Below are positions 1 to 51,416 of a stretch of DNA of 51,416 bases, one piece after another. Positions within the stretch are counted from its first letter, which is position 1; every line of letters starts with the position of its first letter. Origin of the DNA: an uncultured Dehalococcoidia bacterium. Its GTDB lineage: Bacteria > Chloroflexota > Dehalococcoidia > Lucifugimonadales > UBA3495. Under the pieces are notes generated by a model. That model was not told the origin of the DNA, did no database searches, and saw only the letters and a program-made list of their open reading frames with translations. Where the stretch lies: assembly GCA_950072105.1 (NCBI GenBank), contig CATMOE010000023.1, positions 1 through 51,416 of the forward strand, written 5' to 3'. Position numbers and translations under genes: made by a program.

Positions 1-159
1 ACCTCAGCGATTTTGCGGGCCAGGTCTGGAGGCCGAGCACCTTTCACTACAACCCTGTAATTCATGTGCTGCCACCGGTTACTTCCGGTACTTTGAGGAC
101 TAGGATGAACAGCCCGGCATCCGACTTCATAACCGAAACCTGATTCCTTCTCTGAGCAT

Positions 160-366
160 CTATTGACATCTTTCTCCATCGGGGGCTTGGAGCATCGACT
201 TCAAGTCATCGTGATCGATCCGCCAGTCGCCACCGGGAAGCCTGTACCCTTTCAGCTTTCCAGCCTTGAGCCAGCGACGAACCGACTTGGCTTCCACCAG
301 TAGTTGCTCCGCTGCTTGTTGAACCGTAAGAAAGCGGAAATTATGAGCGGTCTCCATATGTTTCAT
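160..366 (-). CDS. Excisionase-family (HTH_17/MerR-like) DNA-binding protein, possible recombination directionality factor
   Basis: LTVQQAAEQL...SVRRWLKAGKLKGYRLPGGDWRI is the typical Xis-like winged-HTH pattern. Confidence 0.85.
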   Translation of the reverse strand: MKHMETAHNFRFLTVQQAAEQLLVEAKSVRRWLKAGKLKGYRLPGGDWRIDHDDLKSMLQAPDGERCQ

Positions 367-512
367 CTCCGTTCTTTGGTCCTTATTGGTTTACTAAGGT
401 CTATGAAAGCACATTGGGGGTGTAAAATAAGGGGGTACAATTTGCACCGCCAAAGGGAGGGGAGCTTACGGCTCTGGAAGCTGACGAACGAGGCACGTCA
501 GAAGAGTTGGAA

Positions 513-1079
513 ATGGCGGTCCGTGTTCTAGGAGAACGCGGTTTTGTAGCTGTCTGTGGCAGTGATCGGACGGTAGAACTCCGAGAAAACGCGGAACTCA
601 GATACCAACTGGAAACGGTCAAGAGAAGACGCAAACTAAAACGGCAGGACCCAGTGGATGATGGGGGTGCTAGGGCCGGTCGCCCCCTCTCCGTAGAGCG
701 AAAGATAGCAAGAAATTGCGCTTTATCGGGAACCCCGTATGTCATTGGCCTCTACATAGCCAAGGGGATAGCGGAGGAATTCTCAGCCGCGCCCGAGTAC
801 AGGAAGCTAAAATACGCTTTTGACCGCGAATACAGGACACATCGGGTCAATCCACCGGCAGCACCAACTGGATGGTCGAATTATTCGCTAGGTGGCCTAG
901 ACGCGGCTGGATGGCCCACAGGATGGGAGCAGGGGTGGAGGCCAGATTTGATCTGCTGGATATGTGGTGGTTTGGTGGAGGATGTATACCGCCGGGCACT
1001 CATGAATGGGGAATATGGTGTCGAGTGGTATCCGGTCCACTCGAAGTGCGGGGAAGAGGCGGCAAAACAATTGGACTAA
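513..1079 (+). CDS. Hypothetical protein with possible C-terminal Zn-binding motif (CWIC...HSKC)
   Basis: Longest ORF between the Xis-like gene and the recombinase; no family recognised. Confidence 0.5.
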   Translation: MAVRVLGERGFVAVCGSDRTVELRENAELRYQLETVKRRRKLKRQDPVDDGGARAGRPLSVERKIARNCALSGTPYVIGLYIAKGIAEEFSAAPEYRKLKYAFDREYRTHRVNPPAAPTGWSNYSLGGLDAAGWPTGWEQGWRPDLICWICGGLVEDVYRRALMNGEYGVEWYPVHSKCGEEAAKQLD

Positions 1080-1141
1080 GTCATACTGTCTGGTTTTGGA
1101 ATCTGGAGCCAACGCCGTCCCTACAAATGGCCGAGTGTCAA

Positions 1142-2587
1142 TCAGGGCCTGAACGTCAGTTCTATCCGCCCATCCTTGAAAACGTGCGCCGCTTTAATGA
1201 TGCCCTGAAGGATGGCCTTGGCCTGGGGCACCTCCATATCCCGGAAGTCCTCCACAAATGACCGCACTTTCACCGGAACGGCGGCGGCTTGGGCTTCCAT
1301 GTCCTGCTGGGCGGCAACGCTGGCCTCTAGCTCGGCCTTGCGGGGCTGCAACCCCTCTTGTTCCTGGCGGCGGACCTCTTGGCGCTTCAGGTATTCCGAC
1401 TCGGTCATGATTTCCCGGTCTACCCGGTCCAGGTCATTTAGAAAGCCCCGCTCCAACTCAGCCAACCGGGCATTTACCCGGGTAAGCTCGGTTTCATCGC
1501 GGTTGTCCGTTTCTTGGCCCTGGGCGTCTAACAACTCCCGGACCATATCGGGGTCGGAATACTGGTTCAGATGCTCCAATATGGCTTCTTCCAAGGCCCC
1601 CTGGCGGTGATTCCGGCCCTCGGAGCATAGCTCCCGGGCCATTTTCCGGCCGGTGCAAGTGTAGTAACGGTGCTTTCCCTTGTTCTCACCAGACATGGCA
1701 GCGCCGCAATGGCCGCAGCGGAGTATCCCAGATAGCAGATAAACACTGTTACCCATGTTGCCCCGGTGCTGGCCCTCTCGCCGTATGGTAAGCCGCTGTT
1801 GGAGGTTGTCCCACTCTTCGGCACTGAGGATGGCTGGGTAAGCGCCTTCGTTGACGATAGGCTCTCCAAGATGACCCTTGAACACCGGGTTACCGGCCAT
1901 AGCCGGATTCAACAGTATCAATTTCAAGGATTGGGCCGCGAAGAAGGACCCTAGTTTTGTCCGGTATCCCTGGCGGTTCAATTCATCGGCCATCGCCTTG
2001 TATCCCATGTTGCGGACGGTCGCCAATTGATAGGCCAGGCGGACAGCTGCGGCCTCTTCCGGCACCTGTTCGACGTGGACACCGTCCCGGTCATGTACCT
2101 TGACGTAACCAAACGGCAACTTGCTCACCAGCTTCCCCCTTGAGGCGGCTTCCCGGAGGGCCAGGCGTACCCGTTCTGACGTGCGCTTTGATTCCTGACC
2201 AGCAATCCCCGCACGGACAAGCAATAGCAATTCTTCACGTAAATCCTCGTTGACGCTCTGGACGGTGGTCCCGCCCTCTTGCAATTCCCAATAGCGGCGT
2301 AAGATCTCCCTTGGGTTACGGCCAAAGCGGTCAAGGAAAAGCACCACAACGTTGCCGATGCCTTCTTGGGCGACGTGTTCCAGCATCTTTCGGTATTCCC
2401 GCCGGTCATCCTTTCGGCCGCTCGCAACGTCGGTAAAGGTAGCGGTTGGGTCGAGGTGGTTTGTCCGGCAGTAGTTCTGGAAAGAGGCTTGCTGGACTTC
2501 CAGGGATACGTGGCGCTCCCCGGCTTGCCCAGGGGAGGATACTCTGAAGTAGCCGACGGCGGTGGCGGTATCTATAACGGTGGGCAT
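1142..2587 (-). CDS. Large serine recombinase (resolvase + recombinase + Zn-ribbon/coiled coil)
   Basis: GYFRVSS catalytic motif, DRFGRN, PFGY, YLLSGILRCGHCG...YYTC...C; start placed at ATG 2587 (GAGG upstream) because ATG 2614 lies 1 nt after the predicted -10. Confidence 0.95.
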   Translation of the reverse strand: MPTVIDTATAVGYFRVSSPGQAGERHVSLEVQQASFQNYCRTNHLDPTATFTDVASGRKDDRREYRKMLEHVAQEGIGNVVVLFLDRFGRNPREILRRYWELQEGGTTVQSVNEDLREELLLLVRAGIAGQESKRTSERVRLALREAASRGKLVSKLPFGYVKVHDRDGVHVEQVPEEAAAVRLAYQLATVRNMGYKAMADELNRQGYRTKLGSFFAAQSLKLILLNPAMAGNPVFKGHLGEPIVNEGAYPAILSAEEWDNLQQRLTIRREGQHRGNMGNSVYLLSGILRCGHCGAAMSGENKGKHRYYTCTGRKMARELCSEGRNHRQGALEEAILEHLNQYSDPDMVRELLDAQGQETDNRDETELTRVNARLAELERGFLNDLDRVDREIMTESEYLKRQEVRRQEQEGLQPRKAELEASVAAQQDMEAQAAAVPVKVRSFVEDFRDMEVPQAKAILQGIIKAAHVFKDGRIELTFRP

Positions 2588-2615
2588 GGCAGCCTCGATA
2601 AACCGGGATGCCATG

Positions 2616-2644
2616 ATTCTATCAGATAGAGAGCCTTATATCAA
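2616..2644 (-). promoter_or_regulatory. sigma70-like promoter for the recombinase, on the element side of the att junction
   Basis: TTGATA-17 nt-TAGAAT with extended -10 TG, overlapping the inverted repeat TCTATC-T-GATAGA. Confidence 0.6.
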
Positions 2645-3418
2645 TGTATCTGTGCCTACCATCATGCCTTCTATGGTAAGGCGGGACCGGTCCAGGGCCA
2701 CGGCCAGGCCGAAGTCACCGATCTTGGCTATGCCGTCTGAAGTTAGCCAGACGTTGCCCGGCTTCAAGTCCCGGTGGACGATGCCCCGGCTGTGAGCGAA
2801 CTCCATCCCCCGGCAGGCTTCTTGGGCGATTTTGATTGCTTGTTCCAGGGGCAGCCGGTGGTTCTCGGCATCTTCAATAATCCCTTCCACGTCTCCGCCA
2901 CCCATGAGTTCGGTGACCATGTATGGCTGGTCCCCTTCTTCGCCGAGATCGAAAACGGTGACGATATGGGCATGGGAGCCGAGGCGGCCCATGGCCTGGG
3001 CTTCACGTTGTATCCGGGTGCGGGAGGTCTCGTCCAGACCATCAGTCTTGATCAGCGCGAAAGCCACTTCCCGGTCCAACGTTGTGTCGTGGGCCAGGTA
3101 CACTTTTTTCTTGCCTCCTTCGCCCAGGAACCGCTTGACCTGGTAACGGCCGTTGGCGAAGGAGGTGGGTTGGTCTGGTGTTGTGGCGGGAGTCGTAGTA
3201 AGTGTGGGAGCTGTATGAGTAACGGTCGTCGGAGCAGTTGAACCGCCCAGTGCCCGTTCCGCCGCGGCCAGGAAGGTGAGGGCGTCTTGGTTGTTGGGGT
3301 CAAGAGCTAGAACAGCTTGGGAGCGGTCGCGGACCTGCTCCCAGTTGAGCTCCCTCATCGCCTCGTCCACCTCGTCCAAGAGGCGGTCTATGCGACCCTG
3401 GATTCGCTCGCTGGCCAT
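2636..3418 (-). pseudogene. Ser/Thr protein kinase, 5' fragment interrupted in the activation loop
   Basis: LGEGG..VY, VAFALIK, HRDLKPGN and KIGDFGLA present, but ends GMMVGT-DTLI* where xxYMxPEQ and the C-lobe should follow. Confidence 0.85.
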
Positions 3419-3477
3419 TATGAGGGAATAGTAGCTTCGGGGAGGCGGATTGTCCATCGACGGGTCAAGCGGGGAAT

Positions 3478-3962
3478 TTAGGATTCCTGCCTGAGTTGCT
3501 CCAATACAAGGATGTCGGTAGGGAAGGCCAAATTTTCCGGCAAGGCATCCAGCGGAAAGTAGTCGGCAGCGTCCAGGTCATCTGCGGCCTGTAGGCTCCC
3601 GGCAATGACGTTGCCACGGAACCAGATGCCCACGTAAGGGACTGAGGGTTGTGAAAATTGGAGTGCACGGTATAGACGGGTCCAACCTCTACCTGAAGTC
3701 CTGTTTCCTCCAAGAACTCCCGTTTAGCCCCGGCCCGCACTTCCTCTCCCCACTCCAGATAGCCACAAGGGATACACCAGGCCCCTTTGTACGGCCCGCG
3801 GGCACGGCGGCCGAGGAGGATCGTTCGCCTTTTTTGAACAATCACCGCCACTCCTACAGTGGGATTTCGGTAAAAGATGTAGCCACATCCCTGGCATACC
3901 AAACGTCCATTTAGCGTATGTAGCCGGTCGCCACACTTTGGGCAGAACTGGAATTCGGTCAC
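3478..3962 (-). pseudogene. Zn-ribbon NUDIX hydrolase with a one-base frameshift near 3633
   Basis: FCPKCG...CQGCG, Nudix box [23 protein letters not shown]; the natural C-terminus (VGIWFRG...[25 protein letters not shown]) continues in another frame. Confidence 0.75.
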
Positions 3963-4147
3963 TGATCTCTCCCAATGTCTTTGATTTAAAGCGCGTGGAC
4001 TCTGCTCGCCATGGAGGCATCGCCGGTCCGCGACCTCAGACCGTTGCTGGAGCATCAGCATTGTATACTGGCCTCTCTCAGGGCGTTACCGCGGAACAAG
4101 CGGAGTGGCCTAATGTCCCAACGGGGCAGATAGATCAGAATCGCCGA

Positions 4148-5290
4148 ATGGCGGGGGCCGAAATTTTGATTTCAAAGAACGCGGATGTAGTTATCGTGGG
4201 TGGCGGAGTGATCGGTTGCTCCATCGCTTATCAATTGGCGAAACAAGGTATTAGGGCCACCGTGCTGGAACGCGGACGATTCGGCTCGGGCGCGTCGGGC
4301 GCCACCGCCGGCGTGATCGGCCCTCTTTGGCATTTGGACCCGGCCCACAAGGCCGTTTTCGGCCTGGGCATCCGGAGTCTGGACTTGTTCCCACTACTGG
4401 CGAGTGAGCTGGCCGAGGGCGGGGTCGATCCCGAGTTCCAGCACCGCGGTATCCTAAAGGTAGCATTTACACCGGCACAGGTTGACGAGCTAAAACGAAA
4501 CCTCACGTGGCAGGGTGAGCTTGGGTTAGGCGTCAGGTGGCTGGATGCGCCGGAGATTCGGGAGCTGGAACCGGAGGTGAGTGACGGACTCCTAGGAGGC
4601 GTCTTTTCGCCTAGGGAAGGGTGCGTCAATGGGGAGCGATTAGTGGACGCTTTGGTCCATGCCGCCACCGGCCTGGGGGCTGTGTTCCTGGAAGAAACTG
4701 AGGTAATCGGCTTAGAAACCTCTGGGCAAAGCGTCGTCGGAGTGCGTACTCTAACCGGCTCTTATCAGTGTGGCCACACTGTGCTGGCGGCGGGCCCGTG
4801 GACGGGCATTCCCGGTCGTTGGTTGCCGCAAGCCTTGCCGATCAGTCCGGTTAAAGGACAGCGTATCCTACTTCGCAAACCCGGATTTCTTCCCAAATGT
4901 CCGGTTCGCAGCTTCGAGGGATACGTGGTGCCTCAGGCCGATAGCAGCCTATTAGTAGCAGCGACCCGTGAAGAGGGCGCCTTCGACGTTCGGATCACCG
5001 TTGATGCTATCCGGCAGCTGCTGGCCACGGCGATCGGACTGTTCCCGGCCTTAGAAGACGCCTCTTTTGTGGGCGCCCGAGCCGGGGTCAGGCCGGGGTC
5101 ACCAGACGGAATCCCAATCATGGGGCCCCTGCCCGGCTGGGATGGAGTCAGCATAGCCTGCGGGCACGATCATGCCGGGGTCATGTTGAGCCCAGGTAGC
5201 GCCGAGCTGGTAGCTCGCTACATATTAGATGGAGACCCTCGCTCGCTGGAGGCCTTTAGTATCTCCCGGTTCGATGCACCGGCAAGTTAA
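4148..5290 (+). CDS. FAD-dependent oxidoreductase, glycine oxidase ThiO/DAO family
   Basis: DVVIVGGGVIG, ASGATAG, PVKGQ, GVRPGSPDGIPIMG, GHDHAGVMLSP; start codon uncertain (4148 or 4166). Confidence 0.85.
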   Translation: MAGAEILISKNADVVIVGGGVIGCSIAYQLAKQGIRATVLERGRFGSGASGATAGVIGPLWHLDPAHKAVFGLGIRSLDLFPLLASELAEGGVDPEFQHRGILKVAFTPAQVDELKRNLTWQGELGLGVRWLDAPEIRELEPEVSDGLLGGVFSPREGCVNGERLVDALVHAATGLGAVFLEETEVIGLETSGQSVVGVRTLTGSYQCGHTVLAAGPWTGIPGRWLPQALPISPVKGQRILLRKPGFLPKCPVRSFEGYVVPQADSSLLVAATREEGAFDVRITVDAIRQLLATAIGLFPALEDASFVGARAGVRPGSPDGIPIMGPLPGWDGVSIACGHDHAGVMLSPGSAELVARYILDGDPRSLEAFSISRFDAPAS

Positions 5291-5299
5291 TGATTATTC

Positions 5300-5758
5300 T
5301 CAGGCTAGGGTCGCCAGAGTCTCGTTTTGCTGCTCTACGGTCGCCAAGTCTGGCAACAGCTTTAACACCAGACCATCTTCATCGATGATGACGGCCGGCC
5401 GCCTACCTTCGGCTGAGTTGGCTAGGTATTGGCTATCACCCTCTTTTGACATGCCGTAAGCCAGGGCGATGGACCGGTCCGGGTCGGATAAAACCGGGAA
5501 AGGCAGCCCTTCCTTCTCTACCCATGCCCGGGCCGATTCCGGGTCCCGGTCATTGACCCCAAATATCCGGATGTTTTTGTTCTGGAAGTCTGAAAGGTTG
5601 TCACGGTACCCGTGACTATGGCGAGTTCAATTATTGCCTCCCGGTGAGGAGAAGAACCATAGCCAGACCTTCTGCCCTTTAAGGTCTGACAGCTTAACCA
5701 CGTTTCCCGCATGGTCCATCGCCGAAAACTCCGGAGCCAGGTCCCCTTCTTTAAGCAC
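5300..5758 (-). CDS. Bcp/PrxQ-like peroxiredoxin-fold selenoprotein (Sec at codon 44)
   Basis: GGAGGG RBS + GTG; continuous AhpC/TSA-type frame (KGDLAPEF...KLSDLKGQKVWLWFF...LPFPVLSDPDR...RPAVIIDEDG) with one TGA (5627-5629) at the peroxidatic position; SECIS-like hairpin follows. Confidence 0.8.
5600..5616 (-). promoter_or_regulatory. Candidate bacterial SECIS hairpin
   Basis: GTCACG-GGTAC-CGTGAC starting 10 nt after the in-frame TGA; G-first apical loop ~16 nt from UGA. Confidence 0.6.
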
Positions 5759-6012
5759 GTTATTTCCCTCCATGATGCTGCTTGGTGTTGCGTTCAGGTA
5801 GTGACACTGAGGAATAGTTACCCTTTAGGCTCGATGTGATTCTCTTCTTGACTGAACTCGCGCCTAAGGGTTAGGAAGATGATGGTTGCCCATCATCCAA
5901 AGGCTAGCATATACTCTCATTACCTCGTTGGCCTAGATCAAGATGAGATGACACGGGAAATTCCGGATCGATCGAGCTACCACCTGATCTCTCATCGAAA
6001 GGAGAATCGCCC

Positions 6013-7425
6013 ATGGCGAATAATGAAATACAACTGATGGCCCACTTGATGCGCCGCGCCGGGTTCGGCGCACCCTTTGAGGAACTAGAGGCGCGAGTGG
6101 CCAAGGGTTACGAAGCCACCGTGGAAGAGTTGCTCCGGGCCGAGGAAAAACCTGACTGGGAAGAGGACGTGGCACGGCGCCATATGATCGGAGGTCACCT
6201 CGGTAACGCCATGCCGGAGATTCAGGGCTTTTGGATGCAGCGGATGATTGCCACCACCCGTCCGTTGCAGGAAAAGATGACCCTGTTCTGGCACACTATA
6301 CTGTGCAGCGGCGACTCCAAATTAGACCACCCCGAGACCATGGACACTCATATAGACATGGTCCGGGAGAAGGCTCTGGGCCGCTATCCAGACCTGTTGG
6401 TGGCCTTGTCCCGGGATCCCGCAATGATTATCTATCTGGACAACAGATACAGCCACAAGGACTCGATCAACGAGAACTATGGCCGGGAATTGCTGGAGCT
6501 TTTCTCCATGGGAGTGGGCAACTACACGGAGGATGACGTCAAGATGGCGGCTCGGGCCTTTACCGGTTGGACCCTGGCGCCCGCCATGAATTCCTTTATT
6601 CCCTACCAACGCCACGCCTTCAAGTTCCAATACGACCCGGAAGACCACGATGACGGTGAGAAGGTGTTCTTGGGCCAAAGAGGACGGTTTAACGGGGACG
6701 ATATTATCAACATCATTGCCAGGCAACCTGCCACCGCCCGGTTCATCGCCCGCCATCTTTACGATTTCTTCGTAGCCGACGAGGTACAGGTACCGGCTTG
6801 GCAGACCACACCGCCCCGGGACCCGGCGGCAGTCAACGTCCTGGCAGATGCCTACCTGCAGTCCGACTACGACATCCGGTCGGTGCTGCGGGTGTTGTTC
6901 AACTCCGACTTCTTTAAGGACGAAAGCGTTTGGTACGCACGGGTGAAGAGCCCGGTGGAGGTCGTGGTTGGCACGATGCGGCTGGTCGGCGATCACTTGA
7001 CGCCCGCTCCTGGGATCGAATCTCTGGTGGGTGCAGCCGGCGGTATGGGGCAGATTCTCCTGAACCCGCCCAGTGTGGAGGGTTGGCACGGCGGTAAAGA
7101 GTGGATCAACAGCGGAGCGTTGGTCAACCGGGTCAATTTCGTCGCCAACCGGGTGGGTGACCTCAGCCTGCCGGGGGTCCAGCGAATCGTGGAGCGTCTT
7201 GGCGACATCACGGAGTCCATTTCCCCCAGTGATTTCGTCGACGGCTGTTTGGAGCTGATGGGTTCCATACGCGTCGAAGAGGACACCCGCCTTGCTTTGA
7301 TCGCTCACGTCGAGCGGGGTGGCCCGCTGGGCCGGGATACTGAAGAGGAGCGCGCCTCCTTCGCCAGGAAGGTGGGGGAGCTGCTCCAGCTGATCGCATC
7401 TTCTCGAGAGTACCAGTTCGCCTAA
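6013..7425 (+). CDS. DUF1800 family protein (copy 1)
   Basis: AHLMRRAGFG, LQEKMTLFWH, PAMIIYLDN, NENYGRELLELFSMG, ARAFTGW, PPSVEGW, EYQFA. Confidence 0.9.
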   Translation: MANNEIQLMAHLMRRAGFGAPFEELEARVAKGYEATVEELLRAEEKPDWEEDVARRHMIGGHLGNAMPEIQGFWMQRMIATTRPLQEKMTLFWHTILCSGDSKLDHPETMDTHIDMVREKALGRYPDLLVALSRDPAMIIYLDNRYSHKDSINENYGRELLELFSMGVGNYTEDDVKMAARAFTGWTLAPAMNSFIPYQRHAFKFQYDPEDHDDGEKVFLGQRGRFNGDDIINIIARQPATARFIARHLYDFFVADEVQVPAWQTTPPRDPAAVNVLADAYLQSDYDIRSVLRVLFNSDFFKDESVWYARVKSPVEVVVGTMRLVGDHLTPAPGIESLVGAAGGMGQILLNPPSVEGWHGGKEWINSGALVNRVNFVANRVGDLSLPGVQRIVERLGDITESISPSDFVDGCLELMGSIRVEEDTRLALIAHVERGGPLGRDTEEERASFARKVGELLQLIASSREYQFA

Positions 7426-7440
7426 ACCAACGGAGGGAGA

Positions 7441-8574
7441 ATGATGACAACTTCCACAAAAGACCCCGTCTTGGTGGTCATTCAGCTATCAGGCGCCAAC
7501 GACTACATGAACACGGTTATACCCTACGCAGACCCACTTTATTATGATTTCCGTCCCGTCGTGTCCATACCCCAGAACGAGGTCGTGCCGATCGACGGCC
7601 AGTTGGCGTTTCATCCTTCGTTATTGCCGCTGAAGGACAAATTCTGGGACACGGGCAAGATGGCCCTCATTCACGGCGCGGGTTATCCCAACCCAAACCG
7701 CTCTCACTTCCGGTCCATGGACATTTGGCACACCTGCGAGCCTGAAATAATGGGCATCGAGGGCTGGTTGGGGAGAGCGATACGCGACCTCGATCCCACT
7801 GCGGAAAATGTCCTGACTGGGGTGAATATTGGTCAGAGTCTGCCCCGGGCCCTGGCAGTGCCTGGTGTCCCAGTGGCATCCGTGGCTAATCTAGAGCAGT
7901 ACGGCGTTCTGACAGGGATCGAAGGGGACAAGGAACGAAACCAAGCGCTGGACGTATTTGCCCGGATGTACACTCCCGCGGTCGGATCGGGCATTGTGAT
8001 GGATTACTTGGCCCAAACCGGACAGGATATCCTCAAGGGCGCCGACATTCTAAAAGTTGCCCCGGCAAAATACTCCTCCACTGTTGAGTACGCTGATAAC
8101 TCGATTGCCCAAGCCCTCAAAGGAATCGCTCAAGTCCACCTAGCTGACCTGGGGACCCGGGTTTTTTACTGCTCACATGCCCTATATGACACGCACGCCA
8201 CCCAGGTGGCCGACCATAAGAAGCTTTGGGACGATCTGGCGCCGGCCGTATGCGACTTCTACGACGACCTACGGGAGCACGACGCGTCAGACAACGTGGT
8301 CATGCTTCTTTTCACTGAGTTCGGCCGCCGGGTGCGCGACAACGGTTCCGGTACAGATCATGGGTCCGGAGGCGGTTCGTTCGTGATCGGAGATCCTATA
8401 AAGGGAGGCATGTACAGCGAATATCCCTCTCTGAAACCGGAAGACCAGTTGGATGGAGACCTCCGTTTTAGTTACGACTTTCGGGGCATTTACTCCACCA
8501 TCTTGGAGCGGTGGTTAGGCCTCGACGCCAAGCCGGTGGTCGGTGGCAGCTTCGAGCAGTTGGATTTCATCTAA
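7441..8574 (+). CDS. DUF1501 family protein (copy 1)
   Basis: LVVIQLSGAND, GYPNPNRSHFRSMDIW, YDTHA, TEFGRR..NGSGTDHG, DFRGIY. Confidence 0.9.
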   Translation: MMTTSTKDPVLVVIQLSGANDYMNTVIPYADPLYYDFRPVVSIPQNEVVPIDGQLAFHPSLLPLKDKFWDTGKMALIHGAGYPNPNRSHFRSMDIWHTCEPEIMGIEGWLGRAIRDLDPTAENVLTGVNIGQSLPRALAVPGVPVASVANLEQYGVLTGIEGDKERNQALDVFARMYTPAVGSGIVMDYLAQTGQDILKGADILKVAPAKYSSTVEYADNSIAQALKGIAQVHLADLGTRVFYCSHALYDTHATQVADHKKLWDDLAPAVCDFYDDLREHDASDNVVMLLFTEFGRRVRDNGSGTDHGSGGGSFVIGDPIKGGMYSEYPSLKPEDQLDGDLRFSYDFRGIYSTILERWLGLDAKPVVGGSFEQLDFI

Positions 8575-8617
8575 CCCCGTCGCGGGTTTGTTGGTATCAG
8601 ATAGCCGCGAGGAAGAA

Positions 8618-9598
8618 ATGACGACGCAAGCAAAGGTTACTCGAGATTTTCGTTACGACGTTACCCTGGGCCGCACCAATCTATCGGGAATTGGATTCCG
8701 TAATCCGGTAGATCTGGCCATGGGCAAGGGTGGCAACATCTACGTGATCAACCGCGCCAACGAGGCGCAGCCCTTCGGCACCAGAATCTCATGGCTGGAC
8801 GTTAACCAGGATTTCCACGGTGAATTCGGCCAACGGGGCACCGAGGACGGGCAATTTATCTGGCCTCTCTCCATTGCCGTGGCGCCAGACGATCGGGTAT
8901 TTGTCGCCGACGAGTGGCTGAGCCGCATCGTAATTTTCAGCCGGGAAGGCCAGCCCCAGGGAACCTGGGGAACGAAAGGTAGTGGCGACGGCGAGCTGGA
9001 CGGCCCATCTGGCCTGGTCTTCGATTCCGAGGGCAACCTCCTGGTATCGGACGGCAACAACCATCGCATACAAAGATTCACACCCGAAGGCGTGCTAATA
9101 TCCGGGTTTGGCACATTCGGCGCCGGCGAAGGACAGCTCAATCAGCCTTGGGGAATCACGGTTAACCACCAGGGAGCCATATTCGTGGCCGACTGGCGCA
9201 ACGACCGCATTCAGAAGTTCACACCTGAAGGCCAGTTCCTGCTTCAGATCGGGACATCTGGATCTGGGGAGGGTCAGCTCAATCGGCCCACCGGAGTGGC
9301 GGTTGACCGGGACGGGGATATTTACGTCACCGACTGGCTGAACGACCGGGTCCAAGTCTTTGACGCTCAGGGTAACTTTGTTACTTCGTGGACCGGAGAT
9401 GCCAATCTCTCCAAGTGGGCCGAGCTTCAACTGGCCGGTAGCCCGGACGTCGTCGAGCAGCGGGACACCGTTCCAGACATGTTAGAGATGGAGAAGCGGT
9501 TCCGGGAACCCATCGCGGTGGAGGTGGATGAAGAGAACCGCATCATGGTCGTTGACTGCCGCCGCGACCGCATCCAGGTCTACAAGAAAGTATCTTGA
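8618..9598 (+). CDS. NHL-repeat beta-propeller protein (copy 1)
   Basis: Repeated G.G.GQL..P.G+AV...G.IYV.DW.N.RIQ.F units. Confidence 0.9.
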   Translation: MTTQAKVTRDFRYDVTLGRTNLSGIGFRNPVDLAMGKGGNIYVINRANEAQPFGTRISWLDVNQDFHGEFGQRGTEDGQFIWPLSIAVAPDDRVFVADEWLSRIVIFSREGQPQGTWGTKGSGDGELDGPSGLVFDSEGNLLVSDGNNHRIQRFTPEGVLISGFGTFGAGEGQLNQPWGITVNHQGAIFVADWRNDRIQKFTPEGQFLLQIGTSGSGEGQLNRPTGVAVDRDGDIYVTDWLNDRVQVFDAQGNFVTSWTGDANLSKWAELQLAGSPDVVEQRDTVPDMLEMEKRFREPIAVEVDEENRIMVVDCRRDRIQVYKKVS

Positions 9599-9705
9599 TC
9601 TCCCGGCTTTGGCGAGCCGCGCGCATTTCATCGCGAGCAAGATCAACGAAGATCAACACGGAACGATAGGTCTCAGGCGGTGATTGCCTGCCGATCGTCG
9701 AAGGA

Positions 9706-10554
9706 ATGAACATGAACTCAGCCCGTAAACCGGTCGCCGTCGTGGTGGGGGCGACATCCAAGTGGCAGGCAGATGGCCGCAATACCAAACTGGCGCACGG
9801 TAAGGTGCTGGACGACAGTGACATTCCCGTCGGCGCGCGCTGGGGCATCGGTGGCGCCATAGCCCAAAAGTTCGCGAATGAGGGCTTCTTCGTCGTGCTG
9901 ACGACCCGTACCGCCGCCAATGCGGCTGCACTGAATAGCGCGATCGGCGAGCAGGGCGGCGAAAGCATGATTGTCGAGCTGGACTTGGTGTCCGAAGACT
10001 CCATATCAAACGCGTTCACCGAGATTCGAGAGCAAGCCGGCGACCCGGATGTCTTGGTCTACAACGCGGGCTACCTGGAGGGGCGTGACCTTCCGCCGGA
10101 GAAAGAATTACTTGAACACATGCCGCTCGAAATGTTCGAAACCGCGCAGCACATCGCCAGCCGTGGACCGTTCTTGGTCGCCAAGGAAGTGTTGCCCTAC
10201 ATGAGGGAGCGAGGTGAAGGCTCTTTCCTCATCTCGAACAACCCGGCATCATTGCGCGGACGAAAGCGGCAAACCGGACAGTCGCTGTACTATCCGAGAG
10301 TGATGATGCGCGCGCTGGCGCAGGTGCTGACGGAGGAATATTCCGAATACGGCGTGCACGTGGCCAATGTCGTGATCGACGGCACTATTGATTCTCCGGG
10401 CACCCGAGCCACGCCGAAAGGCCAGCAGCAGCCTGACTTGATAATCAATCCTGTCAAGATCGCCGAGGCTTTCTATTACCTCCACACCCAAGACAGATCG
10501 TGTTGGACTCACGAGCTCCAATTAACCCCATTCCCGGCCAAGCCGGCTTATTAA
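9706..10554 (+). CDS. Atypical short-chain dehydrogenase/reductase
   Basis: VVVGA...GIGGAIAQKFA with an insertion, LVYNAG, GVHVANVVIDG, CWTHELQL. Confidence 0.85.
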   Translation: MNMNSARKPVAVVVGATSKWQADGRNTKLAHGKVLDDSDIPVGARWGIGGAIAQKFANEGFFVVLTTRTAANAAALNSAIGEQGGESMIVELDLVSEDSISNAFTEIREQAGDPDVLVYNAGYLEGRDLPPEKELLEHMPLEMFETAQHIASRGPFLVAKEVLPYMRERGEGSFLISNNPASLRGRKRQTGQSLYYPRVMMRALAQVLTEEYSEYGVHVANVVIDGTIDSPGTRATPKGQQQPDLIINPVKIAEAFYYLHTQDRSCWTHELQLTPFPAKPAY

Positions 10555-10615
10555 CGGCGTCAACTTCTATCGGGTCTGGCTTAGCGATTAGAGCTCGATA
10601 AACGGAAAGGTGGCA

Positions 10616-12031
10616 ATGGCCCTCCAAGAAGAAATTGGATTGATGGCCCACTTGATGCGGCGCGCGGGCTTCGGCGATCCCCGTGAGGAACTGGAGGAGC
10701 GCGCCTCCAAGGGGTACGAAGCCGTGGTCGAAGAGCTCCTGCATCCGGAGTGCCGGCCGGCCATAGACGACGAACTGCTGTACCGCATGTTCCCGGGTTA
10801 TGAGGGGGCCGCGGCGCCGCCGATCAATCAGGCCGAATGGGTGTACCGGATGATAAACACCAAGCGGCCTCTGGAAGAGAAGATCGCCCTCTTCTGGCAT
10901 CAGTTGTTCGCCACCAGCAACTCCAAAGTAGACAATCCACCGGAGCTGACTCGACAGATCGCCATGTTCCGTGAATACGGATTTGGCACTTACCGTGACC
11001 TGCTGGTGGAGCTTGCCAAGTCGCCGGCCATGATCTTCTGGTTGGACAACCACGGCAACCATGACGGGGCCATAAACGAAAACTGGGGCCGGGAACTGTT
11101 GGAGCTTTTCTCCTTGGGCGTCGGTAACTACGCGGAGGATGATATCCGGGAAGCAGCCAGGGCTTTCACCGGATGGACGATCGCGCCCAAGATTCCCCGT
11201 AATCCTTTAGGCCGCTTTTACTGGGAATTCGAGTACAAACCTGAGGACCACGACGATCGGGAGAAGACCTTCCTAGGCCATACCGGGAACTTCGATGGCG
11301 AAGACATCGTGGACATTATCGCGAACCAGCCGGCAACAGCCCGGTTCCTGGCCCGTCACCTCTACAGGTTCTTCGTCGCCGACGAGCCTCACGTGTCCAG
11401 TTGGCACGTTACACCACCCATCGATCCTGATGCCATCCAGTTGTTGGTGGATGCCTACGATGAATCCCGTGGTGACATCCGGTCTATCTTGCGGGTATTG
11501 TTCAACTCAGAGTTCTTCAAGAGTGCCCGCTTCGCCCGAGTGAAATGCCCGGCCGAATTGATCGTTGGCACCGTGCGTATGGTAGGCAACTATAGCGGCT
11601 TCATGCCAGGCTTCAACAATCTGGCGTTGGAATGCGGCTGGCAGGGACAGGAGCTTCTCAATCCTCCCAGCGTGGAAGGTTGGCACACCGGATCAGAATG
11701 GATCGACCCCGGCGTCTTGATGCGCCGGGTGAATTTTGCCGCGAGAATACTAGGCGACACGTCCATACCCGGGGTGCAGGCTATCATTAAACGTGTGCTG
11801 ACGCATGGGCTTGCGGAAGGGAAGCTTTCTCCCCAGGCGATAGTGGCAGCTTGCCTTGATACCATGGGGCCGTTGGAAGTCAGCGAGGCGACTCGCGCTG
11901 AGTTGATGGCCCATGCCGAAAAAGATGGCGAGTTGTCTTGGAACACCAATGAGGAACTTAGAGCTACGGTAGGGAAGGTGAGCAAGATATTAACCCTGAT
12001 CGCCGCCTCCCGGGAATATCAGTTTGCCTAG
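10616..12031 (+). CDS. DUF1800 family protein (copy 2)
   Basis: Same motifs as 6013..7425 (AHLMRRAGFG, NENWGRELLELFSLG, EYQFA). Confidence 0.9.
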   Translation: MALQEEIGLMAHLMRRAGFGDPREELEERASKGYEAVVEELLHPECRPAIDDELLYRMFPGYEGAAAPPINQAEWVYRMINTKRPLEEKIALFWHQLFATSNSKVDNPPELTRQIAMFREYGFGTYRDLLVELAKSPAMIFWLDNHGNHDGAINENWGRELLELFSLGVGNYAEDDIREAARAFTGWTIAPKIPRNPLGRFYWEFEYKPEDHDDREKTFLGHTGNFDGEDIVDIIANQPATARFLARHLYRFFVADEPHVSSWHVTPPIDPDAIQLLVDAYDESRGDIRSILRVLFNSEFFKSARFARVKCPAELIVGTVRMVGNYSGFMPGFNNLALECGWQGQELLNPPSVEGWHTGSEWIDPGVLMRRVNFAARILGDTSIPGVQAIIKRVLTHGLAEGKLSPQAIVAACLDTMGPLEVSEATRAELMAHAEKDGELSWNTNEELRATVGKVSKILTLIAASREYQFA

Positions 12032-12060
12032 GCGAGGGTCTACACATTCTCTTGAAGGAC

Positions 12061-13203
12061 ATGAGCATGGCATCAACCCATAAAGACCCCGTGCTGGTCG
12101 TATTAGAGCTTACCGGGGCCAACGATTACCTCAATACGATCGTTCCTTATGCCGATCCTCTGTATTGGGATAACCGGCCCAAGGTTAATATCGCTGAAGA
12201 CCAATTGCTGATCATAGATGATGAACTGGCTTTCCGGTCTGATACCGAGCCGTTGAAAGAGATCTACGACGCCGGGAAGATGGCGATCATTCACGGTATC
12301 GGTTTCGACAATTCACCCCGCTCCCACTTTCGTGCCATGGACATCTGGCATACCTGCGAACCGGATTCCATCGGGATCAACGGCTGGCTCGGCAAGGTCA
12401 TCCGGGACTTGGATCCCGGCGGCGAGAACGTGCTAAAGGGAGTGAATCTAGGTCAGGGGTTGCCCCGGGCGCTCACCATGCGGGGGGTCCCGGTTACCTC
12501 CGTCAACCACCTTCCTACCTACGGCGTGCTCTCATCGAATCCGGGGATCGCGTCCGATCAAGAGCAGGTTCAATTATTGGACAGCTTCGCCAAGATGTAC
12601 GCTCCCGCCATCGGCGCCGGACCGGCGATGGAATATTTGGGACAGGCCGGACGAGACGCGTTGAGAGGAGCCGACATCATCCGGGTCGCGCCTGAAACGT
12701 ACTCTTCAAACGTCGAATACGCTAATAACACAATCGCCAGGCGCCTAAGAGACGTGGCGCAGGTGCATCTTGCCGGTCTGGGGACGCAGGTTTTTTACAC
12801 GTCTCACGGGCCCTTCGACACTCACTATGACCAGTTGGGATCACATACTAAGATTTGGATGGAAGTTTCCGCCGCCATCTCCGACTTCTTCACCGACCTG
12901 CGTGAGCACGACGCGGCCGGCGAGGTGGTCATGATGGTGTTCAGCGAGTTTGGCCGCCGCGTCCGCGATAATGGAACCGGCACCGACCACGGGGCGGCTG
13001 GGGTGGCGTTCGCCATCGGCGACCGGGTAAATGGTGGGATGTACGGGACCTATCCGTCGTTGAAACCGGGAGATCTCTCTCAAGGAGACCTGGCCCCCAA
13101 CTACGATTTCCGTGGCTTTTACTCCACTTTAGCCGACAAATGGTTGGGACTCGACCCGGTGCCAATCGTCGGCGGAAACTTCGAGCAGATGTCCTTCGTC
13201 TAG
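12061..13203 (+). CDS. DUF1501 family protein (copy 2)
   Basis: Same motifs as 7441..8574 (RSHFRAMDIW, FDTH, SEFGRR..NGTGTDHG). Confidence 0.9.
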   Translation: MSMASTHKDPVLVVLELTGANDYLNTIVPYADPLYWDNRPKVNIAEDQLLIIDDELAFRSDTEPLKEIYDAGKMAIIHGIGFDNSPRSHFRAMDIWHTCEPDSIGINGWLGKVIRDLDPGGENVLKGVNLGQGLPRALTMRGVPVTSVNHLPTYGVLSSNPGIASDQEQVQLLDSFAKMYAPAIGAGPAMEYLGQAGRDALRGADIIRVAPETYSSNVEYANNTIARRLRDVAQVHLAGLGTQVFYTSHGPFDTHYDQLGSHTKIWMEVSAAISDFFTDLREHDAAGEVVMMVFSEFGRRVRDNGTGTDHGAAGVAFAIGDRVNGGMYGTYPSLKPGDLSQGDLAPNYDFRGFYSTLADKWLGLDPVPIVGGNFEQMSFV

Positions 13204-13240
13204 CCCTACGAATCACTGATTCTTTCACCGGAGAGCAGAA

Positions 13241-14239
13241 ATGCTGACCACCGTCGCCGCCGGCCGGGTTTATGACTACAGCTACTGCATCGGCATGTAC
13301 AGTCAGTCCGGCCAGGGATTTTGGGCCCCCCAGGATTTCGTCCTGGGAGCGAACGGCCGGATCTATGTGTTGAGCCGCGGTGTGGAACAGTTAGGGCAGC
13401 GTGTCAGCAAGATCAACTTTGACCAGCAGTTTCAAGGCCAGTTCGGCTCCGTTGGCGCCGAAGATGGGCGCTTTGTTTGGCCCCGGTCCATCGATCTAGA
13501 CAATCACGGCCGAGTGTTCGTTTCCGATGAATATGTCAACCGGATCACCATATACGACGAAGAGGGCGCATATAGATATCATTGGGGCAAGCCCGGCAGC
13601 GAAGACGGCCAGCTAAACGGACCGTCAGGTATCGCTTTCGATTCCCGCGGAACTATTTGGGTCGTGGACAGCATGAATCACCGGGTGCAAAGCTTCAGTC
13701 AGCTTGGCGAGTTCCAGTCCAAGTTCGGGAAGCAAGGTAGCGGCGACGGAGATATGGAGATGCCGTGGGGCATCTGCGTCGATCGCCACGACAACATCTA
13801 CGTCGCCGATTGGGGAAATAATCGGGTGCAAAAATTCGCCCCTACCGGAGAGTTGCTGGTTAAGTTCGAAGCCTCAAGCACCGGGGCGGGCTCTCTCAAA
13901 GGGCCATCCGGTGTGGCTGTGGACTCGGACGGGGATGTATACGTAACCGACTGGGGAAACCACCGCGTCCAGATCTACGCCGCCGACGGCCAATATATAA
14001 CCGCGCTGGCCGGTGACGCCCAAGAACCTTCGCGCTGGACTCAAACGTACATCGACGCCAATCCCGACATTGTCAAAGCCAGGCGCCGGGTAGATCTGGA
14101 GCCTGAATGGAGGTTCCGGCGGCCGGTGGCGGTAAACATTGACGCCGACGACCGGATCATAGTTTTGGAGTCATACCGGCACCGGCTCCAGATCTACAAC
14201 AAGCTAAAGGATTACGAAGAACACGCTCTTAACTTGTAG
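13241..14239 (+). CDS. NHL-repeat beta-propeller protein (copy 2)
   Basis: NHL repeats; paralogous to 8618..9598 including the C-terminal RFRRPVAV motif. Confidence 0.9.
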   Translation: MLTTVAAGRVYDYSYCIGMYSQSGQGFWAPQDFVLGANGRIYVLSRGVEQLGQRVSKINFDQQFQGQFGSVGAEDGRFVWPRSIDLDNHGRVFVSDEYVNRITIYDEEGAYRYHWGKPGSEDGQLNGPSGIAFDSRGTIWVVDSMNHRVQSFSQLGEFQSKFGKQGSGDGDMEMPWGICVDRHDNIYVADWGNNRVQKFAPTGELLVKFEASSTGAGSLKGPSGVAVDSDGDVYVTDWGNHRVQIYAADGQYITALAGDAQEPSRWTQTYIDANPDIVKARRRVDLEPEWRFRRPVAVNIDADDRIIVLESYRHRLQIYNKLKDYEEHALNL

Positions 14240-14272
14240 GTATATTCAGATCAGCTTGGTGGAACCTAATAA

Positions 14273-14305
14273 CAGAAAAGCCCCCTCAATGAGGGGGCTT
14301 TTCTG
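14273..14305. terminator. Bidirectional intrinsic terminator
   Basis: CAGAAAAGCCCCCTC-AAT-GAGGGGGCTTTTCTG between convergent genes. Confidence 0.85.
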
Positions 14306-14361
14306 GTTGTTAAGGGTCAGGTAGTTTGCCCGTCAGTGATGGGCAAACTACCTGCCCGTTT

Positions 14362-16317
14362 TTACCGCTTGTCAAGGAGAGGTGTTTCGTTGGCGGCGCT
14401 CCCTGCGATCCGTCCCGCCTTCTCAACGAGGCCGGTGAATTCTTCCACATCTTGGTCGCCGGACAACAAGTTGTTGACCCGTCGCGCCACCGCGATCACT
14501 TGCTCCATGTTGCTGTCCTGGGCCCAGTAGCTCTCGCGAAGGATCTCCGCGTACTCGGCCACTGCGGCATCGAGTTGAAGGCGGGGCGATGCTTCCTCGA
14601 ACACTGTTGTTAACTCTTTCCGGTGGAATTCTCGAGAGATCTCTTGGACATCGCCAGATTCAGGGTCTTGATAACGGATGTACACCGTGGCGATCCGCCC
14701 TTGGACATCATCCGAGAGCTTAATCTCGTACAATGCCGTCACCGTGTGCCCGGCGCCCACCTCCGCAGCGTCCACGGTGTCGTTTCGGAAGTCCCGGTCG
14801 GCTATCCTCCGGTTCTCATATCCCAGCAACCGGTAACGGCTGACCACGCTGGGGTCGAAGTCTACCTGCACCTTAGCGTCTTTGGCGATCACCTGCAGCA
14901 TACCCGTAAGGTTCTCGACGAACACCCGGCGGGCCTGGCTGAGAGTGTCCACATAGGCGTAGTTACCGTCGCCGTCGTTGGCCAACTGCTCCATTAGTAC
15001 ATCGTTGAAATTCCCTATGCCAAAGCCGACAGTGGACAGTGTTATTTCGTCATTGGCGTAGCGGCGCACTTCCCTTAGGATCGAGTCCGGCCCGGTACGT
15101 CCAACGTTGGCCACGCCGTCGGAAAGTAGGATCACACGAGTGATGCGCCCCGGCTTAACCAGCCGGTTCGCCATCTGGTACCCCAAGCGTAAGCCCTCCT
15201 CCGCATTGGTGCTACCTCCTGGGGTCAACTTGAAGATGGCATTCAGGATCTCTTCTTTGTCCTCGCCGCTGGTAGGCTCCAGTACAACCTGCCCGTGAGA
15301 CCCATAGACCACGATGCCAACATCATCGGTGGGGCGCAACTCGTCCACCAGCAGGCGAAGGGACTTTTTTACCAGACCGAGCCGGCCCTCCCGGCCCATG
15401 GACCCGGAGACATCGATCACGAACACCAGAGACGCATCCTTACGCTCTGCCGTTGGGATAACGCGGCCCTGAAGACCGACACGGATCAACCAGCGCTTCT
15501 CCCCGCCGAAAGGTGACGGGGCGCCGTCTATATGGATGGCAAAGGTACCCTCGGCGGGAGGCTCATATTCCTGATCGAAGTAGTTGATGAACTCTTCCAC
15601 CCGAACCGAGTCGGGATTCGGCAGGTGTCCATCCACCACAAAACGCCGGGCCACGGTATACGACGCCGTATCCACGTCCATGGCGAATGTGGAAAACCGG
15701 TCATCCTCGGTATCGATGAAGGGGTTCACCCCGTAGTGCTTGAAAAAATTAGCGTCGTATGGAGCGTCGTTTACCGTTGCCGACCCGCCGGTAGAAAACC
15801 CGGATTGATCATCGCTCCCACTGGGTACGCTAAGCGCTTGAACCCTAGAGAAGGCCTGGGGAACCGAAGTAGCCCGGGGTCCCGCACTACCCTGAGGTCC
15901 CGCACTAGCTTGAGCGTTAGAAAAGGCCAGATACTCCTTGTTCGCTTGGGAGTTCGAATTGGCGTCTGTGCTCGAATATACCTGCGGAGCCGGAGTTCGT
16001 TGGGAATCCAAGACAGCCCGAGCGCTCCCAGTAGACTCAGATGCCATGATGGCTAGGGAATGTGAGGCATCGCCTCCGCTCGAAAAGCGGGTCACCATCG
16101 GAAAGGTTACGGCCAGAACCAGCATCACCACGCCAAGGGCGGCCGCCGATCCGAGGGCGGGCGCCAGCCACCGCCTGGGAGACTTCTGTGCTGGACTTTG
16201 TATTCCGGCTTCCACCGCCGGCCAAAGGTCGCGCCTTGGCATGATATTGTTCAGCTCTTCAGCCAGGGCAGCCTCGATCAGCTGTTCGTTGAATTCTGGG
16301 ATCTCTTTCTCTCTCAT
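14362..16317 (-). CDS. YfbK-like vWA-domain membrane protein (vWF_A + VWA + DUF3520), probable anti-sigma partner
   Basis: N-terminal TM helix; STFAMDVDTASY, VRVEEFINYF, MIDAS DVSGSM, LLSDGVANVG, YRLLGYENR; overlaps the ECF stop by 4 nt. Confidence 0.9.
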   Translation of the reverse strand: MREKEIPEFNEQLIEAALAEELNNIMPRRDLWPAVEAGIQSPAQKSPRRWLAPALGSAAALGVVMLVLAVTFPMVTRFSSGGDASHSLAIMASESTGSARAVLDSQRTPAPQVYSSTDANSNSQANKEYLAFSNAQASAGPQGSAGPRATSVPQAFSRVQALSVPSGSDDQSGFSTGGSATVNDAPYDANFFKHYGVNPFIDTEDDRFSTFAMDVDTASYTVARRFVVDGHLPNPDSVRVEEFINYFDQEYEPPAEGTFAIHIDGAPSPFGGEKRWLIRVGLQGRVIPTAERKDASLVFVIDVSGSMGREGRLGLVKKSLRLLVDELRPTDDVGIVVYGSHGQVVLEPTSGEDKEEILNAIFKLTPGGSTNAEEGLRLGYQMANRLVKPGRITRVILLSDGVANVGRTGPDSILREVRRYANDEITLSTVGFGIGNFNDVLMEQLANDGDGNYAYVDTLSQARRVFVENLTGMLQVIAKDAKVQVDFDPSVVSRYRLLGYENRRIADRDFRNDTVDAAEVGAGHTVTALYEIKLSDDVQGRIATVYIRYQDPESGDVQEISREFHRKELTTVFEEASPRLQLDAAVAEYAEILRESYWAQDSNMEQVIAVARRVNNLLSGDQDVEEFTGLVEKAGRIAGSAANETPLLDKR

Positions 16318-16955
16318 AGTATTTCTTCTCCAGGTTTCGGTTCTCCAGCCCAGCTCATTCTGTCCGCCGTTTCACTTGGTCTATGAGACGTTGGCTGAAT
16401 CACCATTTCAGTGGTCAAAGGAGAGGATAGTGCGGCAAAGTTTTCGCGCAACCGGCGTAGGGCGTAGTGGACACGAGACTTCACCGTCCCCAGCCGGCAC
16501 CCCAGGGCCACCGCCGTCTCGGCTTCACTGAAACCCTGGTAGTAGCGCAAGACCACCGCGGCACGGTGCTTCGGCTCCAGGGTGCCCAGGGCGTTTCGAA
16601 CGGCCGACCGTAGCTCCGAATCCTCGGCGGCCTGCTCAGGGGTGGTGGAAGGCGAAGGGAGTTCGGCGGCGTCCTCGATAGGGACATCCCGTCCTTTCCG
16701 GCGCCGAAGCTCGTCCAGACTGCGATGCACCGCGATCCGGTGGAGCCATGGCGGGAAGGGGCGGCGCGCATCGTAGCGCCTGATGGCGGTGAATAGCTCG
16801 ATGAAAACCTGCTGGGTAACGTCTTCGGCCAGATCGTGCCGCCGCACGATGCCGTAAGAGGTACGAAAGACGGACCGGTGATGAAGCTCAAAGAGAACTC
16901 CCAGAGCCACCACATTCCCAGCCTGACATTGTAGGATCGCCTCTTGCTCTTCCAA
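16314..16955 (-). CDS. ECF-type RNA polymerase sigma factor
   Basis: AEDVTQQVF, FPPWLHRIA region 2; VLRYYQGFS..ETAVALG..LGTVKSR region 4. Confidence 0.92.
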   Translation of the reverse strand: MEEQEAILQCQAGNVVALGVLFELHHRSVFRTSYGIVRRHDLAEDVTQQVFIELFTAIRRYDARRPFPPWLHRIAVHRSLDELRRRKGRDVPIEDAAELPSPSTTPEQAAEDSELRSAVRNALGTLEPKHRAAVVLRYYQGFSEAETAVALGCRLGTVKSRVHYALRRLRENFAALSSPLTTEMVIQPTSHRPSETADRMSWAGEPKPGEEIL

Positions 16956-17188
16956 TTGCCCTCCCTATACCAGGGGCCGCTTACCTCTTCCTTCCAACCT
17001 ATATTCGTATAGACGGGAAGAAAGGTTCATTTTCAAGACGGAACTCACCGGGAAAAGGTTCCACGGCATTCTTCAACCGCACCAGTGGCGTGGGCTCGTG
17101 AACTGATCGCCAATTCATCGTGGGCATGATGACTATCATGATCGGGTTCTTCGGGGACATCTTGGCAGATATGATTCGCCATCGCATA

Positions 17189-17512
17189 TCAAGGCCGCGG
17201 CGTTGAGGATTTCTTGAATCGCGATATAAACCTGACTGCTTCAGGAAGAGCAGCCGCACCCCGGGAGGTTACCCTCAACCAGCCGAGGCCCGGGAGAACC
17301 GGACTCATAACCTCGAATACGCCCTTGGCCAAGCGTACCCTGCTCCGCGCGACCTCGGCCGCCCCGTGGATATCCTCGGCGGCGATACCTACCCGCTCCA
17401 ACGCTTGAGACGCCCTTCCGTATAGCTTGGTGCTAACGATGATAAGAACAAGCGACGTAATGGTTCCAGTGACTCCGAATACGATGACGACGATGTCGCG
17501 GCCAGTGTCCAT
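17189..17512 (-). CDS. Small hypothetical membrane protein
   Basis: AAGGAAGG RBS, N-terminal hydrophobic helix. Confidence 0.6.
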   Translation of the reverse strand: MDTGRDIVVIVFGVTGTITSLVLIIVSTKLYGRASQALERVGIAAEDIHGAAEVARSRVRLAKGVFEVMSPVLPGLGWLRVTSRGAAALPEAVRFISRFKKSSTPRP

Positions 17513-17544
17513 GACTTTACCCTTCCTTCAAATGCGCTATGACT

Positions 17545-17621
17545 TGGTGGCGGCGCTCGGATTAGAGCCGAGACCTGACTCATTGCAGGAGAACCGCTTT
17601 GACCACCTAAGCTACGGGTCC
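17545..17621 (-). pseudogene. Degenerate copy of the array tRNA-Ala(UGC)
   Basis: Co-linear with 18032..18108; three acceptor mismatches, T loop CTCTAAT; CCA retained. Confidence 0.75.
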
Positions 17622-17630
17622 TGATTTCTA

Positions 17631-17705
17631 TGGTGGGGACGGCTGGATTCGAACCAACGGCCTGCCGCTTATCAGACGGCTGCTCTACCCCTGAGCTACG
17701 TCCCT
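17631..17705 (-). tRNA. tRNA-Ile(GAU)
   Basis: Loop CTGATAA, stem GCCGT/GCGGC, A1:C72 mismatch, CCA. Confidence 0.9.
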
Positions 17706-17706
17706 A

Positions 17707-17782
17707 TGGCGCGCCTGCCAGGAATTGAACCTGGGGCCTCAGGTTTAGGAAACCTTTGCTCTATCCGCTGAGCTACAGGCGC
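17707..17782 (-). tRNA. tRNA-Arg(CCU)
   Basis: Loop TTCCTAA, acceptor GCGCCTG/CAGGCGC, CCA. Confidence 0.9.
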
Positions 17783-17783
17783 T

Positions 17784-17861
17784 TGGTATCGGCGGTAGGA
17801 GTCGAACCCACACTGACCTGGTCTTAAGCCAGACGCCTCTGCCTGATTGGGCTACGCCGAC
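17784..17861 (-). tRNA. tRNA-Leu(UAA), short variable region
   Basis: Loop CTTAAGA, Leu-type D arm, A73, 5-nt variable region. Confidence 0.85.
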
Positions 17862-17865
17862 AAGT

Positions 17866-17942
17866 TGGTGGGCCAGGTAGGATTCGAACCTACACTCTTC
17901 CGTTTTTGAGACGGATGCGTCTGCCGATTGCGCCACTGACCC
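17866..17942 (-). tRNA. tRNA-Leu(CAA), short variable region
   Basis: Loop CTCAAAA, stem TCCGT/ACGGA, 5-nt variable region, A73-CCA. Confidence 0.88.
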
Positions 17943-17958
17943 GGGCATCGGTAATACG

Positions 17959-18031
17959 CGGTAACCCATGGGAATCGAACCCCCGGCTCTCCCATACGAG
18001 GTCGCACGTTACCGATTACACCGCTATGGTT
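17959..18031 (-). pseudogene. Pseudo-tRNA, isotype unassignable
   Basis: D-loop-like TAATCGGTAA and GGTTCGATTCC remain; anticodon and acceptor stems broken; ends CCG. Confidence 0.6.
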
Positions 18032-18108
18032 TGGTGGAAGCGCTCGGACTCGAACCGAGACCTGACTCTTTGCAGGAGAGCCGCTCTCGCCATTTAAGCT
18101 ACGCCCCC
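18032..18108 (-). tRNA. tRNA-Ala(UGC), C33
   Basis: G3:U70, A73, loop CCTGCAA. Confidence 0.88.
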
Positions 18109-18109
18109 A

Positions 18110-18195
18110 TGGATGATTTATTGAAGCCACCGGGAGGACTCCCGAACCCCGATTCGCAGCTTCAAAGATTGCCATGTCGCCTTCAGACGAATCAT
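18110..18195 (-). ncRNA. tRNA-Gln(UUG)-derived rearranged RNA ending in CCA
   Basis: CTTTGAAGCTGC shared with 20196..20266; closing ATGATT/AATCAT-CCA; 3' insert GTGGCTTCAA complementary to the anticodon arm. Confidence 0.45.
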
Positions 18196-18198
18196 TTG

Positions 18199-18284
18199 TG
18201 GCGGAAGGTGAGGGAATCGAACCCCCGAGCCCGTTAGGGCCAACTGTTTTCTAGACAGCGTCCTCGACCAACCGGACACCTTCC
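18199..18284 (-). tRNA. tRNA-Ser(AGA), A34
   Basis: Loop CTAGAAA in stem GCTGT/ACAGT, long variable arm, G73-CCA. Confidence 0.85.
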
Positions 18285-18287
18285 ATT

Positions 18288-18361
18288 TGGCAGTGGGAGT
18301 TGGAGTCGAACCAACGTTTCCTGGGTCAGAGCCAGACGTCCTACCGCTGAACGACCCCACT
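18288..18361 (-). tRNA. tRNA-Gln(CUG)
   Basis: Loop CTCTGAC, G73-CCA. Confidence 0.9.
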
Positions 18362-18362
18362 C

Positions 18363-18458
18363 TGGTTCCGAGGGCTGGAATTGAACCAGCGCCGCGCTGC
18401 GCCCTTCAGCAGAAGGGCTGCGCTTCAGGCAACCGCTCTACCCCTGAGCTACCTCGGA
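18363..18458 (-). tRNA. tRNA-Phe(GAA) with a 21-nt insertion 3' of the anticodon
   Basis: Perfect acceptor, D and T arms, loop CTGAAGC; extra CCTTCTGCTGAAGGGCGCAGC makes the gene 96 nt. Confidence 0.8.
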
Positions 18459-18473
18459 ATGCTGTAAGACAAA

Positions 18474-18567
18474 TGGCGGAAAGGGTGGGCTTCGAACCCA
18501 CGGGTCCTTCGGTTGAAGGACCGCCCGATTAGCAGCCGGGTGCCTTCAGCCTCTCAGCCACCTTTCC
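18474..18567 (-). tRNA. tRNA-Ser(GCU)
   Basis: Loop CTGCTAA, long variable arm GGTCCTTC/GAAGGACC, G73-CCA. Confidence 0.92.
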
Positions 18568-18570
18568 TTA

Positions 18571-18629
18571 TGGCGGCTTGGGAATCAATCCCACGTTCTT
18601 CCGCTCGATAAGCGGGCGCAACGGCCGCC
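18571..18629 (-). pseudogene. D-armless tRNA-like element, probably Asp-derived
   Basis: CCCGC-TTATCGA-GCGGA arm resembles tRNA-Asp TCCGT-CTGTCGA-GCGGA; T-like arm GGG-ATTGATT-CCC; ends GCCA. Confidence 0.5.
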
Positions 18630-18646
18630 CTTACTAATGATCTGAT

Positions 18647-18722
18647 TGGCACCAGGGGCAGGACTCGAACCTGCACTCCACCGATTAACAGGCGGTTGCT
18701 TTACCGATTAAGCTACCCTGGT
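18647..18722 (-). tRNA. tRNA-Asn(GUU)
   Basis: Loop CTGTTAA, G73-CCA. Confidence 0.92.
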
Positions 18723-18723
18723 G

Positions 18724-18795
18724 TGCGGAAGCCCGTCAGGCTCCGAATCAGCGCGCGCCCGGTTAAAAGCCGGAAGCTCTACTGGGGCACACTGA
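18724..18795 (-). pseudogene. Pseudo-tRNA-Lys(UUU)
   Basis: Intact anticodon arm TCCGG-CTTTTAA-CCGGG after GTAGAGC; T and acceptor arms degenerate, no CCA. Confidence 0.55.
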
Positions 18796-18800
18796 GATAT

Positions 18801-18887
18801 TGGTGCCAGAGGCAGGACTTGAACCTGCAAGAGGTTTCCCTCGACCGGTTTTGAGCCGGGTGCGTCTGCCGATTCCGCCACTCTGGC
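18801..18887 (-). tRNA. tRNA-Leu(CAA), long variable arm
   Basis: Loop CTCAAAA, variable arm GAGG-GAAA-CCTC, A73-CCA. Confidence 0.92.
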
Positions 18888-18900
18888 ATTTGATTGTCTT

Positions 18901-18974
18901 TGGAGGGCCTGACAGGGATCGAACCTGTGTCTCCAGCTTGGAGGGCTGGCACTCAGCCACTAAGTCACAGACCC
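18901..18974 (-). tRNA. tRNA-Gly(UCC), C33
   Basis: Loop CCTCCAA in CCAGC/GCTGG, U73-CCA. Confidence 0.88.
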
Positions 18975-19050
18975 TGGAGCCCCTGGAGAGATTCGAACTC
19001 TCGGCACTCTGGTTCGAAGCCAGATGCTCTGTCCGCTGAGCTACAGGGGC
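18975..19050 (-). tRNA. tRNA-Arg(UCG)
   Basis: Loop CTTCGAA in TCTGG/CCAGA; CCA abuts the next tRNA with no spacer. Confidence 0.9.
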
Positions 19051-19057
19051 ATGAGAT

Positions 19058-19133
19058 TGGTCAGCTTGCCTGGAATCGAACCAGGTCCTGCCGGGCCACA
19101 TCCGGCCGGGCTACCTTTACACCACGAAGCTGA
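19058..19133 (-). tRNA. tRNA-His(GUG), atypical (U-1:A73)
   Basis: Loop ATGTGGC in GCCGG/CCGGC; weak D stem; extra base in acceptor region. Confidence 0.75.
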
Positions 19134-19208
19134 TGGAGCCTTCGGGAGGACTTGAACCCCCCTCAACTGTTTACAAGACAGCCGCTCTACCGGATGAGCT
19201 ACGAAGGC
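19134..19208 (-). tRNA. tRNA-Thr(UGU)
   Basis: Loop CTTGTAA, acceptor GCCTTCG/CGAAGGC, CCA. Confidence 0.92.
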
Positions 19209-19212
19209 TGAT

Positions 19213-19287
19213 TGGAGTGTCTGACGGGAATCGAACCCGTATCCTCGCCATGGCACGGCGATGTCCTGCCGTTAAAACCACAGACAC
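19213..19287 (-). tRNA. tRNA-Gly(GCC)
   Basis: Loop GTGCCAT in TCGCC/GGCGA, U73-CCA. Confidence 0.88.
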
Positions 19288-19288
19288 T

Positions 19289-19364
19289 TGGTGGAATCGG
19301 AGAGACTCGAACTCTCAACGTTCGGTGTAAAAGACCGCTGCTCTGCCGATTGAGCTACGATTCC
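19289..19364 (-). tRNA. tRNA-Lys(UUU)
   Basis: Loop CTTTTAC, acceptor GGAATCG/CGATTCC, A73-CCA. Confidence 0.88.
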
Positions 19365-19367
19365 ATT

Positions 19368-19443
19368 TGGTGGGACCGGAGGGCGTCGAACCCTCAACCT
19401 CCCGGGTAAGAACCGGGTACTCTGCCGATTGAGTTACAGTCCC
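19368..19443 (-). tRNA. tRNA-Lys(CUU)
   Basis: Loop TTCTTAC in CCCGG/CCGGG, A73-CCA. Confidence 0.92.
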
Positions 19444-19444
19444 A

Positions 19445-19519
19445 TGGCGCCCCTAGCAGGAGTCGAACCCACAACTTCTGGGTAGAAACCAGACGCCCTC
19501 TCCGTTGGGCTATAGAGGC
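19445..19519 (-). tRNA. tRNA-Arg(UCU)
   Basis: Loop TTTCTAC in TCTGG/CCAGA, G73-CCA. Confidence 0.9.
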
Positions 19520-19520
19520 T

Positions 19521-19597
19521 TGGTTGAGCCGGGTGGAGTCGAACCACCAGTCTTCCGCTTATGAGACGGGTGCTGTAACCGATTTAGCTACGGCTCA
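19521..19597 (-). tRNA. tRNA(CAU): elongator Met or Ile2
   Basis: Loop CTCATAA, acceptor TGAGCCG/CGGCTCA, A73-CCA; no initiator features. Confidence 0.88.
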
Positions 19598-19715
19598 ATG
19601 ACAGCCGGGCCTCCCTGGCCCGAATCTTGACCCAGAGTGACTTGATATTGGACTTACGCGTGACCTTGGCCACGGCTCGGTCCTTCTTTTGATCGCGCCT
19701 TTCGCTCCGCTGCAT
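19584..19715 (-). CDS. 43-aa Lys/Arg-rich small protein inside the tRNA array; stop codon lies within tRNA(CAU)
   Basis: AGGAGG 4 nt before ATG; MQRSERRDQKKDRAVAKVTRKSNIKSLWVKIRAREARLSLSRS fills the longest non-rtcB gap in the array. Confidence 0.7.
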   Translation of the reverse strand: MQRSERRDQKKDRAVAKVTRKSNIKSLWVKIRAREARLSLSRS

Positions 19716-19732
19716 GAAGCCTCCTATTTTTC

Positions 19733-19804
19733 TGGCAGGGACGGTAGGAGTCGAACCCACGGGCTGGAGATTTGGAGGCTCCACCGCGCCCAGCGCTCGT
19801 CCCT
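19733..19804 (-). tRNA. tRNA-Trp(CCA), miniature D arm
   Basis: Loop CTCCAAA, G73-CCA, D arm GCGC-TGG-GCGC. Confidence 0.8.
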
Positions 19805-19808
19805 CTGA

Positions 19809-19862
19809 TGGTGTGCTGCGGCCGCAAATCCGGTCACTCGGATGCCGAACAAGCGGCGCAGC
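19809..19862 (-). ncRNA. Hairpin (minihelix-like) RNA ending in CCA
   Basis: Nested stems GCTGCG/CGCAGC, CCGC/GCGG, ATCCG/CGGAT, then ACACCA. Confidence 0.4.
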
Positions 19863-19870
19863 TTTGATTT

Positions 19871-19955
19871 TGGTAGGAGAGGAGGGACTCGAACCCCCAC
19901 GCCCGAAGGCATCTGTTTCTAAGACAGGTGTGTTTGCCAATTTCACCACTCTCCC
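19871..19955 (-). tRNA. tRNA-Leu(UAG)
   Basis: Loop CTTAGAA, long variable arm, A73-CCA. Confidence 0.92.
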
Positions 19956-20023
19956 ATATCTGCTCCATGGCCAGATAGGCTCGTCTTACGTAATTTACTG
20001 AGCCAGCCGAGCCATGTTTATTT

Positions 20024-20110
20024 TGGTGCCGCAGGAAGGATTTGAACCTTCAAGCCCGAACGGGCGGGTGGGTTACAGCCACTTGGTGTCACCGATCACC
20101 GCTCTACGGC
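20024..20110 (-). tRNA. tRNA-Tyr(GUA)
   Basis: Loop CTGTAAC, long variable arm GCCCG-TT-CGGGC, A73-CCA; D arm irregular. Confidence 0.85.
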
Positions 20111-20115
20111 ATATG

Positions 20116-20191
20116 TGGTGGGGCCGGGGGGAGTCGAACCCGCCGTCGACTGAATGAGAATCAGCCATCCTAACCATTAGACGACGGCCCC
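20116..20191 (-). tRNA. tRNA-Glu(CUC)
   Basis: Loop TTCTCAT in GCTGA/TCAGT, Glu-type D arm GTCTAATGGTTAGGAT. Confidence 0.88.
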
Positions 20192-20195
20192 AGGT

Positions 20196-20266
20196 TGGCA
20201 GCGGTACTAGGAGTCGAACCCAGCCTTGCAGCTTCAAAGGCTGCTCGATGCCCCGCACCTACCGCT
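20196..20266 (-). tRNA. tRNA-Gln(UUG), miniature D arm
   Basis: Loop CTTTGAA in GCAGC/GCTGC, G73-CCA, D arm GTGC-GGG-GCAT. Confidence 0.8.
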
Positions 20267-20267
20267 G

Positions 20268-20342
20268 TGGCAGCCCCGGCGGGAATCGAACCCGCATCTC
20301 TGCGTTACGAACGCAGTGCATTGGCCGTTGTGCTACGGGGCA
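20268..20342 (-). tRNA. tRNA-Thr(CGU)
   Basis: Loop TTCGTAA in CTGCG/CGCAG; U1:U72 mismatch; CCA. Confidence 0.82.
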
Positions 20343-20346
20343 GCCG

Positions 20347-21498
20347 TTAGGTCCCCTTGTAGTTGAGGACCTGGTGCAGCTCGTGGATCGGTCGGCACAG
20401 GTCTTTTTGGTCTGCCATGACCTGGTCGATATCCTTGTAAGCCGCGGGGTGCTCGTCCAGAAGCGCCTTAGCATGGTCTACATTCCAGGACTTCCCTTCC
20501 ATCAAGACGTAGAGACCGTCCACGCCATCGAGCGAAAGCTCTTTCTTGGCAGCGGTCCTGCTCCGTGACCGGCCTGCGCCGTGGGAAGAAGAGTTGTAGG
20601 GGTCCGGGTTGCCTAGCCCTTCGGTTATAAATGACTTGGTCCCCATGCTCCCAGGCACGACTCCCAGCTTGCCCGGACCGGCGTCGATGGCTCCCTTCCG
20701 GGTCACCCAGACCTGCTCACCGAAGTGGGTTTCCTGCTGAGTGAAGTTGTGGTGGCAGTTGATTCGCTGGACCTCCTTGCCCCACGTAAGCCGGAACAAC
20801 TGATCCAGGACCGCGTTCATCATCTGCTCCCGGTTCTCAAGCGCGTAGTCCTGAGCCCAGAGCATGTCGTTGATGTAAGCGCCGAACTCCGGCTGGGACT
20901 CCTGGAAGTAGGCCAGGTCTTTGTCCTCCAGCGGGACGCTGTTGCAGAGAGCCTTGGCAACTTTGATGTGCTGGATAGCCAGCTTGTTGCCGATGCCCCG
21001 CGAGCCGGAGTGAATCACAACCCAGACTGTCTCGTTCTCGTCCAGGCAGACCTCTACGAAGTGGTTGCCCGAACCCAAGGTTCCCAACTGCAGCACCGCT
21101 GTCTGAGCCATACTCTGGACTCGATCTGAACCTCGGTGCTTGTCCATCCAGAGCGCCGCGTCCCGGCTTAGATGGCTGGTCTTGGAGTGCTGCTTCCCTA
21201 CCCCGGCCGGAACGCTTCGGCTGATCTCGCCATGCAACCCGTCCAAGCTGTCTGGCAGTTTATCGGCACTGAGGTTGGTCTGTACGGCGATCATTCCGCA
21301 GCCGATGTCCACACCTACTGCCGCCGGGATAACCGCTCCCTTGGTTGGGATGACCGAGCCTACGGTGGCTCCCATCCCCAGGTGCGCATCTGGCATCAAA
21401 GCCACGTGCCCGGCGATAACCGCCGACCGGGACAACATCTCAGCCTGAAGCCTAGTGTTTTCGTCGAGTGTGCTTGCCCAATTCATTACCGAACCCAT
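20347..21498 (-). CDS. rtcB: RtcB 3'-phosphate/5'-hydroxyl RNA ligase
   Basis: MPDAH.G.G, PAAVGVDIGCGM, LGTLGSGNHF, HSGSRG, HHNF, RKGA, PGSMG, SHGAGR, DE.PAAYKDI; AGGAGG RBS. Confidence 0.97.
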   Translation of the reverse strand: MGSVMNWASTLDENTRLQAEMLSRSAVIAGHVALMPDAHLGMGATVGSVIPTKGAVIPAAVGVDIGCGMIAVQTNLSADKLPDSLDGLHGEISRSVPAGVGKQHSKTSHLSRDAALWMDKHRGSDRVQSMAQTAVLQLGTLGSGNHFVEVCLDENETVWVVIHSGSRGIGNKLAIQHIKVAKALCNSVPLEDKDLAYFQESQPEFGAYINDMLWAQDYALENREQMMNAVLDQLFRLTWGKEVQRINCHHNFTQQETHFGEQVWVTRKGAIDAGPGKLGVVPGSMGTKSFITEGLGNPDPYNSSSHGAGRSRSRTAAKKELSLDGVDGLYVLMEGKSWNVDHAKALLDEHPAAYKDIDQVMADQKDLCRPIHELHQVLNYKGT

Positions 21499-21519
21499 GA
21501 CTTCCTCCTATTTTTGTTT

Positions 21520-21595
21520 TGGCGGGGCCAACGGGTCTCGAACCCGTAACCTTCCGCTCGACAGACGGATGCTCTGCCAACTGAGCTATGACCCC
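21520..21595 (-). tRNA. tRNA-Asp(GUC)
   Basis: Loop CTGTCGA, G73-CCA. Confidence 0.92.
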
Positions 21596-21612
21596 TTTTG
21601 ACTAACTTGAAT

Positions 21613-21686
21613 CGGAAGCGGGACCGGGAGTCGAACCCGGAGAAGCTGGCTTATGAGACCTGCCCAGGGATCCGCCCATCCCCGCA
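21613..21686 (-). tRNA. Atypical tRNA(CAU), Pyl-like architecture, possibly pseudo
   Basis: Loop CTCATAA, perfect T arm, 5-nt D loop, extended anticodon stem, 3-nt variable region, U1:U72, ends CCG. Confidence 0.6.
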
Positions 21687-21689
21687 ACG

Positions 21690-21763
21690 TGGTAGCCCTG
21701 CCGAGAATCGAACTCGGTTATCCGGTTTGAAGGACCGGCGCCCTACCAATAGGCAACAGGGCC
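21690..21763 (-). tRNA. tRNA-Glu(UUC), C33
   Basis: Loop CCTTCAA in CCGGT/ACCGG, CCA. Confidence 0.85.
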
Positions 21764-21783
21764 AAATATAAAGACGATTGATC

Positions 21784-21865
21784 TGGAGGCATGCTTGGAG
21801 CCTAGGCCGGTGAGCATGCCAGTCACCAAAGCCTGGAACAGCCCGCACGGCTGCTTCCAAGCGCC
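21784..21865 (-). ncRNA. Structured non-tRNA RNA ending in UCCA
   Basis: Hairpins GCTTGGAAGCAGCC/GGCTGTTCCAGGC and GGCATGCT/AGCATGCC-TCCA; no T loop. Confidence 0.45.
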
Positions 21866-21874
21866 TTGCATGGT

Positions 21875-21948
21875 TGGTAGCCCCGCCTGGATTCGAACCA
21901 GGGGTCCCGGTATGTAACACCGGCGCCTTACCGCTTGGCCACGAGGCT
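21875..21948 (-). tRNA. tRNA-Val(UAC)
   Basis: Loop GTTACAT in CCGGT/ACCGG, A73-CCA. Confidence 0.88.
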
Positions 21949-21978
21949 CCGTTTATCAATTGATCAACTGTTCCTAGA

Positions 21979-21990
21979 TTGTTAAGGTGC
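21979..21990 (-). promoter_or_regulatory. boxA-like antitermination signal
   Basis: GCACCTTAACAA versus E. coli rrn boxA GCTCTTTAACAA (10/12), near the 5' end of the array. Confidence 0.5.
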
Positions 21991-22036
21991 TGGATCTCGT
22001 CAGGATTCGCACTGGCGTTACCTGCTGATTAATTTT

Positions 22037-22111
22037 TGGTCGGGGTGGGGAGATTCGAACTCCCGGCTCCCTGGTCCCAGGCCAGGTGCCCTACCGCTGG
22101 GCCACACCCCA
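22037..22111 (-). tRNA. tRNA-Pro(UGG), C33; first tRNA of the array
   Basis: Loop CCTGGGA in CCTGG/CCAGG, G72-A73-CCA. Confidence 0.9.
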
Positions 22112-22356
22112 ATGTGGTGGGGGATCATCCCCCCTGGGAGGGCGGCGGTGCGTGGCCGCCGCCCTCCCAGACCATGTGGTGGCCGGGCCGCCACCGTCAG
22201 TTATTCGATTTACTGAAACGTTCCTGTTCTGTTTTCCCATTTAAGAATCGAGTTTTCATGTCACCTCGATAGGGCTCTAATACCTTTTGTCTGGCGCCAA
22301 TTTGATTGGAACTCTCAAGATCACCAGGTTTCCGAACATTCACCACATGAGGCCAC

Positions 22357-22392
22357 AAAAAAAGAGCCCTGGGCTTTGCAGCACCAGGGCTC
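22357..22392 (-). terminator. Intrinsic terminator (attenuator) between the leader ORF and the tRNA array
   Basis: GAGCCCTGG-11 nt-CCAGGGCTC-TTTTTTT. Confidence 0.85.
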
Positions 22393-22417
22393 GTGTCAAG
22401 ACTCTATGTCTTAATCC

Positions 22418-22558
22418 CTAATCGCTGGCATACCCTCCGAATGTAGCGGTCGTCTCCTCACGGCCGAAATTCCAATTCGACGCATGATAAGTCGCGGCGC
22501 GCTCTGATGGGAGCGCTTTCTGGCTATTCAGTTGCCTTAACATTCTCGGTATGCCCAT
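22418..22558 (-). CDS. Putative 46-aa leader peptide
   Basis: MGIPRMLRQLNSQKALPSERAATYHASNWNFGREETTATFGGYASD*; between promoter and terminator; stop 25 nt before the terminator stem; RBS weak (AAGGT). Confidence 0.6.
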   Translation of the reverse strand: MGIPRMLRQLNSQKALPSERAATYHASNWNFGREETTATFGGYASD

Positions 22559-22618
22559 GATTTCCAACCTTTAGGTGTCGCTCTAGTGTTGCCACTTGTA
22601 AATGGCCTAGCTTCATTC

Positions 22619-22647
22619 AAAATACACTACGTTTTACAACTTGCCAA
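22619..22647 (-). promoter_or_regulatory. sigma70-like promoter of the leader/tRNA array
   Basis: TTGGCA-17 nt-TATTTT in an AT-rich divergent intergenic region. Confidence 0.55.
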
Positions 22648-22799
22648 TCCTTAAATAAGGTGTGTTTCAAACGAATATGTGACGTTATTCGTTGTCGCTA
22701 TTCCCCAGGCTGATCACCCGGCGGTACACAGCCACCTTGGAGCGTCCTATACTATCGGTATAATCTAGTGGATTCCCGCTGAACCTCGATCATAAGGAT

Positions 22800-24623
22800 G
22801 TGCCCCGCGAACCTAAGCCGTCCTTCGGACGTAACGAATATCGGTTCGTGGAAGAGCCAGTCGGCCCGAACCAACAGAAGAGAGCTACTCGGATGAACCG
22901 AAACCAGTTTCTGCGGCTTCTCAGTTATGTACGGCACTACTGGTATTTGCTGCCATTTGTTCTGGTAAGCATGATCGCCGCTACGCTGCTGGATCTGGTG
23001 GCGCCCTGGATCACCGGCGTGATCCTTATCGATAGAGTGATCATAGCTGGCGACGCTTCATTGTTGCCTTGGGTAGCGTTAGGACTTCTCGGGGCGGTGA
23101 TTCTCCGGCAGGTATTTGAATTCGCTCACCGGTATTTCTTAGCGTTATTGACCCAGCGGACCATACATCGCCTTCGGTGCGACCTGTATCAACATATCGA
23201 AGGCCTGCCGGTCAGCTTTTTCGCCGGAACTCCCGTGGGTGACATGGTCTCTCGCCAAGTGGGCGATGCCGATGCGATAGAAGAAGGCTTGAAGGCATTC
23301 GTCACCGAGGCGGGCGTCCATCTGGTTATGGTGTTTGGAGTGCTTGCGCTGCTTTTCGCGTTGAACGTCCAGTTGACGCTGGTCATCTTACCTTTTCTGC
23401 TGATCCTAGCGGTGGTGATGCATATCTTTCGGCGGATGGTTAAGGGGTTTTCCCGGCAAGTACGAGACAGTATGGGCCGCTTGGCCACTCTGGCCACGGA
23501 AACCCTGTCGGGCATCAGGATAGTGAAAGCCTTCGCCATGGAGCGGGCCGAGCTGATCCGGTTCCGTGGAACGTCCCAGGAGATATTAACCGCCAGCGTC
23601 CGGCTGGCCCGCCTGGAAGGCTACTATCATGTTTCGGTGGAGATGATCCTGATCGGCAGCGTTGTGTTGGTGATTTGGCTTGCTGCCCCTAGGGTGCTGG
23701 CCGAGCAGATGACCGTGGGCGCGCTGGTCGCTTACTTGGGATACCTTGCCCGCGTCCAGGAACCCCTCAAAGGCCTCAGCAAGGCCAACTTCAGGATCCA
23801 AAAAGCCATGGGCGCGGCTCAGCGGATCTTCGCCGTGCTAGATGTTCCTACTGAGGAATCTAAGTCGACCGGGACGGTTGTTCTACCCAAAGCCCAGGGA
23901 CACCTGCGGTTCGAGGAGGTCTCTTTTGGGTATCGAGACGACAAACCGGTGCTCAACGATTTTTCTTTAGAGATACAACCGGGAGAGGCAGTGGCCTTGA
24001 TGGGGCCGAGCGGGGTCGGTAAGACCACGATAGTCAACCTTTTACTCCGTTTCTACGCTCCTACCCAGGGGAGTATCCTACTGGACGGCCACCCTTTGGA
24101 TAGTTTAGACGCCCATTCCCTTCGCAAACAGATCGCGGTGGTGAATCAAGACACCTTCCTCTTCTCGACCACTGTCGGGGAAAATATCCTTTACGGCAAA
24201 CCCGAAGCCAATCACGACGAGGTTGAACAAGCGGCCCGGGCCGCCAACATCCATGACTTCATCGCTACCTTGCCCCAGGGATATGACACCGAGGTGGGCC
24301 AGCGAGGAGTGGCCCTATCCGGTGGCCAACGCCAGCGAATCGCTTTGGCCCGGGCATTCTTGAAAGACGCGCCGATACTGATATTGGACGAGGCTACCAC
24401 CAGCGTGGATTCGGAGGCTGAAGCGTTGATCCAGGACGCGTTGGCCAACCTGATGGGGGGGCGCACCACTCTTATAATCGCCCACCGCCTCTCGACGCTC
24501 CACCACGCCGGCCGCATCATAATTCTGCAGGATGGACGAATCGCGGAAGAAGGTTCACACCAGGAGTTGTTGGCGGGACAAGGCCTTTATAAGCGCTTAT
24601 ACGACCTGCAAGCCCTTGCATAG
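22800..24623 (+). CDS. ABC exporter, fused permease/ATPase (MsbA/Sav1866-like)
   Basis: TM domain; GPSGVGKT, LSGGQRQR, ILILDEAT, IAHRLST; start may be 22893. Confidence 0.95.
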   Translation: MPREPKPSFGRNEYRFVEEPVGPNQQKRATRMNRNQFLRLLSYVRHYWYLLPFVLVSMIAATLLDLVAPWITGVILIDRVIIAGDASLLPWVALGLLGAVILRQVFEFAHRYFLALLTQRTIHRLRCDLYQHIEGLPVSFFAGTPVGDMVSRQVGDADAIEEGLKAFVTEAGVHLVMVFGVLALLFALNVQLTLVILPFLLILAVVMHIFRRMVKGFSRQVRDSMGRLATLATETLSGIRIVKAFAMERAELIRFRGTSQEILTASVRLARLEGYYHVSVEMILIGSVVLVIWLAAPRVLAEQMTVGALVAYLGYLARVQEPLKGLSKANFRIQKAMGAAQRIFAVLDVPTEESKSTGTVVLPKAQGHLRFEEVSFGYRDDKPVLNDFSLEIQPGEAVALMGPSGVGKTTIVNLLLRFYAPTQGSILLDGHPLDSLDAHSLRKQIAVVNQDTFLFSTTVGENILYGKPEANHDEVEQAARAANIHDFIATLPQGYDTEVGQRGVALSGGQRQRIALARAFLKDAPILILDEATTSVDSEAEALIQDALANLMGGRTTLIIAHRLSTLHHAGRIIILQDGRIAEEGSHQELLAGQGLYKRLYDLQALA

Positions 24624-24669
24624 CCGCGTCCGGAGCCCGGGATGCCAGCGCATCGGTATTGGGACACGG

Positions 24670-25158
24670 TTAGTCAGGGGAAGTGGTTATGATGTCCCCT
24701 TCTTTAATGATTCCTTCACTTAAAATCTCGCAACTGATGCCGCCGTTGTCCCAGAGTTCCTTGTACAAACCCGGTTGACCCAGAAGTTCCTCGAGGTAGA
24801 GGCACGGCTGGGTGATCCGGTGGGCCCGCAAGCGAACCGGCCCCACAAAGAATTCGGTTCCGATGAGATCGTTGATCTCGATGCCCCGAGTCAGAATGTT
24901 GCGGCGGGACTCTTCGGGCTTAACGGTTATGTCGAACTTGTCCTTGAGCGACTCCAAAGTTTCACTCTTGATCAGGGTGACCTGCCGGCCGGGCTCAGGT
25001 TTTTTCGAGTATGTCCCAGTGCCCAGAAAGTACCGGTCGCCTTCTATTCCCTGTCCGGCTAACGCATTCATATGTTCAACTTTTTTCATTGGAGCAGCCC
25101 TTTTGTCCACAATGAAGAGCGCAACCACATTGCCGGTTCTTAGCTCTGAATCTGCCAT
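24670..25158 (-). CDS. MOSC domain protein
   Basis: GIEGDRY, RQVTLI, RRNILTRG, PC..LE, GGISCEIL.EG.I..GD. Confidence 0.9.
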   Translation of the reverse strand: MADSELRTGNVVALFIVDKRAAPMKKVEHMNALAGQGIEGDRYFLGTGTYSKKPEPGRQVTLIKSETLESLKDKFDITVKPEESRRNILTRGIEINDLIGTEFFVGPVRLRAHRITQPCLYLEELLGQPGLYKELWDNGGISCEILSEGIIKEGDIITTSPD

Positions 25159-25212
25159 ATAGTAACTCCAAGATTACTGACTACGATCAGTGGCATCGGC
25201 GCGGTCTTCGAC

Positions 25213-26961
25213 TCAACCGCCGTTCTCGCCTTCTCGAACCCTCATCTCTCCACGTAGTGCCTCAGTGGCCCTGAGGTCCAACTCCAGGGTTCCAGGATCT
25301 ATGACAACTCCATACTCACGGCGAACGTGATCCAAAGTTAGTTTCTCCTGTTGGACATCGTCCAGCACGGCGTAAACGTCCCGGTCTAAGGGGTCGCCGT
25401 AGCCACCGCCACCAGCCTGAATCACCCGGTAAACGTCGCCTTTCTTTAGCGTCGTCAGGTACTTGCCGGGCAACTCTTGCAGGTCGGTGTCGGGGTTGAG
25501 GTAGTTACGCGTCGGCGTCCCCGGCTTGCCGCCTTGCACTCCCCATGGCAGAAAATCGGTGCGGTCCGTGCGGAGTTGGAAGGTGGCTTCTTCGGCCAGG
25601 ATGCGGAAATCGCGGATCAGGCTCAGCCCGCCGCGAAACTTGCCGGCCCCCGCCGTGTCGGGATACAAGCCAAACCGTTCGATAAGCAGCGGCTGTTCCG
25701 ACTCGATGCTTTCTATCGGCGTGTTGGCCATATTCAGCACTGGAGAGGACAAACCGTCGGCGCCATCGATATGGGGACCGCCGCCTCGGGGTCCGTCGTT
25801 GTCGAACTCCAGATAGACCCAAGCCTTACGGTTCTGGTCGTAGCCACCAAAGCTGATTCCGACCTCTCCGCCGCCCCATGCCGCGGGTACCTTTTCGGGC
25901 ATCGCCTGAGCCATAGCCCCGAACAGGGTGTGGCATATGCGGAATCCGGCCAAGCCGCGAGCCGCCACGGGCGCCGGATGCTGGGGATTCACGAAGCAGC
26001 CTTCGGGGGCGGAGATATTAAACGCCCGGAAGAAGCCGCTGTTCGACTGGATGGCCGGGTCGATCAAGCATTTGAAAACAGCGTAAACGTTTGACTTGGT
26101 GTAAGCAAAGTTGGGATTGATCGAGCCCTTGGCTTGGGGTGAAGTACCGTTGAAGTCAACGAATACTTCATCCCCGTCGATCTTGACCTTGGCGTGAATG
26201 GCGATCGGTTGAGGGTCGATACCGTCGTTGTCGATGTAGTCGGTGAACTCCCATTCGCCATGAGGCAGGGAGCTGATCTCGGCCCTGGTCAGTTGCTCGG
26301 TGGAGTCTAGGATGTCAGCCATGTAATCTTTCATTTCTTCCACACCGTACTCGCCGACCAGTCTTAACAGGTCACGCTCGCCAAACCGAACGGCAGCCAA
26401 CAGGGCCTGAACGTCGCCTAGAACCATTTCCGGCACTCGCACATTCTTTTCCAGGATCCGCCAAACTGCTTGATTCAAGTTCCCCCGGTCATAAAGCTTC
26501 AACGGAGGGATAATGAGACCTTCCTGATAGATCTCCGTGTTATCGCAAGCGTTGCCGCCGGCTACCCGGCCTCCGATGTCCGTTTGGTGCCCGATGCAAC
26601 AGGTCCAGCCGAATAGGGCGTCGTTAACGAATATCGGCTTGAACAGGAAGATGTCGGGCAGGTGGCTGCCGCCCTCGTAGGGATCGTTGTTGGCGAAGAT
26701 ATCTTCGGGATGGACGTCGTCGCCAAAGGCATTCATCACTCCTTCCAACGCCGGCGCCATTGAACCGAGGTGAGGAGGGAGGGTAAGTCCTTGAGCAACC
26801 TGCTCTCCTTCGGCAGTGAATATGGACGTGGAGAAGTCCATGCCGTGTTTAATGACCGCCGAGCGAGCGGTACGCACCACCGTCAAGGCCATGGTATCGG
26901 CGGCGCTCATCAATGCGTTCTTGATGATTTCCCTGGTGACCGCATCCGTGGCACGGCGCAT
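25213..26961 (-). CDS. Hydantoinase B/oxoprolinase family protein
   Basis: RTARS..IK..MDFS, NDPYEGGSHLPD, HQTDIGG, GAGKFRGG, GGGGYGDP. Confidence 0.93.
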   Translation of the reverse strand: MRRATDAVTREIIKNALMSAADTMALTVVRTARSAVIKHGMDFSTSIFTAEGEQVAQGLTLPPHLGSMAPALEGVMNAFGDDVHPEDIFANNDPYEGGSHLPDIFLFKPIFVNDALFGWTCCIGHQTDIGGRVAGGNACDNTEIYQEGLIIPPLKLYDRGNLNQAVWRILEKNVRVPEMVLGDVQALLAAVRFGERDLLRLVGEYGVEEMKDYMADILDSTEQLTRAEISSLPHGEWEFTDYIDNDGIDPQPIAIHAKVKIDGDEVFVDFNGTSPQAKGSINPNFAYTKSNVYAVFKCLIDPAIQSNSGFFRAFNISAPEGCFVNPQHPAPVAARGLAGFRICHTLFGAMAQAMPEKVPAAWGGGEVGISFGGYDQNRKAWVYLEFDNDGPRGGGPHIDGADGLSSPVLNMANTPIESIESEQPLLIERFGLYPDTAGAGKFRGGLSLIRDFRILAEEATFQLRTDRTDFLPWGVQGGKPGTPTRNYLNPDTDLQELPGKYLTTLKKGDVYRVIQAGGGGYGDPLDRDVYAVLDDVQQEKLTLDHVRREYGVVIDPGTLELDLRATEALRGEMRVREGENGG

Positions 26962-26972
26962 ATCGATCTCCT

Positions 26973-29069
26973 TTACGTGCCTTTTTCCAGGATAATGTTT
27001 CGCCACGAGTCGACCGACGCTCGCCATCGGGGAGGGACCACGGTGGTCGAGTCGTATTCTTCAATGATCAACGGCCCGTCGGCCGGGTTGTCAGTCAGTC
27101 CGCCACGGTCGATCACTGTAGTATCGATCCAACCGATGTCGCCGCCGAAGTACACCTGGCGTTTAGACGGCCCATTTCGATCAGACACCGGTAGATCCAA
27201 ACGCTCCGGAGTCCGCGATTCTTGGGACAAACCACGGGCGATCACTCGCAGATTGACCATCTGATAGGGGGCGTCTGTCCTGTAGCCGAAACTCTTCACG
27301 TGCTCCTCGGCGAACACCTCTCCGAGTTCGGAAAGGGTTTTTTGAGTGACTTTCCCCGGCGGCATCAAGACCGTCAACTCCGAAACCTGCCCTTTATATT
27401 TCATGTCGACCTGGGTAACGATCTGCTGGGCGGAATCAGCGAACCCTTCGGCCCGTAGCTGTTGCCTTCCCTCCTCCCAGAGACCATCGAGAATCTCGGC
27501 GAGGTCAGATACTTGAAGCTGGTCGAAGATCTTGAAGTAGGTGCGGACAAAGTGGTGCTCCACGTTGGCAAGCAACAAGCCAAAAGAACTGAACACTCCG
27601 GGAAAGGGGGGCACCACCATCCGGTTGATGTCCAACATCTCGGCCAATCCAGCCGCGTGTACCGGCCCGCCGCCACCAAAGGAAAAGAGGACGAACCGGC
27701 GGGGGTCCCGGCCCCGTTCGCTCGACACCGCCCGCAGAGCTCGAGCCATGTTGGAGTTGACCAGCAGGTGAATGCCGTGAGCAGCCTCGACGGCCGAGAT
27801 TCCCAAAGGCATGGCCACGTCCCTCGTGATCGCCTCCTCCGCCAGATCCCGGTCGATGGGAAAGTCCCCACCAAGCAGGTATTCGGGATTCAGATAGCCC
27901 AGCAGAACGTCTGCGTCGGTGACGGTAGCGTCCTGGCCTCCTAGGCGGTAGCAGGCGGGACCGGGCACGGCTCCGGAGCTTTGAGGGCCAACCCTGATAG
28001 AGCCGCCCCGGTCGACGCTGGCGATGCTGCCTCCACCGGCCCCCACCTCCGCAAGGTCGATGGACGGCACTCGAAGGATGTGACCCGACCCTCGCAAAAG
28101 CCGGTGACCCGCGCTTATGTCCCCGCCGACTTCATATTCCGGGGCTTGAAGTATCTCCCCGTTTTCGATTATGGACGCTTTGGCCGTGGTGCCACCCATA
28201 TCCAAAGTCATCAGATCGTCCAAACCGAGACGGCTACCCAAGTGGTAAGCCCCCACTACTCCCGCGGCAGGCCCAGACTCGATGCAGTAAACCGGCTTCT
28301 CCATGGCTATTTTGGAGGTGGCCAACCCGCCGTTGGACTGCATCACCACCAACGGCACACTTATGCCCATCCTCTGTAGCCCTTCGATCAGCCGGCCTAG
28401 GTAGCGCTCCACTACCGGGCGGACGTAGCAGTTGATCACCGTGGTGCTGGTGCGCTCGTATTCCTTCATCTCCGGCAGCAGATCGCTGGAAAGGGTGAGA
28501 ATCACATCAGGAGCACGTTGCCGGATCACTTGGCCGATCTGCTGTTCGTGGTCCGGGTTGGCGTAGGAGTGAAGGAGGCACACCGCCACCGCCTCCACTT
28601 CCTCTTCCAAGATGCGGTCGACGGCCTTGTCGACGTCGGCATTGTCCAGGGGACGCAGGACTTCGCCTTGGAAATTCAGGCGCTCCCGCACCTCCAGGCG
28701 TAGCTGGCGTTTGACCAGGGCCGGGGGCTTTTCGTAGTAGAGATCGTACAGCCTGGGGACTCGGTTTCGGCGTAGTTCCAGAACATCCCGAAATCCTTCG
28801 GTGGTGATGAGGGCGGTTTTGGCTCCCTTGTTCTCAATGATGGCGTTGGTGGCGACGGTGAAGCCGTGGCTCACTTCTGACACGGAATCCGGTCCGATGC
28901 CCAGTTCTTTCACGCCATTATCTATGGCCTCCAGAACTGCCCGGCTATAGTCGTCCGGAGTGCTGGCGACCTTCCTCGCCAGGACATGCCCGCCGCTGGA
29001 CAGGAAGACAACATCGGTGAAGGTGCCGCCGATGTCCACGCCTATCCGGTAATCCACCATATTGACCAC
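26973..29069 (-). CDS. Hydantoinase A/oxoprolinase family protein
   Basis: IGVDIGGTFTD, TVATNA, EYERTSTT, ESGPAAG, DMGGTT, GAGGGSIA, PGPACY. Confidence 0.95.
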   Translation of the reverse strand: MVNMVDYRIGVDIGGTFTDVVFLSSGGHVLARKVASTPDDYSRAVLEAIDNGVKELGIGPDSVSEVSHGFTVATNAIIENKGAKTALITTEGFRDVLELRRNRVPRLYDLYYEKPPALVKRQLRLEVRERLNFQGEVLRPLDNADVDKAVDRILEEEVEAVAVCLLHSYANPDHEQQIGQVIRQRAPDVILTLSSDLLPEMKEYERTSTTVINCYVRPVVERYLGRLIEGLQRMGISVPLVVMQSNGGLATSKIAMEKPVYCIESGPAAGVVGAYHLGSRLGLDDLMTLDMGGTTAKASIIENGEILQAPEYEVGGDISAGHRLLRGSGHILRVPSIDLAEVGAGGGSIASVDRGGSIRVGPQSSGAVPGPACYRLGGQDATVTDADVLLGYLNPEYLLGGDFPIDRDLAEEAITRDVAMPLGISAVEAAHGIHLLVNSNMARALRAVSSERGRDPRRFVLFSFGGGGPVHAAGLAEMLDINRMVVPPFPGVFSSFGLLLANVEHHFVRTYFKIFDQLQVSDLAEILDGLWEEGRQQLRAEGFADSAQQIVTQVDMKYKGQVSELTVLMPPGKVTQKTLSELGEVFAEEHVKSFGYRTDAPYQMVNLRVIARGLSQESRTPERLDLPVSDRNGPSKRQVYFGGDIGWIDTTVIDRGGLTDNPADGPLIIEEYDSTTVVPPRWRASVDSWRNIILEKGT

Positions 29070-29278
29070 GCTTTAAATTCGGTTGACTGGAGGGGAGCTT
29101 GACGGTGGGAGTGCCCCGTGGGGCATGTTACGTTGGCTTGGGCGGCTTGTCCATCCGGTCTCCCCTACAGGCTCCGGCTTAGCGGCGAGCAGGCTTCGTT
29201 CGAGACGAAGAAGCCGGTGGTACAATCCAAGCAGCCGTGGGGACCGGTAGGCGGCTTCATATTTCAGCGGAGGCAGTG

Positions 29279-30094
29279 ATGGGCAAATTCGACGGCAAAG
29301 TGGCGGTGGTTACCGGTGCGGGCCGCATGCGGGGTATCGGGCGAGCCGCCGCTCTGGCTTTTGCCCGGGAAGGCGCCAATGTAACCCTAGCCGGTACCGG
29401 CCGCGACCCCACAACCTTCCCCCAAGACGAGCAGGACGCCGGATGGAAAGACGTGGACAGCGTAGCCCAGGAGATCAAAAGCCTGGGAGTTGACGCCCTT
29501 CCCCTGGTGGCCGACGTTACCAAGTCGGATCAGATCCAAAGCATGGTGGACCGGACAGTGGAGCGGTTTGGCAGGATCGATTTTCTGGTGAACAACGCCA
29601 GCGCTCCACGCATGGCTGCCTGGGCTGAACTGGAGGACCTGACCGAAGAGGCTTGGCGGTACGTGATGGACGTGAAGGTCACCGGCGCGTTCCTCTGTAC
29701 CCAGGCGGTCACCAAAGTGATGATGCGCCAGGGTTGGGGAGGCAGCATAGTCAACGTGATCTCGGTGGAAGCCAAGATAAGCCGGCCCACCGACCTGGCC
29801 TACGCCACCGCCAGCGGCGCTCTGTACACTTTCACAACCAAAGCCGGACGGGCCCTGGCGCCCCACGGGATCCGCGTCAACGGCGTCAGCCCCGGAACCA
29901 CCGACACCGCCCGTAACGATGCCCTTTATGGATACCCCCGTAGCCCGGAGTGGGCCGCAAGGGTGGAGTCCATACCGATAGGCCGGGCGGGAACGCCCGA
30001 GGAGATGGGCGGCTTTATCGCCTGGCTGTGTAGCAAAGAGGCCGAGTTTATCGTGGGCCAATGTATCGAGATCGACGGTGGCCAGGCGACCTGA
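29279..30094 (+). CDS. Short-chain dehydrogenase/reductase
   Basis: TGAGRMRGIG, LVNNA, IRVNGVSPG, IDGG; catalytic motif is YATAS (Lys absent). Confidence 0.9.
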   Translation: MGKFDGKVAVVTGAGRMRGIGRAAALAFAREGANVTLAGTGRDPTTFPQDEQDAGWKDVDSVAQEIKSLGVDALPLVADVTKSDQIQSMVDRTVERFGRIDFLVNNASAPRMAAWAELEDLTEEAWRYVMDVKVTGAFLCTQAVTKVMMRQGWGGSIVNVISVEAKISRPTDLAYATASGALYTFTTKAGRALAPHGIRVNGVSPGTTDTARNDALYGYPRSPEWAARVESIPIGRAGTPEEMGGFIAWLCSKEAEFIVGQCIEIDGGQAT

Positions 30095-30165
30095 AGAGTA
30101 TTCGCCACCCCCACCCCAACCGATTCCCACACCCGAGCGAACCGCGATAAGGAGGCGGCAGGTAA

Positions 30166-31386
30166 ATGTCCATTTTGATCAAGGCTGCAAAATTGATCGA
30201 CGGCAAGGGGACCACCATTGAAAACGCCGCGTTATTGATGGATGGCGACCGGATAACCGCCCTAGGCCGTCAGGCAGACATCCAGCCCGCCGAAGGGGTG
30301 GAGGTGATCGACGCCGGTAATAGAACCATCATGCCGGGGTTAGTCGACGCCCACGTCCATCTGGTCAACTCCGGTGGGCCGCTCAGCGCGATGGATGCAC
30401 GAAGCGCGTCGGACGACGACATGATGATATTGAGCACGAAAAACGCCCTGTTGGCGATCAGATCAGGGATCACCACCATCAGGGACCTGGGCGGCAAGGG
30501 GTTCATCACCGTGGCGATCAGAGACGCCATTGCCAAGGGCATCATCCCTGGCCCACGGGTCGTGTCTTGTGCGGCCGCGTTGACTATTACCGGTGGGCAA
30601 GCCCACTTCAAGTCCCTTGAAGTCGACACTCTCGACGAGATGAAGAAAGCCGTCCGCTACACGATCAAAGGCGGGGCCGACTGCATCAAGATCTTCGGCT
30701 CAGGAGGAAACGCCACCCCCGGAAGCAATCCTTTGGCAGCCCAATACAGCATGGAGGAGTTCCGGGTGGCCGCCGACGAGGCACACCGTTTGGGGAAACA
30801 CGTGGCCGCACACGTACACCCAACAGTTGCCATCCGCTCGGCAGTCGAAGCGGGCATCGACTCCTTGGAGCACTGTAGCTGGATGGGTCTTGGTGGAATC
30901 AGTGTGGACCAAGGTTTGCTTGAGGAGATAATCAACAAAGGCATAACCATAAGCCTGGGTTTTCCGGCCAGCTGGTACCGGGTACCTTTGGACGAGATTC
31001 AAGATGTGATGGACCGGGATGGGCGGGAGGCGATGTTGGAACCCCGCTACCGAACCATAAGGGAGATGTACGATTCGGACGCCAAAGTGGTAGCCAGCAG
31101 CGATGCTGGGTCCACGGCCACCCGGATCGACGAGTTCGCCTTGTTGCTGGAATTCCTGGTCAACCGGTTGGAGATACCGGCGGAGCGAGTCATCACGTCG
31201 GCCACCAGCCTCGCGGCGGAGGCCATCGGCCTAGGCAAGGAGACTGGGAGCCTGGAACCAGGTAAAAAGGCCGATATCATTTTGATCGACGGAGACCCGT
31301 TGTCGGACATCACCGCTCTACAGCGGGTGGACACCGTGATCAAGGACGGCCGGGTGGCCGCCAGTATGGGTCAGGTGGTCATTTAA
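30166..31386 (+). CDS. Metal-dependent amidohydrolase (prolidase-like)
   Basis: MPGLVDAHVH, GADCIK, AAH, SLEH, SSDAG, GSLEPGKKAD. Confidence 0.92.
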   Translation: MSILIKAAKLIDGKGTTIENAALLMDGDRITALGRQADIQPAEGVEVIDAGNRTIMPGLVDAHVHLVNSGGPLSAMDARSASDDDMMILSTKNALLAIRSGITTIRDLGGKGFITVAIRDAIAKGIIPGPRVVSCAAALTITGGQAHFKSLEVDTLDEMKKAVRYTIKGGADCIKIFGSGGNATPGSNPLAAQYSMEEFRVAADEAHRLGKHVAAHVHPTVAIRSAVEAGIDSLEHCSWMGLGGISVDQGLLEEIINKGITISLGFPASWYRVPLDEIQDVMDRDGREAMLEPRYRTIREMYDSDAKVVASSDAGSTATRIDEFALLLEFLVNRLEIPAERVITSATSLAAEAIGLGKETGSLEPGKKADIILIDGDPLSDITALQRVDTVIKDGRVAASMGQVVI

Positions 31387-31416
31387 GGAAAACATTCTTG
31401 CCACACGGAGACTGAG

Positions 31417-31866
31417 ATGCCCGTACCGGAAAGAATACAGCCCAAAAGTCTTGGCGATTACCTAGAGATTATGACTAAGGCCGTTTTCCAAAGTGGTATT
31501 TCCTGGAAAGTAGTCGAAGCCAAGTGGCCTGGCATCAAAGAAGCCTTTCAGGACTTTGATTCTGATATTGTCGCCGGCTTTTCCGAGCCGGAGTTGGACG
31601 ATCTGTGTCAAGACACCCGCGTGATACGAAACCGCCGCAAACTGTCAGCGATCGTGTCCAACACTCAGCGCATGGTAGAGCTTGACGAGGAGCACGGCGG
31701 CTTTCAAAAATACCTCCGGTCCCACCCTGATTTCTCATCCACGGTTCAGGACATCCGTAAACAGTTCAAGTTCATGGGAGACACGGGAACTTACTTCTTC
31801 CTACACGTGGTAGGCGAAGAAGTCCCTCCCCACGATGAATGGTCCGCGTCCCGGAAAAGTAAGTAG
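31417..31866 (+). CDS. DNA-3-methyladenine glycosylase I (Tag)-like protein, short form
   Basis: FQSGISW..V..K......AF..FD, IRNRRKL.A...N, FKFMG. Confidence 0.85.
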   Translation: MPVPERIQPKSLGDYLEIMTKAVFQSGISWKVVEAKWPGIKEAFQDFDSDIVAGFSEPELDDLCQDTRVIRNRRKLSAIVSNTQRMVELDEEHGGFQKYLRSHPDFSSTVQDIRKQFKFMGDTGTYFFLHVVGEEVPPHDEWSASRKSK

Positions 31867-31924
31867 TGCTAAGCCTAATTCCATCGTAGACAAACAAGGA
31901 AAGTTATAAATTAACGTACTACCC

Positions 31925-32116
31925 ATGTTTAACGCCTGCAAAACCACTCATATTTTCTGCCGCCCAAACTGCCCCCCAGGCAGGCGGACCAAGCCGGAGA
32001 ACCGGTTGGTCTTCCCCAGTTCCAGTGCGGCTATCGACATGGGATACAGGCCATGCCTAGTATGCGTGCCGATGGAAGGACAACCCGGACCGTGGAAACC
32101 CAAAAAGCAGCGGTAG
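31925..32116 (+). CDS. Stand-alone Ada metal-binding domain protein
   Basis: KTTHIFCRPNC...PEN...F....A...GYRPCLVC. Confidence 0.85.
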   Translation: MFNACKTTHIFCRPNCPPGRRTKPENRLVFPSSSAAIDMGYRPCLVCVPMEGQPGPWKPKKQR

Positions 32117-32132
32117 GTAGGAGCAAGCCCGA

Positions 32133-33530
32133 ATGACCAGCAGCGCCCCTGGAACCTCCGGCCGAAAGGATCCCATCGACGCCTTGGTGCGTAACGTCGT
32201 CAACACCCGCTATGAAGACTTGTCTCAAGGGGCAGTGGACGCCACCAAGATCTTCATCCTCGATGCGTTCGGCGTCGCTATCGCCGGCACGTTGGCTCCC
32301 GGCGTTGCCGAAACCTTGGGCCTTCTCCAAGACTGGGGAGGGAAACCGGAGTCGACGGTGCTGGTTTCCGGAGAGCGGTTACCGGCGCCCTCGTCCGCGA
32401 TGATGAATAGCTTCCTGATGCACAATCAGGAATTCGACCCAGTACACGACTTGGCCGTGGTCCATGCCTTTACGACAGTCCTCCCGGTCGCGTTAGCCGT
32501 AGCCGAGGCCCAAGGTGGAGTAACTGGCAGGGAATTGCTTACCGCCGTCGCGCTGGGCGTGGACGTGGCCTGTGCGATCGGATTATCGTCAAGGTCGCCC
32601 ATCGCGCATTTCCGGCCAGGCACGCTAGGTGCATTTGGCGCCGTGGCCGCAGCGGGGAAGATCTCCGGGTTGGACCGGGCAACCTTAACCCACGCTATGG
32701 GAATCGTATATAGCCAGATCTGCGGTACGCTGCAGCCCCACACCGAAGGAGTTCAGGTGAACTCCATGCAGACCGCCTTCAACGCTAGGGCGGCGGTGAC
32801 CGCGATCTCACTGTCGGCCCGGGGGATCCAGGGGCCATCTGAGGTGCTGGAGGGCCGGTACGGATACTTCAGGCTATTTGAAGGGGAGTACGACGTTGCG
32901 GATGTACTGGCCAACTTGGGCAGCGTCTGGCATGTGGAGCAGATAGCCCACAAGCCGTTTCCCTGCGGCCGCCTAACCCACGGGGCGGCGGAGGCCGTCC
33001 TGATTCTGAAAGAACGTCATGGTTTCAATGCGGAAGATGTGGACGACATTGAAGTCCTAGTTCCGCCGTTGCCATACCGTTTGGTGGGACGTCCCTTGGA
33101 AGAAGGAGTTCCGTCGCCGCAATACGCCAAGCTGTCGATCCCATACGTCGCGGCAGTGGCCTTGATTCGGGGTACGGTTTTCATCACCGATTTCTGGGAA
33201 GAGCGGCTCCGTGATCCGGCGGTCCGCGAATTGGCAGGCCGGATAACGGTGGTGCAAGACCTGACGATCACGGACCAAAACGTCATGGTGCCGCAGCGGA
33301 TGCGTATCCGTCTCAAAAACGGAGCGGAGCACGAACTGATCCTGGATCAGGTGCTGGGGCACCCGGAAAAACCGCTGAGCAGGCATCAGCACCTGGAGAA
33401 ATTTCACGCCTGCTGGGCGGTGGGCGCCGGCCACCTGCCTGAAAGCAACCGAGACCTCCTGGCCGATCTAGTGGACGGCCTGGAAGACGCGCCGTCAGTC
33501 GAGGAGATCGTGCGGTTGCTCGTACCCTGA
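32133..33530 (+). CDS. MmgE/PrpD family protein
   Basis: ILDAFGVAIAG, EFDPVH, G..GP..VLEGRYG, KPFPCGRLTH, AKLSIPY, GHPEKPLS. Confidence 0.92.
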   Translation: MTSSAPGTSGRKDPIDALVRNVVNTRYEDLSQGAVDATKIFILDAFGVAIAGTLAPGVAETLGLLQDWGGKPESTVLVSGERLPAPSSAMMNSFLMHNQEFDPVHDLAVVHAFTTVLPVALAVAEAQGGVTGRELLTAVALGVDVACAIGLSSRSPIAHFRPGTLGAFGAVAAAGKISGLDRATLTHAMGIVYSQICGTLQPHTEGVQVNSMQTAFNARAAVTAISLSARGIQGPSEVLEGRYGYFRLFEGEYDVADVLANLGSVWHVEQIAHKPFPCGRLTHGAAEAVLILKERHGFNAEDVDDIEVLVPPLPYRLVGRPLEEGVPSPQYAKLSIPYVAAVALIRGTVFITDFWEERLRDPAVRELAGRITVVQDLTITDQNVMVPQRMRIRLKNGAEHELILDQVLGHPEKPLSRHQHLEKFHACWAVGAGHLPESNRDLLADLVDGLEDAPSVEEIVRLLVP

Positions 33531-33603
33531 GCAACAGTTCCGATGGGATCATGGCTTGTATCCGGAAATGACCGAGGACTAGGATAAGAGAGGGTTAACG
33601 CGA

Positions 33604-34413
33604 ATGCCGTATCTACAGTTAAACGGAACTCGGTTCCATTACCATCTCGACGATTTTACCGAGCCCTGGCAGGATAAAAGTGTTGTATTGCTGCACCATG
33701 CGGCGGCGGGAAACCTGCACCGATGGCGGGCTTGGGTGCCTACGCTGGCTCGCCACCACCGGGTACTCCGCTTCGACATGCGGGGCCATGCCGGCACGCA
33801 GCCTCCTCCCACGGGGGCCTTCTCGCTACCGGGATTGGCTGCCGACATCGCCGCGGTATTGGACGGCCTGGAGATCGAGAAGGTGCACCTGGTAGGAGCC
33901 TCCGCCGGTGGCATCGTCAGCCTGCGCTTCGCCCACGACTTCCCGCAGCGGCTCCATAGTCTCAGCCTGGTGGCCTCCACCCCCAAACTGGCTCAGATGG
34001 GAGCGGGAATCGACGCCGCAGTGTGGCGCCGGACGCTTGAGGAAGAAGGAACCGAGGCCTGGTTGCTGTCCGATGCCCAGAAAAGGTTCGGTCCTCAGGC
34101 CGAACCCGGCCTGATAAAGTGGTACGCCGCCGAAGGAGGAAAAACCCAGGCCGAAGTAGTCTTGGCCCTTCAAGGCTGTCTCTTGCAAGAGGACCTCACC
34201 CCGCTGCTGCCCCATATCCCGGCCCCAACCCTGATCTTGGCGGCTGCCCAGGACGAGATTACTCCCCCAGAAGTCCAACGTCTGATGGCCGAACTGATGC
34301 CAAACGCCCGATTGCGGACCTTCGAAGGCGTGGGCCACAACATGAAGGTGGAGATTCCTGACCTGCTGGCGGGGAGTGTGCGTGATTTCATCGGGGAGAT
34401 TGAATCCGCCTAA
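33604..34413 (+). CDS. Alpha/beta-fold hydrolase
   Basis: FDMRGHA, HLVGASAGG nucleophile elbow, D..TP, GVGH. Confidence 0.92.
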   Translation: MPYLQLNGTRFHYHLDDFTEPWQDKSVVLLHHAAAGNLHRWRAWVPTLARHHRVLRFDMRGHAGTQPPPTGAFSLPGLAADIAAVLDGLEIEKVHLVGASAGGIVSLRFAHDFPQRLHSLSLVASTPKLAQMGAGIDAAVWRRTLEEEGTEAWLLSDAQKRFGPQAEPGLIKWYAAEGGKTQAEVVLALQGCLLQEDLTPLLPHIPAPTLILAAAQDEITPPEVQRLMAELMPNARLRTFEGVGHNMKVEIPDLLAGSVRDFIGEIESA

Positions 34414-34497
34414 TCAGGCAACGCCTGGGCTGAGTGGGCCGGACGGGTGGTCAACATAATTTTGGTGGATCCAAGCGCGGCCAAGAGGAGGCTACCG

Positions 34498-35904
34498 ATG
34501 AGCGAGACACCTCTACACTTCAAAACAATCACCGAGTTGGCGGAGTTGATTAAGTCCAAGGAGCTATCGCCCGTGGAAGTCACGGACGCCATGCTCGACC
34601 GCATCCGGGAACGGGACCTACAATATAAGAGCTACGCAACCGTCATGGCCGAGCAGGCAAGGACATCCGCTCAGGCTGCGGAGCGGGCCATCTCCTCCGG
34701 AAACTATCTGGGACCGCTCCACGGGGTGCCCATCGCCGTCAAAGACCTGTGCTTCACCAAAGGCGTGAAGACGATGGGCGCCACCAAGGCTTTGATGAAT
34801 CATGTCCCGGATTTTGATTGCACGGTGGTCGAGAAGCTTAACGCCGCCGGTGCGATCATCTTGGGCAAGCTAAACCTCACTGAGGGCGCCATGGCTGGTT
34901 ACAACCCTGAGTTTCAGGTGCCGATAAACCCCTGGGGCGCAAACCTCTGGAGCGGCGCCTCTTCCAGCGGCTCCGGCGTAGCTACGTCGGCAGGGCTGTG
35001 TTTCGGGTCGTTGGGAAGCGATACCGGCGGTTCCATCAGATTTCCCTCTGCCGCCTGTGGCATCGTGGGGATCAAGCCCACCTGGGGGAGAGTCAGCCGC
35101 TACGGCGTGTTTGCCTTGGCCGAATCCTTGGACCACATCGGCCCGATGACTCGCAGCGCAGCCGATGCCGGAATAATGCTTCAGGCCATCGCCGGCTTGG
35201 ACCCGAACGACCCCACGTCTTTGCCCGCCGCGGTGCCAGACATGTTGGAGGGAATCGACCAGGGTGTCCGGGGTCTCCGCATCGGCTTGGACGAAGAATA
35301 CATCTCCGGCGACACAGACCCGGAGTTGGTGGAAAGCGTGTTGGCGGGTATCCGAGTTATGGAAGGACTGGGCGCCGAGATAGTCCCGATAAAAATCCCC
35401 GATATCAGCGGCTATATGGACGCGTGGGGAGTGCTTTGCGCTTCGGAGGCGTTGGCCGCCCACGAGGCAACCTATCCTTCACGCCGTGACGATTACGGAC
35501 CCTGGTTCCAAGGCTGGTTAGACATGGGCGCGGCGGTCACCGGGGCCGAATATGCCAAGGCTAATAACGTACGCTCGGCCTGCCGTGGCCTCTTGGCCAA
35601 CGTCTTCGAGAATATCGACGTAATCGGCTGCCCCACTATGACCCGGCCTCCCTTCCCCATCACCTTGGAGGAGATGTACGGGCCCTCGTTCTTACTGGAC
35701 GACGGCAACTGGGGGCGATTCACCGTGCCCTACGATTTCAGCGGCGCTCCTACCATATCCTTACCGTGTGGCCAGAACAGCGACGGGCTGCCCCTAAGTC
35801 TGCAGTTCGTGGGAAAGCACCTTTCCGAGCCATTGTTGTGCCGGATAGGGTATACGTTTGAACAGAACACCCAGTGGCACAACCTGCGTCCGGATATCGA
35901 CTGA
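34498..35904 (+). CDS. Amidase signature family enzyme
   Basis: GPLHGVPIAVKDL, GASSSGSG, GSDTGGSIRFPS, GLPLSLQ. Confidence 0.95.
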   Translation: MSETPLHFKTITELAELIKSKELSPVEVTDAMLDRIRERDLQYKSYATVMAEQARTSAQAAERAISSGNYLGPLHGVPIAVKDLCFTKGVKTMGATKALMNHVPDFDCTVVEKLNAAGAIILGKLNLTEGAMAGYNPEFQVPINPWGANLWSGASSSGSGVATSAGLCFGSLGSDTGGSIRFPSAACGIVGIKPTWGRVSRYGVFALAESLDHIGPMTRSAADAGIMLQAIAGLDPNDPTSLPAAVPDMLEGIDQGVRGLRIGLDEEYISGDTDPELVESVLAGIRVMEGLGAEIVPIKIPDISGYMDAWGVLCASEALAAHEATYPSRRDDYGPWFQGWLDMGAAVTGAEYAKANNVRSACRGLLANVFENIDVIGCPTMTRPPFPITLEEMYGPSFLLDDGNWGRFTVPYDFSGAPTISLPCGQNSDGLPLSLQFVGKHLSEPLLCRIGYTFEQNTQWHNLRPDID

Positions 35905-35964
35905 GATCCACTGTGGCGCCGTCCGCGGACCGCCACCCATGGGTATCAACCGGATCCGGTTCTG

Positions 35965-35992
35965 AAGACCGCCATTAAGGTGGTCTTTTTTG
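35965..35992 (+). terminator. Intrinsic terminator after the amidase
   Basis: AAGACCGCC-ATTAA-GGTGGTCTTTTTT. Confidence 0.7.
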
Positions 35993-36060
35993 TTTGTCCG
36001 GTTCTGGCATAATAGAGCCGTCGCCGCCTCAGAAAGCCGCACTAGGGAGAAGGGGGATCG

Positions 36061-39000
36061 ATGGCGCTTGTCACAGAGCCTTTGGACTCCCGTGCGCGCG
36101 AACGTCTGTTTACCCTGGTAGAGGATTTCAAGGGCGGCGATCCCCTGGCTCCGGTCACCGTCATTGTCCCATCGACTTACGCCGGCTTGGACTTGCGCCA
36201 TGATCTGGGACGCCTTGGCAGCACCAATGTGTACATTATCGGACTCTCCCGGCTTGCCGAGCTGTTGGGAGCCCCCTCCCTGGCCGCACAGGGGCGTCGC
36301 CCACTCACTCCTCTCGTGGAAGCCGCCGCGGTCCGGGCCGTTGCATCTGAGGCCGGGGGGCCTCTAGAACCGGTACGGCAGCATCCCGCCCTGAACCGCA
36401 CGCTGCAGTCCACGTTTCGCGAATTACGCCATGCCGCTGAGGCGGGGCTTACCGCCCTAGCGGCCCAGGGCAGGCTCCGAGCCGAAGTCGTGCGCCTTTA
36501 TCGTCTCTTCCGTGAGCACACAGACCCTAAATACTACGACCGGGAAGCCTTGGCCCAGGCGGCGGCCCGATCGGTGCGGGACAACACAGCCACCGGATTA
36601 AAAGACCTGGGACCAGTGGTGTTCTACCTTGTGTCCGGCCTGACTCCGGGCGAGCAGGCGCTGGTGGAGGCGCTTGACGAGCAATGGTCCTGTGCCGTGG
36701 TCCTAGGACTTGCCGGTGATCCATCAGGAGATGGTCCCGTCCGCGCCCTGGGAGAAAGGCTTGGCCGGGTGCTAGGTCCATCCCAGGAGGGAGCGGAGCC
36801 GCGGTTGCCGCCCGTCTCCGGTCTTGTCATCGCGCCCGACCCCCATCAGGAGGTGCACTGGGTACTGCGGCGCCTGATGAAGGCCGCTGAAGAAGGCACG
36901 CCCTTCCATCGCATGGCCATCCTCTACCGCCAGTCCAACCCTTACGCCGCTCTGGTTCAGGAGGAACTGAGACTATCCGGAGTAGCCATGGCCGGGCCGG
37001 GGAACGTGAATCTGATCGACACGGCGGCAGGCCGCACCCTTCTGGGATTGATGCGGCTGGTGGGGAGGGACTTACCACGGAGCGAACTCATGGCATGGCT
37101 TACCAGTTGCCCTATCGCCGCTCCTGGTGAACCTCGCCCCGCCATTCAACCGTCGCACTGGGATGCCATTTCCCGGAAGGCGGGGGTTGTCGGCGGCCTG
37201 GACCAGTGGGAGCAGCGGCTCGACCGCTACGCTGGGGACATGGAGCGATTGGCGGAAGAGGGCCTTAGATCAGGAGACATGCCAGATGCCCGGACCGCCC
37301 GCTTGGAAGGCGAAGCGGCCGCCACCCGGTCGCTGTTGAGCTTTGTGACCGGTCTGGCCGGCCGATTGGAAGCGCCTCCCGACGGCAGTGGCTGGCCCGC
37401 CTTTTCCGGCTGGGCTCAGAACCTGCTTACGTCCTATCTAGACCGATCCACCGCCAACTTACGCGACGCGGAGGAAGCCGCGCTCACCCGCGTTGAAGAG
37501 ACATTGCGAGAGATGCGAACCCTGGACGACGTAGAGGCAGGCCCGTCCTTCGACGGGTTCTTCTTAGCGCTGGAAGGGGCCTTGGCCAGTCCGATAGGTC
37601 ACCTGGGCCAGACAGGCCGGGGTGTATTCGTCGCGCCACTGAATACGGCCCTGGGCATGAGATTTGACCTGGTATGCGTGGTGGGAATGGTGGAAGGGGC
37701 GATGCCGCCGCGTCAACCCGACGACCCTCTGTTGCCCGACCGGGAAAGGCAGCGGGCCGGGGGCCCTTCCGCGGGACTACCATTGCGAGGCGGGCGGGAG
37801 GCCGACGAACGCTACGCCTACCTGGCTGCCCTAGCGGCGGGTGACCAATGCGTCCTCTCTTTCCCTCAAGGTAATCCCGGGTCGCAACGCGGCCAGTTCC
37901 CCTCCCGCTGGTTCCTGGAGGCGGCGACACAGTTACACGGCGCCCCAGTGTACACCTCGAACCTGAGGGCGATAGGACCCGTCCCTTGGCTAACCACCGT
38001 GGCATCCATGGAAGACGGGCTGCGGACCGTGGCCACGGAGTCGGCGGCCGACATCCACGACCGTGACGTCGAAGGCTTGTGGCGGTGGCGCCGCGCCGGG
38101 ATGCCGATGGAACAGCACCATCTGGCCGCATCGGGGCAACTGTCCCGTGCCTTGAACTTGGAACAGGGCAGAGAGGCCCGTCAACTGACCCATTGGGACG
38201 GCGATGTTTCCATCTTGAAAGGCCGGACGCGCCGGTTGAGGCTCCTGGACCGGCCCGCCCTGTCTCCCACCAGTCTGGAAACGTGGGCTACGTGCCCCTT
38301 CCGCTACCTCATGAGCAACGTACTGGGCGTGGCTGCATTGGAGCAGCCCGAGGACGTGGCGACCATGTCTCCTCTGGAGAAGGGGTCGCTGGTACACGGA
38401 GTCCTAGAGAGCTTCATCCGCGGCGGGCAGAAAGAAAGAAGCCTTCCCACTCCCGAGGAACCCTGGAGCGAGGAGCATCGGAACCGATTGCGACACCTGG
38501 CCCTCGAGTCGTTCGCCGACGCCGAGGAACGGGGGGTGACCGGAAAGGCACTCCTCTGGGAACTGCAGCAAGAGGCCATCCTGTCGGACCTGGACGAGTT
38601 CTTGTCGGCAGACGCCGGCCTGCGGGAACGCTTCGGGGTGACTCCCCATCTGGTGGAGGTGCGGTTCGGATTGCCGGGTTCCTCCGGAGGAGAGCCGGGC
38701 TTGGAGGCCGCCCAGCGGGATATTCCGGGGGTAGGGATTCTTCGCTTTCGAGGCGTCGCGGACCGGGTCGATCTAGACCCATCGGGTAAGTTGGCCCTGG
38801 TGCTGGACTACAAGACGGGTAGCACGAGAAGTTATCGATCGATGAAAGATGATCCCGTCGCCGGTGGAAAGCGCCTGCAACTCCCCATCTACACCATCGC
38901 CCTCCAGAATAGCCTTGGCACCGATGTCACCGTCCGAGCCGCCTACTGGTTCGTCAGCGCCTCCGGACGATTCGAGATTATCCCGCCGGAGCCGGTGGAG

Positions 39001-39252
39001 ATGGCCGAGGTGGCGAAGCGCTTCGACAGCGTTGTCGGTACTATTGCCCAGGGTATCGCTGAAGGCCTGTTTCCGGCCAATCCAGGCACGGAAGACCGGA
39101 ATGGCTTCTCCAATTGCAACTATTGTGACTTTAACACCCTGTGCCCCAGCCGGCGGGACATCCACTGGGAGCGGAAGCAGGCCGACTCCCGTTTGCAGGC
39201 GTACCTGCAGATGCAGAGCGGCGAGGCGGACAAAGCGGAAGGCGAATGTTGA
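36061..39252 (+). CDS. AddB/AdnA-like subunit: degenerate helicase fold + PD-(D/E)XK nuclease with Fe-S cysteines
   Basis: LSPTSLE....CPFRY, G.ADRVD, LDYKTG, LQLPIY, C..CDF...C. Confidence 0.88.
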   Translation: MALVTEPLDSRARERLFTLVEDFKGGDPLAPVTVIVPSTYAGLDLRHDLGRLGSTNVYIIGLSRLAELLGAPSLAAQGRRPLTPLVEAAAVRAVASEAGGPLEPVRQHPALNRTLQSTFRELRHAAEAGLTALAAQGRLRAEVVRLYRLFREHTDPKYYDREALAQAAARSVRDNTATGLKDLGPVVFYLVSGLTPGEQALVEALDEQWSCAVVLGLAGDPSGDGPVRALGERLGRVLGPSQEGAEPRLPPVSGLVIAPDPHQEVHWVLRRLMKAAEEGTPFHRMAILYRQSNPYAALVQEELRLSGVAMAGPGNVNLIDTAAGRTLLGLMRLVGRDLPRSELMAWLTSCPIAAPGEPRPAIQPSHWDAISRKAGVVGGLDQWEQRLDRYAGDMERLAEEGLRSGDMPDARTARLEGEAAATRSLLSFVTGLAGRLEAPPDGSGWPAFSGWAQNLLTSYLDRSTANLRDAEEAALTRVEETLREMRTLDDVEAGPSFDGFFLALEGALASPIGHLGQTGRGVFVAPLNTALGMRFDLVCVVGMVEGAMPPRQPDDPLLPDRERQRAGGPSAGLPLRGGREADERYAYLAALAAGDQCVLSFPQGNPGSQRGQFPSRWFLEAATQLHGAPVYTSNLRAIGPVPWLTTVASMEDGLRTVATESAADIHDRDVEGLWRWRRAGMPMEQHHLAASGQLSRALNLEQGREARQLTHWDGDVSILKGRTRRLRLLDRPALSPTSLETWATCPFRYLMSNVLGVAALEQPEDVATMSPLEKGSLVHGVLESFIRGGQKERSLPTPEEPWSEEHRNRLRHLALESFADAEERGVTGKALLWELQQEAILSDLDEFLSADAGLRERFGVTPHLVEVRFGLPGSSGGEPGLEAAQRDIPGVGILRFRGVADRVDLDPSGKLALVLDYKTGSTRSYRSMKDDPVAGGKRLQLPIYTIALQNSLGTDVTVRAAYWFVSASGRFEIIPPEPVEMAEVAKRFDSVVGTIAQGIAEGLFPANPGTEDRNGFSNCNYCDFNTLCPSRRDIHWERKQADSRLQAYLQMQSGEADKAEGEC

Positions 39253-42200
39253 GCGGCTCATTCGTTCCCCAGGACCAGGACGTACGCCGCCGCATCCAGG
39301 AGGCACTAGAAGAGAATTTCTTCGTGGAAGCGGGCGCGGGCACCGGCAAGACATCGAGCCTGGTGGACCGCATCGTCGCGCTGGTAGCCTCTGGGCGGGC
39401 CTCGCTGGACCAAGTGGCGGCCATCACCTTCACCGAGTCCGCGGCGTCGGAACTGCGGGACCGTATCCGGGAGTCCCTGGAGCGGGCGGCCGCCGATCCG
39501 GAGCGGCCTATAGAAGAGCAAGCCCGCTGCACCCAAGGCGTGGCCGACCTGGACCGGGCTGCTATCCAGACCCTTCACAGCTTCGCCGGGAGCTTGTTGC
39601 GGGAGCGGCCCTTGGAAGCCGGACTTCCTCCAGCGTTCGAGGCGCTGGACCAGATCTCCGCCGACATGGGCTTCAGAGAAGCTTGGGGTACGTGGCTGGA
39701 CAATGCCCTGGATGACTCCGGCCTTAGGCCGTCTTTACGCATAGCGCTTTCCCTGGGGCTGACGCTGGGCCATCTCCAACAGGTGGCCGCGAGCTTCCAC
39801 GGCAATTACGACCTCTTGGAGGACGCCTCCTTCCCCGAGCCGCCACCATCCCGACCCCACGCGGCCGCGGCGTTGATCGCGGAATCCCATGAACTGGAGC
39901 GCCTCTGTGCCTTTGCGAAAAACGACGCCGACCCCCTGGAGGCTCACGTTCGAAGCGTCTCCGGTGTGGCGCAGCGCCTACGAGGTATGGACCTTGAATC
40001 GGTGGCGGCTTGGCGGGTGCTATCCGAAAGCCTTCCTTTACGACATCCGAGAGGCCGTGTAGGCGATTGGGAAACCGATCCCGATTCCCAGCAGAACGCT
40101 TGCACCCGCCTCAAGGCACTGCTTCTCGAGTTGGATGGTCAGGCGCGCGAAGACTTGGACACAGTTCGGGCGGGATGCCTCATGCCGCTGCTACGAGCCG
40201 TGCGAGAGTTCGTCCTGGAATACGCCAAGGAGCGGAAACGGGAGGGGAAGGCCGAGTTTCAGGATCTGCTGGTCTGGGCCCGCGATCTCCTGCGGGACGA
40301 TCTGGAAGTCCGGGACCACTTCCGGGAACGCTACAGCCATGTCTTGGTGGATGAAGCCCAGGACACCGACCCCATCCAGGCCGAGATCGCGACATTCTTG
40401 GCGGAAGATGTGCCGCCGGGGACCCCCTCCCAGAACCGCTCCAACCGGTGGACCGATATCCCCCTGGCCCCCGGCAAGTTGTTCGTTGTTGGGGATCCCA
40501 AACAGTCCATCTACCGCTTCCGGCGCGCCGACGTGGAAGTGATGGCGCGCTTCCAGGCTCTCATCACGGAAGAGCCTTTGCGGTTGGTGCAGAATTTTCG
40601 TTCCCAGCGGCCGGTTGTAGCCTGGGTCAATCACCTGTTTCAGGGATCGATGAAGGGCGGCAACGGCCAAGCGGACTACGTCCCCATCATCCACCGGTGG
40701 GAGCCACGTACGGACCATCCTAAACCTCCGTCGGTGTGGGCGTTGGGCGGGCCACTGGAGGCAAGAAACGTCGGACCGGTGCGCCGCCAAGAAGCGGCCG
40801 GCATGGCCTCCTTGTTGCAAAGCATCAAGGCCGAAGAATGGCCGGTGATGGATCGAGAGGCCACGGAGCAAGACGGTGTTGAGCACTTCAGACCGGCACA
40901 GTTCAAAGACATCTGCATACTGATGCCCCAACGCAGCGCGTTGCGGTTATTGGAGTTGGCCCTGGAAGACGCCGGCGTTCCCTACCGTTTGGAAGGCGCC
41001 TCACTGGTGTTCGGTACCCAGGAGGTACGGGACCTTCTAAATTGCCTCAGAGCCTTGGACGACCCAGCGGACCAGGTGGCCCTAGTCGCGGCGCTACGCT
41101 CTCCCGCCCTGGCCTGCTCCGACGCCGACCTCCTGGAATTCGTCGACGCCGGTGGACGGTTGGAACTCCTGGCCGGCGGCAATCCAACTGATGGCCCGGT
41201 AGCTGAAGCCATGGACGTCCTACGCCGATACCACGAACAGCGCATGTGGACACCGGCCGCTTCGCTGATCGAAGAATTCGTGCGGGAGCGGCGGCTTTTG
41301 GAGGCTGCCTTGGGTGCGCCGAGACCCCGGGAGCGTTGGCGGCGTTACGCATTCTTGGTGGGTCAAGCCCGGGTATTCACCGAAGCCGGAAGGAGTTCCC
41401 TGCGCGCCTTCCTGGAGTGGGCGGCCACTCAGGAAGAGGAGGGGGCTCGGGTGACTGAAGTGCCCGTTCCCGAGACGGACGAGGACGCCGTGCGGATAAT
41501 GACGGTCCATGGCGCCAAGGGGCTGGAATTCCCCATCGTCATTCTGACCGCCCTCAACTTTGAGCCCCGGACGCGAGTCGATAACGTACTATTTGACCGG
41601 GAGCAAGGCAACGCCGAAGTCAGGCTTGGTCCGGCTGACGCGCGATTTCAGACGCCGGGTTACGAAGTCTTGGCACAAAGGGAAGGGGAACTGAGCCTGG
41701 CGGAAGACGTCAGGTTGATGTACGTCGCAGCCACCAGGTCCAGGGACCACTTGGTGCTCAGCCTATACCGGACAGCCAAGGATCAAAAATCCAGGGCGGC
41801 GTTGATCGCGGCGCTTATGGAAGACGCCGATGACCTATGGCGGCCGGCCTCTATCACTCAGGCGGCGGCTCCGGCAGTTTCCCTGGAGACTGAACCGCCG
41901 GAGCCCGATGACACCCCAGAGGCGAGGCAGCAGTGGATCGAAGACCGGGCGCAGTTGCTTCGGGAACGGGCTCGACCGTCGTCCGTGGCGGCCACCGCTC
42001 TGGCCCAGGTTGTCAAAGATGAGGCCGATTCCCCGGAGGAACCGTGGCGCCGCGGCCGCGCCGGCACCAACGTGGGCCGGGCGGTGCATGCCGTCCTCCA
42101 ATCGGTGGACTTGGCCAGCGGGCAAGGCCTAGAGGACACGGCCCGGGCTCAGGCTGCCGCCGAGGGAGTTCCCCAACGAGAGGCGGAGATCGTCAGTTTG

Positions 42201-42572
42201 GTCCGCGTCGCCCTGGAAAGCGAGACGGTTAAGCGTGCCGTGGCCTCGGGGCGCTGGTGGCGAGAGGTACCCGTGGGCGCGCCGGTGGGAGAGACTGTGC
42301 TGGAAGGGTTCATCGACCTTCTCTTTGAGGAGGAGGGCGACCTAGTGGTGGTGGACTACAAGACGGACAGCCTTGAGACGGAAGAAGAGATCGCCGAAAG
42401 GTCAGGGCACTACCGGATCCAGGCCGGAGCCTATGCTCTGGCCCTGCAGGAAGCGACAGGCTGTTCGGTCAAGGAGGTCGTCCTCCTATTCCTCCAACCA
42501 CGCCAAGAGGTCGTTATGCGGGACGTGCCGGCGCTTATGGACGAAGCTAGAGCTGCGTTGGCTGCGGTCTAA
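39246..42572 (+). CDS. AddA/AdnB-like UvrD helicase-nuclease
   Basis: VEAGAGTGKT, AITFT, VDEAQDT, VGDPKQSIYRFR, NFRS, MTVHGAKGLEF, YVAATR, G.IDL...VVDYKT. Confidence 0.92.
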   Translation: MLSGSFVPQDQDVRRRIQEALEENFFVEAGAGTGKTSSLVDRIVALVASGRASLDQVAAITFTESAASELRDRIRESLERAAADPERPIEEQARCTQGVADLDRAAIQTLHSFAGSLLRERPLEAGLPPAFEALDQISADMGFREAWGTWLDNALDDSGLRPSLRIALSLGLTLGHLQQVAASFHGNYDLLEDASFPEPPPSRPHAAAALIAESHELERLCAFAKNDADPLEAHVRSVSGVAQRLRGMDLESVAAWRVLSESLPLRHPRGRVGDWETDPDSQQNACTRLKALLLELDGQAREDLDTVRAGCLMPLLRAVREFVLEYAKERKREGKAEFQDLLVWARDLLRDDLEVRDHFRERYSHVLVDEAQDTDPIQAEIATFLAEDVPPGTPSQNRSNRWTDIPLAPGKLFVVGDPKQSIYRFRRADVEVMARFQALITEEPLRLVQNFRSQRPVVAWVNHLFQGSMKGGNGQADYVPIIHRWEPRTDHPKPPSVWALGGPLEARNVGPVRRQEAAGMASLLQSIKAEEWPVMDREATEQDGVEHFRPAQFKDICILMPQRSALRLLELALEDAGVPYRLEGASLVFGTQEVRDLLNCLRALDDPADQVALVAALRSPALACSDADLLEFVDAGGRLELLAGGNPTDGPVAEAMDVLRRYHEQRMWTPAASLIEEFVRERRLLEAALGAPRPRERWRRYAFLVGQARVFTEAGRSSLRAFLEWAATQEEEGARVTEVPVPETDEDAVRIMTVHGAKGLEFPIVILTALNFEPRTRVDNVLFDREQGNAEVRLGPADARFQTPGYEVLAQREGELSLAEDVRLMYVAATRSRDHLVLSLYRTAKDQKSRAALIAALMEDADDLWRPASITQAAAPAVSLETEPPEPDDTPEARQQWIEDRAQLLRERARPSSVAATALAQVVKDEADSPEEPWRRGRAGTNVGRAVHAVLQSVDLASGQGLEDTARAQAAAEGVPQREAEIVSLVRVALESETVKRAVASGRWWREVPVGAPVGETVLEGFIDLLFEEEGDLVVVDYKTDSLETEEEIAERSGHYRIQAGAYALALQEATGCSVKEVVLLFLQPRQEVVMRDVPALMDEARAALAAV

Positions 42573-42669
42573 GGGCAATGCGCCCTGACCTCCAGGCTCA
42601 CTTAGCCCAAATGTTGAACATGCGGGCCGCTGGATACAAATTATCTGACCGAAGCTAGCGGCAATCCGT

Positions 42670-43788
42670 CTACGTGTAAAGTTGGTTCACAGAACCGTAG
42701 CGGGCCGGGTTTAATTCCTTACCTTGTAGCCCCGGATGGTCCGGTCCGTAACGATGCGCCCGGAACACCCCGTTTACCGAGTTGGCCGGACCCCGGGAAG
42801 GCGCGTCGCCAAAGTAGGGGTTTATGTACTCCCAGACGATGGCCTTTTCGGGAGTCACTTCAAAGATGCGGCCGGGAGCCCCTTCACAGATCAGCGTGTT
42901 GCCGTTGGGTTGGCGCTCGGCGCTGCTGATGTTGTAGCTGTAGAACGAAATGTCAGGCGTGCCCTGATATTCCCACGCGATCTGGTTGGTTGCTGGGTCC
43001 ACTTCCACGATGCGCGAACGGCTTGCTCCCCGCCGGTGGCAGCCATTATCGAACATCAACACCCGGCCGTTGTCCAAGAAGGTTGGGTGATGCTGGTGGT
43101 TAACTTCGCCAGGACCCCACTTCCACTTGAACTCGCCGCTGGCCTTATCGACGATGCCAACGGTGCTGGTTTGCCGAAAGCTGACTAGCAAGTCGCCGTC
43201 CGACGTAACGTTCAGAGCATTTTGATGGGTTCGCTCACGGCGACGCTCTAGGAAGCAAATGACATCATCCTCGTCGCTCAGGTGCTCCCAAGACTTCCAC
43301 TCGTAAACCGTGGACCCATCCGGGGTAATCTCCTGAACCAAGTCTCCCAACATTTCTTGTGGGTCGCCGTCAGTCTCATATCCGCCTAATACACTATCTC
43401 TGACCTCGTCCGGTATCGGTTCCCACAATAAAACCAGCGTGTTTCCATTGGGCAAGCGCTGGAAATCATGGTGCAGCATGGAATTCCGGTAGGACCAGAC
43501 CACGTTGCCGTCCCAGTCCAGCTCTAATATCGCCCCCGACGCGCCCCCGAACCTCTCTTCACCCTCAATTACAGGTGGATGCGTCCGAAGCAGCAAGTTA
43601 CCGTTGGGTAGAAGGTACGGATAAGAGATACCTTCCTCCGAGTACCATCGGTGACAGATACGCCCTTCCATGTCTATAAGGTTGGCGTGATAGCCGCCCC
43701 GATTGGTGGAGAACAAGGTGTAACCCCGGTACGCCTGTTGCGGTGAACAGTGGATCAGCCCGGTTTTGTGATGAAGCGACCAGCCCAT
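42670..43788 (-). CDS. Aryl-sulfate sulfotransferase (ASST)-like beta-propeller
   Basis: ELDWDGNVVW, HHDF..LPNGN, THQNA, QHH, FDNG, SSAERQPNGNTLICEG. Confidence 0.85.
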   Translation of the reverse strand: MGWSLHHKTGLIHCSPQQAYRGYTLFSTNRGGYHANLIDMEGRICHRWYSEEGISYPYLLPNGNLLLRTHPPVIEGEERFGGASGAILELDWDGNVVWSYRNSMLHHDFQRLPNGNTLVLLWEPIPDEVRDSVLGGYETDGDPQEMLGDLVQEITPDGSTVYEWKSWEHLSDEDDVICFLERRRERTHQNALNVTSDGDLLVSFRQTSTVGIVDKASGEFKWKWGPGEVNHQHHPTFLDNGRVLMFDNGCHRRGASRSRIVEVDPATNQIAWEYQGTPDISFYSYNISSAERQPNGNTLICEGAPGRIFEVTPEKAIVWEYINPYFGDAPSRGPANSVNGVFRAHRYGPDHPGLQGKELNPARYGSVNQLYT

Positions 43789-43838
43789 ATTTACTCCTCT
43801 TCAAAGATAAAAACGGCAACGCCGCAAGTGGCTGCACC

Positions 43839-44684
43839 CTATGTCAGGACGCTGTCAGCTAATTGCTCCAGCTTCTCTAACATCCCTTCGCCTGAGTCAC
43901 GCGGTAGGGAAACGGTAACCCGATCAGCCCCAGCGATCTCTAACGCCCGGATAGAGTCCCTATCAGCCGGTACGTTACACACCATCAGCCTGATGGTCTT
44001 TGGGTCGCGCCCTGCCGCTTCCGCAAGCTCATCTAGAGTGGCCCGGCCCATCTTGACTTGCTCGGGAGTTACGCGCACCGGCATCCATCCGTCACCCCAA
44101 GCGGCTATACGTTTAAACACGTTGGGCGCGTTCCCGCCGAGAAAAACGGGGGGGTGGGGTTTCTGGATCGGCTTCGGGTTGCATCTGACCGGCGGGAAGT
44201 TGTAATACTTGCCATGGAACTCCGCTTCATCCTGGGTCCAGAGTTCTTTCATCGCCAGAATGGCCTCCCTGGTTTGCCCCCAACGATGTTCAAAGTCGCC
44301 GCCCATGATTTCGGTTTCCTCCAGGAGCCATCCAGCGCCGATACCAAATATGAATCGTCCGTTCGACAGCCGGTCTAGAGTGGCGATCTGTTTGGCCTGA
44401 AGTATTGGATTATGCTCCGGCACGAGGCTGATGGCGGTGCCCAGCTTGATGTGCTGGGTGACCGCCGATGCCCTGGCCAAGCCGATCAAAGGATCACCCG
44501 AGTCGCTCATGGAAAGGGGGATAGAGCCGTCCGCGGTCCCTCCGTAGCGCGAGGTCGTGTGTACTGGAACGATAGTGTGCTCGGGAAGCCAGAAGGACTC
44601 GAAGCCGAGGGACTCCGCTTTTTGGGCTAGGACCGCCACGTCTACCGAATCGGTGGATATACCTGTGGTGAGGCCAACATCCAT
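43839..44684 (-). CDS. LLM-class oxidoreductase, probably F420-dependent
   Basis: GFESFWLPEH, KLGT, AKQIATLDRLSNGRFIFGIGAGW..EE, PKPIQKPHPP. Confidence 0.9.
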   Translation of the reverse strand: MDVGLTTGISTDSVDVAVLAQKAESLGFESFWLPEHTIVPVHTTSRYGGTADGSIPLSMSDSGDPLIGLARASAVTQHIKLGTAISLVPEHNPILQAKQIATLDRLSNGRFIFGIGAGWLLEETEIMGGDFEHRWGQTREAILAMKELWTQDEAEFHGKYYNFPPVRCNPKPIQKPHPPVFLGGNAPNVFKRIAAWGDGWMPVRVTPEQVKMGRATLDELAEAAGRDPKTIRLMVCNVPADRDSIRALEIAGADRVTVSLPRDSGEGMLEKLEQLADSVLT

Positions 44685-44865
44685 GGCGGCTACCTCCCTA
44701 TCCCGGATGGGCGAATATTATCACACCAGCTTGGCTACCAAGTTCCACTGGAAGATGAACCCTGTTTGCCATGATAGAATCTGCTTGCTCAAGCTGGGAT
44801 GCATGAGAAGATGCGGGCCGATCGATCTAGCGATACTTTACAGCTCATCGGGTAAGGAGCGGATC

Positions 44866-45963
44866 ATGAAATTTGGGTTCCACACCCAGATGAATAACTG
44901 GCAGCATCAGGCAACCCACACTCAAATGCTGGATGACATACGTGAGCAAGTCCAACTTTGTGAACAGTTGGGGTTTGACGCCGTATGGCTGCCGGAGCAC
45001 CATCTTAATCCTGAAGGATTGGGCAACTCACCAAATCCGATTCTATTCGCCGCCGATCTGGCCTGCCGTACCAGCCGGATCAAGATAGGATTCGCCTGTC
45101 TCACCACGACCATGTGGCATCCGATCCGCCTCGCCGAGGACATAGCTTTATTAGACCATCTGACAAGAGGAAGGATCGAAGTTGGGTTTGGGCGAGGTGG
45201 CAGACCCAGTGACACCATGCCTTTCAATGTTAAAGCGGACCCGAGAAACCCAGACACCAATCGGGAACTATTCACCGAGACTATCGACGCCGTGGTAGCA
45301 GCGTGGACCAGCGATTATTTCTCCCATCAAGGTCCTAACTACACGATACCGCCCAAGAAGCTTCCCCATCATCCTTTCTACCCGTCCGAGGAGCCTTACG
45401 TCGTCGAAGATGAGGTAACAAAACTCACTTTGGTGCCTAAACCCTATCAGAAGCCCCATCCGCCTATCTGGTTAATGGTTTCCTCCGAGCCCACTGCTAG
45501 GCTGGCCGCGGAGCGTGGCTACTATGCGATGGCGGCAGGCACGCCAACCGATGTCCTCCGGGACTTCGTCGATATATACGCCGAGGTTCGCTCCGAAAGC
45601 GGGAACGGCCAGTTCGTGAAGGGAGAGGGATGGGCGGTGTCAAGACCGGTTCACGTAGCCCCGAGCATGGAGGAAGCCCGAAGGAATTTCGAGATTCCGG
45701 TCATTCGACAGCGGGAATTCCAACTGTACAACCGGGCTTCTCAAACTAACAATCCTAAGCCCGAAATCACTTGGGAGAACCTTCTCAAGAGTGCGATGTT
45801 GGCCGGACCACCGGAACTTGTGATCGAACAGATTCAAGAATTGCGAGAAGAGTGCGGCATCGAGAATGTGATTACATTCATGGATGCCGGAGGAGTGCCC
45901 CACGAAAAGATAATGCAGTCGCTGGAGTCGTTCGGCACCAGAGTCATGCCGGCATTTTCTTAG
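44866..45963 (+). CDS. LLM-class flavin-dependent oxidoreductase
   Basis: GFDAVWLPEHH, HPIRLAEDIALLDHLTRGRIEVGFGRG, PKPYQKPHPP. Confidence 0.92.
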   Translation: MKFGFHTQMNNWQHQATHTQMLDDIREQVQLCEQLGFDAVWLPEHHLNPEGLGNSPNPILFAADLACRTSRIKIGFACLTTTMWHPIRLAEDIALLDHLTRGRIEVGFGRGGRPSDTMPFNVKADPRNPDTNRELFTETIDAVVAAWTSDYFSHQGPNYTIPPKKLPHHPFYPSEEPYVVEDEVTKLTLVPKPYQKPHPPIWLMVSSEPTARLAAERGYYAMAAGTPTDVLRDFVDIYAEVRSESGNGQFVKGEGWAVSRPVHVAPSMEEARRNFEIPVIRQREFQLYNRASQTNNPKPEITWENLLKSAMLAGPPELVIEQIQELREECGIENVITFMDAGGVPHEKIMQSLESFGTRVMPAFS

Positions 45964-46034
45964 GCGAGAAACCGGCATCCTCCTAAGGCGGAGCCGCGAT
46001 GTTCCTAGGACAACCGAATTTGAGGCCTACTTAC

Positions 46035-46538
46035 ATGCGCCGGAGTATCTACAGATACCTATTCAGCCATATCGTTTCCATATCGACCATCGTTGCTCTG
46101 GCTGCATGTTCAGGTACTGAGGTCCCGTCATCAACGCCCATGCCCACGATTCAGACCCCTCCGGCCGTTGACGCGGCGATCGAGCCGGCAAGCACGCCGG
46201 GCAAGGGTTCAGTTGAGGGATCAGACCTGTATGCCGCAAACTGCCAGGTATGCCATGGTGACAGTAACGGCGCGGGCGGAAGGGGTGGAGCGCCCATTCA
46301 CAATGACAGGGGCCACACCTGGCATCACCCGGACGCCCAACTTCGAGGGTGGGTGCTGAATGGGAAGCTCGGATCTGGCAGCGCGGGAATGCCGGCTTTA
46401 GGAGATAAGCTTACCGAGCCAGAAGTGGACGCCATCCTGACATTTATTAGATCCTGGTGGACCACTGAACAGCGGGACAGCCAGGCGGACGTATCCGAGA
46501 GATACCAGGACGCGCTCGACAAACAACAGAAGCGGTGA
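46035..46538 (+). CDS. Monoheme cytochrome c, probable lipoprotein
   Basis: Lipobox LAAC, CQVCHG, GHTWHHPD, GMPA; start could be 45999. Confidence 0.88.
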   Translation: MRRSIYRYLFSHIVSISTIVALAACSGTEVPSSTPMPTIQTPPAVDAAIEPASTPGKGSVEGSDLYAANCQVCHGDSNGAGGRGGAPIHNDRGHTWHHPDAQLRGWVLNGKLGSGSAGMPALGDKLTEPEVDAILTFIRSWWTTEQRDSQADVSERYQDALDKQQKR

Positions 46539-46818
46539 GGAAAACCGACGGTTTACTGGAGCGGCTGCGTTTGAACTCTGTTATTTCTCAACCTTCCACG
46601 AAGGTCAGGGCTTTGGGCCTCAATGATAGTAACTGACAGTATCGTTCAGCCAGTTTCCATACAGCGACCCTCGTTGAGTTCTCAAGTTGGGGCTGTTCGA
46701 AAAGGCGCCGGTAAATATCCGGACAACTTTTCTAAGCAGACTCAATCGAGTGGACATTGATTATTCACCACAGATCACACCCGCTGATTGATACCGATTC
46801 CCTTGGCGCCGACCTATG

Positions 46819-46856
46819 GTTAGGAGGCGGCAGACTTCTGCTAGCCGCCTCCTAAC
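46819..46856. terminator. 13-bp stem-loop downstream of 46886..47350
   Basis: GTTAGGAGGCGGC/GCCGCCTCCTAAC; weak U tract. Confidence 0.5.
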
Positions 46857-46885
46857 ACAGATCGTAGCGGACCGGGGCAGAGCGC

Positions 46886-47350
46886 CTAAGCCGTGATCAG
46901 TTCTTTATCGATGGCGTGTGAGCGCAGATCGCCCTCTTTTTCCAAATGAGCCATAACTGCTTCCGCAGCAGCCTGGACCATCTCTTCATCCAGCGAGCCA
47001 GCATCAGCAGGATATCCCGCCGCCTCAAGCATCTGCTGCCCTTGGTCTCGTATCTGCTCCAGACCCCAAGAGATCTGTCCCGCGCTGTCTACCAAGCCGT
47101 CGGGGAATTCTGTGTGTGATCCCCCGGCGCCCAACTTGTCATAGCCGCCCTTGTGCCAATGGCCGCGCGGCCCATGGGGGTCGAATCGGATAAATTCCTC
47201 TCCCCTTACATCAACTCCGAAGGTCGGCCCGCCCATCTTGCTTTTTAGGCACCGCAAAGGCCAGAGATACAGGGTAATGTCGCCCGATTTGGACAACGGA
47301 CGAATCATAACCCTTCCCAAATACGACTCACCGTCTATCATAGTAGCCAT
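46886..47350 (-). CDS. Hypothetical protein
   Basis: Clean ATG ORF with AGGGGG RBS; motif E.IRFD......HWH; no confident family. Confidence 0.75.
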   Translation of the reverse strand: MATMIDGESYLGRVMIRPLSKSGDITLYLWPLRCLKSKMGGPTFGVDVRGEEFIRFDPHGPRGHWHKGGYDKLGAGGSHTEFPDGLVDSAGQISWGLEQIRDQGQQMLEAAGYPADAGSLDEEMVQAAAEAVMAHLEKEGDLRSHAIDKELITA

Positions 47351-47514
47351 GTGAAACCCCCTGATTCATGATATGAGCGAACGCCGCTCAAACAGATACT
47401 ACCACAAACACAAATCTCACCCCAAACCGGCAGGCAGGTGAATCAGGGCAATCGCATGTCTAGCGGCTAGAGAGAATCCCCAGTGGCCGGGTCGGCGGTC
47501 CCTTTGCTGACAAT

Positions 47515-47615
47515 CGTCATTCCCAGGCAGGCGGGAATCCATTGGACGTTCGGCAAAAAAGCGAACCGGACGCAGAAGGCTAAGTTACTGGGTTCCCACC
47601 TTCGCGGGAACGACG
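47515..47615. repeat. Inverted pair of CGTC-type REP-like repeats
   Basis: CGTCATTCCCAGGCAGGCGGGAATCCA (47515-47541) and, on the minus strand, CGTCGTTCCCGCGAAGGTGGGAACCCA (47589-47615). Confidence 0.75.
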
Positions 47616-47804
47616 AGCGGGGTTCCATCTTGGTAATGTCCATCATCGCTATGAGACAGAATAAGACGCAATCGCCCTGGCAGGTGAATCCGATGCCTTG
47701 TCTTGATACAATTTGCTGGCTTCGAACAGAATCGCTAGTGAATCTGAGCCGCGCCTAGGCATTAACTACCAAGAAGCGATCGCTAAAGATGAGGAGGTCT
47801 AGCT

Positions 47805-48857
47805 ATGGCTACCTATATGTACGTTTCTCTGCAAGACGATGACAAGGTATTGATATTCGGCGTCGATTCCGGGACCGGGAACTTGACCGCTAAGGGAGAA
47901 GTGCCCGCAGTTGGTGGGCCGTCGGCAGCGGCAGTCAGTCCGGACCGAAAGGTTTTTTACGTGGGCCATCGCAACAGTAAAGAAATTTCTAGCTTTCAGA
48001 TCGACCCCAACACCGGCGGGCTGACGCTGATCGGCCGAATACCTGTGCCTGACTCTCCCACTTACCTGTCTCCAGACCGCAACGGACGATTCCTGCTGTC
48101 CGCCTATTATCAGGGCGCTCACGTGGCGGTACACTCGATCAAGGATGATGGAGGATTGGGTGACCGGCCCATCGAGTGGCTGGAAACCGCGCCCGCCGCT
48201 CATTGTATCCAGACCGACCCGTCCAACAAGTTCGCCTTCGTACCCCACATCGCCCGTTTGAACGACAGCGTGATGAATCCCCCCGGCGACGTCCTTGGAC
48301 CCAACGCAATCTTCCAGTTCAAGTTCGACGAAAATACCGGAAATCTCACCCCCAACGCGCCGGCAAGGGTGGAGCAGTCTGAGTTCCTTGGCCCCCGCCA
48401 CTATTGCTTCCATCCGAGCCTGGACGTTGTCTACTTTTCCGATGAGCAAGGAGGCAGCGTAACCGGCTATAACCTAGATTCCGCGTCGGGGAACCTCTCG
48501 GCTTTCCAAACTATATCCACCTTGCCGGAGGGTTTTTCCGGACGCAACACCTGCTCCCAGATTCAGATTGCTCCCTCAGGAAAGTTCTTGTACACTCCGA
48601 ACCGGGGCCACAACAGCATCGCCGGCTTTTCGGTGGACGCCTCCACCGGCCGACTGACGGCCGCCGGGCGCGTTTCGACCGAGGCAGTTCCCAGCGCCTT
48701 CAGCCTAGACCCCGAAGCTAAATTCCTCTATGCCGCCGGCTCCGAAACGGGCGTTCTAGCCTCGTACAGCATCAACGGCGACTCGGGTGAGCTGACTCCC
48801 ATGGAGACTTATCCCGTGGGTAAGAGGCCCATGGAAGTGCAGACTACAAGTCTGTAA
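47805..48857 (+). CDS. Lactonase family beta-propeller (6-phosphogluconolactonase-like)
   Basis: LLSAYY, AHCI..DP, GPRH..FHP, GKFLY.PNRGHNSIA.F. Confidence 0.9.
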   Translation: MATYMYVSLQDDDKVLIFGVDSGTGNLTAKGEVPAVGGPSAAAVSPDRKVFYVGHRNSKEISSFQIDPNTGGLTLIGRIPVPDSPTYLSPDRNGRFLLSAYYQGAHVAVHSIKDDGGLGDRPIEWLETAPAAHCIQTDPSNKFAFVPHIARLNDSVMNPPGDVLGPNAIFQFKFDENTGNLTPNAPARVEQSEFLGPRHYCFHPSLDVVYFSDEQGGSVTGYNLDSASGNLSAFQTISTLPEGFSGRNTCSQIQIAPSGKFLYTPNRGHNSIAGFSVDASTGRLTAAGRVSTEAVPSAFSLDPEAKFLYAAGSETGVLASYSINGDSGELTPMETYPVGKRPMEVQTTSL

Positions 48858-48917
48858 ATCTAGGATCAGATGTGGGCAGCGGTATAGCAACGCACGACGA
48901 TTGGGAGGTAATCACCC

Positions 48918-49751
48918 ATGGCCATAACCATCGGGATGGGAGACTTCGTTTACGAGTATCAGCCTGATTGGGCTCAGTTGCCAGAAGGAACAACGTTCCA
49001 GGGCCCCAGCGCGGTGGCCGTGGACTCCCAAGACCGGGTCTACGTGTTTCAGCGCCGCGGCCCGCCAGTCATGGTGCTCGACCGCGACGGAAAATTCCTG
49101 GCAGCTTGGCCCCGGCAGGAAGGCCGCTTTGAAGACGCGCATCACATCTACATCGGACCAGATGATGGTGTCTATCTAGCCGACCGCGATGCCCACCAAA
49201 TATTGAAGTGCGACACCGAAGGCGAGTTGCTCATGTCCCTTGGCACACGGTACAAAGCAGCGATGCAGTCGCCGTTCAACCATCCGTCGGATACGGCGGT
49301 GGCTCCATCAGGGGAGATCTACATCTCTGATGGGTACGGTAATTCCTGTATCCACCGGTTCACCGCCGCCGGCGAGCACATCGACACCTTCGGCTCTCCG
49401 GGCAGCGGGCCTGGCCAGTTCCGGGTGCCCCACAGCCTCAGGGTGGCCAAGGACGGGCGGATCTACGTTTGCGACCGGGAGAACCACCGGGTGCAAGTGT
49501 TCAGCCCCGAGGGACAATTCCTGGATCAGTGGACCGATTTCAAATTCCCCATGGGCATCCACATCGACGACAACCAGATCGTCTACGTGACCGACCAAGT
49601 GCCCCGCCTCAGCATTTATACACTGGAAGGGGAGCTACTGGCCCGGGGAAGAACCTTCGAGAACTGCCACAACGTGTACACCGACTCCCGGGGATATATT
49701 TACGGAGTGGACACCGCCAATCAGAGGGTGCAGAAATTCGCCAAGGTTTAG
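48918..49751 (+). CDS. NHL-repeat protein, PAL (peptidyl-alpha-hydroxyglycine lyase)-like
   Basis: VAVDSQDRVYVFQR, FNHPSD, ISDGYGN, GQFRVPH, DRENHRVQ. Confidence 0.88.
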   Translation: MAITIGMGDFVYEYQPDWAQLPEGTTFQGPSAVAVDSQDRVYVFQRRGPPVMVLDRDGKFLAAWPRQEGRFEDAHHIYIGPDDGVYLADRDAHQILKCDTEGELLMSLGTRYKAAMQSPFNHPSDTAVAPSGEIYISDGYGNSCIHRFTAAGEHIDTFGSPGSGPGQFRVPHSLRVAKDGRIYVCDRENHRVQVFSPEGQFLDQWTDFKFPMGIHIDDNQIVYVTDQVPRLSIYTLEGELLARGRTFENCHNVYTDSRGYIYGVDTANQRVQKFAKV

Positions 49752-49812
49752 TAGTTGCCGGTTGAAACGATTCTAAGCTGTATGCATCAAAGCAAGAGCT
49801 TCGGCGGCCTTG

Positions 49813-49900
49813 TCCCCCTTTGCGAAGGGGGGACTACAGGGGGTCGTGGCCTCCCTGCGGGATAAACCTCCCGTATATCCCCTCCTTCGTAAGGAGGGGA
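49813..49900. repeat. Inverted pair of CCCCC..TT-nnn-AA..GGGG palindromic repeats between convergent genes
   Basis: TCCCCCTTTGCGAAGGGGGGA-CTACAGGGGG and CTCCCGTATA-TCCCCTCCTTCGTAAGGAGGGGA. Confidence 0.65.
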
Positions 49901-49977
49901 CTCGCCGATGCCGCAAGTCAATCATCCCAGGCAAAGAGGCTGAACCTGGCGCCGATGGCGTCAGTTGCCCCAACCCA

Positions 49978-51416
49978 CTACCACCCGATGGCATAGCCGA
50001 TATTCCCCTTTGGGGCAACCGCGCCCATGATGACGCCGCGGTCTTTGTCGTAGCGAATACCCATTGTCTTGCCGTTGGACCACGCTCCGGTGCTGACGAT
50101 CTCATGGCCCTTTTTCGCCAGTTCATCGCTGACCCCTGCGGGAATCCGGGACTCGGCGATGACGCGGCCAGGGTAGCCTACGCGCGGGTAGAAGGATGAC
50201 GGAAAGTGGACCTGGTGCACAGTGGCGGCGTCCAGCGATTCCTGAAGGTCCATGCCAAAGTCGACGTAGTTCAGGAAGAACTGCAGCGTCCACTGGTCCT
50301 GAGCGTCACCGCCGGGGGTGCCGAAGACCATGTACGGGTCGTTATCCTTGGTGACCAGTGATGGCGTCAGGGTGGCTCGAGGCCGCTTGCGGGGCGCCAG
50401 CGCGTTGGGCCGGTCCGGGTTCAGGTAGAACATCTGCCCTCGAGTACCCAATGGGAACCCCAATCCTTTGATCACCGGAGAGGTACCGATCCAGCCACCG
50501 CTGGGAGTGCAAGCCACCATGTTTCCTTCCCGGTCCACGGCGTCTAAATGGGTGGTGTCTCCGGTATGAGCGTGGTCCAGACCCAAGTCCTGCACGGCTC
50601 GGGCACCGACCCCCAGGGCCAGGCGGTTGTCGTCTGCAACGTCCCGGCCCATATAGTCAGGCACACCGCCGCCCAAGTCTCCCGGCCGCATGACCATCGA
50701 CGCAGTGGACTCGATCTGGTTCCGCCGGGACGCGGCGTAGTCCTTGGAAAGCAGCATCTCCATGGGCACTTCGTCGTGGGCGGGGTCGCCGTAGTAGGCT
50801 TCCCGGTCGGCGAAGGCCAGCTTGGAGGTCTCGATCCATGTGTGTAGGTATTCGGCGGTGTTGTGCCCCATCTTTCCCAGGTCGAAGCCCTCCAGGATGC
50901 TCAACTGCTGGAGGAACACCGGCCCCTGGGTCCAGGCCGGGCATTTGTGGACTTCCAGACCCCGGTAATCCAAGGATACGCTGTTTTCGACGGTGGCGTT
51001 CCATTCAGCCATGTCCTCGTAGGAAAGCAGCCCCTTGTGGGCGGAGCCGCTGGCATCGGGCAGCGGTTCGGCGGTGATGAACTCCACGATCCTCTCGGCG
51101 ATGGGTCCCTTGTAGAAAGCGTCCCTGGCCGCCTGGATCCCGGCGGTCCTGCCCTGGTGCTTGGCCTCTCCCTCGGCGGCAACCATGGTCTTTAGGGTCT
51201 GAGCGAAGTCGGGGTTCCGGAAAACTTCACCAACCTCAGGCACGTGTCCGCCGGGAAGATAGACTTCGCCGGTGGTGGGGTACAGTTCGGTGTATTTGCG
51301 AACATCGGCGGCCAAACGGTCATGTAGGCGCTGGTAGACCGGGAAGCCGTTCTCGGCCAATTCGATCGCGGGCTGCATTATCTGGGAAAAGCTCATGGTG
51401 CCGAACCGGGACAACG
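49978..51416 (-). CDS. Gamma-glutamyltransferase family protein (5' end outside window)
   Basis: AIELAENGF, FYKGPIA, KLAFADRE, GDTTHL nucleophile Thr, PRKRP..TLTP, FGTPGGD. Confidence 0.95.
   Translation of the reverse strand, partial: LSRFGTMSFSQIMQPAIELAENGFPVYQRLHDRLAADVRKYTELYPTTGEVYLPGGHVPEVGEVFRNPDFAQTLKTMVAAEGEAKHQGRTAGIQAARDAFYKGPIAERIVEFITAEPLPDASGSAHKGLLSYEDMAEWNATVENSVSLDYRGLEVHKCPAWTQGPVFLQQLSILEGFDLGKMGHNTAEYLHTWIETSKLAFADREAYYGDPAHDEVPMEMLLSKDYAASRRNQIESTASMVMRPGDLGGGVPDYMGRDVADDNRLALGVGARAVQDLGLDHAHTGDTTHLDAVDREGNMVACTPSGGWIGTSPVIKGLGFPLGTRGQMFYLNPDRPNALAPRKRPRATLTPSLVTKDNDPYMVFGTPGGDAQDQWTLQFFLNYVDFGMDLQESLDAATVHQVHFPSSFYPRVGYPGRVIAESRIPAGVSDELAKKGHEIVSTGAWSNGKTMGIRYDKDRGVIMGAVAPKGNIGYAIGW

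Follow-up and report, generated by a model that had tools for sequence, protein, structure and literature searches.

A tRNA array with an embedded rtcB gene behind a terminator-containing leader in a variable island of a Dehalococcoidia genome

The window (the whole stretch of 51,416 nucleotides of Dehalococcoidia DNA that was analysed) contains 31 co-oriented tRNA genes, among which a gene for the RNA ligase RtcB is embedded. The locus is probably a horizontally spread long tRNA array (L-array) carried on an accessory island, which adds to a full housekeeping tRNA set and would serve as a replace-and-repair kit behind a terminator.

All of the tRNA genes lie on the - strand. ARAGORN called 29 of them (17631..22111), and the Rfam family RF00005 added a degenerate second Ala-TGC (17548-17621, 34.0 bits) and a class II tRNA (20027-20110, 38.5 bits) with an anticodon read as GTA, which corresponds to Tyr. 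Conversely, two weak ARAGORN calls, Trp (19733-19804) and Met (21614-21686), had no RF00005 match at E <= 10. The genes cover 19 amino acids, Cys being absent, and 12 of the anticodons begin with T34. A CCA end is encoded in 30 of the 31, with Met 21614-21686 as the sole exception, but this is not peculiar to the array, as it also holds for 44 of the 50 housekeeping tRNAs. A sequence-only reading of the same DNA had arrived at the same figures (31 co-oriented tRNAs, 19 amino acids without Cys, 30 CCA ends, twelve U34 anticodons). Spacers are short: Arg-TCG and Gly-TCC adjoin directly (0 nt), seven other spacers measure 1 nt, and the longest measures 135 nt. The first block (21520..22111) consists of Pro-TGG, Val-TAC, Glu-TTC, the weakly called Met-CAT without CCA, and Asp-GTC; the second (17545..20342) begins with Thr-CGT, ends with the degenerate second Ala-TGC and comprises 26 genes, with several spacers of tRNA size that resemble decayed tRNAs.

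At least three members look defective: the Met that lacks both CCA and an Rfam match, the degenerate second Ala, and a tRNA-Phe (18363..18458) with a 21-nt insertion in the anticodon loop (18403-18423). The insertion emerges from comparison with a 95%-identical copy of the array (L114), whose Phe gene lacks it and measures a normal 75 nt. Several other array tRNAs show odd identity features, e.g. a His with A73 and two class-I-sized 'Leu' tRNAs. Two further ORFs on the - strand accompany the tRNAs. A doubtful ORF of 43 codons (19584..19715), with a strong ribosome-binding site, lies between tRNA-Trp and tRNA-Met, and its final 14 nt, including the stop codon, overlap the latter; it differs from the L114 copy at 4 of 43 residues and matched no Pfam family. 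An ORF of 107 aa with a hydrophobic N-terminal stretch (17189..17512) starts 33 nt past the last tRNA and is possibly the last gene of the array unit; it matched no family, and its database matches were confined to near-identical contigs.

The rtcB gene (20347..21498, - strand) encodes a short-form RtcB RNA ligase of 383 aa (Pfam PF01139, E 4e-107, profile positions 1-426). It sits, as previously noted, between the fifth (Asp) and sixth (Thr-CGT) tRNAs, its ATG 21 nt downstream of the Asp CCA and its stop 4 nt upstream of Thr, and it has its own ribosome-binding site (GGAGG). NCBIfam RtcB models also match the protein, with scores below the models' own cut-offs. In an alignment with Pyrococcus horikoshii RtcB (chain 1uc2/4dwq), the metal-binding and His nucleophile positions are kept: VDIGCG, GSGNHF, HSGSRG, CHHN and SSHGAGR of the window protein align with IGYDINCG, GSGNHF, HTGSRG, AHN and CHGAGR, respectively. 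The metal-binding and GMP-accepting residues of the archaeal enzyme are taken here to be D95, C98, N202/H203, H234, H329 and H404. The array and rtcB are so tightly packed that the gene has no room for a consensus promoter of its own, and neither a consensus promoter nor a terminator was found on the - strand of the array interior, in keeping with the earlier proposal that rtcB is not separately transcribed. A second RtcB gene, RtcA (PF01137), RtcR (PF06956), archease and Ro60 were not found in the 92%-complete genome; for the window, the absence of rtcA, rtcR and Ro60 had been remarked before. Matches to the YrlA model were weak and arose from its tRNA-like parts. A reading of the locus as an rtcBA operon under RtcR and sigma-54 was rejected, as no PF01137 or PF06956 match was found in the 92%-complete genome.

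The array is redundant with the rest of the genome. The separate housekeeping set, the existence of which had been left to be checked, is present: ARAGORN found 50 tRNA genes, for all 20 amino acids and Sec, dispersed on other contigs, mostly with promoter-like sites 5-100 nt upstream (usually 9-11/12 consensus matches). A housekeeping partner with the same anticodon exists for 26 of the 29 ARAGORN-called array tRNAs, all except Ala-TGC, Arg-TCT and Ser-AGA; for the first two, the partner may be absent only through incomplete assembly (genome completeness 92%).

Sequence comparisons point to a foreign ancestry of the array and to its horizontal spread. It was not found at the DNA level in any of 39 relatives, and RtcB was found in neither of the 2 same-genus genomes and turned up in 17 of all 40 genomes, the source genome counted. 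Identity between array tRNAs and host tRNAs with the same anticodon is 0.56-0.83 (26 comparisons), and 19 of these 26 are nearer to another array than to the host. Several array tRNAs share 81-91% identity with tRNAs from rtcB-linked arrays of SAR202, compared with 60-78% with those of the host. For eight in all, a tRNA more similar than the host's was found in two arrays of SAR202, L013 and L116 (Ala 0.91, Gln 0.89, Ile 0.87, short Leu-CAA 0.87, Asn 0.83, Ser-GCT 0.81, Thr-TGT 0.78, Phe 0.76). In a genome of the same family (G020), tRNAs lie directly upstream of rtcB, and the locus of the nearest RtcB relative (L113, 68% identity) has rtcB followed by a tRNA. In the RtcB tree the window protein falls among Chloroflexota sequences that are mostly not array-linked, so the association of rtcB with arrays may have arisen more than once rather than as one travelling cassette.

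The array and its leader lie in a variable island (14239..22713): synteny with the same-genus genome G002 ends at 14238 and restarts at 22714, and positions 15000-17640 had no match in G001, G002 or G020. The island also holds a VWA/YfbK gene (14362-16317) and an ECF sigma gene (16314-16955), which adjoin the array on one side; an ABC transporter lies on the other. The ECF gene has its own GGAAC-N17-CGTC site (17037-17062). No HNH endonuclease gene was found in the island, and no integrase, phage or other mobile-element gene in or adjoining it, which agrees with the flanks as first described; a large serine recombinase gene does occur in the window, ~15 kb away (1142-2614).

Strain comparison shows that the array is under purifying selection. 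Relative to two copies that are roughly 95% identical (L112 and L114), differences affect 77 of 626 spacer positions (12.3%), 68 of 1855 tRNA positions (3.7%, 21 of them belonging to one indel) and 34 of 1192 rtcB positions (2.9%), where 24 codon differences are synonymous and 6 non-synonymous. As the tRNA genes and rtcB thus change about 3-4 times less than the spacers, the array is maintained and not decaying. Changes in stems keep pairing as G-U or restore Watson-Crick pairs; strains also differ by the Phe insertion (one strain) and by an anticodon switch (another strain). The island recurs nearly word for word (at least 0.91 of sampled words) in 13 DNA runs from 9 studies, the source possibly among them.

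The layout itself is recurrent. With co-oriented tRNAs required both upstream and downstream of rtcB at a distance of at most 500 nt, the layout occurs at 12 of 80 genome loci, at 8 of 75 metagenome loci (5 loci of the window lineage set aside) and at 3 of 78 viral loci, and median tRNA-rtcB gaps are 57 nt upstream and 66 nt downstream. A tRNA adjoins rtcB in 10 of the 78 viral loci, and a tblastn search with the window RtcB matched 684 phage records. Arrays with rtcB inside or beside them were found in Actinomycetota, Chloroflexota (including SAR202) and viral contigs, and this recurrence is an argument that spare tRNAs and RNA repair are functionally coupled.

The leader is unusually structured as a whole (z -5.7 over 509 nt) and contains four features, all on the - strand. 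The most upstream is a promoter-like site, TTGGCA-17-TATTTT (22619..22647), with 9/12 consensus matches. It precedes the terminator, and no other candidate within 600 nt ahead of the first tRNA reaches 9/12 matches; the -35 of a near-identical contig (L111) is TTGATA, likewise with 5/6 matches. Given that 3 promoter-like sites were observed in 6 kb against 2.2 expected, the match is weak evidence for a promoter. The published TrcR pattern, tandem 9-nt repeats that in Anabaena cover the -10 box and the transcription start, has one match with 2 mismatches exactly over the -10 (22618-22638), within a window total of 3 against 3.09 expected. The second feature is a putative coding ORF of 46 codons plus stop (22418..22558) with a weak Shine-Dalgarno sequence and no runs of one codon. 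It matched no Pfam family, had no diverged homologue and carried no substitutions in the near-identical contigs L110 and L111; the one database match was an identical 41-aa protein on 2 contigs. An intrinsic terminator follows (22357..22392), formed by a GC-rich hairpin of 9+3 bp and U7 (-24.3 kcal/mol; 2 of 200 shuffles fold as well). Three consecutive GC-rich hairpins without a U tract (22115..22195; -61.8 kcal/mol, z -5.9, 0 of 200 shuffles as good) lie directly upstream of tRNA-Pro. Both the terminator and the triple hairpins are unique in the genome, and the leader region, triple hairpins included, matched no Rfam family.

It is plausible that the terminator gates the array. Transcription would start at the promoter-like site near 22647-22619, and most transcripts would end at the intrinsic terminator 250 nt downstream. 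The fraction reading through would form one long transcript with five tRNAs, rtcB, 26 further tRNAs and probably the 107-aa ORF. Excision of the tRNAs by RNase P and 3' trimming would thereby free an rtcB mRNA that retains its ribosome-binding site within 21 nt of leader. The unit would supply the cell with a second pool of tRNAs, divergent in sequence, together with a ligase for RNA ends that carry 2',3'-cyclic phosphate and 5'-OH. Together they would act as a replace-and-repair kit when tRNAs are lost to toxin or phage-defence tRNases or under translational stress. Four libraries filed as metatranscriptomes, from four studies, contain contigs that match pieces of the array, rtcB and the leader; these contigs are assembled, come without strand, level or condition, and may include DNA carry-over. 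One (22314-22568) bridges the terminator with 0 differences, another (20193-20416) bridges the junction between rtcB and tRNA-Thr, and others span neighbouring tRNAs (e.g. 18954-19172 and 19279-19467).

The sequence-only reading had placed control in cis with a leader peptide: the 46-codon ORF would sense ribosomes, and its stalled or slow translation would block the terminator and turn on the array and rtcB. The order of promoter-like site, short ORF, strong terminator and array is real, no further promoter candidate lies between terminator and first tRNA, and the contig filed as RNA does cross the terminator. However, the ORF stops 26 nt ahead of the terminator stem, and the terminator formed in every folding model in which ribosome-sized stretches of the ORF, or all of it, were blocked. 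Giving up the terminator costs 18 kcal/mol even in the most stable alternative fold. Pairing between the upstream leader and the 5' arm of the terminator reaches at best -20.6 kcal/mol, which is chance level (shuffles average -21.0, and 163 of 300 do as well); by these folding and duplex-versus-shuffle tests, no competing antiterminator helix was found in the leader. The peptide has neither a diverged homologue nor codon runs, its ribosome-binding site is weak, and the leader was not found at the DNA level in 39 relatives and is not conserved in G020. A hairpin with a T-run within 450 nt upstream, scanned with the window leader as positive control, occurs in only 3 of 21 other rtcB-linked arrays and is absent in 18. 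Ribosome sensing by the peptide thus appears unsupported in these models, and the proposal is quite unlikely. A strong terminator with no antiterminator found would also suit an arrangement in which the ORF and terminator form an independent small gene or small RNA and the array is driven by an unrecognised promoter past the terminator. The 243 nt from there to tRNA-Pro suffice for a non-consensus promoter, and the high degree of structure (z -5.7) is consistent with such an element. Yet these 243 nt contain no sigma-70-like candidate with at least 8/12 matches, whereas housekeeping tRNAs usually have 9-11/12, and no ECF-type site; the lack of an Rfam family and the contig filed as RNA that spans the terminator also count against this arrangement, which is possible but on balance doubtful.

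Other explanations deny the array its accessory role. RtcB and tRNA arrays are common in phages (the 684 phage records and 10 of 78 viral loci), several members are degenerate, some tRNA-sized spacers resemble dead tRNAs, and one strain has the Phe insertion and another the anticodon switch; the array might thus be passive cargo of a phage or mobile element, silent, decaying and useless to the host. This is made improbable by the 3-4 times lower rate of change in tRNA genes and rtcB than in spacers, the mostly synonymous changes in rtcB, the near-verbatim island in 13 DNA runs of 9 studies (one maybe the source) and the absence of phage or integrase genes from the island. That the array is instead the main, constitutive tRNA source of the cell is hardly credible: it does serve 19 amino acids and encodes CCA in 30 of 31 genes, as the host's own genes do, but the genome has 50 further tRNA genes for all 20 amino acids, many with strong nearby promoters, the array lacks Cys and stands behind a 500-nt leader with a terminator, and same-genus genomes have no array at this site.

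For the preferred reading, an accessory L-array with an embedded ligase, the anticodon loops bear on the role of the array tRNAs, whether in translation, nuclease evasion or as decoys. U33 is near-universal in tRNAs, but C33 takes its place in 4 of 29 tRNAs in the window and in 94 of 369 from other bacterial rtcB-linked arrays, compared with 1 of 247 tRNAs of the viral-contig arrays in the sample. It is conserved at orthologous positions, e.g. in Gly-GCC of 17 of 19 arrays. The anticodon loop is unlike the host's in 17 of 26 array tRNAs, and between-strain substitutions are enriched in the 7-nt loop, with variation at positions 32, 33, 37 and 38. Tentatively, and with rather low confidence, chromosomal rtcB-linked arrays may constitute a 'shadow' tRNA pool, in which deliberately non-standard, fast-changing loops escape or soak up anticodon nucleases and the terminator keeps the kit low. 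If so, the embedded ligase, made from an mRNA freed by tRNA processing, would reseal residual cuts.

Several known systems share parts of this organization. Attenuators of the trpL, hisL and ermC type likewise place a short ORF and then an intrinsic terminator ahead of genes, but the window has no alternative antiterminator, regulatory codon run or peptide conservation. The enterobacterial rtcBA and rsr-yrlBA-rtcBA operons are under RtcR and sigma-54; they too encode an RtcB ligase, with a presumed role in the repair of damaged tRNA or rRNA, but RtcA, RtcR, Ro60 and archease were not found in the window genome (92% complete). In phage T4, Rnl and Pnk provide RNA repair against PrrC. Phage tRNA clusters with RNA ligases combine, as here, their own tRNAs with an RNA-sealing enzyme and have anticodon loops unlike the host's; however, the window array is chromosomal, in an island without phage genes, and viral-contig arrays are nearly free of C33. 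For jumbo phages, self-encoded tRNAs supplemented by RtcB or Rnl ligases are described (PMC7824862), and mycobacteriophage tRNAs are proposed to be nuclease-insensitive and to evade anticodon nucleases (PMC10264068). Closer in layout are Actinomycetota (Acidimicrobiia) and SAR202 arrays (L016, L026, L039, L063, L076, L013, L116), where co-oriented tRNAs flank rtcB on both sides, and the junction of rtcB with Thr-CGT is common to many Actinomycetota arrays. Their gene order differs from that of the window, they usually include Cys, and their RtcB proteins are 54-61% identical to that of the window.

The closest counterpart is the trn operon of Anabaena PCC 7120. The window array shows three features of an L-array as described by Santamaria-Gomez et al. 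2021, in that its genes are tandem and co-oriented, are redundant isodecoders rather than new anticodons, and are scattered in distribution and foreign in origin; a fourth, silence in normal growth with induction by translational stress, is established for Anabaena only. In that cyanobacterium, ribosome inhibitors induce the L-array, and rtcB, which is linked to L-arrays, is regulated together with it (PMC8421152, PMC10272220). In cyanobacterial tRNA arrays, rtcB is one of the protein genes called 'linked or embedded' (PMC8421152), and TrcR is described as restricted to cyanobacteria (PMC10272220). As in the window, dozens of co-oriented tRNAs add to a housekeeping set, a patchy distribution indicates horizontal transfer, and some members are defective (PMC8421152). 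The window differs in belonging to Chloroflexota, in having rtcB inside the array (gaps of 21 nt and 4 nt) and no HNH gene in the island, and in having, in place of a repressor-controlled promoter, a 500-nt leader that contains an intrinsic terminator. It thus adds one more case to a published class of spare tRNA sets, for which the rtcB linkage is already reported in cyanobacteria (PMC8421152). The pairing of L-array and RtcB, experimentally studied only in one cyanobacterium, is now extended to marine Dehalococcoidia, where the between-strain data show that such an array is kept by selection and is not decaying, and where two testable leads are the leader with its terminator and the unusual anticodon loops (C33).

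The tRNA genes of the long tRNA gene array (L-array) all lie on the minus strand and are closely packed, with one spacer of 0 nt and seven of 1 nt. ARAGORN predicts 29 of them, from 17631 to 22111, and the Rfam tRNA model adds two: a degenerate second Ala-TGC copy (17548-17621, minus strand, 34.0 bits) and a class II tRNA whose anticodon is read as GTA, i.e., Tyr (20027-20110, minus strand, 38.5 bits). The same model, at E ≤ 10, has no match for the Trp (19733-19804) or the second Met (21614-21686) called by ARAGORN. The sequence-only reading had counted 31 tRNAs for 19 amino acids, with Cys missing, 30 encoded 3' CCA ends, 12 anticodons starting with U34 (T in the gene) and rtcB between the fifth and sixth tRNA, and the gene calls agree on every point. 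The CCA ends are present as described (30/31) but are not specific to the array, as the housekeeping set shares them in 44 of 50 genes. Five spacers of 76-90 nt (17943-18031, 18109-18198, 18568-18646, 18723-18800, and 20192-20267) keep T-arm-like GGTTCGA motifs, and two tRNA-sized spacers contain weak tRNA-clan matches (20199-20267, 21 bits; 17975-18059); such spacers are probably decayed tRNA genes. Several tRNAs, at 18199-18284, 19058-19132, and 17784-17942, are unusual: a Ser tRNA carries anticodon AGA (A34), a His tRNA has A73 and lacks G-1, and two class-I-sized tRNAs (77-78 nt) bear the Leu anticodons CAA and TAA. A small ORF of 43 residues with a strong ribosome-binding site (19584-19715) is doubtful as a gene, given that its stop codon lies within tRNA-Met and that it has no Pfam family and no homologue among 238 loci or in the host genome. 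Four of its 43 residues are different in the metagenome copy L114, and it shares with rtcB an A-rich GGAGG motif that is frequent throughout the host genome.

The embedded rtcB (20347-21498, minus strand; Pfam E 4e-107) encodes 383 aa and is tightly fitted between tRNA-Asp and tRNA-Thr(CGT), starting 21 nt past the Asp CCA behind a GGAGG and stopping 4 nt ahead of Thr. Aligned with the P. horikoshii RtcB of known structure, its product retains the metal-binding and histidine-nucleophile motifs. It is the sole RtcB found in the host assembly (4.08 Mb in 164 contigs, 57.6% GC, 92% complete), and neither RtcA, archease, RtcR, nor Ro60/TROVE has a match in this 92%-complete genome, so that the absence of rtcA, rtcR, and Ro60 noted for the window extends to the assembly. 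In an RtcB tree the protein falls in a clade of 10 rows, mostly Chloroflexota. RtcB was found in 17 of 40 genomes, the host included; the two genomes of the same genus (85% and 95% complete) gave no match. The separate housekeeping tRNA set, which the sequence-only reading had proposed to look for, exists: 50 further tRNA genes are scattered over other contigs, many with a sigma-70-like promoter (9-11 of 12 matches) 5-100 nt upstream. Since these dispersed genes cover all 20 amino acids and Sec, the array adds to the housekeeping set. Within the window, an 88-nt tRNA-Gly(CCC) without CCA lies outside the array (29132-29219, plus strand) as a candidate called by ARAGORN.

The same array occurs on metagenome contigs at two levels of divergence, 99.6-99.8% identity (L110, L111) and ~95% identity (L112, L114). 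Against the latter pair, the spacers differ at 77 of 626 positions (12.3%), the tRNA genes at 68 of 1855 (3.7%, with 21 of the differences being one indel), and rtcB at 34 of 1192 (2.9%). Codon differences in rtcB comprise 24 synonymous and 6 non-synonymous changes, and most changes within tRNA stems preserve the pairing via G-U or restored Watson-Crick pairs. At least 0.91 of the sampled words of the island (14239-22713) is found in 13 DNA runs from nine metagenome studies (marine, seawater, and vent), and one of the runs may be the source; small word shares in RNA runs are no evidence of habitat. Because the spacers diverge more than the tRNAs and rtcB, and because of the word matches in 13 runs, the island is a stable, selected part of its population. 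In tRNA-Phe (18363-18458), a 21-nt insertion in the anticodon loop (18403-18423) forms its own 7-bp hairpin. A direct repeat of 7 nt borders the insertion, which is missing in L114 and looks like a duplication or insertion. A spliced intron requiring RtcB was rejected, as no tRNA-splicing endonuclease (PF01974) was found in the host genome.

Synteny with a same-genus genome, G002, runs at 85-88% identity up to 14238 and resumes from 22714, with the two flanks on different contigs of G002 and hence no clean empty-site comparison. Positions 15000-17640 have no match in G001, in G002, or in the same-family genome G020. A DNA-level comparison with 39 relatives gave no match to the array or leader in any of them; what they share is limited to single tRNAs and some rtcB. 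These comparisons define a variable island. Besides the array and leader it contains an ECF sigma gene and a VWA/YfbK gene, which overlap by 4 nt (14362-16955). The absence of an integrase beside the array holds for the whole island; a large serine recombinase gene with Resolvase, Recombinase, and Zn-ribbon domains (1142-2614) lies 15 kb from the array. A three-gene set encoding DUF1800, DUF1501, and NHL-repeat proteins is present in two tandem copies (6013-9598 and 10610-14239). Array tRNAs are only 0.56-0.83 identical to host tRNAs with the same anticodon, and 19 of 26 are nearer to some other array than to the host. Eight are closest to tRNAs of rtcB-linked arrays from SAR202 MAGs or metagenomes, at identities much above those to the host: Ala (0.91), Gln (0.89), Ile (0.87), the class-I-sized Leu-CAA (0.87, with a tRNA in SAR202 array L013), Asn (0.83), Ser-GCT (0.81), Thr-TGT (0.78), and Phe (0.76).

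The leader upstream of the first tRNA (tRNA-Pro) comprises, all on the minus strand, a promoter-like site TTGGCA-17-TATTTT (22647-22619; three such sites, hardly more than the 2.2 expected in 6 kb), a 46-codon ORF (22558-22418), a terminator hairpin followed by U7 (22392-22357, -24.3 kcal/mol), and three GC-rich hairpins (22195-22115, -61.8 kcal/mol). The ORF stops 26 nt ahead of the terminator stem, and 243 nt separate the terminator from tRNA-Pro. The GC hairpin occurs once in the host genome, which rules out a genome-wide repeat. No other promoter candidate of at least 9/12 lies within 600 nt, and none of at least 8/12 between terminator and first tRNA. This lack of other candidates is the best argument for array transcripts having to run through the terminator. 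Four libraries that are filed as metatranscriptomes, from four studies, yield contigs on pieces of the leader, array, and rtcB; the contigs carry neither strand nor level, and DNA carry-over is possible. One of these contigs (22314-22568, 0 differences) crosses the terminator, another (20193-20416) crosses the rtcB/Thr junction, and several cover adjacent tRNAs together, while stretches left uncovered in the four runs are uninformative. The terminator is real, and it probably damps the array.

The attenuator proposed in the sequence-only reading stands in its parts (promoter-like site, ORF, and strong terminator), but not in the ribosome-sensing leader peptide. In constrained folding the terminator persists when the ORF is blocked, be it in ribosome-sized stretches or as a whole, and its fold beats the best terminator-free fold by 18 kcal/mol. 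A duplex search for an upstream partner of the terminator's 5' arm yielded nothing better than 300 shuffles do. The ORF has no Pfam family, and its sole database match, among lengths of 25-81 residues, is an identical 41-aa protein on two contigs. Ribosome-dependent antitermination by a leader peptide is unsupported by folds, duplex search, and peptide homologues alike. The leader is not conserved in 39 relatives, its alignment with G020 shows no homology past the first tRNA-like gene, and L110/L111, with 0 substitutions over 22112-22640, are uninformative on it; Rfam returns only noise at E ≤ 10. Of the other rtcB-linked arrays, 21 offer at least 450 nt of upstream sequence, and just 3 of these have a terminator-like hairpin within that distance. 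The scan is crude, though it found the window's own terminator, and U-tract terminators may not be in use in high-GC Actinomycetota. Control by the ECF sigma factor was rejected: the ECF-type site GGAAC-N17-CGTC (17037-17062) lies ~80 nt upstream of the ECF gene itself, not before the array, and GGAAC-N15-18-CGTC is absent from the leader. A leader match to GGAAC...CTGAC does not exceed chance (at least two matches in 16 of 100 shuffles), and matches to a TrcR-type operator are likewise at chance level.

Scored as co-oriented tRNAs within 500 nt on both sides of the best rtcB homologues, the layout recurs at 12 of 80 loci from genomes (chiefly Acidimicrobiia/Actinomycetota, with SAR202 as well). 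It also recurs at 8 of 75 loci from metagenomes, not counting five that belong to the window's own lineage, and at 3 of 78 from viral contigs. If one flanking tRNA is enough, the counts rise to 20, 22, and 10, respectively; all counts are lower bounds, as many contigs are short. rtcB lies close to its tRNAs throughout, with median gaps of 57 nt on the upstream side and 66 nt on the downstream side. A tRNA follows the gene in the nearest RtcB relative (L113, 68% identity), and in G020 a small array of six tRNAs directly precedes rtcB. About 270 nt upstream of the latter array, a group II intron model matches L082 191-261 (G020:C17) at 35.2 bits, below the gathering score of 40. At least 13-18 changes are needed to explain the embedded state on the RtcB tree (FastTree, 222 rows); gain and loss may have been repeated, or contigs may be truncated. 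With tblastn, the window RtcB matches 684 phage records.

The anticodon loops provide an additional lead. The 7-nt loop differs from that of the host isoacceptor in 17 of 26 array tRNAs, and 4 of 29 have C33 where U33 is near-universal, namely Pro-TGG (22037-22111), Glu-TTC (21690-21763), Gly-TCC (18901-18974), and Ala-TGC (18032-18108). In other bacterial rtcB-linked arrays (loci within L013-L162), T33 is missing from 94 of 369 tRNAs, 89 of which carry C33; the 94 come from 23 of 27 arrays, and 87 of them keep all five anticodon-stem pairs. C33 is kept among orthologous tRNAs, in 17 of 19 arrays for Gly-GCC, 9 of 14 for Glu-CTC, and 8 of 16 for Thr-CGT. Arrays on viral contigs have 1 of 247 tRNAs without T33. 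The controls, thin and small, give 3 of 31 for isolated tRNAs at the same loci and 3 of 50 for host housekeeping tRNAs, i.e., one doubtful Trp and two copies of tRNA-Val(GAC) (C63:10570-10646 and C93:9550-9626; C33, loop TCGACAC). As the host's own tRNA-Val(GAC) has C33, this base is not exclusive to arrays. Between strains (17545-22111 against L110, L111, L112, and L114), the anticodon loop takes 10 of the 51 unique tRNA substitutions where 9% would be expected (binomial p 0.015, a small and non-independent sample), at positions 32, 33, 37, and 38 and including flips at position 33. The gene for Thr-CGT (20268-20342) carries the Gln anticodon CTG in L114. A general anti-nuclease role cannot be claimed for C33, since U33C leaves cleavage by the K. 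lactis gamma-toxin unaffected (PMC2275089). Literature searches on position 33 of tRNA arrays and, among the entries listed, on C33/U33 in anticodon loops found nothing about bacterial arrays. C33 and variable loops may be a feature of rtcB-linked arrays.

The array would work as a single transcript that mostly stops at the terminator. Read-through RNA would be cut by tRNA-processing enzymes and, judging from the 21-nt and 4-nt gaps, the same processing would also free the rtcB mRNA. Full-text searches on tRNA arrays or gene clusters with RtcB returned two Anabaena papers and otherwise unrelated work. L-arrays are defined, and the Anabaena array is shown to be induced by ribosome inhibitors, (Santamaria-Gomez et al., 2021; PMC8421152), and the TrcR repressor is identified and called restricted to cyanobacteria (PMC10272220). 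Papers on other systems describe jumbo-phage tRNAs as "supplemented" by RtcB or Rnl ligases (PMC7824862), propose that phage tRNAs evade anticodon nucleases via loop mutations (PMC10264068), and call mycobacterial array units a putative anti-defence system (PMC12803027). By analogy with the Anabaena and phage systems, the array tRNAs and RtcB may provide replacement and repair upon tRNA loss.

What the first reader, a model, noticed from the sequence alone, without database searches (positions are those of the whole stretch)
22357..22558. Leader-peptide attenuator that could sense general translation failure
Seen: the 46-codon uORF uses 18 amino acids (no Cys, which the array also lacks, and no Val). 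It is front-loaded with codons expected to be rare in a GC-rich genome (ATA, AGA, TTA, AGG, CAA within codons 3-9; later AAA, CCA, TCA, ACA, GGA), most matching array anticodons. Its stop lies in GCGATTAGGG (22425-22416), which can pair with CCCTGGTGC (22389-22381) in the terminator's 5' arm, enclosing the hairpin TTAAGAC/GTCTTGA. Inference: a ribosome reaching the stop masks the antiterminator so transcription terminates, whereas stalling anywhere upstream frees it and the tRNAs and rtcB are made. Unlike trp/his leaders this would monitor the whole tRNA pool. Caveats: the antiterminator has G-U pairs and a bulge, and the RBS is weak.
Basis: partly seen in the sequence, partly recalled or inferred. 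Interest (0 to 1): 0.85.

Follow-up and report, generated by a model that had tools for sequence, protein, structure and literature searches.

The report
Ribosome-sensing switch before spare tRNA genes
A short reading frame and a transcription stop signal sit in front of a bank of about 31 spare tRNA genes and an RNA-repair gene, and the same layout in related bacteria suggests the bank is switched on only when ribosomes fail to finish translating; this kind of switch is known, but its use on a tRNA bank was not found in the papers searched.

Summary
The uORF (22558-22418), terminator (22392-22357) and competing helix are as described. They lie between a sigma70-type promoter and a 31-tRNA array containing rtcB. 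Homologues support an attenuator: 21 units in 20 genomes (about six lineages), all ahead of tRNA arrays, rtcB or Ro60. The stop codon lies 27-31 nt before the terminator arm, and the terminator covaries. A stop-proximal antiterminator can form in 21 of 21 units against 13 of 44 ordinary terminators, but it shows no covariation beyond shuffles. The frame is intact in 19 of 21 and peptide sequence is unselected, which points to a sensor of translation completion. In this copy, modelling favours antitermination only for early or late stalls. An rRNA-type boxA follows the terminator. No transcript evidence was obtained. It works like the whiB7 and PA5471.1 leaders; control of a tRNA array was not found in the papers searched. 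This scan noted similar leaders before, on phage and flavobacterial arrays. New variant of a known kind.

The parts
22619..22647 (-). sigma70-type promoter (-35 at 22647-22642, -10 at 22624-22619); TSS predicted near 22612
   Evidence: Only - strand site in 19000-24000 (chance level 2.1 sites). A near-identical copy has a different 5/6 match at -35. TTGAC-type promoters lie upstream of the uORF in most homologues read. TSS inferred.
22418..22558 (-). uORF, 46 codons, weak RBS
   Evidence: Open frame with a start codon ending at the same relative stop in 19 of 21 units. Translation inferred, not shown.
22548..22555 (-). segment 1: codons 2-4, can pair (8 bp) with 22434-22427 and compete with the antiterminator
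   Evidence: Strong only in this copy and G554 (-18.2 and -15.2 kcal/mol; the other 19 units -4 to -11).
22416..22430 (-). antiterminator strand: last four codons and the stop; two registers against the terminator 5' arm
22396..22414 (-). inner 7-bp hairpin between stop and terminator
   Evidence: Its four aligned pairs are kept in 83-90% of cells across 21 units.
22357..22392 (-). intrinsic terminator: 9-bp stem, inner stem with GNRA loop, U7
   Evidence: 98.4% of cells paired; 4 of 9 pairs with changes on both sides.
21979..21990 (-). boxA-like element after the first tRNA
   Evidence: Differs by one base over 11 from the element in the host 16S rRNA leader on contig C50. Only hit of the pattern in the genome; similar elements at the heads of other arrays. 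nusB and rho present. The name boxA and its role are recalled.
17548..22111 (-). long tRNA array: 29 genes by default ARAGORN, 31 relaxed, plus a degenerate Ala-like copy at 17548-17621
20347..21498 (-). rtcB RNA ligase inside the array
   Evidence: Pfam PF01139, E 4e-107.

Best explanation
A ribosome-controlled transcription attenuator that keeps a horizontally acquired tRNA array and rtcB silent until translation falters. Shown by sequence: a promoter, uORF, inner hairpin and intrinsic terminator in fixed spacing. Inferred: RNA polymerase transcribes the leader, and a ribosome that reaches the last 4-6 codons or the stop covers the antiterminator strand, so the terminator forms at about 22357. 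If the ribosome lags or stalls earlier (antibiotic, damaged ribosome, cleaved or uncharged tRNA), the free strand pairs with the terminator 5' arm before the 3' arm is made, and polymerase reads through. Also inferred: a boxA after the first tRNA then loads Nus factors so the untranslated array escapes Rho. The input is completion of translation, not a particular amino acid. In this copy early stalls (codons 1-7) should induce best.
For: 21 homologous units in 20 genomes, every one ahead of a tRNA array or cluster, rtcB or Ro60/TROVE. Six of these genomes came from genome-wide searches that did not use gene context. Stop-to-arm distance is 27-31 nt while uORF length ranges from 29 to 69 codons. 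The terminator and inner hairpin covary (0 of 500 shuffles reach the score). The antiterminator register pairs in 91.7% of cells against 29-47% when slid. 21 of 21 units have at least 5 of 6 arm bases paired upstream and the two folds within 5 kcal/mol or better, against 13 of 44 ordinary terminators with the same arm. In the nascent-RNA model, masking the stop region removes the antiterminator in all 13 units tested. In 13 units of one family the frame stays open in 13 of 13 (64 of 5000 column shuffles do so) with pN/pS 1.57. Known precedents have the same logic, and an L-array with co-regulated rtcB is induced by translational stress in Anabaena.
Against: No transcript or ribosome data: RNA-run contigs cover the leader no better than neighbouring DNA. 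The antiterminator shows no covariation beyond shuffles (209 of 500), and GC-rich arms often find an upstream partner by chance (17 of 44). At equilibrium the terminator wins in this copy (P 1.0), so a kinetic trap is required (barrier about 15 kcal/mol; no control). G554 keeps the RNA end almost unchanged although its frame has two stops and no promoter is visible. G892 lost the aligned start. A second frame is also open in 13 of 13, though it has an ATG in only 2. The RBS is weak in most units. 13 of 20 genomes belong to one family, and 11 of those were found by looking upstream of rtcB. Two rtcB-linked tRNA clusters in the same order (G782, G650) have no such leader.
Confidence: 0.74

Rival explanations
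1. Dedicated pan-tRNA sensor: the uORF is selected to hold nearly all amino acids and rare codons so that loss of any tRNA stalls it and turns on the spare set.
For: Array-linked leaders exceed shuffled frames in amino-acid variety: 6 of 6 in this family (mean z 0.99; two have all 20), 15 of 16 in Acidimicrobiia and 2 of 2 in the proteobacterial loci. Leaders of rtcB alone do not (4 of 13, mean z -0.49). Array leaders are longer (45-69 codons) than 13 of 14 rtcB-only leaders (29-31). In whiB7, uORF composition sets which starvation is sensed.
Against: This copy is unremarkable (18 of 20, P 0.39). Ordinary coding windows score nearly as high in Acidimicrobiia and proteobacteria (z 1.13 and 1.10); only in this family is the control lower (z 0.17 and -0.09). 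Rare-codon and anticodon tests are at or near chance. The units are related.
Confidence: 0.25
2. A switchable terminator controlled by something other than the ribosome (protein, small RNA, uncharged tRNA or metabolite), with the ORF incidental.
For: G554 conserves the RNA end without an intact ORF. Peptide sequence is not under selection. The RBS is weak. The naked leader is more structured than shuffles (z -3.3).
Against: No Rfam family, including T-box and riboswitches, matches the leader in the window or in the homologue loci scanned. Sequence upstream of the last ~8 codons is not conserved between lineages, yet an in-frame stop keeps its place in 21 of 21.
Confidence: 0.12
3. A plain constitutive terminator ending a small-protein or small-RNA gene, with the array transcribed from its own promoter or by leak-through.
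For: The terminator wins at equilibrium. Chance antiterminators are common.
Against: No promoter-like site on the - strand between the terminator and 19000. The unit travels with rtcB, tRNA or Ro60 operons only. The peptide is not conserved, and complementarity is kept in 21 of 21.
Confidence: 0.1

Closest known systems
whiB7/wblC uORF attenuator of mycobacteria and other Actinobacteria (10.1101/2023.06.02.543512, passages read)
   Same: Long, sequence-variable uORF; complete translation gives a Rho-independent terminator and stalling gives an antiterminator; senses general translation stress, including loss of tRNAs and synthetases.
   Different: Controls a transcription factor with positive feedback, and its uORF is Ala-rich. 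Here the output is tRNAs, RtcB or Ro60 directly. No sequence comparison was made.
PA5471.1 leader of armZ (RtcB-like)-prfH, Pseudomonas aeruginosa (PMC13041342, PMC12057347, passages read)
   Same: Leader-peptide transcription attenuator upstream of an RtcB-like gene; induced by ribosome-targeting antibiotics and by a tRNA maturation defect (cca mutant).
   Different: No tRNA array. The leader is much shorter (13 codons, recalled) and the stop is far from the terminator. The review notes that the mechanism still needs confirmation.
Anabaena PCC 7120 trn L-array with co-regulated rtcB (PMC8421152, passages and section 18; PMC10272220, passages)
   Same: Long supernumerary tRNA array, silent until translational stress, linked to rtcB.
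   Different: Controlled by the repressor TrcR at promoter repeats. 'attenuat' occurs 0 times in either main text. Chloroflexi were listed there as having no L-arrays.
E. coli toiL uORF (PMC12121999, abstract only)
   Same: A uORF that senses many translation stresses by stalling at different positions.
   Different: Acts on translation initiation with Rho-dependent termination, not on an intrinsic terminator.
trp/his-type leader-peptide attenuators (recalled)
   Same: Competing 1:2, 2:3 and 3:4 helices; this copy has a candidate 1:2 helix.
   Different: No run of control codons; the output is not amino-acid biosynthesis.

Membership tests
Ribosome-mediated transcription attenuators (whiB7/PA5471.1 type) | promoter, uORF and intrinsic terminator upstream of the regulated genes | tested here: met
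Ribosome-mediated transcription attenuators (whiB7/PA5471.1 type) | antiterminator overlapping the uORF and exclusive with the terminator | tested here: met
   21 of 21 against 13 of 44 controls; conserved pairing without covariation
Ribosome-mediated transcription attenuators (whiB7/PA5471.1 type) | uORF is translated | tested here: inconclusive
   Frame and stop conserved in 19 of 21; weak RBS; no ribosome data
Ribosome-mediated transcription attenuators (whiB7/PA5471.1 type) | read-through rises when translation is impaired | not testable with these tools
   RNA runs were contigs at depth 2-5
trp/his-type amino-acid attenuators | run of control codons for one amino acid, upstream of its biosynthetic operon | tested here: not met
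T-box or riboswitch leaders in Rfam | match to a curated covariance model | tested here: not met
   No meaningful match over the leader in the window (best E 0.18, 16.5 bits against a gathering score of 88) or in 13 related loci
tRNA L-arrays | long, non-periodic, supernumerary array absent from close kin | tested here: met
   29-31 tRNAs; 49 more calls elsewhere in the genome. Its rtcB was not found with this query in 2 of 2 congeners
TrcR-regulated trn operon | TrcR repressor and direct repeats over the -10 box | not tested
   No TrcR search was run
Acidimicrobiia MAR-leader family (found here) | peptide or RNA homology | tested here: not met
   A profile of 20 peptides did not list the window uORF down to E about 11; model R1 did not hit those loci

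The most novel reading that the evidence does not exclude
Mobile tRNA arrays carry their own host-independent control cassette. A long leader, selected to sample most amino acids, reads the state of the whole tRNA pool through an attenuator, and a boxA placed after the terminator then gives rRNA-type antitermination. Such leaders arose at least three times (this family, Acidimicrobiia, proteobacteria), closing a loop in which tRNA loss induces spare tRNAs and their repair ligase.
Probability: 0.25. Interest if true: 0.8.

Novelty: new variant of a known kind. Interest (0 to 1): 0.58.

Why it matters
How long tRNA arrays are controlled has, in the papers found, been worked out only for Anabaena, where a host repressor does it. 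A cis-acting attenuator needs only RNA polymerase and ribosomes, so it would explain how these arrays stay silent and stress-inducible after moving between phyla. It would also tie RtcB, Ro60 and spare tRNAs into one translation-rescue response in uncultured marine bacteria. The 300-nt cassette can be tested in a laboratory strain, which makes the question directly testable.

Tried and rejected
Blastn of the leader and array head against 60 relatives found only tRNA matches. RtcB searches found no close array-bearing relative apart from near-identical copies. The terminator pattern gave 0 hits in viral contigs. The loose pattern hit 66 of 401 genomes; of the strand matches inspected in 70 loci, four genomes carried this element and the rest were rplJ leaders or ordinary terminators. 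Model R1 false positives: rpsT terminators and gene ends up to 31.3 bits, and two phylum-level hits at 42.6 and 34.8 bits, one inside a gene and one after an ATP synthase gene. So bit score alone does not separate members: G235 (32.7 bits) was accepted on its ORF, antiterminator and position. RNA runs X1-X4 gave contigs over the leader (22416-22566; 22314-22568, crossing the U tract) but also over the intergenic stretch and the ABC gene at similar depth, so they are uninformative. Peptide homology to the Acidimicrobiia leaders was rejected. Rare-codon, Cys and anticodon arguments were rejected. A second ATG at 22616 lies 3 nt after the -10 box and is probably not transcribed. An internal SD-like run 18-19 nt before the stop is strong here, but its distance varies from 16 to 38 nt, so no role is claimed.

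Full report
Setting. The window is contig C23 of genome G000 (4.08 Mb, 57.6% GC). The host is probably a SAR202-like member of Dehalococcoidia. This is inferred from named RtcB neighbours and from the SAR202 title of the record holding the closest named leader; no marker gene was tested. On the - strand the order is: a sigma70-type promoter (22647-22619), a 46-codon uORF (22558-22418), a 7-bp hairpin, an intrinsic terminator with U7 (22392-22357), then 29-31 tRNA genes with rtcB inside. The array is supernumerary (49 other tRNA calls). Its rtcB was not found with this query in either congener.

Observation. Taken alone they are not beyond chance. The stop-region duplex has P 0.21 against shuffles. 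18 amino acids occur in 27% of gene windows and 40% of shuffled open frames. CAA, AAA and GGA are common here. Four rare codons in codons 2-10 give P 0.09, and 49 of 600 genes have as many. Array tRNAs read 35 of 46 codons against a chance mean of 35.5.

Homologues. Looking upstream of rtcB-linked tRNA clusters gave two tandem units in G020 and one in G953 with the same 3' end. A strict terminator pattern matched 3 of 202 family genomes (G000, G020, G554) and its reversed control matched 0. A loose pattern matched 66 of 401 order genomes; I inspected 70 loci and kept G793, G685, G710 and G732. A covariance model from these 9 units hit 6 of 151 order genomes, adding G235 directly before rtcB; two hits were ordinary gene ends. 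In 39 further rtcB upstream regions it found 11 units, all of family f29, and 4 rpsT terminators at lower scores. In 151 phylum genomes it found two false positives only. The total is 21 units in 20 genomes of about six lineages. Seven units precede tRNA arrays or clusters, two of these with a TROVE/Ro60 gene, and 14 precede rtcB alone. The element is patchy: apart from the truncated G020 locus, none of the 57 rtcB loci L200-L256 carries it, and two small rtcB-tRNA clusters lack it.

What is conserved. The stop codon ends 27-31 nt before the terminator arm in all 21 units, while the uORF runs 29-69 codons. Eighteen units start with ATG and one with TTG. G892 lost the aligned start. G554 has two in-frame stops and no visible promoter, though its first four residues match the window's with three synonymous changes. 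The terminator stem pairs in 98.4% of cells, with double changes at 4 of 9 pairs, and no shuffle of 500 reaches the covariation score of terminator plus inner hairpin. The antiterminator has two registers. One about 7 nt upstream holds in 91.7%, against 29-47% when slid, but without covariation beyond shuffles (209 of 500). With fixed geometry, 21 of 21 units have at least 5 of 6 arm bases paired upstream and the two folds within 5 kcal/mol or better, against 13 of 44 ordinary terminators with the same arm. A looser test shows how easy chance pairing is: 17 of 44. In 13 f29 units the frame stays open in all (64 of 5000 column shuffles), yet pN/pS is 1.57, so the peptide itself is not selected. 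Another frame is also open but has an ATG in only 2 units.

Mechanism. Shown: the layout and its conservation. Modelled: with a 30-nt ribosome footprint, the antiterminator is lost once the ribosome reaches the last 4-8 codons in all 13 units tested. It forms for any earlier stall in 12 of them. The window is the exception. An 8-bp helix between codons 2-4 and 22434-22427 competes, so the antiterminator dominates only for stalls at codons 1-7 (0.98-0.99) and 37-40 (0.6-0.9), and is 0.15-0.37 otherwise. This resembles the 1:2 helix of classical attenuators and would make the early rare codons useful, but it is an equilibrium model with one ribosome. At equilibrium the terminator wins in the window (-30.1 against -26.0 kcal/mol, barrier about 15), so read-through must be kinetic. 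Inferred: translation of the uORF, the direction of control and the inducing stresses. A boxA-like element at 21990-21979 matches the one in the host's 16S leader. Similar elements lie at the heads of the G953, G554 and G793 units and of many Acidimicrobiia arrays; nusB and rho are present. I infer rRNA-type antitermination after the gate; the boxA name and role are recalled. In G020 a group II intron fragment begins right after the second terminator. IIC introns favour terminators (PMC1702495, search listing), but its class was not tested.

Analogues. Actinomycetota arrays with rtcB, mostly Acidimicrobiia where named, have an unrelated, near-leaderless uORF starting Met-Ala-Arg, 39-51 codons long. 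It is followed by a C-rich tract and a hairpin without a U run. Indels within the frame are multiples of three and pN/pS is 1.11. Two proteobacterial arrays have 64-66-codon frames before strong terminators. Amino-acid variety exceeds shuffles in array leaders (6 of 6, 15 of 16, 2 of 2) but not in rtcB-only leaders of this family (4 of 13). Ordinary coding windows explain most of this outside the window's family. The pan-tRNA idea is therefore open but weak, and this copy adds nothing to it.

Transcripts. Four RNA runs were available as contigs only. Two cover the leader at 100% identity, but neighbouring intergenic and ABC-gene DNA is covered at similar depth, so nothing follows.

Comparison with known systems. 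The logic is that of the whiB7 uORF attenuator, described as sensing general translation stress with uORF composition setting sensitivity (10.1101/2023.06.02.543512, passages). It is also that of PA5471.1 upstream of the RtcB-like armZ, which responds to a tRNA CCA defect (PMC13041342 and PMC12057347, passages). The output resembles the Anabaena trn L-array with rtcB, which uses the repressor TrcR instead (PMC8421152, passages and section 18; PMC10272220, passages). No Rfam family covers the leader. Eight literature searches listed no paper on an attenuator or boxA at a tRNA array. I saw only listings for most hits and read no supplements, and subscription journals are largely missing. This scan's earlier notes report similar leaders before phage and flavobacterial tRNA arrays; I did not check them. 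No note matched this sequence or place.

Verdict. Real, conserved and most likely a translation-sensing attenuator (0.74). It is a new variant of a known kind: known logic, a new RNA family and a tRNA-array target. Interest 0.58.

Noticed in passing
window 21990-21979 (-); L270, L276, L282 and Acidimicrobiia array loci: boxA-like element near the head of tRNA arrays, matching the host 16S rRNA leader; suggests Nus-dependent antitermination of arrays.
   Followed up: partly
L036, L046, L057, L059, L065, L073, L083, L090, L096, L129, L139, L143, L145, L146, L158, L163, L171, L173: Unrelated conserved Met-Ala-Arg uORF at the head of rtcB tRNA arrays. The stop lies in a hairpin and is followed by a C-rich tract, possibly a Rho-dependent attenuator; no Rfam match in the three scanned.
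   Followed up: partly
L080:1900-2190, L082:2780-3050: Proteobacterial tRNA arrays near rtcB have 64-66-codon frames with 19-20 amino acids before strong terminators.
   Followed up: partly
L257:7890-8970: Two attenuator units in tandem, then a group II intron fragment right after the second terminator, then six tRNAs and rtcB.
   Followed up: partly
L276 (G554): Unit with a near-identical RNA end but two in-frame stops, no visible promoter and a nine-tRNA array: possibly decayed or constitutive.
   Followed up: partly
window 22200-22112 and 21870-21770 (-): Very stable GC-rich hairpins between the terminator and tRNA-Pro and between tRNA-Val and tRNA-Glu; function unknown.
   Followed up: no
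window 17548-17621, 18199-18284, 18032-18108 (-): A degenerate copy of the Ala(TGC) tRNA, a Ser tRNA with an unusual AGA anticodon, and an Ala tRNA with C at position 33.
   Followed up: no
window 19445-19519, 18032-18108, 18647-18722 region: Arg(TCT) and Ala(TGC) were called only in the array; the assembly is 92% complete, so host copies may be unassembled.
   Followed up: no
window 17512-14362 (-): No terminator-like site was sought after the array; a 107-aa ORF, an ECF sigma factor and a VWA protein follow on the same strand and could be co-transcribed.
   Followed up: no
L283, L288, L297-L306, L310, L313, L326, L335, L341-L343, L346: Leaders before genes that look like rplJ (L10; recognised by eye) share the same terminator arm across the order.
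   Followed up: no
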